A DNA stretch of 32,000 nt from Mucisphaera calidilacus (lineage in GTDB: Bacteria > Planctomycetota > Phycisphaerae > Phycisphaerales > Phycisphaeraceae): assembly GCF_007748075.1 (NCBI RefSeq), contig NZ_CP036280.1:2190001-2222000 (forward strand), given 5' to 3'. A program made the translations under genes and the position numbers. The notes under the pieces were generated by a model. That model was not told the origin of the DNA and searched no databases. It worked only from the letters and a program-made list of their open reading frames with translations. The stretch's first letter is position 1, and each line of letters starts with the position of its first letter. Positions 1 to 32,000 of the stretch are shown one piece after another.

Positions 1-436
1 CCTCCTCCCGCCACACCATCAGGTCCTTGAGCGTCGCGTCAAGCGTGTGCTCGCCATGCAGCCGGTGGTGCACCACCTCAATATTGTCCACGAGGCAGAC
101 CAGCACATCCGGCTTGAGCAAACGGATCTGATCGAAATCGAACGCCGAGAACAAGCCGTGACGCCAGCGGAACGTCGCGTGCGTGTTCACGATCACGTTC
201 CGCTGACCCGACGATTCACTGATGATGTCCTTCATCGCCGAGCGACGCAGCGCGTGCAGCCGTGACAACGGCAGGTCCAGAATCCGGCCCGGTCGGACAT
301 CCGGAGCCTCCCGGTACATCCGGTCACCCACGTTGTACAGCTCGATCGTCTCCCCACGCTCTCCGGCCAGACGAACCACAGCCTCCAGATAAGCCTTCTT
401 GTCCATCCCCACCTGACCGGTCACCACAACGCGCAT
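1..436 (-). CDS. Partial CDS (C-terminus lies outside the window): nucleotide-kinase-fold protein resembling archaeal-type adenylate kinase (AdkA-like) with a degenerate P-loop
   Basis: Hand translation of the minus strand from ATG at 436-434 is open to the window edge. It reads MRVVVTGQVGMDKKAYLEAVVRLAGERGETIELYNVGDRMYREAP...VIVNTHATFRWRHGLF...KPDVLVCLVDNIEVVHHRL. The layout (VVVTG-P-loop position, NVG..M, V.V.TH.., hydrophobic strand + D/E) recalls AdkA from memory. The Walker A position reads GQVGMDKK rather than GxxGxGK[ST]. Codons follow the NNG/NNT dialect expected for a real minus-strand gene in this half. It is absent from the ORF track because it is truncated. Confidence 0.6.
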   Translation of the reverse strand, partial: MRVVVTGQVGMDKKAYLEAVVRLAGERGETIELYNVGDRMYREAPDVRPGRILDLPLSRLHALRRSAMKDIISESSGQRNVIVNTHATFRWRHGLFSAFDFDQIRLLKPDVLVCLVDNIEVVHHRLHGEHTLDATLKDLMVWREE

Positions 437-577
437 AAAGTCTTCCTCAATAGAACATGCCACCTCGAAAACGCGAGTATACGCGGTTCAGAGACAACAG
501 TACGCACCGACACTTTCAAGCTATGATGGACGGTCGGACCCGACGCTACGCCATCTTCCACGTAAGGGGATCGAATC

Positions 578-1612
578 ATGCTCCAACTCGCTCAGACCGC
601 CACCCAGCTCATCTTCGGCGTCATCATCATCGTCCTGCTCGTGGCCGTCATCATCATCCTCGGCTTCATGCTCCGCTACCTCAACCTCTGGCTCCAAGCC
701 GCACTCTCCAAGGCCTACGTCGGATTCAGCGAGATCATCGGCATGACCTTCCGGAAGGTAAACCCCACCATCATCGTCAACAGCCGGATCATGGCCAAGA
801 AAGCCGGGCTCGACATCTCCACCGCACAACTCGAAACCCACTACCTCGCCCGAGGCGACGTCCCCCGCGTCGCCCGCGCCATGATCGCCGCCGACCGCGC
901 CAGCATCGAGCTCCCCTGGGACAAGGCCTGCGCCATCGACCTCGCCGGCCGTGACATCCTCGAGGCCGTCCAGACCTCCGTGAACCCCAAGGTCATCGAC
1001 TGCCCCAACCCCGCTTCCGGCAAGACCACCGTCGACGCCATCGCACAGGACGGCATCCAGCTCAAGGCAAAGGCACGCGTCACCGTCCGCGCTAACCTCG
1101 CACGACTCATCGGCGGCGCTACCGAAGAAACCATCATCGCCCGCGTCGGCGAGGGCATCGTCACCACCATCGGCTCCGCCGGATCCCACAAGGCCGTCCT
1201 CGAAAACCCCGACCGCATCTCCAAGGTCGTCCTCGACAAGGGCCTCGACTCCGGCACCGCCTTCGAGATCCTCTCTATCGACATCGCCGATATCGACGTC
1301 GGCGACAACATCGGCGCCAAGCTCCAGGCCGATCAGGCCGAGGCCGACAAGCGACGCTTCCAGGCCGAAGCCGAAAAGAAACGCGCCATGGCCGTCGCCA
1401 CCGAGCAGGAGAACAAGGCCGGCATCGAGGCCAACCGTGCCAAGGTCGTCCTCGCCGAAGCCCAGATCCCCCAGGCCATCGCCGACGCCTTCCGCTCCGG
1501 CAACCTCGGCATCATGGACTACTACAAGCTCCGCAACATCCAGGCCGACACCGACATGCGTTCCTCCATCGCCGGCGAACCCGATCCCAAGAAATCCGAC
1601 ACCAGCTCCTGA
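578..1612 (+). CDS. floA: Flotillin-like protein FloA (UPF0365/YqfA family, SPFH domain)
   Basis: 344-aa ORF with an N-terminal TM helix ([19 protein letters not shown]). It carries the characteristic FloA core ([71 protein letters not shown]) and a C-terminal Ala/Glu/Lys-rich coiled coil. AAGGGGA Shine-Dalgarno lies about 8 nt upstream. Confidence 0.9.
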
Positions 1613-1635
1613 ACCCGAACCCGCAGCACACGCCA

Positions 1636-1665
1636 ACACGGACGCTCAGGCGTCCGTGTTTTTTT
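1636..1665 (+). terminator. Rho-independent terminator downstream of floA
   Basis: Perfect 10-bp stem ACACGGACGC (1636-1645) / GCGTCCGTGT (1650-1659) with a TCAG loop, followed by a T7 run (1659-1665). It overlaps the last codons of the convergent GTPase gene. Confidence 0.75.
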
Positions 1666-2689
1666 GTCCCGCCAAAGCTCGCAGCTCATCACAGAACGCC
1701 CAACGCCGCCCCATCATCTCCCGCCAGTCCGCCCCAAACCCCAGACACCCCAGCACCGCCGAGCGCAACACATCCATCCCCGCGCCCGTCGCAGCACTCA
1801 CCGCCACTACCTCCGATCCCAGACCCGCCGGCACACCCAGATCCGACTTGTTCATTACCCGCACGTCCGGCTCCCTCGGTAGAACAGCCGCCTCCGGCCA
1901 GTCCACCTCCGGGTCACGCACCGACACCAGCACCGCCGCACCCTCAAGCACCGGCCGGACACGCTCGATCGCCTCCGACTCCACCGCGTCACGCGTCTCG
2001 CGCAGACCCGGGCTGTCCACCCACCGCACCACGACTGCCTCGTGCCCCGCATCGCCAAGCTTCAGCGACACCGTCGCACCCACCCAGTCACGCGTCGTCC
2101 CCGCCTCCTCCGACGCCAACGCCGCACGACGACCCGCCAGTTGATTCAACAGCGTGCTCTTGCCCACGTTCGGCCGACCCACCACCGCCACCGTCGCCGG
2201 CACCACCAGCCGATCCAGCACCGCCGATCGCCGACGCACCACCTCCGAGTCCTCCTCCTCGCCCCGCCACGCCTCGTGCTGTCCCGCCAGAAAATCCACC
2301 GCCAGCGGACTCGCCGCTCGCCCCATCGTCAGCAACGCAAGCGCCTCAACCTCCGACCGCGCCTCCGGGAACTGCCCCAGCGCATCCACCTCCCCCACCA
2401 CAACGCCCGCCATCGCCCCGCACACCGACATCAACCGACGCACCACCGCACGCCCGCCGTGGGGCATCACCCACCCGATCAACCGCCCATCCTCACGACA
2501 CTCTGCAACCACCAGACCCTCGTCCACGCCCGCCAGCGACCGCAGCCGCAGACAGCCGTCAGCCTCCTCCACACGCCCCGTCAGGTCACCCAGAACCTCC
2601 AGCACCCCGTAGCCATCGAGCACCAGCAGCGCCACAGGCCCCGCCTGCGCCGCCGTCGCCTCCGTGATCGTCGTCAAACCCGTCTTCAC
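1646..2689 (-). CDS. TRAFAC-class GTPase, short MnmE/TrmE-like
   Basis: 347 aa. G1 is [10 protein letters not shown]2 is GTTRD, G3 is DSPG(LRE), and G4 is NKSD. The N-terminal part has MnmE-N-like features (DEGLVV...PHGG). There is no C-terminal CxGK motif, and it is about 100 aa shorter than typical MnmE. Its start overlaps the stop of the upstream membrane-protein gene by 4 nt. Confidence 0.7.
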
Positions 2690-3165
2690 AGTCGCTTGCT
2701 ATGCGAGATCGAGAACTCTGGCAAGCGCGTGTTCATCGGGATCCCCCGCGGATAACCCACAGCCAGCACCAGCAACGCCACCAGACCATACCCCCAGAAG
2801 ACGGAAACAGGCGGCCGCGCAAACAGCATCAGACCCCCCGCCGCCACGATCCCCGTCAACTCCACCAGCAGAAACACCCGGGTACCCCGCACAAAACCCA
2901 TCGGCGTCACCGCCTGACCCACCCAGTGACGCTTGAACACCTGCATCCGGACCAACGCCCCCACCGGCGCACTCAACGCCACCAACCCGAACGAGGCGAC
3001 CACCAGAAAACGATTCGTCCGGTCTCCCGACCACAGCAACTGATCCGCCCACGCAAAGCCCCAGACCGCCGAAACCGCCAGAACCACGCAGAAAAACCAG
3101 AACTTGCGGGCAGAAGCACGAGCCTCATGCTTCGAGGGCTGCTGCATAACCACTGATTCGGACAC
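2686..3165 (-). CDS. Hypothetical integral membrane protein (about 4 TM helices)
   Basis: 159-aa ORF with hydrophobic segments ([71 protein letters not shown]). NNG/NNT codon dialect fits a minus-strand gene here. It is translationally coupled to the downstream GTPase. No family recognised. Confidence 0.6.
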
Positions 3166-3182
3166 TCACCTATCCCGCTTGA

Positions 3183-3962
3183 TCACGATTCCTCTCGACC
3201 GCGTTCAAGCGCCACACGCAACGTGACCTCCAACCCCATCAACGTCAGATCCGGAACAATCCGATCAACCAGATCCCACTCGCGGAACAACAGATCCGCG
3301 TCGCCACCCGTCGCCACCACCAGCGGGTACTGGCCCGCCGCATCCGCAAAACGCTCCACCAACTCACGCACCGCCCCACGCTGGCCGTAATAAACGCCCG
3401 ACAGCATCGCCTCAACCGTCGAATGACCAACCGTCTCCGTCGGCCGACTCAACTCCACCTCGGGCAGCAACGCCGTCCGCTGCGTCAGGCTGTCCAGCAT
3501 CAACTGAGCACCCGGCAGGATCGCGCCGCCGTGAAACGTCCCCGCACCATCCACCAGGTCCACCGTCATCGCCGTCCCCGCATCCACGATCACCGCCGCC
3601 TGCTTGAGCACGTCAAACGCGCCCGCCGCGTTCAGCAACCGGTCCTCACCCACCAGCGCCTCCGGGTCCAGCTGCCGACCGATCGGGATCGGCAGGTCAC
3701 GCTCCACCCGGTAAAGCGGACGCCCCAGCCCCTGCAACTCCGTCTCCATCTGAGACGACACCGCCGGATTCACCGACGACATCACCACCGGCGCCTCGGC
3801 GTGGTCGCGCAGCGGACGGGCCGCATCCTTCACCGAATCCATCACACGCGTGTGCCGCTCGTTGATGAACGTCGCCGACTCAACCAGCTTCCCGTCCACG
3901 TAAGCACCAACCCGCGTTCGGGTGTTGCCAACACTCACTGCAAGAAGATTCGCTCGCGTCAT
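3183..3962 (-). CDS. coaX: Type III pantothenate kinase (CoaX)
   Basis: Motifs LLAVSVGNTRTRVG, VVMSSVNP, VDAGTAMTVDLVD, GGAILPG, LLPEV, GHST.EAM.SG and VVATGGDA are present. I place the start at the internal ATG 3962 (MTRANLL...). The 301-aa track ORF running to 4088 would overlap obg and adds a Trp/Cys/Arg-rich non-protein-like extension. Confidence 0.85.
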   Translation of the reverse strand: MTRANLLAVSVGNTRTRVGAYVDGKLVESATFINERHTRVMDSVKDAARPLRDHAEAPVVMSSVNPAVSSQMETELQGLGRPLYRVERDLPIPIGRQLDPEALVGEDRLLNAAGAFDVLKQAAVIVDAGTAMTVDLVDGAGTFHGGAILPGAQLMLDSLTQRTALLPEVELSRPTETVGHSTVEAMLSGVYYGQRGAVRELVERFADAAGQYPLVVATGGDADLLFREWDLVDRIVPDLTLMGLEVTLRVALERGREES

Positions 3963-4005
3963 CGGTGCACATCTTAACCCAACGCCCCAACACCTGACGC
4001 CGACC

Positions 4006-5031
4006 TCAGCGACCCCATCCCTCCGAGGCTTGAGCATCACGCCCCAGACTCGGCCACACCCGCTCAAGCAACGCACCCACACCCGCACGCGTCGCGCTGC
4101 TCACCGTCTCAACACGACAACCGATCAGCCCCTCAACCTCCGCCGCAAACACCGGGGCATCGTCACCCCACAGATCCGTCTTGCTCAACGCCACCACCTC
4201 GTGCTTCGACGCCAACGCCTCCGAGTAATCCGACAACTCACCGCGAATCGTGCGGTACGCCGCCGCACAAACCTCCGGGTCGCCCGACTCGCACGAGATC
4301 AGGTGCACCAGCACACGCGTCCGCTCCACGTGCCGTAGAAAACGACTCCCCAGACCGTGCCCGCCCGCAGCCCCCTCGATCAGACCCGGAAGGTCCGCGA
4401 TCACCATACGACGACCACCCGAAATCTCCGCAATCCCCAACTGCGGCTCCAGCGTCGTGAACGGATAATTCGCGATCTTGGGCGTCGCCCGACTCACCGA
4501 CGACAGAAAAGTCGACTTGCCCGCGTTCGGCAGCCCCACCAGCCCCACGTCCGCAATCAGCCTCAGCTCAAGCCGCAGCGTCCGCTCCACCGCCTCCTCA
4601 CCCGGTGTCGCCTCCCTCGGCACCTGATTCGTCGGCGTCGCGAAACGGATATTCCCGTAACCCCCCTTCCCACCCTGCGCAACCACCAGCTCATCGCCCA
4701 CCCGAACCAGATCACCCAGGCACTGACCCGTCACATCGTCGTACAACACCGTGCCCGCCGGCAGCCGCAACACGCAATCCTTCCCGTTCTTCCCGTCGCA
4801 GTCACGCGACCCGCCCGGCTCGCCATCCTCCGCGTACCAGTGATGCCGACCCGAAAAATCCATCAGCGTGTCCACACCCTCCGCTGCCAACGCCACCACC
4901 GAACCCCCGTCGCCCCCATCGCCCCCGTCCGGACCACCCTTGGCCACGTACTTCTCCCGCCGGAAACTCACCCGGCCGTCGCCCCCCTTGCCGCTCCGGA
5001 TCATGATCACAGCCTGATCAACAAACATCAC
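4006..5031 (-). CDS. obg: GTPase Obg/CgtA
   Basis: N-terminal Obg fold signature MFVDQAVIMIRSGKGGDGRVSFRREKYVAKGGPDGGDGGDGGSVV. G domain has GLPNAGKSTF, DLPGLIEGA and SKTD. It sits in the classic position downstream of rpmA. Confidence 0.95.
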   Translation of the reverse strand: MMFVDQAVIMIRSGKGGDGRVSFRREKYVAKGGPDGGDGGDGGSVVALAAEGVDTLMDFSGRHHWYAEDGEPGGSRDCDGKNGKDCVLRLPAGTVLYDDVTGQCLGDLVRVGDELVVAQGGKGGYGNIRFATPTNQVPREATPGEEAVERTLRLELRLIADVGLVGLPNAGKSTFLSSVSRATPKIANYPFTTLEPQLGIAEISGGRRMVIADLPGLIEGAAGGHGLGSRFLRHVERTRVLVHLISCESGDPEVCAAAYRTIRGELSDYSEALASKHEVVALSKTDLWGDDAPVFAAEVEGLIGCRVETVSSATRAGVGALLERVWPSLGRDAQASEGWGR

Positions 5032-5042
5032 GCCTCGCCATC

Positions 5043-5073
5043 AAAAAACCCGACCGGCGCCGGGCCGATCGGG
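5043..5073 (-). terminator. Candidate intrinsic terminator/attenuator between rpmA and obg
   Basis: On the minus strand the sequence is CCCGATCGGCCCGGCGCCGGTCGGG followed by TTTTTT. The outer stem is CCCGA/TCGGG and the inner palindrome is CCGGCGCCGG. It lies 51 nt after the rpmA stop. Confidence 0.5.
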
Positions 5074-5123
5074 TGTTGCACTTCCTGTATGAGCCGATCC
5101 GGCTCACCATCCCGCCGCCACGC

Positions 5124-5366
5124 TCACGCGTCCGAACGGATGTGAACCTTGCGGCCCTGAAACTCCACCACGCCATCCGCCAACGCGAACAGCGTGTCGT
5201 CCTTGCCCATACCCACCTGGTAGCCCGCCTTGAACTTCGTGCCGCACTGGCGAACGATGATCGAGCCGACCTTCGCCTTCTGGCCGCCATAAAGCTTGAT
5301 CCCGCGGAACTGCGGGTTCGAATCACGCCCGTTCTTGGTCGAGCCCTGGCCTTTTTTATGTGCCAT
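5124..5366 (-). CDS. rpmA: 50S ribosomal protein L27
   Basis: [69 protein letters not shown] is a near-consensus L27. The start is set at the internal ATG 5366. The 120-aa track ORF is an upstream read-through. Confidence 0.95.
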
Positions 5367-5417
5367 CTGTCTGCTCCAGCATGAACGCCAGTCTTCGCAA
5401 TGCTCAGCCGGCGGGAA

Positions 5418-5444
5418 TTCCGGGTCTTTCCGGGACATTCCGGG
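5418..5444. repeat. Three direct TTCCGGG heptamers spaced exactly 10 bp apart in the rpmA upstream region
   Basis: TTCCGGG occurs at 5418-5424, 5428-5434 and 5438-5444 (gaaTTCCGGGtctTTCCGGGacaTTCCGGGg). This is 52-78 nt upstream of the rpmA ATG on the opposite strand. Confidence 0.8.
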
Positions 5445-5769
5445 GTTAATCAGGAACTTCTGTCGAGCCACACAGTGTAAATCCAACGGCCACAGGGATC
5501 AAGCCCAGCCGCCACAAACCCTCTCCACAAAGGTCCATTTCGTGTGGATAGCCGAATCCAACCCGCCCAACGGGTTGCAGGGGGTCATAGGCCAGCTTAG
5601 ACTCCGCCCACGCGGTGACTTGCTGAAATTGGCAGCAGATCGGAGCTTGCCAAACGGTCACCATGGATTCCCTCTTAAGAAGGTAGTCTTGCTTCAGCGA
5701 TCCGCCGAATCAGTAGTCCACGGTCCGGCGGCAGTTAAGCCCGCCAGATCGCAGTCCGACGGAGGCCCA

Positions 5770-8700
5770 GTGTTGCGACGTCGCTCTCTCGTTCTCGCCG
5801 TTACGTTCATCCCCTTCCTCTGGTTCGGAAATTCCGCCCCAGCCCAGGATGACTTCCCGACCGCCGCAGAATTGCTCCAGCAGGGAGTCCAGCAGCTCGA
5901 AGCAGGTGATGCCGACGCAGCCAGGGAAACCCTCGGCAGCGTTGATCGCATGCAGCTCAGCCGCGACGACCGACAACTGCTCGATCAGGCGCTACGCGAC
6001 GTCGAAACCGGTCAGGTCACCGTCAGCTCCACGCCCACGCAGGAGCAAACGGCCGACGAGCAGCCCGAGCCCGTTGAGGAAGCGCAGCCCGCGCCGCCCA
6101 CGCCCGAGCAGCTCCTCGCCCAGGCCGACGAGGACGCACTCGCCAGCGACGAGGCAAGGCAGCGACAGGCCCTCGACGCCTACGTCGAACTCATGAACAA
6201 CGAAGAGGCCAGCCTCGACGTCCGGTCTCTCGCCGCCGCACGGCACGCCCAACTCCGACGCAAGCTCAACGCCGACCTCACCGCCGCCCGACGCAGCCTC
6301 GACATGGCCGCTCAGGACATCCGCGAGGGACGCATCGCCGACGGACAGCGCAAACTCGACGACCTCGACGCCAGTGGCGTCGATCTCACATGGTTCGACC
6401 GGCACCGCATGGACGCGCTCCGCGCCGAGATCGCCAGCGTCGAAGTCGCCGCCGCCGAACAACCCACCCCCGACATGCCGGCGCCCATCGTCGACCAGCC
6501 CCAGACCGAAACACCCTCCAACGACCTCATCCAGCAGGCTCGCAAGATCCTCTCCCAGGAGAAGTTCGCCGAGGGACAGCAGGCACAACGCGAAGGCCAG
6601 CTCGCCCTCGCCGCCCGTCTTTATGAAGAGGCCATCGTCCTCGACCCCAGCAACGTCGAGGCCCAGCAGGCCCTCCCCGCCGTCACCGCCGCGCTCGCCA
6701 GCGACCAGAGCCAGCAGCAGGCCCTCTCACGCGACGCCGAATACCGCCGTCTACGCGTCGAGCAGGCCATCGCCGGCTACGACCAGAACATCAACGAGGC
6801 CAACAGCGCCGCCGCATCTCTCAACTACGCCGCCGCCCTCGACGCCGTCGGCCGAGCCCAGCAGGAACTCGACCGCAACCGCACATGGATCCCGCCGTCG
6901 CAGCTCAAGGACCTCCGCCAGGAGGCCACCGACATGCAGGCCGCCCTCCTCGCACAGCGGGCACGCCACGAGGCCGAGCTGATCGCACAGACCGAGGCCA
7001 AACGACAACGCGAGCAGGAACTCGACCGACTCCGCGAACTCGAAACCCTCCGCAAGCAGGTCGACGAACTGCTCATCCGAGCCCACGAACTCAACGCCAG
7101 CCAGAACTACGACGAGGCCCTCAAGGTCGTCGACCAGGCACAGTTCATCCAGCCCAACAGCATCCCCGCCGAACTCCTCCGCTCGATCATCGTCAACAAC
7201 CGCGTCCTCGTGAAGTCGCGAACCTACGACCGACGCCGACGCGAGGCCATGCTCAACCTCTCGCTCGAAGCACGGGAACGCATGATCCCCAGCTCCGAAC
7301 CGATGGTCTACCCCGAAGACTGGCCGCAGATCACCCAGCGACGTCTCGACAACCTCCCCGGCGGCGGCGACACCGAAGCCACCCGTGAGACCCTCGAGCA
7401 GATCCGCAAGCAGATCTCCGTCACCTTCGACCAGAACACCCTCGAGTCCGTCATCGACGCACTCGTCCTCCAGACCGGCGCCAACTTCTTCGTGAACTGG
7501 CCCGCACTCGAGGCCATCGGCATCGACCGCGACTCCCTCGTCAGCCTCAACCTCACCAACGTCTCCGCAGAACGCGTCCTCGCACTCGTCCTCCAGCAAC
7601 TCTCAACCGACTTCGACCCCCTGACCTTCTCCGTCATCGACGGCGTCGTCAACATCTCCACCGAACTCGACCTCCGCTCACAGTCGGTCATCCGCGTCTA
7701 CGACATCCGGGACCTCCTCGTCCAGATCCCCAACTTCACCGGCGCTCCCGACTTCGACCTCGCCCAGGCCCTCGAGTCCGCCGACGGCGGCTCCAGCGTC
7801 TTCTCCGAGGGCGACGAGGAAAACGACGACGACGAACAGCTCCGCGAAGAAGCCATCGAGGACATCATCACCCTCGTCCAGGAATCAGTCGGCAACGCCG
7901 ACGAATGGCTCAACCTCGAATCCACCGTCCAGGAACTCAACGGCCAGCTGATTATCCGTACCAGCTACGAGAACCACCGCCAGGCCGCCAAACTCCTCGA
8001 CGACATCCGAGAGGCACGCTCCAGCCAGATCACCGTCGAAGCACGCCTGATGCTCGTCAACGAGGACTTCCTCGAGGACATCGGCATCGACCTCGACTTC
8101 CGCATCAACAACCTCGGCTCCAACTACACCTCACTCTCCGTCGCCCAGGACTCCGCTACCGTCGCTCAGCCCGTCGGCTCCGACATCACACCCAGCGGAT
8201 TCGTCCCCTCGCGTACGCTCGGCGACATCTTCACACCCATCTCGGGCACCAACCCCGCTATCTCACCCACAGGCTTCGCCTCCACCAGCCGAGCCCTCGA
8301 AATGGGCGTTGCCTACATCGACGACCTCGAAGTCAACCTCCTCGTCCGGGCCACACAGAGCCACAGACGTTCCATCACTCTCACCGCACCCCATGTGACC
8401 TTCGCCAACGGTCAGCGGGCCTACATCTACGTCGCACGACAGGTCAGCTTCATCTCCGATCTCGACGTCGTCTCCGACGCCGCCGCCCTCGACCCCACCG
8501 TCGACGTCTTCTCCACCGGCGTCATCCTCGACGTCGAAGGCACCATCTCCGCCGATCGACGCTACGTCACACTCACGCTCCGGCCCAGCCTCAGCTCGCT
8601 CATCGACATCCGTCAGATCGAGTTCGTCGGCACCGCCCAGCCCAACACCAACAACAACGACGACAACAACAACGACATCCTCGTCAGCGGCACCCAGGAA

Positions 8701-9003
8701 CTCCCCGAACTCGAGGTCACACAGATCCGAGCCACCGTCTCCATCCCCGACCGCGGAACCCTCCTCGTCGGCGGCCAGCGGCTCATCGGCGAAACCGAAA
8801 TCGAGTCAGGCGTCCCCGTCCTCTCCAAGATCCCCGTCATCAAGCGGCTCTTCTCCAACACCTCCACCGTCAAGGACGAACGAACGCTCCTCGTCCTCGT
8901 CAAGCCCACCATCATCATCCTCAACGAAGAAGAAGAACTCCGCTTCCCGGGCCTGCTCCAGGACCCCGACCTCTTCAACGAAGGACGCGGACAGGGCTTC
9001 TGA
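5770..9003 (+). CDS. Secretin-family outer-membrane channel (GspD/PilQ superfamily) with a long coiled-coil/TPR-like N-terminal extension
   Basis: The C-terminal third has secretin hallmarks: ITVEARLMLVNEDFLEDIGIDL, VNLLVRATQSHRRSITLTAPHVTFANGQ, GVILDVEGTISADRRYVTLTLRP and IPDRGTLLVGGQ....E.GVPVLSKIPVIKRLFSNTS...ERTLLVLVKPTII. An STN/N0-like module (VTFDQNTLESVIDALVLQTGANFFVNW) precedes it. I place the start at GTG 5770, 4 nt after GGAGG, which gives the signal-like peptide (M)LRRRSLVLAVTFIPFLWFGNSAPAQDD. The track ORF from 5296 overlaps rpmA on the other strand and has no internal Met before this point. Confidence 0.85.
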   Translation: MLRRRSLVLAVTFIPFLWFGNSAPAQDDFPTAAELLQQGVQQLEAGDADAARETLGSVDRMQLSRDDRQLLDQALRDVETGQVTVSSTPTQEQTADEQPEPVEEAQPAPPTPEQLLAQADEDALASDEARQRQALDAYVELMNNEEASLDVRSLAAARHAQLRRKLNADLTAARRSLDMAAQDIREGRIADGQRKLDDLDASGVDLTWFDRHRMDALRAEIASVEVAAAEQPTPDMPAPIVDQPQTETPSNDLIQQARKILSQEKFAEGQQAQREGQLALAARLYEEAIVLDPSNVEAQQALPAVTAALASDQSQQQALSRDAEYRRLRVEQAIAGYDQNINEANSAAASLNYAAALDAVGRAQQELDRNRTWIPPSQLKDLRQEATDMQAALLAQRARHEAELIAQTEAKRQREQELDRLRELETLRKQVDELLIRAHELNASQNYDEALKVVDQAQFIQPNSIPAELLRSIIVNNRVLVKSRTYDRRRREAMLNLSLEARERMIPSSEPMVYPEDWPQITQRRLDNLPGGGDTEATRETLEQIRKQISVTFDQNTLESVIDALVLQTGANFFVNWPALEAIGIDRDSLVSLNLTNVSAERVLALVLQQLSTDFDPLTFSVIDGVVNISTELDLRSQSVIRVYDIRDLLVQIPNFTGAPDFDLAQALESADGGSSVFSEGDEENDDDEQLREEAIEDIITLVQESVGNADEWLNLESTVQELNGQLIIRTSYENHRQAAKLLDDIREARSSQITVEARLMLVNEDFLEDIGIDLDFRINNLGSNYTSLSVAQDSATVAQPVGSDITPSGFVPSRTLGDIFTPISGTNPAISPTGFASTSRALEMGVAYIDDLEVNLLVRATQSHRRSITLTAPHVTFANGQRAYIYVARQVSFISDLDVVSDAAALDPTVDVFSTGVILDVEGTISADRRYVTLTLRPSLSSLIDIRQIEFVGTAQPNTNNNDDNNNDILVSGTQELPELEVTQIRATVSIPDRGTLLVGGQRLIGETEIESGVPVLSKIPVIKRLFSNTSTVKDERTLLVLVKPTIIILNEEEELRFPGLLQDPDLFNEGRGQGF

Positions 9004-9030
9004 TCCCGACACAACCACCGCACACACCCC

Positions 9031-9062
9031 AGGCGAGGCCACCACGGCCTCGCCTTTTTTTT
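9031..9062 (+). terminator. Rho-independent terminator after the secretin gene
   Basis: Stem AGGCGAGGCC (9031-9040) / GGCCTCGCCT (9046-9055), 5-nt loop, then a T8 run (9055-9062). Confidence 0.8.
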
Positions 9063-9070
9063 ATGGTCGG

Positions 9071-10135
9071 CTACTCCGACCCCGCTTCGGACGACCCCAG
9101 CGTCTCCACCATCGCGATCAACCCCAGAATCGCCAGCGTCTGAACCGCCACCAGCAACGCCTGCCAACCCGTCAGAAGCGACAACGTCACGCCCCCAAGC
9201 CCCGTCGCCAGCGTCAGCAACGCGATCAGCGACACCGCCATCGGACGACTCAGACCAATCCGCTCCAGACGATGCGACAGATGATTCCGGTCCGCCGACA
9301 TCGGACTCCGACCCGCACGCAGCCGTAGCACCACCACACTCACAAAGTCATACACCGGAACCGCCAGCACGATCACAGGCGTCAACACGCCGTACCAGAT
9401 CGTCCCCCCCTCGCCCTCACCCACATACGTCAACGCCACCGACACCACACCCAGCACAAACCCCAGCACCAGCGACCCGCCGTCCCCCATGTACATCCGC
9501 GCGGGCGGAGCGTTGTGAACCAGAAAACCCAACGCGGCACCCACCAGGCACGCCGAGACCACCCCCACGTCAACCTGCCCCGTCATCAGCGAGGCAGCCA
9601 GAAACACCGCACCCGCCACACCACTCACACCCGACGCCAACCCATCCATGTTGTCCAGAAAATTCACCGCGTTGCAGATCACCACCAGCCACAACACCGT
9701 CAAACCGCAACTCAGCACATACCCCCCGGGCACCATCGCATCCATCAGCGTCAGCACCCGGACGTCCGCACCCACCACCACAACCGCCGCCACCAGCAAC
9801 TGAACGCCCAGCTTCAGCCACGCCCCCAGCCCCACACGATCATCCACCAGCCCCATCACGTGCAGCACCAGCGCCCCACCAACCACCCACACCAGCCACG
9901 CCGGCAGCCACGCCGCTCCCCCCGCGACCACCACCACGGCCAACGCCGCCAACCACCCCGCCACGATCCCGATCCCCCCCACGTTCGGCACCCGCGCCGA
10001 CGCCGACTTGTGCGCCTCATCCGCCCGATCATTCAACGACCACCGCCGCGCGACCCGCAAAACCACCTCGCCCGCGACACCACTCACCACCAGACCGCTC
10101 GCCAGCGCTATCCCGATCGTCGTCAGAGCATCCAT
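9071..10135 (-). CDS. Glycosyltransferase family 4 polyprenyl-phosphate sugar-1-phosphate transferase (MraY/WecA/TagO family)
   Basis: 354 aa with about 10 TM segments. Signature motifs are NAVNFLDNMDGLASG and VHNAPPARMYMGDGGSLVLGF. It begins 15 nt downstream of the DHS-like gene. Confidence 0.85.
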   Translation of the reverse strand: MDALTTIGIALASGLVVSGVAGEVVLRVARRWSLNDRADEAHKSASARVPNVGGIGIVAGWLAALAVVVVAGGAAWLPAWLVWVVGGALVLHVMGLVDDRVGLGAWLKLGVQLLVAAVVVVGADVRVLTLMDAMVPGGYVLSCGLTVLWLVVICNAVNFLDNMDGLASGVSGVAGAVFLAASLMTGQVDVGVVSACLVGAALGFLVHNAPPARMYMGDGGSLVLGFVLGVVSVALTYVGEGEGGTIWYGVLTPVIVLAVPVYDFVSVVVLRLRAGRSPMSADRNHLSHRLERIGLSRPMAVSLIALLTLATGLGGVTLSLLTGWQALLVAVQTLAILGLIAMVETLGSSEAGSE

Positions 10136-10150
10136 GACGCCAGTGTAAGG

Positions 10151-11272
10151 TCAGTCGCCCAGCACGTAGCCGAAGATCAGCGGCGCCACGATCGTCGCGT
10201 CACTCTGAATCATGTACCGGGGCGTGTCAGGCGAGAGCTTCCCCCACGTGATCTTCTCGTTTGGCACCGCGCCGCTGTAACCGCCGTAACTCGTCACCGC
10301 GTCGCTGATCTGGCAGAAATACCCCCACAACGGCGTGCCCGCACGCCCGAGGTCCTGCGTCAGCATCGGCACCACGCAGATCGGGAAGTCCCCCGCGATA
10401 CCGCCACCAATCTGAAAGAAACCAACACCCGGACCGCCATCCGCGTTCGCCTCATACCAACCCGCCAGGTGTTCCATCTGCTCGGTACCCGTTCGCACCG
10501 CGCCGTGCCCACCCACCTCGCCACGCATCCGCAGCGCCGTGAAGAAATTGCCCGTCGTCGAATCCTCCCACCCCGGCGTGTAGATCGGCAGGTCCAACTC
10601 CGCCGCCGCCGCCAGCCAGCTCTCCGCCGGATCCATCTGATAAGCCTCCGCCAACTCACCGCTCCGAAGCACGTCGTAAAGATACTCATACGGGAACCGC
10701 GACCGCCCCGCCCCATCTGCCGCGATCCAACGCTTCACCAGCGAACGCTCCAGCGTACGCATCGCCCCCTCCGGGATGCACACGTCCGCCACACGGTTCA
10801 TCCCCCGCTCCAGCAGCTCCGCCTCCTGCGCCGGGTTCAGATCTTGATAAGAACCGCACGACTCGTATTCCTTGCCCGACAGCAGAAGAAAAAGATCCTC
10901 CTCCAGGTTCGCGCCCGTGCAGCAGACCGCGTGCACCTTCCCCGCACGGATCATCCGCGCCAGAATCTTCCCCAGTCGCGCCGTGCTCATCGCACCCGCC
11001 AGCGTCACCATCATCCGACCCCCGCCGTCGATGTGCCGTTCGTACGCCCGCGCCGACGCGATCAACTCCCTGCTGTTGAAATGGAAGAAATGCTCCTCCA
11101 TGAACCGACGCAACGCGCCCCGGGGTCCAGACTCACTGACCGCAGAGATCGCCGTCTCCGCCGTCGCCGCGCCGCTGTGCAGGGATGGGGTGTTGATCGT
11201 TAGAGCCTCCTGACGGCTGGATGGGTTGTCGGGATCGGACGAATCCCACAGATTAGCTGTTTCCGCCACCAC
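10151..11272 (-). CDS. Deoxyhypusine synthase-like protein (DHS / homospermidine-synthase family)
   Basis: DHS-family blocks are present: MVTLAGAMSTARLGKILARMIRAGKVHAVCCTGANLEEDLF, NRVADVCIPE, YTPGWEDSTTGN, FQIGGGIAGDFPICVVPML and SDATIVAPLIF. The track start at 11272 is a GTG, so the exact start is uncertain. Confidence 0.85.
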   Translation of the reverse strand: MVAETANLWDSSDPDNPSSRQEALTINTPSLHSGAATAETAISAVSESGPRGALRRFMEEHFFHFNSRELIASARAYERHIDGGGRMMVTLAGAMSTARLGKILARMIRAGKVHAVCCTGANLEEDLFLLLSGKEYESCGSYQDLNPAQEAELLERGMNRVADVCIPEGAMRTLERSLVKRWIAADGAGRSRFPYEYLYDVLRSGELAEAYQMDPAESWLAAAAELDLPIYTPGWEDSTTGNFFTALRMRGEVGGHGAVRTGTEQMEHLAGWYEANADGGPGVGFFQIGGGIAGDFPICVVPMLTQDLGRAGTPLWGYFCQISDAVTSYGGYSGAVPNEKITWGKLSPDTPRYMIQSDATIVAPLIFGYVLGD

Positions 11273-11299
11273 TTCAAGACCTCCGAAACCCCCTGATGC

Positions 11300-11328
11300 T
11301 TGCCGGTTATCCCTCCGATGCCTAAATT
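11300..11328 (+). promoter_or_regulatory. Candidate sigma70-type promoter for the TPR gene
   Basis: TTGCCG (11300-11305), 17-nt spacer, TAAATT (11323-11328). It lies about 50 nt upstream of ATG 11381 in one of the few AT-richer patches. Pattern match only. Confidence 0.3.
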
Positions 11329-11380
11329 AGACGCATTCAGCCACCTTCTGGCTGGCACATCAGTTCAGTAAGGACGACGC

Positions 11381-12886
11381 ATGGGATTCTTTGACCTTGG
11401 CGGGCTCGCTAAGAAGCTCACCGGCGGGGGGGCTGACGCCGACAAGCCCACCGCCGCCGAAAGCCGCGACCCACGCAAGGCCGCTCGCTTCTTCGAACAC
11501 GCAGCCACCGCCACCGACGCCGGCAACTACGACTTCGCCATCGAGCTCTACATCAACGGCCTCCGACACGCCCCCGACAAGATGGAGATGCACGAGAACC
11601 TCCGCGAGGTCGCCCTCAAACGAAAACTCGCCGGCGGAAAACCCGCTGGCTTCGGCGCCATGTTCTCAGGCGGATCCAACAAGCTCGAAAAAATGCTCGC
11701 CGCCGAGAAAACCTGGGCCATGAGCCCCCTCGACGCCAACCTCATGCGCGACTTCATGAAAGCCGCCGTCGCCGCCGACCAGCAGGAAGACGAAGACACC
11801 AACCTCGCCAACGTCGCCTACTGGATAGGCGTCAACGCGATGGAAAACACCAACACCAAGCCCAACAAGAGCCTCTACCTCAGCCTCGTCGACAGCTTCG
11901 CCGCCATCGACGCCTACGACCGCGCCGTCGAGGCCTGCAAACGTGCCATCGCCGTCGCACCCAACGACAGCAAACTCTTCGAGAAACTCAAGAACCTCGA
12001 AGCCGAACGCATGATCACCAGCGGCACCTTCGGCGCCGGCGGCGAGGGCGACTTCCGCGCCAACCTCAAGGACTCCGACGCACAGAACACCCAGCAGGCC
12101 GAACAGTCCCTCCGCATGGAAGAGTCCGAGCTCGAACAGCTCATCGGCCAGCGACGCGCCGAGTACGACGAGAACCCCGAAGACACCGACCGGCTCACCA
12201 AGCTCATCGATACCCTCCTCCGCACCGACGAGGAACAATACGAAAACGAGGCCATCGAACTCCTCACCGAGGCATGGGAAGAACACGGACAATACCGCTA
12301 CAAGCTCCGCGCGGGCGACATCCGCATCAAACAGTTCGTCCGCCAGTCCCGTGCCCTCAAGAAAGCCGCCGAGGACAAGTCCCCCGAAGCCATCGCCGCC
12401 TTCCAGCAGCACCAGAAAGAACGACTCAGCTTCGAACTCGCCGAGTTCCAGGAACGCGTCAAGAACTACCCCACCGACATGGGGCTCCGCTACGAACTCG
12501 GCCGACGCCTCTTCCAGGCCGGCCAGCACGACGAGGCCATCGGAGCCTTCCAGCAGGCCAAGGGCGACGCCAAGCACCGCGCCCAGGCACACCTCTACCT
12601 CGGCCAGTGCTACCTCAAGAAAACCTGGTTCGAAGAGGCCATCGACACCCTCCGCGAGGGCATCGAGGCTCACAAGCTCCAGGACGACCGCCTCGCCATG
12701 GACCTCCGCTACCTCCTCATGGACGCCCTCGTCCACCAGGCCCAGGACAACAAGAACATCGAAGCCTCACGCGAGGCCCAGAAAATCGCCTCCGGCATCC
12801 TCCAGACCGACATCAACTACCGCGACATCCAGCAACGCATGGACACCATCCGAGCCCTCACCAAATCGCTCGAAGCCAACGCGTGA
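11381..12886 (+). CDS. TPR-repeat protein of unknown function
   Basis: 501-aa ORF in the NNC dialect expected for a plus-strand gene here, with AAGGA Shine-Dalgarno. TPR-like helical pairs are visible (AIELYINGLRHAPD, AVEACKRAIAVAPND, YELGRRLFQAGQHDEAIGAFQQA, LYLGQCYLKKTWFEEAIDTLREGI), along with an acidic coiled-coil middle. Confidence 0.75.
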   Translation: MGFFDLGGLAKKLTGGGADADKPTAAESRDPRKAARFFEHAATATDAGNYDFAIELYINGLRHAPDKMEMHENLREVALKRKLAGGKPAGFGAMFSGGSNKLEKMLAAEKTWAMSPLDANLMRDFMKAAVAADQQEDEDTNLANVAYWIGVNAMENTNTKPNKSLYLSLVDSFAAIDAYDRAVEACKRAIAVAPNDSKLFEKLKNLEAERMITSGTFGAGGEGDFRANLKDSDAQNTQQAEQSLRMEESELEQLIGQRRAEYDENPEDTDRLTKLIDTLLRTDEEQYENEAIELLTEAWEEHGQYRYKLRAGDIRIKQFVRQSRALKKAAEDKSPEAIAAFQQHQKERLSFELAEFQERVKNYPTDMGLRYELGRRLFQAGQHDEAIGAFQQAKGDAKHRAQAHLYLGQCYLKKTWFEEAIDTLREGIEAHKLQDDRLAMDLRYLLMDALVHQAQDNKNIEASREAQKIASGILQTDINYRDIQQRMDTIRALTKSLEANA

Positions 12887-12922
12887 TCGACCACGACCCC
12901 ACACCCGCACGATGACGGCACC

Positions 12923-13684
12923 ATGAAACCACGCATCGTCATCATCCCAGCACGCATCGGCTCTACACGCTTCCCACGCAAGGCACTCGCCGACCGCACC
13001 GGCCAGCCCCTCGTCGCCCACGTCGCCCACCAGGCCCGAGCCGCCAGAACCATCGACCGCGTCATCGTCGCCACCGACGACAACGACATCATGACCGCCG
13101 CACGCAACGCGAGCGTCGACGCCGTCATGACCAGCCCCGACCACCCCAACGGCACCTCCCGGCTCGCCGAGGCACTCGAGCAGATCGAAGAAGCCCAGGA
13201 CGCCCCCCTCGATCCCGACGCCGTCATCCTCAACGTCCAGGGCGACGAACCCGAGATCGACCCCGACACCATCGACCGCCTCGCCGACGCCCTCGCCGAC
13301 GAAGACCCCGCCTCCACGCCCATGGCATCCGCCTGCTCGCCATTCCCCGACAACACCGACCCCAACGACCCCGCCACCGTCAAGGTCGTCCTCGACCGCA
13401 ACCACCGCGCCCTCTACTTCTCCCGCGCCCTCATCCCCCACGACCGCACCGGATCTCAGCCCACCATCCTCCTCCACCACGGCATCTACGCCTACCGCCG
13501 ACACTTCCTCCCCACCTACGCCGGCCTCGCACCCACAACCGCCGAGACCGCCGAGTCCCTCGAACAACTCCGCGTCCTCGAGCACGGCTACGCCATCCGC
13601 ATGATCACCGTGCAACATCCCTCCTTCGGCATCGACACCCCTGAACAGTACGACGCCTTCGTCAAACGCCACGCACAAGGCTGA
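12923..13684 (+). CDS. kdsB: 3-deoxy-manno-octulosonate cytidylyltransferase (CMP-Kdo synthetase)
   Basis: IVIIPARIGSTRFPRKAL, VIVATDD, DHPNGTSRLAEA, LNVQGDEPEIDP and HHGIYAYRR match KdsB blocks. Confidence 0.9.
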   Translation: MKPRIVIIPARIGSTRFPRKALADRTGQPLVAHVAHQARAARTIDRVIVATDDNDIMTAARNASVDAVMTSPDHPNGTSRLAEALEQIEEAQDAPLDPDAVILNVQGDEPEIDPDTIDRLADALADEDPASTPMASACSPFPDNTDPNDPATVKVVLDRNHRALYFSRALIPHDRTGSQPTILLHHGIYAYRRHFLPTYAGLAPTTAETAESLEQLRVLEHGYAIRMITVQHPSFGIDTPEQYDAFVKRHAQG

Positions 13685-13695
13685 GGAGCACACCC

Positions 13696-13986
13696 ATGAC
13701 CGCCGCAACATCAGGCGCTGCCGGAGCCGGCGCAGCAGCCGCCGTCATCGCGCAGGCCATCAAGGCCTCCGGCGCCATCGTCCACGTCCAACCCGACGAC
13801 TTCCTCACCCTCCTCGACCTCCCCGACGAGCCCCTCGTCGTCCACGCCACAGGCGGCGTCTTCCGCAAAAACCACCAGTACATCGCCTCCGTCAAGGGAC
13901 TCGCCTTCTACACCAAAGCCGACGTCCCCATCACCCTCCCCGACCACATCCTCCTCGTCGAATCCAAACAGATCTGGATCCCCTGA
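13696..13986 (+). CDS. Small hypothetical protein (96 aa)
   Basis: GAGGAG Shine-Dalgarno about 8 nt upstream. The NNC dialect is clean throughout. It has an Ala/Gly-rich N-terminus followed by a compact domain (GAIVHVQPDDFLTLL...LVVHATGGVF...KGLAFYTKADVPITLP...IWIP). It starts 11 nt after kdsB. No family recognised. Confidence 0.6.
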   Translation: MTAATSGAAGAGAAAAVIAQAIKASGAIVHVQPDDFLTLLDLPDEPLVVHATGGVFRKNHQYIASVKGLAFYTKADVPITLPDHILLVESKQIWIP

Positions 13987-14103
13987 CACCCCGGCTGCAA
14001 ACCCCTCCCCGCTGACGCAACCCGCGAGTCAAGCCCAACGCGCCCCCTCGACCGACCGCACCCTCTACAATCCGCTGACATTACCCCCCCTCGGGACACA
14101 ACC

Positions 14104-15003
14104 ATGAACCCCGAAGCACCGCAGTGGATCCTCCTGGGCGTCCTCCCCCCCGCCATCATCCTCGGCATCATCACCCTCGTCCTCGCGCTCCTCCTCGGAC
14201 TCGCCACACCAAAACGCGCCGCCGCCGCACAGCTCATCGCGCTCACCGCAGCACTCCTCGCCGGCACCCTCACCATCCTCGGCCTCCCCGAGTTCCCGCC
14301 ACGCGTCGAGATGGACTGGCTCATCATCGCCATCATCCCCGCCGCAGCCCTCATCGCCGTAGGCGTCACACTCACGCCCGCCAAACACGCGTGGTGGATC
14401 GCCAGAATCCCCCTCTACGCAGCCATCCCACTGCTCGTCGTCTGGGGATCGCCCTACCTCGACCCCGAGGCACGCACCGGATGGGACACCAGCCAGCGCC
14501 TCCTCTACCTCGGCATCCCCGCCGCCACCCTCGCACTCCTCCGCTTCCTCACCGCCTTCCGCCGCAAACGTGACAAGGCCTGGCAGCGATCCCTCGCCCT
14601 CGGCATCACCGCCATCGCCGCCGCCGTCACCCTCCTCATGTTCGCCGCCCCCGGCGCCGGGCAGACCGCTATGGTCCTCGGCGGCACCCTCGTCGCCACC
14701 GCCGTCGCCCTCTTCATCACGCCCTCCCACCTGATGAACCCACGCGTCGAAGACCTCGCCCTCCCCGTCATCGCTGCGCTGCTCCTCGGCGGGCTCCACT
14801 TCGCCGACGTCAGCCCTCGAATCGCGCTCACCTTCGCCGCCGCGCTCGCCGCATGGTCCCTCCTTGGCCTCGTCCCCATCCTCAACGCCATACCCATCGT
14901 CCGGTCGATCGTCCGCTGGGCCGCGCTCGCCGCACTCCTCGGCTGGCCCGTCGCCGAGGCCGCCATCGCCTTCGCACAGGCCTCCGAAACCTACGACTAT
15001 TAG
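14104..15003 (+). CDS. Hypothetical polytopic membrane protein (about 8 TM)
   Basis: 299-aa ORF of almost continuous hydrophobic helices (ILLGVLPPAIILGIITLVLALLLGL, LIALTAALLAGTLTILGL, ...). Codon dialect is appropriate. No family recognised. Confidence 0.7.
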   Translation: MNPEAPQWILLGVLPPAIILGIITLVLALLLGLATPKRAAAAQLIALTAALLAGTLTILGLPEFPPRVEMDWLIIAIIPAAALIAVGVTLTPAKHAWWIARIPLYAAIPLLVVWGSPYLDPEARTGWDTSQRLLYLGIPAATLALLRFLTAFRRKRDKAWQRSLALGITAIAAAVTLLMFAAPGAGQTAMVLGGTLVATAVALFITPSHLMNPRVEDLALPVIAALLLGGLHFADVSPRIALTFAAALAAWSLLGLVPILNAIPIVRSIVRWAALAALLGWPVAEAAIAFAQASETYDY

Positions 15004-15023
15004 CGATCGCCTAAACTGACCGG

Positions 15024-17300
15024 ATGAACGAGACGGACCTCGAAACCACACCCCTCGACCTCGACCCCCTCCTCGACGGACTCACCGAGCCCCAGCGAGA
15101 GGCCGTCACGCACGTCGACGGCCCCCTCCTCGTCCTCGCAGGACCCGGCTCCGGCAAGACACGCGTCATCACACGACGCATCGCACACCTCGTCCACCGC
15201 GTCGGCATCGCGCCCTGGAACGTCCTCGCCATCACCTTCACCAACAAGGCCGCCGGCGAGATGCGCGAACGCGTCGGACAACTCCTCACCGAACGACAGA
15301 CCCGCGCCGTCACCATCGCCACCTTCCACGCACTCTGCGCACGACTCCTGCGAACCTACGCCGAAAAACTCGAACTCCCCCCCGGCTACTCCATCTACGA
15401 CACCGCCGACCAGAAACGCGCCGTCAAGGAAGCCCTCGCCGACCTCGAAATCAGCACCAAGAACTTCCCGCCCACCTCCATGCTCGCCGCCATCAGCAAC
15501 GCCAAAAACGAACTCATCGACGCCGAAGCCTTCGCCGCCGACGCCCAAGACTTCTACAAAAAAACCGTCGCGAAGGTCTACACACGCTACACCCGCATCC
15601 TTAAACGAAACCACGCTCTCGACTTCGACGACCTGCTCATGCGCACCGTCGATCTGCTCCAGGTCTTCCCCGAGGTCGCCGACGAACTCCGCGAACGCTT
15701 CCAGTACATCCTCGTCGACGAATACCAGGACACCAACGGCGCTCAGTTCCGCATCGCGCAACTCCTCGCCACCGCCCACAAGAACCTCTGCGTCACAGGC
15801 GACCCCGACCAGTCCATCTACGGGTGGCGCGGCGCCAACATCCAGAACATCCTCGACTTCGAGTCACACTTCCCAAACGCCACCACCGTCCGGCTCGAAC
15901 AGAACTACCGCTCCACCGCCGCCATCCTCCGCGTCGCCGACGCCCTCATCCAGAACAACCGCGCCCGCAAACACAAACAGCTCTGGACCGACAACAACGA
16001 CGGCGAACCCGTCACCGTCGCACGATGCCGCGACGAACAGCACGAGGCCTCCTGGGTCATCGAACGCTTCCGCGAGCTCCACGACGAGGGCCTGCCCTGG
16101 GGGCAGATGGCCATCTTCTACCGCATGAACAGCCTCTCACGCGTCCTCGAAGAAGCCCTCCGCGAAGCAGGCATCCCCTACCAGATCGCCCGCGGAACCG
16201 CCTTCTACGACCGCGCCGAGATCAAGAACGCGCTCGGCTACCTCCAGGCACTCGTCAACCCCGCCGACGAGGTCGCACTCCTCCGCATCATCAACACGCC
16301 CACACGCGGCATCTCCGACAAAACCGTCAAACTCACCCAGCAGGCCGCCGCCAGGAACGACCTGCCCTTCATCGACCTCATCCAGCAGCCCGCCAACATC
16401 CCGGGCCTCGGCAGCCGCGCCGTCACTTCCGTCGAGAACTTCATCAAACTCATCCGACGCTGGCGCGCCTGGATCGACCCCGACACCCACGACGCACCCG
16501 ACCAGCCCACCTGCCTCCGCGACCTCGTCGACCAGATCACCCGCGAGTCCGGACTTCACGCCCACTACGCCGACGACAAGTCCGACCCCGACCGCGAACG
16601 ACTCGCCAACCTCGCTGAACTCGTCTCCTTCGCCCAGCAGTTCGAAGACCAGTTCCTCCGCGAGACCGTCGAGGAACTCGAACAGCCCACCCCACACCTC
16701 AGCGAACGACTCCTCGCACTCCTCGAACGCGTCGCGCTCGTCGCCGACGTCGACGGCGTCGCCTCTGACCAAGGCGCCGTCACCATGATGACCCTCCACG
16801 CCGCCAAGGGACTCGAATACCCCGCCGTCGCCATCGTCGGCACCGAGGACGGACTCCTCCCCCACGAACGATCCCAGAACACCGACCGCGAACTCGAGGA
16901 AGAACGGCGACTCGCCTTCGTCGGCATCACCCGCGCCATGAAACGACTCTTCCTCACCCACGCCCGATACCGAACCGCCTACGGCCAGGCACTCGCCACC
17001 ATCCCCAGCCGATTCCTCAACGAACTCCCCCCCGAGGACATCATCGCCGTCGAACCCGAAGCCGCCGCCGTCGACGACTTCCTGACCGCCACCTCCGCAA
17101 CCCGTCAGCGACGCGCCGCCGCCCGCCACGAGCACGAGTTCCCCGAGGGCACCCTCGTCCGACACCCGCGCTTCGGACTCGGACGCGTCCTCGAGATCGC
17201 CGCCACCGGCGCACACACCAAGGCACGCGTCGCCTTCAACACCGCCGGCACACGCACCCTCATCCTCCAGTACGCCCGACTCGAGAAAGTGGAGGACTGA
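15024..17300 (+). CDS. pcrA: ATP-dependent DNA helicase, UvrD/PcrA/Rep family (SF1A)
   Basis: LTEPQREAV, motif I AGPGSGKTRVIT, TFTNKAAGEM, ILVDEYQDTN, VTGDPDQSIYGWRGA, LEQNYRS, MTLHAAKGLEY and RRLAFVGITRA are present. There is a PcrA-type C-terminal Tudor-like tail (HPRFGLGRVLE...). The pcrA versus uvrD assignment is not certain. Confidence 0.9.
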   Translation: MNETDLETTPLDLDPLLDGLTEPQREAVTHVDGPLLVLAGPGSGKTRVITRRIAHLVHRVGIAPWNVLAITFTNKAAGEMRERVGQLLTERQTRAVTIATFHALCARLLRTYAEKLELPPGYSIYDTADQKRAVKEALADLEISTKNFPPTSMLAAISNAKNELIDAEAFAADAQDFYKKTVAKVYTRYTRILKRNHALDFDDLLMRTVDLLQVFPEVADELRERFQYILVDEYQDTNGAQFRIAQLLATAHKNLCVTGDPDQSIYGWRGANIQNILDFESHFPNATTVRLEQNYRSTAAILRVADALIQNNRARKHKQLWTDNNDGEPVTVARCRDEQHEASWVIERFRELHDEGLPWGQMAIFYRMNSLSRVLEEALREAGIPYQIARGTAFYDRAEIKNALGYLQALVNPADEVALLRIINTPTRGISDKTVKLTQQAAARNDLPFIDLIQQPANIPGLGSRAVTSVENFIKLIRRWRAWIDPDTHDAPDQPTCLRDLVDQITRESGLHAHYADDKSDPDRERLANLAELVSFAQQFEDQFLRETVEELEQPTPHLSERLLALLERVALVADVDGVASDQGAVTMMTLHAAKGLEYPAVAIVGTEDGLLPHERSQNTDRELEEERRLAFVGITRAMKRLFLTHARYRTAYGQALATIPSRFLNELPPEDIIAVEPEAAAVDDFLTATSATRQRRAAARHEHEFPEGTLVRHPRFGLGRVLEIAATGAHTKARVAFNTAGTRTLILQYARLEKVED

Positions 17301-17302
17301 CC

Positions 17303-17989
17303 GTGCGCACACGCATCAAGATCTGCGGCGTCACACGCACCGAACACGCCCTCGCCGCCGTCGCCGCCGGCGCCGACGCCATCGGACTCGTCTTCGTCGA
17401 ACGATCCCCGCGACACGTCACGCCCGAGCAGGCCCGCGCCATCACCGACGCACTCCCCGCCTTCGTCGACGCCGTCGGCCTCTTCGCCAACCACGACCCC
17501 GCCCTCATCACCCGGACCGCGCACGACGCCAACCTCCGCACCCTCCAGCTCCATGGCGACGAAACCGTCGCCATCCTTGACCAGCTCCCCCCGCTTCCCG
17601 TCACCCGAGCCCTGCCCTTCACCGACGACGCCCCCACCCGACACGCCGACTGGCTCACCCACCCGCGCACCAAGGCAATCCTCTGGGACAGCCCGCCCGA
17701 CAGCGACGGCAACTTCGGCGGCACCGGACACACCCTCCCCTGGCACGCCCTCCGACAACGACTCGACCTGCCCGACGCCGAACAATGGCCCCCGCCCGTC
17801 GTCGCAGGCGGCCTCACACCCGCCAACGTCGCCGACGCCATCCGCACCCTCCGGCCCTACGCCGTCGACGTCTCCTCAGGCGTCGAGTCCTCCCGTGGCA
17901 ACAAGGACATCGCACGCATCACCGCCTTCTGCAACGCCGTCCGCAACGCCGACCGCAACGCCGACCGCAACGCCGACCGCGATCGCTAA
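17303..17989 (+). CDS. trpF: N-(5'-phosphoribosyl)anthranilate isomerase
   Basis: IKICGVTRTEHALAAVAAGADAIGLVF..SPR.V, LQLHGDE, GGTG and AGGLTP.NV are present. GTG start at 17303 lies just after GGAGG (17291-17295) and 2 nt after the helicase stop. The C-terminus is a repetitive NADR tail. Confidence 0.85.
   Translation: MRTRIKICGVTRTEHALAAVAAGADAIGLVFVERSPRHVTPEQARAITDALPAFVDAVGLFANHDPALITRTAHDANLRTLQLHGDETVAILDQLPPLPVTRALPFTDDAPTRHADWLTHPRTKAILWDSPPDSDGNFGGTGHTLPWHALRQRLDLPDAEQWPPPVVAGGLTPANVADAIRTLRPYAVDVSSGVESSRGNKDIARITAFCNAVRNADRNADRNADRDR
17941..17976. repeat. Perfect 12-bp tandem repeat (CCGCAACGCCGA x3) at the 3' end of trpF
   Basis: Three identical 12-mers sit at 17941, 17953 and 17965. 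Degenerate copies flank them (17929-17940 and 17977-17986). The array encodes RNADRNADRNADRDR. Confidence 0.9.
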
Positions 17990-18023
17990 ACTGGCACGCC
18001 CCAACCCACTCCCAGGACCTCCC

Positions 18024-19010
18024 ATGAAACGCGTGCTCTCAGGCATCCAGCCCTCCGGACAACTCCACCTCGGCAACTTCTCCGGCGCCATCCAGCAGTT
18101 CGTCGAACTCCAGGCCGACCACGAGATGTTCATCTTCATCGCCTCCTACCACGCACTCACCTCCGTCCGCGACCCCGAGGTCCTGCGCCAGAACATCACC
18201 CAGGTAGCCACCGACTATATCGCCTTCGGACTCGACCCCGACCTGCCCCACGTCAACCTCTACCGCCAGCAGGACGTCCCCGAGGTCACCGAACTCGCCT
18301 GGCTGCTCGCCTGCGTCTGCCCTAAACACATGATGGACAAGGCCACCAGCTTCAAGGACAAGACCGCCAAGGGCCTCTCCGCCTCCATCGGCCTCTACAC
18401 CTACCCCGTCCTCCAGGCCGCCGACATCCTCTCCGTCGACCCCGACCTCGTGCCCGTCGGCAAAGACCAGGTCCAGCACTGCGAGATCACACGCGACCTC
18501 GCACAGAAGTTCAACCACAACTTCGCCAGCGAAGACAACCCCGTCTTCCGACTACCCGACTACCGCGTCCGCGAGGCCGCCGCCCTCCTCCCCGGAATCG
18601 ACGGCCAGAAAATGAGCAAGTCCTACGACAACACCATCGACCCCTTCATGGACGAAAAACCGCTCCGCAAACGCATCATGAAGATCGTCTCCGACGCCAC
18701 GCCCCTCGAAGATCCCAAAGACCCCGACAACGACACCACCTTCCAGATCTTCCGCGCCATCGCAGGCGAACATGACCCCCGAACCGCCGACCTCGCCACC
18801 CGCTACCGCGCCGGCGGACTCGGCTACGGCCACGCCAAGCAGGAACTCTTCGAACTCGTCCTCGACACCTTCGGGCCCGCACGACAGCGACGCGCCGAAC
18901 TCATGAACGACCCCGGCTACATCAACAAGGTCCTCGCCGACGGCGCCGACAAGGCCCGCGCCAAGGCCCGAAGCGTCCTCGACAAGGCCCGACACGCCGT
19001 CGGCCTCTGA
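18024..19010 (+). CDS. trpS: Tryptophan--tRNA ligase
   Basis: MKRVLSGIQPSGQLHLGNFSGAI (HIGH-type motif), YPVLQAADIL, PVGKDQVQHCEITRDLA and KMSKS are present. Start set at ATG 18024. The 485-aa track ORF is a Pro/Ser/Thr-rich read-through across trpF. Confidence 0.95.
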   Translation: MKRVLSGIQPSGQLHLGNFSGAIQQFVELQADHEMFIFIASYHALTSVRDPEVLRQNITQVATDYIAFGLDPDLPHVNLYRQQDVPEVTELAWLLACVCPKHMMDKATSFKDKTAKGLSASIGLYTYPVLQAADILSVDPDLVPVGKDQVQHCEITRDLAQKFNHNFASEDNPVFRLPDYRVREAAALLPGIDGQKMSKSYDNTIDPFMDEKPLRKRIMKIVSDATPLEDPKDPDNDTTFQIFRAIAGEHDPRTADLATRYRAGGLGYGHAKQELFELVLDTFGPARQRRAELMNDPGYINKVLADGADKARAKARSVLDKARHAVGL

Positions 19011-19045
19011 GAACGCCCGCTACACCCCGCAATCACGATTCACGA

Positions 19046-19540
19046 TCACGCGCTCTTCGACAGCCCGCTCAACGCCGTCTGCTGAGACTGCTCGCTAGGC
19101 GAACCGCCCGACGCGTGCCCGTTGTTCTTCTCGATCAACAGCTGCCACGTCTCACGCTCGTAAGAAATCAGACGAATCGCCTCGTCCACCTTCTCGCCGT
19201 CACGCTTCATGCTCGCGTCAACAAGCAGCTTGAACACGTAGTTGTACAACGCCGTCAGCTTGTCGCAGATCTCCGGCGCCGCATCACGATTCAGGCTCGT
19301 CGACAGCTCCAGCACAATCTTCTGCGCCTTCAACAGGTTCTCGTAGCTCTGCTCGAAATTCTCCGCGTCCAGTCCCGCCTTCGCCTGATGACAGAACCTC
19401 AGGCAGCCGTCATAAAGCATCAGGCGGAGCTCTTCCCGGCTCGCCGTCATCACCTTCGTCCGAAGGTACGGGTTCGGGCCTTGTTGCGGGTTGTTAATCA
19501 CGTCGGCTTCCTCAAAGGGCAAGTACGACCGGAACGACAC
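19046..19540 (-). CDS. fliS: Flagellar export chaperone FliS
   Basis: VMTASREELRLMLYDGCLRFCHQA, FEQSYENLLKAQKIVLELSTSLN and LTALYNYVFKLLVDA form the typical FliS four-helix pattern. It lies immediately downstream of fliD. The start codon at 19540 is GTG, and the N-terminus is somewhat longer than usual. Confidence 0.85.
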   Translation of the reverse strand: MSFRSYLPFEEADVINNPQQGPNPYLRTKVMTASREELRLMLYDGCLRFCHQAKAGLDAENFEQSYENLLKAQKIVLELSTSLNRDAAPEICDKLTALYNYVFKLLVDASMKRDGEKVDEAIRLISYERETWQLLIEKNNGHASGGSPSEQSQQTALSGLSKSA

Positions 19541-19618
19541 ATCCGGTACCTGCCTGATATCGGGACGTCGACACCAACGCCATCAGCGACCAAACACCTG
19601 AGGACCGATAACACCGCA

Positions 19619-22600
19619 TCATGAGTTACTGCTCGTCAACGGCGCAATCGCCTGAATCTGACTCAGCGACGAACTCTGCCCCTGCAACTCCGCGAGCGCA
19701 ATCTCCATCGCAATAAACTCCGCCTCCAGCTTCGCCCGCTCACGCTCCAGATCCTCATCGATGTCCTCGATCCGGTCCTGATTCGCCTCCACCAGCGAGT
19801 TCAGCGTGTCCCCACGCTGCTTCAATGTCCCGTCAAAAGAATTCGTGATCGACTCCAGCCACTCGTCCAGCTGCGCCAGAACACCCTGGTTCAACACCGA
19901 ACGATTCCCCTCGTCATCCTCCACCGTTGTCTTCTTCGTGAACAGATCGATCACACCCGCACGATCCTCGCCCACCTCACGATCAAACCGCGCCGCGTCA
20001 AACGTCAGCACACCACCCTCGCCGATCCGGATACCCACCTGCGACAAGACCTTGTACGTCCCCGTCAGCTGACCCGTCGAAAGCGTCACCCGGTTGTACA
20101 GGTTGTTGCGGATCTGCGAGACCGTCGAGTCGCCCAGCAGCAACCCTCGCTCCTCCGTGTCCGCGTTGTAGCTGTCGTACGAGTCGATCGTGCTCACCGC
20201 CTCGTTGAACGACGTCACGAACGTCTCGATCGTCGACTTCACCTCGTCGAGGTTCTCCGAGATGTTGATCGTCACCGGCGTCTCGCTCGTACCGTTCAGC
20301 GTGATCGTCGTCCCGGGAATCAGATCGTCCAGCGTGTTCGTCGTCGACGTGATCAGCACGTCCTTCGACGAACCCAGGAACACCGCCGCGTCCTGAGCCT
20401 CCGTGATCGTCCGCGCATTCACACCCATCCCGCCGTCATCAAACACAAACCCGCCCGACTCGCCCGCCTCACGCGCCGTGAACACCATCCGGTAGCCGCC
20501 GTTCGGGTTCCCGTCGTTCAGGATCGTCGCCACCGCCGGCCCGCCCGCGTCGTTGATCTTGTTCGCGAGGTCCTGGAGCGTCGTAATCTCCACGATCGCC
20601 GAGCCGTTGATCTCGTTCAGGTCCGGGTCGGTCGAACCCAGAATCCCAAGGTCCGCCGCAAGAGGCGACCCGTTCAACGCCTCGATCCGAAGCGCATCAC
20701 TCCCGCTCGTGAAGTCCACCACATCCAGACCCGACTCCGTGTCGTTGATCTTCACCTCCAGATCACGATTGCCCGTGACCGCCTCCACCTGCGACTCGAT
20801 GAACTCGATCACGTCCGCGATACTCGTCGTGCTCGCATCGCCATCGAAACCCTTGTTGACCGCGTCGAAGTTCAGCTCGATCTCCGTGCCGTCCTTCAGC
20901 GTGATCTTGATGTCGTTCTGGTTCTCGATGTCGCCCAGGCCCTCGCCGTCATTCAACACCGAGATGTCCGTGTCCAGCGTCAGCTTCTCACTCGAGAACG
21001 TGATCCGCGTCTCAAACGAACCATCCAGATCACCGCCCGGCTCGTCCGCCTCCCCCAGCAACCCGAGCGTCCGCGCCGTGCTTGAACCACGCTCCTCGAT
21101 CTTGATCGCCTGAAGCGGAACCGTCCCCGTCGGCACCTTGTCCTCGATCAGGATCCCGTCGCCCGTGTCGTTGATCCGCGCCTCGATCGCCAACCCCTTC
21201 GAGTTGATCTCGTCGATCACGTCGCCGAGCGTCACCTCGTTGCCCTGCGTCAGATCCACCACCGCCGAATCATTCAACGCGTCCGTGATCGTGAACTGGC
21301 CACGCACGATGCCCAGCTTGTCCAGCCGCGTCGCCTCCGAGATGTACTTGAGCTGCAGGTTGCCGCCGTCGACCGACCCGCCCGTGTGCTCGCCCACAAT
21401 CCCCAGCTCCGACGCCAGCATGCCACCCTCCTCGGTCACCGTCAGGCTGCCCGAGCCACCCGAAACGTCCTTCAACTCAATACCGTTGTTCGCGCCATTG
21501 ATCGACGCATACACCCCGATCGACGAGGTCGCCGCATTGATCTGATCCACAAGGTCCGTCACCGACTCAGCGCCCGCCAGGTCAAAGATGACGGTCGCCC
21601 CGAGACCGTTCGTCACGCCGATCTCATCCTCGATCGCCAGGCCGCGACCACCCAGAAGATTGGTGACCAGCTTCGAGCCCATCTCCGCGACCAGCCGGCC
21701 GCCCACGATCTCATCACCCGCCACGTCCCCGACAATCCCCAGGTCCGTCGCCGCGCTGCTGCCCGACGCGTCCGCCACCACGAGGTTCCCGCCCCCGCCC
21801 GTCGTGTCAACGAGCGTCAGGCTCGATCCGTCACGCACCCCGCCGTCCGAAACCTTCGCCGTCACCGCCCCACCCGTCGCCGACGCGATCGCATCCATCA
21901 CATCGCCAAGCGACGTCGCCTCGCCAAGATCCACCGAGTGCGTCGCACCCGAACGATCCGTGATCGTGAAGTCCGTCGAGAACGACGACATCCGGATGCC
22001 GTTCCCGTCGTTGAGATTCGTCAGCACCGTCTCCCGGCCCATGTAGTTGAGCCGCGCCGAGACCAGCTTGCCGGTCGGGTCCGAGGCCGCGCTCGCGTCC
22101 ACACCGCCCGACGCCGAGAGCCCCAGGCTCTCCGCCGCCTCCGACTCCGCCACCGTCAGCGTCCCCGAACCGCCCGAGATATCCGTCAGCGTCAGACCGT
22201 CATCCGTGATCGACGCACGCACCCCTATGCCCGTCGTCGTGTTGATCGCCTCGAGCACGTCCTCGATGTTGACCGCCGTGCTGATGTCGATGTCCGCCGT
22301 CCGCCCCGACTGGTCCGTGATCGTCAGCACGCCACGCGTGACGCCCTCGCCGCCCCGGAGCGCCGACAGCCGCGTCCGCGTCGACAAAGCCGACTCCGCA
22401 CGGTCAAAGCTGATCGAACCCGCGTCCAGAGGCGTGATGTCCTTGTCCGAGAAACCGTCCGTGATCACCTGCTGGCTCCGGACCAGCTGCGACACGCTGA
22501 ACGTGTATGAGCCCGGCACCGCCCCCGTCGACGACGTCGCCGACGCCACCGACTCGTTGCTGCTGCTCGCCGTCGTGCTCCGGAAGACCGTCGAACGCGA

Positions 22601-22795
22601 CAGCGTCGACACACTGCTCTTGACCGACAAGAGCTTCGCGCTCACGTCCTGGTACGCCACCTGCTGCGCCGCCAGCTCCGCGTTGCGGATCTCCAGCTGC
22701 GTCCGAGGGCCCGTCTGCAACTGGATCAGCTGATCCACCAGCGATAAATAATCGATGCCGCTGACAAGACCGACACCTGATGTAATCTGTCCCAT
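19619..22795 (-). CDS. fliD: Flagellar filament cap protein FliD (hook-associated protein 2), unusually large with internal tandem modules
   Basis: The N-terminus MGQITSGVGLVSGIDYLSLVDQLIQLQTGPRTQLEIRNAELAAQQVAYQDVSAKL is a classic FliD_N. The C-terminus has the FliD_C core (AQDAAVFLG...ITSTTNTLDDLIPGTTITL, FVTSFNE, GLLLGDSTV..IRN, LSQVGIRIG..G.LTFD) and a terminal coiled coil. Start placed at ATG 22795, preceded by GAGGTG. Confidence 0.85.
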   Translation of the reverse strand: MGQITSGVGLVSGIDYLSLVDQLIQLQTGPRTQLEIRNAELAAQQVAYQDVSAKLLSVKSSVSTLSRSTVFRSTTASSSNESVASATSSTGAVPGSYTFSVSQLVRSQQVITDGFSDKDITPLDAGSISFDRAESALSTRTRLSALRGGEGVTRGVLTITDQSGRTADIDISTAVNIEDVLEAINTTTGIGVRASITDDGLTLTDISGGSGTLTVAESEAAESLGLSASGGVDASAASDPTGKLVSARLNYMGRETVLTNLNDGNGIRMSSFSTDFTITDRSGATHSVDLGEATSLGDVMDAIASATGGAVTAKVSDGGVRDGSSLTLVDTTGGGGNLVVADASGSSAATDLGIVGDVAGDEIVGGRLVAEMGSKLVTNLLGGRGLAIEDEIGVTNGLGATVIFDLAGAESVTDLVDQINAATSSIGVYASINGANNGIELKDVSGGSGSLTVTEEGGMLASELGIVGEHTGGSVDGGNLQLKYISEATRLDKLGIVRGQFTITDALNDSAVVDLTQGNEVTLGDVIDEINSKGLAIEARINDTGDGILIEDKVPTGTVPLQAIKIEERGSSTARTLGLLGEADEPGGDLDGSFETRITFSSEKLTLDTDISVLNDGEGLGDIENQNDIKITLKDGTEIELNFDAVNKGFDGDASTTSIADVIEFIESQVEAVTGNRDLEVKINDTESGLDVVDFTSGSDALRIEALNGSPLAADLGILGSTDPDLNEINGSAIVEITTLQDLANKINDAGGPAVATILNDGNPNGGYRMVFTAREAGESGGFVFDDGGMGVNARTITEAQDAAVFLGSSKDVLITSTTNTLDDLIPGTTITLNGTSETPVTINISENLDEVKSTIETFVTSFNEAVSTIDSYDSYNADTEERGLLLGDSTVSQIRNNLYNRVTLSTGQLTGTYKVLSQVGIRIGEGGVLTFDAARFDREVGEDRAGVIDLFTKKTTVEDDEGNRSVLNQGVLAQLDEWLESITNSFDGTLKQRGDTLNSLVEANQDRIEDIDEDLERERAKLEAEFIAMEIALAELQGQSSSLSQIQAIAPLTSSNS

Positions 22796-22869
22796 GGCAC
22801 ACCTCACAACGACGCGACAGACCGCGCCACATCTTTAGATCGGGTACCCGGTCAGGACGGCTTGAAGAC

Positions 22870-23802
22870 ATGCCCCACACCACCCTGAACCAAAGCCCGT
22901 CAACCCCTTACCCCAACACTATCGGCTGGATCGCCCTGCTCCTGAGCCTGCTGACGATCCCACAGATCACGCTCGGGCAAAGACTTAAAGAAAGCGACCT
23001 CGGAACCACCCTCTGGCTCGAACTCGACACCGCGCCTTTCCCCCACGAGAGCCGCGCCGAGGGCTACACCCGACGCGACACGACCTACCCCTTCGAGGAG
23101 CACTACAACGACAAGACCGTCCTCGTGTTCACGCCCAAGGGTTATAAACCCCTCAATAGCATTGACTTTCTGATCTACTTCCACGGCCACCGCAACCACG
23201 TCCGCCAGGCCGTCGATGTGTTTCGCCTCCGCGAGCAGCTGGTCGCCTCGGGCCGCCAGCTCGTGCTCGTCTTCCCGCAGGGGCCCTACAACGCCTCCGA
23301 CTCGTCGTGCGGCAAGATGGCCGATCAGGACGGCCTAAAGTTATTACTGAAAGATATTTGCGGTCATTACCCGGTCCCCTTCGGCAGCGACGACCCCGCC
23401 ATCGGCAGGGTTGTTCTCTCGGGGCACTCCGGCGCCTATCTTGGGATTGGGCAGTGCCTTAAGGTCGGCGGGCTCCGTGATCACATCGACGAGGTGCACC
23501 TGCTGGACGCCAGCTACGGCCAGTGGGACGCCTACGTCGGCTGGATGGCCGAGGACCCTGCGAGCCACCGCTTCTTCTCGATCTTCACCGACCACCTCGC
23601 TGCTGCTAACGTTGGCATGATCACAGAGTTACAGGCACGCGGCCTGACCGCCACACTCGTCGGCGACCGCTTCGAAACCCTGGGTGGCGGGCCGTGGCCC
23701 CAGCGGGTGTTCGTGCACAGCCGGCTGAGCGACCACAACCAGGCCGTGGCCTGGCTCGAACGCTCGCTGCGCGCCAGAAAGCCAGTTGCAGCAGAGGATT
23801 AG
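22870..23802 (+). CDS. Exported alpha/beta-hydrolase-like protein (putative esterase), function unknown
   Basis: N-terminal hydrophobic signal/anchor (IGWIALLLSLLTIPQITLG). There is an oxyanion-like FLIYFHGH, a nucleophile-elbow-like VVLSGHSGAY (GxSxG = GHSGA), and later HLLDAS and SDHNQ. Its composition differs from both flanks. Its stop overlaps the convergent UDG stop by 4 nt. Confidence 0.7.
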   Translation: MPHTTLNQSPSTPYPNTIGWIALLLSLLTIPQITLGQRLKESDLGTTLWLELDTAPFPHESRAEGYTRRDTTYPFEEHYNDKTVLVFTPKGYKPLNSIDFLIYFHGHRNHVRQAVDVFRLREQLVASGRQLVLVFPQGPYNASDSSCGKMADQDGLKLLLKDICGHYPVPFGSDDPAIGRVVLSGHSGAYLGIGQCLKVGGLRDHIDEVHLLDASYGQWDAYVGWMAEDPASHRFFSIFTDHLAAANVGMITELQARGLTATLVGDRFETLGGGPWPQRVFVHSRLSDHNQAVAWLERSLRARKPVAAED

Positions 23803-24683
23803 GGCTTGGGTGGTGTCTTGCCCAACCGCTCGAGGACGGCGCAGAGGTCGGACCAGACCTTTTTGCGGTTGTCGACGGTGTAGGAGCGGAGCAGGTAGGC
23901 GGGGTGGAAGGTCGGCATCACTGGAACTTCTGGATTGGCATCGACATACGAATGCCAGGTTCCCCGGATCCGTGTGATGCCTTCCCTGGTATTGAGGATG
24001 AGTTTGGCCGCGGGGCCGCCAAGGGTCACGATGGCCTTGGGCCGGATGGTTTCGATCTGGCGACGGAGGTAGCCGGAGCAGGCGTCGACCTCGTCGGCGG
24101 CGGGGTTGCGGTTGCCGGGTGGGCGGCACTTGACGACGTTGGCGATATAAACCTCGCTGCGGGAAAGACCCATAGCAACGATCTGTTTTTCGAGGAGCTG
24201 TCCGGCGCGGCCGACGAAGGGCACGCCCTGCTCGTCCTCGTTCTGGCCGGGGCCCTCGCCGATGAACATGATGTCGGCGTCGGGGTCGCCTTCGCCGAAG
24301 ACGGTCTGCGTACGACCGGCGGCAAGGGCGCAGCGCACACAGGCGGCCACCTCAGACCTTAAGTCGTTGAGAACACTGAGTTTGCCGTCAGAATCGAGCT
24401 CTGGCGCGGATTTCTGATTTTGGTCCATTTTCGCTCGTTTTGAGCCGTTTTCGTCCAAATCGGGTCCGTTTTCGTCCGTTTTGGGTCGTTTTGGCTCGTT
24501 TTCGTGTCGTTTTGTGCGCGCCGAAACCACGTTTGTGCGCGCCTCGGGTGTCGGGTTTGTGCGCGCCGTTTCCGGGCGTTTCGGGGGGAGGTTGGTGGTG
24601 GTTCCGAGGGGGACGGCATCGATGTCGAGGAGCGCATCGGCGTGGAGGTGCTGGCGAAGGCGTCGCAGGTCGCGTGGGTCCAT
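23799..24683 (-). CDS. Uracil-DNA glycosylase, family 4 (Fe-S type), with N-terminal extension and low-complexity linker
   Basis: The C-terminal roughly 190 aa reads C.RC.L...RTQTVFGEGDPDADIMFIGEGPGQNEDEQGVPFVGRAGQLL, VYIANVVKCRPPGNRNP, C..YL..QI, IVTLGG.AA and PTFHPAYLLR. The N-terminal helix DLRRLRQHLHADALLDIDAVPL resembles the leader seen in long-form family-4 UDGs (from memory). An alternative start at ATG 24428 would give a 209-aa core-only protein. Confidence 0.85.
   Translation of the reverse strand: MDPRDLRRLRQHLHADALLDIDAVPLGTTTNLPPKRPETARTNPTPEARTNVVSARTKRHENEPKRPKTDENGPDLDENGSKRAKMDQNQKSAPELDSDGKLSVLNDLRSEVAACVRCALAAGRTQTVFGEGDPDADIMFIGEGPGQNEDEQGVPFVGRAGQLLEKQIVAMGLSRSEVYIANVVKCRPPGNRNPAADEVDACSGYLRRQIETIRPKAIVTLGGPAAKLILNTREGITRIRGTWHSYVDANPEVPVMPTFHPAYLLRSYTVDNRKKVWSDLCAVLERLGKTPPKP
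24436..24567. repeat. Helically phased CGTTTT tracts followed by three copies of TTTGTGCGCGCC
   Basis: CGTTTT starts at 24436, 24446, 24467, 24477, 24487, 24497 and 24508, giving spacings of 10, 21, 10, 10, 10 and 11. TTTGTGCGCGCC occurs at 24511-24522, 24532-24543 and 24556-24567. The array lies inside the UDG linker-coding region. Confidence 0.85.
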
Positions 24684-24839
24684 GGCTTCAGGATACGGTC
24701 TGGCGCGGCTGTAGGGGTTGTGCGGGATGAAGGTCCGAGAAGTCTGGCGGCGGGTGCGGGACGGGTCGGGTGTCCGATAGACGATCGTGCCGACGGAGCC
24801 GCGTGTGGTTCCGCAACCCAGTCAGAAGGAGTCTGATCC

Positions 24840-25346
24840 ATGTCATCTGATGCCAGTACCCAGAACCGCACCGTGCTCGGCGCTGATTGCAGCATTGCCG
24901 GCGACCTCTCGATTGACAACGACGCGACGCTGCTCGGCCAGTTCGAGGGCGAGCTGCGTGTGAGCCGTTCGCTTGAGATCGGCGGCTCGGCGCGAGCGCG
25001 CGGCACGATCATGGCCGGTGCCGTGATGATGTCGGGCGAGGCGGAGGCGGTGATCATCGCTGAGCAGGTGGTTCACCTGCTGCCCGGCTGCCGCGTGAAG
25101 GGCCGTATTTTCGCTCCGCAGCTTCAGGTCGAGGAGGGCGCGATGTTCGACGGCGAGCTGTGCGTGAGCCCGAACGCGATCGAGGCGGCGGAGTCGCACA
25201 TGAAGAGTTCGCAGGCTTCGGCGCGTCCGTCGATGCACGAGAGTGCTCCGGGCGGCCATGACGTCCAGACCGTGCCGAGCGCGGTGGCGACGCTTCTGGA
25301 GCGTCGGCGTCAGCAGCAGTCGGCGAGTGAAGCCCAGGCCGCCTGA
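24840..25346 (+). CDS. Bactofilin (polymer-forming cytoskeletal protein, DUF583 beta-helix)
   Basis: AAGGAG Shine-Dalgarno 8 nt upstream. Bactofilin repeat pattern: TVLGADCSIAGDLSIDNDATLLGQFEGELRVSRSLEIGGSARARGTIMAGAVMMSGEAEAVIIAEQVVHLLPGCRVKGRIFAPQLQVEEGAMFDGEL. The C-terminal tail looks disordered. Confidence 0.8.
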   Translation: MSSDASTQNRTVLGADCSIAGDLSIDNDATLLGQFEGELRVSRSLEIGGSARARGTIMAGAVMMSGEAEAVIIAEQVVHLLPGCRVKGRIFAPQLQVEEGAMFDGELCVSPNAIEAAESHMKSSQASARPSMHESAPGGHDVQTVPSAVATLLERRRQQQSASEAQAA

Positions 25347-25379
25347 GCGTGCTGCTCACAACCGGTCAGGGCATGACCC

Positions 25380-25937
25380 ATGCCGATCAAACCCCCGAGC
25401 CTGGGTTTTCTGACGACACGCAAGCCGGCCCCGCGGTCGCAGCGTTGGGTGAGTTGCCCGACCTGCGGGCGCGGGTTCGAGGTTTCGTCGCGGGCGATTT
25501 CCGCGACGTGCCCGACGTGCACGCGTCACTTCGTCTTTGACGACGTCTCGATCCGCAAGGACACGAAGCGTGACGTCTCGACGATGGGTCATGTTCACGT
25601 GGAGCCGGGCAGCGGGATGATCGGTCGTGTGGTGTGCGGCTCGCTGACGATCGAGGGTCGTTACGACGGCGACGCGACGGTGTTCGGGGCGGCGTTGCTG
25701 GTGGAGGATGCGGACTGCCGGGGGGTGGTCCGGGCGCGGAGCCTGAGCGTGCCGGCGGGGACGACGTTCTACGGCAAGGCTCACATCGGTTCGATGCGGG
25801 ACGACGATCCCGAGACGTTTGGCGTGTTGCCCGGGGGTTCGGTCGAGCCTCATCAGCGTGAGGCGATCCGGACGGTGATCCCGACGCGTCTGAGGCGGAC
25901 GAAGATTCTGAAGGCTGTGGGGGCGGGGGATTCGTGA
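25380..25937 (+). CDS. Zinc-ribbon / bactofilin-like fusion protein
   Basis: The N-terminus has CPTC-x14-CPTC (WVSCPTCGRGFEVSSRAISATCPTCTRHF). It is followed by bactofilin-like beta-helix windings (MGHVHVEPGSGMIGRVVCGSLTIEGRYDGDATVFGAALLVEDADCRGVVRARSLSVPAGTTFYGKAHIG). It starts 33 nt downstream of the first bactofilin. Confidence 0.7.
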   Translation: MPIKPPSLGFLTTRKPAPRSQRWVSCPTCGRGFEVSSRAISATCPTCTRHFVFDDVSIRKDTKRDVSTMGHVHVEPGSGMIGRVVCGSLTIEGRYDGDATVFGAALLVEDADCRGVVRARSLSVPAGTTFYGKAHIGSMRDDDPETFGVLPGGSVEPHQREAIRTVIPTRLRRTKILKAVGAGDS

Positions 25938-26037
25938 GGGGTTCACACGGCCGCCTTGGAGATTCGGTTGCGGTGTGCCACCCGGAGGGGCGGGGTCCAG
26001 AGTTCGCGATTTTGGTTCGCTGAGGGTTGGGTTCTCG

Positions 26038-26331
26038 TTACGGCGAATTGAGGGTGACCCAGGGGCGGAGACGTTCGAGGGTTTTGGGGCCGATGCGTGG
26101 GACGTCGTCGAGTTGGGTGATGGTGGTAAAGGGGCCGTGGCGTTCGCGGTGCTCGATGATGTTTTCGCTGAGTTTGGGTCCGATGCCCGGGAGGAGCTGG
26201 AGGTCGGCGGCGGGGGCGGCGTTGACGTCGATGCGCAGGCCGGCGGGCCGGGGCGCGATGGTGTTGATAGGGATGGGGCAGAGGAGCGCGGCGAGGATCG
26301 GGAGGATCAGCAGCGGGCAATATTTCCACAT
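26038..26331 (-). CDS. comEA: ComEA-family helix-hairpin-helix DNA-binding protein (exported)
   Basis: Signal-like N-terminus MWKYCPLLILPILAALLC, then IDVNAAPAADLQLLPGIGPKLSENIIEHRERHGPFTTITQLDDVPRIGPKTLERLRPWV, a tandem HhH ComEA signature. Confidence 0.8.
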   Translation of the reverse strand: MWKYCPLLILPILAALLCPIPINTIAPRPAGLRIDVNAAPAADLQLLPGIGPKLSENIIEHRERHGPFTTITQLDDVPRIGPKTLERLRPWVTLNSP

Positions 26332-26346
26332 GTGATCATTGTATCA

Positions 26347-27867
26347 TCAGGCCGGCTGCTGGGGCTGGAGGTTGAAGCGTTTGCGGAGTTCGAGGAGTCG
26401 TGCGGCGGCGGGTTTGGGTTCGAGGTTCTCGGCGAGGAGTCCTGCGAGGGGCAGTGACATGTCGGGGTGGTCGACGACTTCTTTCCAGAGGACGGTTTCG
26501 ACGAAGGGTCGGCTGGCGGCGATCTGTGTGACGGCTTCGAGCCAGTGCCCCTGCACGGTGGCGTTCCAGGGTCGTCGCCAGATGCCGCACTCGGAGTCGG
26601 CGGGGAGGTCGGAGTCGGTGTCGTTGATCATCTCGGAGGTGACGGGTGAGGAGGGCACGCCGATGACGACCTGGAGGGGTTTGCCGAGGGCACCGTAGCG
26701 GTCGATGAGGGTGGCGAGCTGCATGAGGTCGCGGCAGAACTGTCCGGGCTGTGCCTGGCCCATGAGGATCTGGAGGCTGAATCCGTCGAAGACGTTTCCG
26801 GCCTGGACGACGAGGTCGGCGTAGAGGGCTGGGGGGATGGATCGGACGTTGGCGGCGAAGTACTCGCCGAAGGGCTGTCGGAGGCCGATGAGGGCTCGTG
26901 AGACGGGCTGGATGCGTTTGACGAGTCTTGTGGCGGTCCGGGTGATGTCCATGACCTGGTCGAAGGAGAAGGGGAAGTTCTGGTTGACGTGGAGCCCGGA
27001 GACGACGTTCCAGACGGCGACGCGGTCTTTGTAGCGTGTGACGACGCGTTCGACGTGGTCGTAGATGAGGTCGCGGATGGTCTCGAAGTCGTGTTCCCAG
27101 ATGTAGACCCAGTCGGGGACGTGTCCGGTCTCGAAGCTGATGAGGGGTCCGGCGGCGAGGGGGATGTTTCGTTCGGAGGCCCAGTCGACCCAGCGGTCCA
27201 TGTCGTCCCAGCGGTTGCCGTCTTCTTCGGGAGCGAGGGCGTTCCAGGGGCACTGGAGTGCGACGAGTGAGCCGACGCCGGCGAGGATTTTCATGGCGTG
27301 GTCGGAGGCGTGGGCGAGGGGGACGCCGATGCCCAGGGCGTGTGGCGGGAGTTTTCCGGTCTGGATGCGTCGTTCGAGGAGGAGTTCGGCGTGGGCGAGT
27401 GCGAGTTCTTCGCTGGCGTCGATGGCGGCGATGAGCGCGTTGTGGGCGTGGTGGTCGGCGGCGGCGGGGTCGTCGTGGACGACGCAGAGCGCCTCGATGA
27501 AGGCCTGTCGTGCCTCTCGGGCGCGTCGGTGGACGGGGTGGTCCTGTGGCAGGTCGAACATGGCCCACTCTTCGAGGAGGGCGTAGAGGTTCATGAGTCG
27601 GTGGCGTGCGAGCTCGATGCTGAGCCGGTAGGGGTGGTCGCGGTCGGGCAGGAGGCAGGTCTGGAGGGTGAGTTGTCCGAGTTCGCCGACGGGATAGAGG
27701 AGAGCGACGGCGGTGGCGACGAGGTCGCGTCGGTCGACGGTGAGGACGCCTTCTTCGAGGGAGATAGTGGCTCTGAGGGGGTGGCTGTCGGGGCCGATGG
27801 CGTGGGCGTTGCGGGTGATCCATTCCTGCCCGAAGGTGTCAGAGAGGGGCAGATAGAACCTGAGCAT
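26347..27867 (-). CDS. TIM-barrel glycoside-hydrolase-like protein (GH10/xylanase-like), possibly non-catalytic
   Basis: 506-aa ORF in the NNC dialect expected for a minus-strand gene in the right half. Weak GH10-like blocks are present: WDDMDRWVDWASERNIPLAAGPL, RVAVWNVVSGLH (position of the WDVVNE acid/base motif), FDGFSLQILMG and GKPLQVVIGVPS (position of the ITELD nucleophile motif). The family call rests on motif resemblance only. The overlapping 495-aa ORF in another frame is a Pro/Arg shadow. Confidence 0.55.
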   Translation of the reverse strand: MLRFYLPLSDTFGQEWITRNAHAIGPDSHPLRATISLEEGVLTVDRRDLVATAVALLYPVGELGQLTLQTCLLPDRDHPYRLSIELARHRLMNLYALLEEWAMFDLPQDHPVHRRAREARQAFIEALCVVHDDPAAADHHAHNALIAAIDASEELALAHAELLLERRIQTGKLPPHALGIGVPLAHASDHAMKILAGVGSLVALQCPWNALAPEEDGNRWDDMDRWVDWASERNIPLAAGPLISFETGHVPDWVYIWEHDFETIRDLIYDHVERVVTRYKDRVAVWNVVSGLHVNQNFPFSFDQVMDITRTATRLVKRIQPVSRALIGLRQPFGEYFAANVRSIPPALYADLVVQAGNVFDGFSLQILMGQAQPGQFCRDLMQLATLIDRYGALGKPLQVVIGVPSSPVTSEMINDTDSDLPADSECGIWRRPWNATVQGHWLEAVTQIAASRPFVETVLWKEVVDHPDMSLPLAGLLAENLEPKPAAARLLELRKRFNLQPQQPA

Positions 27868-27990
27868 GGGTGGATCCTGAGGGGGGTTCCGTGTCTTATG
27901 AGATGATGACCTGAGGTTGGCCGGGGGGCAAGCTGGAATGTTAAGCGTTGTCGTCAGCGTGACCTGCGTGAGGGGAGGGGGTGGGAGGTG

Positions 27991-28019
27991 TTGACGGTGA
28001 TAGCGGGCGTCTTTACAGT
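27991..28019 (+). promoter_or_regulatory. Candidate sigma70-type promoter for the HEAT-repeat gene
   Basis: TTGACG (27991-27996), 17-nt spacer, TACAGT (28014-28019). It lies 37 nt upstream of ATG 28056, with GGAG at 28042-28045. Pattern match only. Confidence 0.35.
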
Positions 28020-28055
28020 GCTGCGTGTCCGATTCCCCTCTGGAGTAGGCCGGTG

Positions 28056-30224
28056 ATGACGGTTTTCAGTGATCCGACGCGTCGCGTGCTGGCGGCCCTG
28101 GTTGTGTTGGTTAGTGTTCTGCCGGGAGCTGCGATGGCACAGCGTGCCGCGACGCTCTGGGACGACTTCAACCATTACTTGTTGATCGCACGCCCCGAGC
28201 TTGCAGCGGGCGCGGGCGAGGCTTTGCTCGAGGCGGTTGGGGACGACGGTCCTCAGTTGCTGGAGGTGGTTGAGTCCTCGGACTTCGCCGACTTCGAGAC
28301 GGCGTTGATCCGTGCGACGAAGGTCGCCGCGGTGGAGCCTGTGGCGAAGCGTCTTCTGGCGAAGATCCAGGAGGCTCAGGTAGCGGTTGCCCGTGATCCG
28401 GAGCGGATCCGAGCGAACATCGAGCGGCTGGCGGTGAACAAGCGTGCGTTCATCAACGCGGTTGAGCGTCTTCGCGGCGCGGGCCAGTTTGCGGCTCCGT
28501 TGCTTCTCGAGACTCTTCAGAACCCGAAGCAGGCGAGTCTGCACCCGTTTGTTCAGGAGGCGATGGTCTCGATCGGCCGTTCGCTGGTTTACCCGCTCTC
28601 GGAGGCGTTGCCCCAGTTGGAGCCGGTTCAGCAGCAGCAGATTTCTCAGGTGCTGATGCGGATTGGTTATCCGCAGGCGCTGCCTTATCTGCAGGAGGCG
28701 ATCGAGGATCCTTCGACGGACCCGACGGCGTTGACTTACCTGGTGGCGGCTCGTGACGCGTTGGTAGCCACGGTGAATGTTCCTGCTGAGACGCGGGCGT
28801 CGGTGCTTTACGTGGCGGCGGGCGAGGCTCAGTACGTCGCGGGGACGAACAAGACGGAGATTCCGGGTCTGGGCTCTCAGAGCGTGGACAGCACGATCTG
28901 GGAGTACACGCCTGAGACGGGTCTGGTGGCGATCAAGGTTCCGGACGCGATCTTCGCGGATGCGTTGGCGCTTCGTTCGGCGGTGAAGTCGATGAAGCTG
29001 GACCCGGAGACGGATTCGGCGATGACGCTTTTCCTGCGTTCGAACCTGCGTCGTGAGAACCGTCTGCCGGAGGGCGCTGTGGACCCGAGTTATGCGACGG
29101 ACATGCGTCCTGCGTCGTATTACGCGATGCTGGCCGGCCCTGAGCGTCTGCACGAGGTTCTGGACCGTGCCCTGGTGGATGAGGACCCGGTTCTGGCGTT
29201 GGACGCGATCGAGGCGCTGCGTAAGACCACGGGCGCGAACGCTCTGGTAGCGGGCACGGGCGGTCGCCAGCCGTTGCTGCGTGCGTTGAGCTTCCCGGAT
29301 CGTCGTGTTCGTTTCCGTGCTGCGGAGGCGTTGGCTGCGGCCCGTCCGGTTGAGACGTTTGACGAGGCGGATCGCGTGGTCCCGACGCTGGGCGAGGCGG
29401 TTCGCCAGTCGGACACGATGTACGCGGTGGTGGTTGCGGATGACAACGCGAACCTCAACACGGTGCTGGGCATCGTGGGTGAGCTGGGTTACGAGGCGTT
29501 CGGCGGTTTGTCGCGTGAGGACGTTGAGGAGCAGATCGCTTTGCTGCCCGGCGTGGACCTTGTGGTTCTGGCGTTGGGTGAGAGTGACGTCGAGGGGTTC
29601 TTCCTGGACACGAAGGGTGATCGTCGGCTGGGCGGGACGCCGGTGCTGGCGCTGGTCTCGGCGGCGGAGCAGATCACGCTGACGGAGACCTTCCGAGCCG
29701 AGGAGCGTTTTGCCAGCGCGGTGATGACCGAGAGTGTCGGCGCCATGCAGGCGGCGGTGGCGTCGGTGACGGAGCGTTACGCGGGGTATCGGATCGAGGG
29801 TGGCGAGGCGGAGGCGTTTGCCCTGACGGCGTTGGACCTTCTCGAGCGGATCGGTTCGACCGACCCTGTCTACTTCGCGGGTGATGCGGAGGTGGCGATG
29901 ATCCAGGCGTTGACCGACGAGCGTGAGAGCGTGGTGGTGGCGGCGGGTGCGGCGTTGGAGAATCTGCCTTCTGCGACGGCTCAGATCGCGTTGGCGGATG
30001 CGGCGCTTCGTGCGTCGGGTGAGGTTCAGCTGTCGCTGCTGGCGAGCCTGGCGGAGTCGGCGCGTTACAACGGCAACAAGCTCGATGATCGCCTGATCCG
30101 AGGCGTGCGTGAGCTGGTGGTGTCGAGTGAGGGCGCGTTGGCCTTAGAGGCGGCCCGAGCCCACGGCGCATTGACGCTGCCCACGGAAAGCGGCGTCGAG
30201 CAGGTTCTGCGTTACACCCGCTGA
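28056..30224 (+). CDS. Exported HEAT/PBS-lyase-type repeat protein with an embedded receiver-like alpha/beta module
   Basis: Start placed at ATG 28056, giving the signal peptide MTVFSDPTRRVLAALVVLVSVLPGAAMA|Q. HEAT-like repeats are present (FAAPLLLETLQNPK...VQEAMVSIG, ALPYLQEAIEDP, DEDPVLALDAIEALRK, LSFPDRRVRFRAAEALAAA, DERESVVVAAGAALENL). The track start at 27981 would lie upstream of the candidate promoter. Confidence 0.75.
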   Translation: MTVFSDPTRRVLAALVVLVSVLPGAAMAQRAATLWDDFNHYLLIARPELAAGAGEALLEAVGDDGPQLLEVVESSDFADFETALIRATKVAAVEPVAKRLLAKIQEAQVAVARDPERIRANIERLAVNKRAFINAVERLRGAGQFAAPLLLETLQNPKQASLHPFVQEAMVSIGRSLVYPLSEALPQLEPVQQQQISQVLMRIGYPQALPYLQEAIEDPSTDPTALTYLVAARDALVATVNVPAETRASVLYVAAGEAQYVAGTNKTEIPGLGSQSVDSTIWEYTPETGLVAIKVPDAIFADALALRSAVKSMKLDPETDSAMTLFLRSNLRRENRLPEGAVDPSYATDMRPASYYAMLAGPERLHEVLDRALVDEDPVLALDAIEALRKTTGANALVAGTGGRQPLLRALSFPDRRVRFRAAEALAAARPVETFDEADRVVPTLGEAVRQSDTMYAVVVADDNANLNTVLGIVGELGYEAFGGLSREDVEEQIALLPGVDLVVLALGESDVEGFFLDTKGDRRLGGTPVLALVSAAEQITLTETFRAEERFASAVMTESVGAMQAAVASVTERYAGYRIEGGEAEAFALTALDLLERIGSTDPVYFAGDAEVAMIQALTDERESVVVAAGAALENLPSATAQIALADAALRASGEVQLSLLASLAESARYNGNKLDDRLIRGVRELVVSSEGALALEAARAHGALTLPTESGVEQVLRYTR

Positions 30225-30254
30225 ATCAGTCAGAGCATTTTTGGCCCTTCAAGA

Positions 30255-30283
30255 CCGTCTCGGCAACGAGGCGGTTTTTCTTT
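30255..30283 (+). terminator. Rho-independent terminator after the HEAT-repeat gene
   Basis: Stem CCGTCTCG (30255-30262) / CGAGGCGG (30267-30274, one G-U pair), GCAA loop, then TTTTTCTTT. Confidence 0.65.
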
Positions 30284-30326
30284 GGCTGTGCTCAGGGTGA
30301 GTGAGCCCGGAGTCGCTCGATTTGGA

Positions 30327-31232
30327 TCAGGCGAGGAGTTCGGCGAGGAGGCCCTTCTGGGCGTGGAGTCGGTTGTGGGCCTGGGGGATGACGCGGCTGC
30401 GTGGGCCGTCGAAGACCTCGGCGGTGATCTCTTCGCCACGGTAGGCGGGCATGCAGTGGAGGACGATGGCGTGGTCGTTCGCGGCGGCGAGCATGTCGTC
30501 GTCGACGCGGTAGCCGGCGAAGGCCTTCTTGCGGGCTTCTTTCTCGTCTTCCTGCCCCATAGAGGTGAAGGTGTCGGTGTAGACGGCGTCGGCGCCGGCG
30601 ACGGCTTCGGCGGGGTCGGTGGTGAGGGTGGGTTTGAGGCCGAGTTGGGCCAGTTCGTCGACGAAGGCGGGGTCGAAGCCGTAGCCCTCGGGGCTGGCGA
30701 GTCGGAAGCCCATGCCCAGCTTGGCGCAGGCGGCGGCGAAGCTGCGTGCGACGTTGTTGCCGTCGCCGACGTAGGCGATGTTGCGGCCGGTGAGGTCTTC
30801 GCCGAACTCGTCGGAGAGGGTGAGGGCGTCGGCGAGTGCCTGTGCGGGGTGGGCGCGTTCGCTGAGCATGTTGACGACGGGTCTGCCGCTGAACTCGGCC
30901 ATGGCCTCGAGGTCGGCGTGTGCGAAGACACGTGCGCCGATGATGTCGACCATGCCGCCGAGGACGCGTGCGACGTCCTGGACGGGCTCGCGTTTGCCGA
31001 GACCGACTTCGTGCTGACCGAGGACCATGGGGTGTCCGCCGAGGTCGAGGACGGCCTGCTCGAAGCTGACGCGTGTGCGTAGGCTGGGCTTCTGGAAGAG
31101 CAGGGCCATGGTGAGGCCGTTGAGGGGGGTGCCGGTGGCCTGGCCGCGTTGACCGCGGAGGGCGCGTGCCCGGCTGAGCATGGCCTTGACGGTATCGGCG
31201 GGTGTCTGAGCGATGGTGAGGAAGTGTTTCAT
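30327..31232 (-). CDS. argF: Ornithine carbamoyltransferase
   Basis: FQKPSLRTRVSFE (SxRTR), HPAQALAD (HPxQ), YVGDGNNVA, FTSMGQE and HCMPAYRGEE (HCLP-type) are present. Its start overlaps the argB stop by 4 nt. Confidence 0.95.
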   Translation of the reverse strand: MKHFLTIAQTPADTVKAMLSRARALRGQRGQATGTPLNGLTMALLFQKPSLRTRVSFEQAVLDLGGHPMVLGQHEVGLGKREPVQDVARVLGGMVDIIGARVFAHADLEAMAEFSGRPVVNMLSERAHPAQALADALTLSDEFGEDLTGRNIAYVGDGNNVARSFAAACAKLGMGFRLASPEGYGFDPAFVDELAQLGLKPTLTTDPAEAVAGADAVYTDTFTSMGQEDEKEARKKAFAGYRVDDDMLAAANDHAIVLHCMPAYRGEEITAEVFDGPRSRVIPQAHNRLHAQKGLLAELLA

Positions 31233-32000
31233 GAGGTGACCTGTGGTGCCTCTTCGAGAACGATTTCGGTTCCGATGCCCTGGTCGGTGTAGACCTCGAG
31301 GAGGAGGGCGTGTGGGATGCGTCCGTCGATGATGTGTGCCTTGCGGACGCCTGCCTCGAGCGCGATGAGGCTTGCTTCGACCTTGGGGAGCATGCCGGCG
31401 TTGATGACGCCTGTGTCGATGAGCTGTTCGATCTCGGCGCGTGAGAGGTGTCGGGCGAGGTCGTCTTCGTTGTCGGATCGTCGGATGCCGTGGGTGTCGC
31501 TGACGAGGACGATTTTCTCGGCTCGGACGGCGGCGGCGACGTGTCCGGCGACGGAGTCGGCGTTGATGTTGAGTTTTCCGCCGGCGCGGTCCTTGGCGAT
31601 GGGCGCGATGACGGGGACGTGGTCGGAGGAGACGAGTGCGCTGAGGAGCGGCGCGTTGACGCTGGTGACCTGTCCGACGAGCCCGATGTCGATCTTTCGG
31701 CCCTGCTCTCCTGGGAGTGCGAGGCGTTCGGCGAAGACGACACAGCTGGAGAGGCTGTGGAGGCCCATGGCCTGGGTTCCGCCCTGGATGAGTCGGTCGA
31801 CCATCTGTCGGTTGATGTCGTTGACGAGGACGTGCTCGGCGATGGCGAGGGTTCGTTCGTCGGTGTAGCGTCGTCCCTGTACGAATTCGGCTTCGATGCC
31901 GGCGTCGTTCATGGCGGCGGTGATGCCCTTGCCCCCGCCGTGGACGAGGATGGGTCTCATGCCGACGGCGGCCATGAAGCTGACGTCGTCGAGGAGTCGG
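31229..32000 (-). CDS. argB: Acetylglutamate kinase (partial; N-terminus outside the window)
   Basis: G.RPILVHGGG, GRRYTDE, NINAD and GVIN.GM.PK are present. The reading frame stays open upstream of the track Met (...RLLDDVSFMAAVGMRP...) to the window edge, so the gene is 5'-truncated here. Confidence 0.9.
   Translation of the reverse strand, partial: RLLDDVSFMAAVGMRPILVHGGGKGITAAMNDAGIEAEFVQGRRYTDERTLAIAEHVLVNDINRQMVDRLIQGGTQAMGLHSLSSCVVFAERLALPGEQGRKIDIGLVGQVTSVNAPLLSALVSSDHVPVIAPIAKDRAGGKLNINADSVAGHVAAAVRAEKIVLVSDTHGIRRSDNEDDLARHLSRAEIEQLIDTGVINAGMLPKVEASLIALEAGVRKAHIIDGRIPHALLLEVYTDQGIGTEIVLEEAPQVTS

Follow-up and report, generated by a model that had tools for sequence, protein, structure and literature searches.

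Does the abrupt reversal of strand composition at a pair of convergent genes in the chromosome of Mucisphaera calidilacus Pan265 (CP036280) mark a replication origin, or does it have another cause? The window, which is the whole 32 kb stretch of this chromosome that was analysed, contains a single sign change of GC skew in 1-kb bins. The skew is -0.14 to -0.42 in every one of the 23 bins on the left, up to 23 kb, -0.04 in the bin at 23-24 kb, and +0.16 to +0.35 in each of the eight bins on the right, beyond 24 kb. The initial annotation had named a windowed skew lacking a sign change as a possible refutation, and the 1-kb bins do show the change. On the + strand, the counts are G 5456 / C 9866 and A 4922 / T 3436 left of 23,680, and G 3338 / C 2102 and A 1180 / T 1700 right of it; with the split placed at 23,800, chi-square = 1079 (p ~1e-236). 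The reversal is confirmed as genuine and very sharp, and it separates two arms, both identified from skew bins and four-fold sites:

1..23680, no strand: left arm, + strand C+A-rich; lagging-strand sequence if the flip is an origin
23832..32000, no strand: right arm, + strand G+T-rich; leading-strand sequence if the flip is an origin

At four-fold sites, the + strand composition is C 0.74, G 0.10, A 0.125 and T 0.03 on the left and G 0.67, C 0.13, T 0.17 and A 0.03 on the right, which corresponds to a G:C imbalance of ~5-11 to 1 and a GC skew of 0.68-0.84. Left genes have a + strand GC3 skew of -0.28 to -0.77, whether they are coded on the + or the - strand, and right genes have +0.14 to +0.69, whichever their coding strand. 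G and T shift jointly at the switch (keto skew), and the G+C content of this G+C-rich genome (64%) is equal on the two sides. The per-gene GC3 signs therefore bear out the earlier description of a C+A-rich left and a G+T-rich right side regardless of gene strand. The shadow ORFs named in the initial annotation exist, the near-parity stretch at 23.3-23.8 kb is present for bulk bases, and five of six spot counts were exact on recounting, the exception being 23761-23820 (G23/C14, not G23/C15). The AT-skew flip described there needs one refinement. The bulk AT-skew change point lies at ~19-20 kb, displaced because fliD and fliS mask the switch, whereas the third-position A/T bias does reverse, from +0.83 in fliD to -0.74 in bacA.

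The switch was located by maximum likelihood on third codon positions, using a model with a gene-strand term. The change point is at 23,681, with a 2-lnL support interval of 23,672-23,693 and a 5-lnL interval of 23,663-23,831. Within the window, the bulk cumulative GC skew reaches its lowest point at 23,680, and the keto skew at 23,401. The binned GC3 skew is -0.29 to -0.52 along hypX (-0.11 in its last bin) and +0.33 to +0.67 from 23,784 onward. The switch can be placed to within ~150 nt, at the convergent junction of hypX and a uracil-DNA glycosylase (UDG) gene, which sharpens the earlier handover at 23.3-23.8 kb to 23.66-23.83 kb, on the gene junction:

22870..23802, + strand: hypX, conserved secreted hypothetical protein of 310 aa (QDU71948); last left-type gene, GC3 skew -0.34
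23663..23831, no strand: change-point support interval from third codon positions, best estimate 23,681
23799..23802, no strand: 4-nt overlap of the convergent stop codons (...gat tag ggc...); the hypX stop is TAG, and the UDG stop is tta, read as TAA on the - strand
23799..24683, - strand: family-4 UDG, 294 aa (PF03167, TIGR00758); first right-type gene

As first described, the flip thus falls on convergent genes whose stop codons overlap by 4 nt, and there is no intergenic DNA at all at this point. Non-coding DNA is first met 0.93 kb to the left, as a stretch of 62 bp, and 0.88 kb to the right, as one of 156 bp. HypX is 100% identical to an M. calidilacus protein and has 140 homologues, mostly in Planctomycetota; no Pfam or NCBIfam family matched it. 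UDG has a + strand GC3 skew of +0.46, and because it is uniformly right-type, the switch lies to its left. The protein consists of a conserved 25-aa N-terminal motif followed by a low-complexity linker, and the N-terminus (MDPR..LRQ.L..D.LL..DAVP) is kept in two other genomes, those of a second species, Mucisphaera sp. (L013), and of a third syntenic genome (L014, also L020).

Several further elements lie around the junction:

22808..22869, no strand: fliD-hypX divergent intergenic region, 62 bp, with conserved TAGATCGGGT and GCTTGAA blocks (aligned with L013 and L014)
24353..24472, no strand: most A+T-rich 120 nt of the window (52% A+T) by A+T scan, within the coding region of the UDG linker
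24418..24515, + strand: phased CGTTTT-type T-tract repeats with a period of ~10 nt (repeat search; start-to-start spacing 41, 10, 10)
24511..24567, + strand: three perfect TTTGTGCGCGCC copies spaced 21 and 24 nt (3 matches vs 0.18 expected)
24684..24839, no strand: UDG-bacA divergent intergenic region, 156 bp, with invariant blocks GAAGGTCCGAGAAGT and GGGTGTCCGATA in the three-genome alignment
24840..25346, + strand: bactofilin gene bacA (QDU71950; PF04519), weak GC3 skew of +0.14

The nearest origin-like sequence is the A+T-rich stretch of phased T-tracts and TGTGCGC repeats, 0.55-0.95 kb to the right of the switch, where the AT skew reaches -0.72 (24,401-24,600). It is on the wrong side, since UDG is already fully right-type. 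We considered this stretch as a hidden intergenic origin located 5´ of a shorter, 209-aa UDG, and rejected it because the alignment puts the UDG start at 24,683, with a conserved N-terminus; the T-tract and TTTGTGCGCGCC repeats therefore sit in the UDG linker. The TTTGTGCGCGCC copies belong to a TGTGCGC motif cluster that is found near the 5´ end of UDG in three genomes. The clusters of L013 and L014 are differently placed relative to the UDG start codon, and the TTTGTGCGCGCC stretch is partly inside a 12-aa insertion specific to the M. calidilacus UDG. A similar T-tract periodicity was observed in L013 at 11,520-11,600. A+T-rich patches within hypX were rejected as an origin element because they are not conserved in relatives, and an apparent 1-kb gap at 30.2-31.2 kb is argF rather than non-coding DNA. 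The fliD-hypX intergenic region is probably the fliD promoter, and it may resemble a sigma-28 promoter. The synonymous sites of bacA are unusually conserved, with a four-fold identity of 0.53 and 0.57 vs 0.35 and 0.34 expected and a DNA identity of 82% across the three genomes.

The GC skew switches from negative to positive, as at a canonical oriC; the positive-to-negative switch of a terminus was not observed. The other features of a canonical DnaA-dependent oriC, which are a DnaA-box cluster, a spacer with an unwinding element and linkage to dnaA, dnaN or parS, were not found at this locus. The consensus TTATCCACA, which may not be the DnaA box of this phylum, gave three matches with ≤1 mismatch in 32 kb vs 1.7 expected, none of them ≤2 kb from the flip. 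The relaxed box TTNTCCACA gave 11 matches in the window, which are scattered, as they are in L013 and L014. A tblastn search with E. coli DnaA detected no dnaA in the window, which reaches from -24 to +8 kb around the switch, or at any of the related loci fetched, no replication-initiator or DNA polymerase beta-clamp family was detected in the Pfam scan of the named window genes, and a scan for parS found none. From -10 to +20 kb around the flip of Mucisphaera sp., dnaA, other usual origin-flanking genes and parS were likewise not found. A non-coding spacer with an A+T-rich unwinding element is absent at the switch, where the stops overlap, and the A+T-richest 120 nt lies 0.55-0.67 kb to the right, in coding DNA. 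The initial annotation was correct in reporting neither a DnaA-box cluster nor dnaA nor an AT-rich intergenic spacer here. Around the junction of both Mucisphaera genomes, 9-mer enrichment returned only G+C-rich coding words, and neither an Rfam nor a tRNA scan of the window gave a match. For dif, the best matches (19-20/28 in the window, L013 and L017) to a degenerate consensus, from which planctomycete dif may diverge, are at background level. The scan for a dif palindrome core found nothing near the flip, and no dif-like site was found in the window or the related loci.

The order uvrD-trpF-trpS-fliS-fliD-hypX-UDG-bacA-bacB is identical in L013 and L014, which indicates that the adjacency across the junction is ancestral and not a breakpoint. 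In L013 and L014, hypX and UDG have the same convergent arrangement, there with a 2-nt gap between them. Mucisphaera sp. carries the flip at the same junction (10,891/10,894; ~2.141 Mb on the 3.25-Mb contig ERZ26867466), with a change point at 10,918 (support 10,870-11,032), and its skew persists from -10 kb to +20 kb around the flip. The four-fold identity between the window and Mucisphaera sp. is at chance level (uvrD 0.78 vs 0.74 expected; UDG 0.45 vs 0.45). Since these sites are saturated and both species have the flip, it is conserved at mutational equilibrium, and the bias is at work in each of the two lineages today. The third syntenic genome (L014/L020, contig JAVKDK010000026.1) keeps the gene order, but there hypX is already right-type; the left flank consists of ~17 kb of near-zero skew with right-type DNA past it, so this locus is not a clean origin-type flip. 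Beyond 2.5-3.5 kb, the right flanks of the two Mucisphaera species no longer match, and the distance to tig is 1112 protein ids in one of them but 8.5 kb in the other. In Mucisphaera sp., the C-rich strand carries rpsA, whereas tig and clpX are coded on the G-rich one; a tally from the gene tables of the window and of Mucisphaera sp. places ~48% of the coding DNA on the G-rich strand. More distant hypX homologues (L015 and L016) are not syntenic, and the tig loci of D3-23 and of a JGI contig have weak skew and are uninformative.

We consider it probable that the two replication forks of the M. calidilacus chromosome move apart from the flip, which would make it the replication origin region. 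Drawn from the 32-kb window and the loci of relatives, this reading is supported but unproven. The G+T-rich strand would be the leading strand by analogy with other bacteria, whose leading strands commonly have a surplus of G and T (PMC3174206), and the sign would hence be that of an origin; a joint change of G and T is what cytosine deamination on the lagging-strand template is expected to cause. Breakpoints are clustered close to the locus, as is common around replication landmarks, and the lack of a dif-like site also speaks for an origin. Against it stand the absence of every canonical hallmark (DnaA-box cluster, dnaA, parS, spacer, shared junction motif), the convergence of both flip genes, which would place their transcription head-on to the forks, the local gene orientation, which gives no support, and the L014/L020 locus with no clean flip. 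In the mechanism that we propose, the lineage would have an exceptionally strong replication-linked mutation bias. The strand that is copied discontinuously as template, which has the leading-strand sequence, would turn G+T-rich, and the fork direction would thereby be recorded at nearly every synonymous site. The forks would diverge on the overlapping stops of the convergent hypX and family-4 UDG genes, and we infer that the site is the sole origin of the replicon. That replication in Mucisphaera starts without non-coding DNA or a DnaA-box cluster, on or beside overlapping convergent 3´ ends, and hence by a non-canonical route, is a further proposal that we regard as rather unlikely; such a route may use a cryptic initiator site within coding sequence, or transcription- or R-loop-assisted opening.

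The forks could instead meet here, at a replication terminus with reversed skew polarity and a C+A-rich leading strand. The convergent flip genes would then be co-oriented with the incoming forks, rpsA near the flip of Mucisphaera sp. would be co-directional, and the missing oriC hallmarks and nearby dnaA would be in keeping with such a site, as would the labile flip position in L014/L020, since termini shift more easily than origins. However, a G+T excess of the leading strand is the general bacterial rule (PMC3174206), the joint G+T enrichment fits deamination, and neither the window nor the related loci have a dif-like site. In Poriferisphaera corsica (CP036425.1), which belongs to the same family and comes from the same sequencing project, the skew flips with the opposite sign at 51% of the record. 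A canonical terminus lying across from the record start would give this picture, and the flip agrees with normal polarity provided that the record begins at the origin; it hints that the polarity is normal in the family. Taken with this evidence, a terminus is improbable.

We give equally little, or slightly less, credence to the idea that forks diverge at several points, of which the flip would be only one, a supplementary or secondary initiation site (e.g. from an integrated element) rather than the main origin. The lack of canonical oriC features and of dnaA would suit it, as would the rank of hypX, at least the 1113th of ~2856 proteins in the record (a lower bound from protein accession numbers), which is far from dnaA if the record starts at dnaA, unless hypX is near the record end. 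However, the flanking genes are ordinary housekeeping and flagellar genes, and no integrase, Rep or plasmid genes are among those of the window. The skew keeps its full strength for at least 24 kb on the left and at least 20 kb on the right, so the departing forks replicate long stretches every generation. Moreover, multiple active origins are, to our knowledge, not known in bacterial chromosomes.

A scar of a large inversion or translocation, joining segments of opposite inherited skew, is very improbable. In favour of it, the composition changes abruptly and precisely where one gene gives way to the next, rearrangements have happened a few kb away, and pseudo-shift points caused by inversions are known (PMC3269016). 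However, the alignment that would reveal a synteny breakpoint at ~23.3-23.8 kb shows the fliD-hypX-UDG-bacA-bacB order to be identical in L013 and L014, so the gene order at the junction is conserved in three genomes. The same flip also occurs in a species with saturated synonymous sites, where any inherited skew would have been lost or brought into line with the local fork direction, and independent assemblies concur, which excludes misassembly. The initial annotation had left the choice between an unusual origin and a rearrangement scar; the first is upheld by polarity, extent and genus-level conservation, and the second is largely refuted by the intact synteny and the flip common to the saturated congener. 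A gene-strand, transcription or codon-usage effect, or a compositional island unrelated to replication, has a negligible probability: the gene strand too changes at the flip (+ to -), coding-strand third positions have a baseline C-over-G preference of ~0.1-0.2, and gene strand wholly explains the apparent flip at the UDG 3´ end of a distant relative (L001, a Planctomycetota MAG with the closest UDG match in GTDB genomes), which was rejected for this reason, but in the window the per-gene GC3 table refutes a transcription- or codon-driven asymmetry, as genes of both strands have the same + strand sign on each side with magnitudes of 0.3-0.8, the change-point model already carries a gene-strand term, and the G+C content is unchanged across the flip.

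The flip is therefore read as a persistent fork-divergence point, most likely the replication origin. Phycisphaerae already have an unusual cell cycle, with binary fission in the absence of FtsZ, and our literature search found no paper on a replication origin or GC skew in this class. If the forks truly diverge on spacer-less, DnaA-box-free coding DNA, the interval at 23.66-23.83 kb of the window provides an exact coordinate for testing a non-canonical bacterial origin, and the replication-linked mutation bias of the same lineage would rank among the strongest seen in bacteria. The extreme bias makes Mucisphaera genomes suitable for studying what sets replication-linked mutational asymmetry, and changes of fork direction can be read from sequence at ~100-nt resolution.

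E. coli oriC, located between mnmG (gidA) and mioC, and Caulobacter Cori are chromosomal origins that do not adjoin dnaA. They resemble the Mucisphaera locus in an origin-type cumulative GC-skew minimum, in having no dnaA in the immediate neighbourhood and in unrelated housekeeping flanks. Both are non-coding spacers of at least 250 bp with a DnaA-box cluster and an A+T-rich unwinding element, whereas the Mucisphaera switch has neither a spacer nor a DnaA-box cluster. Constitutive stable DNA replication (cSDR), which is driven by R-loops at oriK sites in E. coli rnhA mutants, is a backup pathway and not a normal origin. It may offer a mechanistic analogy, in initiating without a recognisable DnaA-box cluster, at convergent overlapping transcription; for Mucisphaera, R-loops or DnaA independence would be hypothetical. 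The GC-skew pseudo-shift points that arise from inversions or horizontally acquired DNA (PMC3269016) are similar in their local, abrupt sign change at a gene boundary, but here the synteny is intact, species of saturated divergence share the flip, and a strong skew takes the place of a weak one. Parallels in composition are Borrelia burgdorferi and Lawsonia intracellularis (PMC2671203), in which replication strand bias dominates codon usage: as in Mucisphaera, a strand-specific mutational bias overrides gene strand, sets third-position composition and changes sign at the origin. In a survey of RefSeq genomes, bulk skews reach only up to ~+/-0.4 (bioRxiv 10.1101/808410). Compared with Borrelia and Lawsonia, the amplitude in Mucisphaera is larger, with a four-fold-site GC skew of 0.68-0.84 in a G+C-rich genome.

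The M. calidilacus genome comprises 3.49 Mb with 63.9% G+C and is free of plasmids (PMC8882080). The product of the conserved hypothetical gene hypX is 100% identical to an M. calidilacus protein, and four window proteins bear consecutive GenBank ids (QDU71930-QDU71950) that ascend along the + strand, which assigns the window to the Pan265 chromosome CP036280. Third-position G+C together with Pfam/NCBIfam matches reveals an ordinary chromosomal gene set that uses both strands:

floA; two GTPases including obg; coaX; secretin
glycosyltransferase; deoxyhypusine synthase; kdsB; uvrD/pcrA; trpF; trpS
on the - strand: fliS
19,619-22,807, - strand: fliD
22,870-23,802, + strand: hypX, conserved hypothetical
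23,799-24,683, - strand: UDG, family-4 uracil-DNA glycosylase
+ strand: two bactofilins (bacA and bacB)
on the - strand: HHH_3 protein
on the - strand: GH10-like protein
+ strand: HEAT-repeat protein
on the - strand: argF and argB

The flip of the + strand from C+A-rich (left-type) to G+T-rich (right-type), described in the initial annotation as negative to positive, is borne out by 1-kb bins, in which the GC skew lies between -0.14 and -0.42 in 23 of 23 left of the switch and between +0.16 and +0.35 in 8 of 8 right of it. The left side has G 5456 / C 9866 and the right side G 3338 / C 2102; a chi-square test with the sides divided at 23,800 gives 1079 (p ~1e-236). Of six recounted spot counts, five match exactly and one differs by a single C. 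The bias is independent of gene strand, as had been claimed: the + strand third-position GC skew is -0.28 to -0.77 in left genes on either strand and +0.14 to +0.69 in right genes, and the baseline preference of coding strands for C over G is small (about 0.1-0.2). The + strand composition at four-fold degenerate sites is C 0.74 / G 0.10 / A 0.125 / T 0.03 left of the switch; to its right, these sites hold G 0.67 / C 0.13 / T 0.17 / A 0.03. This gives the window a GC4 skew of -0.76/+0.68, compared with -0.84/+0.75 for a second Mucisphaera species (Mucisphaera sp.; locus L013, extended by L017); in both genomes G outnumbers C by ~5-11 to 1 at such sites of the presumed leading strand.

Bulk bases place the handover at 23.3-23.8 kb, the same interval as in the initial annotation, and the near parity of this zone is largely due to first and second codon positions. 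The third-position skew stays at -0.29 to -0.52 through hypX, is -0.11 over its last 40 codons and jumps to +0.33 to +0.67 from 23,784 rightward. A likelihood change-point model of third positions, in which gene strand is allowed for, puts the switch at 23,681 (5-lnL support 23,663-23,831). The convergent stops do overlap by 4 nt (TAG of hypX at 23,800-23,802; - strand TAA of UDG at 23,799-23,801), leaving the switch without any non-coding DNA. If the switch were placed in either flanking intergenic region, UDG or hypX would deviate by 0.5-0.7 from its neighbours' values in both Mucisphaera genomes. The skew values of hypX and UDG are somewhat damped compared with genes farther out, and the transition may be blurred over about +/-1 kb, centred on the hypX/UDG junction.

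The polarity is that of an origin, as first proposed: G and T are enriched together, in keeping with the general bacterial rule that G+T enrichment with a negative-to-positive sign marks the origin (PMC3174206). We consider it likely that the flip is a persistent point of fork divergence, most likely the chromosomal replication origin of Mucisphaera. A terminus with reversed skew polarity keeps a small probability, because the orientation of local genes is uninformative: coding DNA is divided about equally between the strands, and Mucisphaera sp. has tig and clpX on the G-rich and rpsA on the C-rich strand. Such a terminus is at odds with the sign and the joint G+T enrichment, and no dif-like site was found in the window or the related loci. 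Weak evidence against it also comes from Poriferisphaera corsica, which belongs to the same family and sequencing project as M. calidilacus. In this genome (CP036425.1, 2,187,496-2,208,968) a positive skew gives way to a strongly negative one ~5-6 kb upstream of ApbA-tig-clpX, and the tig locus, at 2.19-2.21 Mb, lies at ~51% of the 4.29-Mb record. This flip resembles a normal terminus opposite the record start, which weakly supports a normal skew polarity in the family if the record starts at the origin. The tig cluster of P. corsica is on the C-rich strand, those of Mucisphaera sp. and of loci L018/L019 on the G-rich one.

The origin reading was compared with the scar of a large inversion or translocation, the other possibility in the initial annotation. 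The order uvrD-trpF-trpS-fliS-fliD-hypX-UDG-bacA-bacB is kept in Mucisphaera sp., whose locus is on a 3.25-Mb contig, and in a Phycisphaeraceae MAG (L014, extended by L020). The skew of Mucisphaera sp. exceeds that of the window (third-position +/-0.8-0.9), flips at the hypX/UDG junction too (change point 10,918; support 10,870-11,032; junction 10,891/10,894) and remains right-type over the next 20 kb, which include tig, clpX, aroC, rpsA and purQ. Four-fold sites of window and L013 orthologues agree no more often than if each set had been drawn independently from its own composition (identity 0.78 versus 0.74 expected for uvrD, 0.42 versus 0.38 for hypX and 0.45 versus 0.45 for UDG), which indicates that each lineage is at its own mutational equilibrium. 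A flip shared at the same junction must then mark a boundary acting at present. A scar is rejected on the strength of that shared flip at saturation and of the unbroken synteny in both relatives. Misassembly is rejected because independent assemblies agree.

The MAG is strongly right-type from hypX rightward. In its left flank from metH to fliD (~17 kb; L014 1-10,000 and L020 3,400-19,600; GCA_040222295.1, JAVKDK010000026.1), the third-position skew is near zero or mixed, and beyond this segment the DNA is right-type again (uppP, a 208-aa hypothetical gene and an ADH-family gene); a clean origin-type flip is therefore absent at the locus there. The fork direction across the segment may have changed fairly recently, and no simple rearrangement model accounts for all the details. 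The two Mucisphaera species are separated by a large rearrangement, whose breakpoint lies ~2.5-3.5 kb to the right of the flip, immediately beyond the HHH_3 gene (window right of 26,343; L013 right of 14,818). The distance between tig and the flip is 8.5 kb in Mucisphaera sp. versus 1112 protein ids in M. calidilacus (QDU70836 versus QDU71948). Breakpoints often cluster near replication landmarks, and those close to the flip are consistent with, but not proof of, such a landmark.

None of the three defining features of a canonical oriC that were tested was found, and the switch locus is therefore not classed as one. The reported absence of a DnaA-box cluster holds: TTATCCACA at <=1 mismatch occurs three times in 32 kb versus 1.7 expected, none near the flip, and matches to the relaxed box TTNTCCACA are scattered in the window, L013 and L014. 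No dnaA was found either: tblastn with E. coli DnaA (an approximate query, whose conserved AAA+ core should still suffice for a match) gave no match in the window or in any of the related loci covered. No parS was found. The divergent fliD-hypX spacer (22,808-22,869; 62 bp) contains the conserved blocks TAGATCGGGT and GCTTGAA, which we take to resemble a fliD promoter, akin to a sigma-28 flagellar promoter. The divergent UDG-bacA spacer (24,684-24,839; 156 bp) contains the invariant blocks GAAGGTCCGAGAAGT and GGGTGTCCGATA upstream of bacA. Synonymous sites of bacA itself (24,840-25,346) are conserved well above expectation (four-fold identity 0.53 and 0.57 versus 0.35 and 0.34). The gene has a DNA identity of 82% among the three otherwise saturated genomes and a weakened strand skew. 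Two 30-mers within hypX, 23,142-23,171 and 23,337-23,366, rank among the most A+T-rich in the window; they are made of rare A/T-ending codons (CTA, TTA, TTA, AAA, GAT, ATT) and show no conservation in L013 or L014.

The sole origin-like sequence lies 0.55-0.95 kb right of the switch, within the low-complexity linker of UDG, and has three components:

24,353-24,472: most A+T-rich 120 nt of the window
24,418-24,515: T-tracts of CGTTTT type, phased ~10 nt, coinciding with the most A+T-rich 120 nt
24,511-24,567: three perfect TTTGTGCGCGCC repeats

All three genomes have a uniformly right-type UDG, which places the fork switch left of this stretch; we therefore do not propose it as the origin. A comparable periodic T-tract pattern is present at L013 11,520-11,600. 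The true start of UDG is 24,683, as set by a conserved N-terminal motif. Compared with both relatives, the M. calidilacus enzyme has a 12-aa linker insertion (24,511-24,560, residues about 42-60) that arose from the tandem TTTGTGCGCGCC repeats and reads as ARTN repeats. A TGTGCGC(GC) cluster lies near the UDG 5' end in all three genomes (window 24,333-24,567; L013 11,740-11,793; L014 11,603-11,693), with copies ~21-24 nt apart and a differing offset from the start codon. Two genomes have it within the linker coding sequence, whereas in the remaining one it precedes the start codon; this hints at a DNA-level element, a putative binding site.

The unusual origin suggested by the initial annotation is thus supported, as the most likely reading only, by the polarity, the same-junction flip in Mucisphaera sp. 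and the lack of canonical oriC features. The locus is best described as an origin-type switch with a possibly non-canonical initiation site. Replication forks would diverge persistently at the hypX/UDG junction as the presumed chromosomal origin of Mucisphaera, and the mutation bias linked to replication would write their direction into the sequence. The unusual strength of this bias is what makes the switch resolvable to ~150 nt. Bulk skews in a survey of RefSeq genomes reach only about +/-0.4 (bioRxiv 10.1101/808410), and that of M. calidilacus, at 0.3-0.4, is at or near the top of this range.
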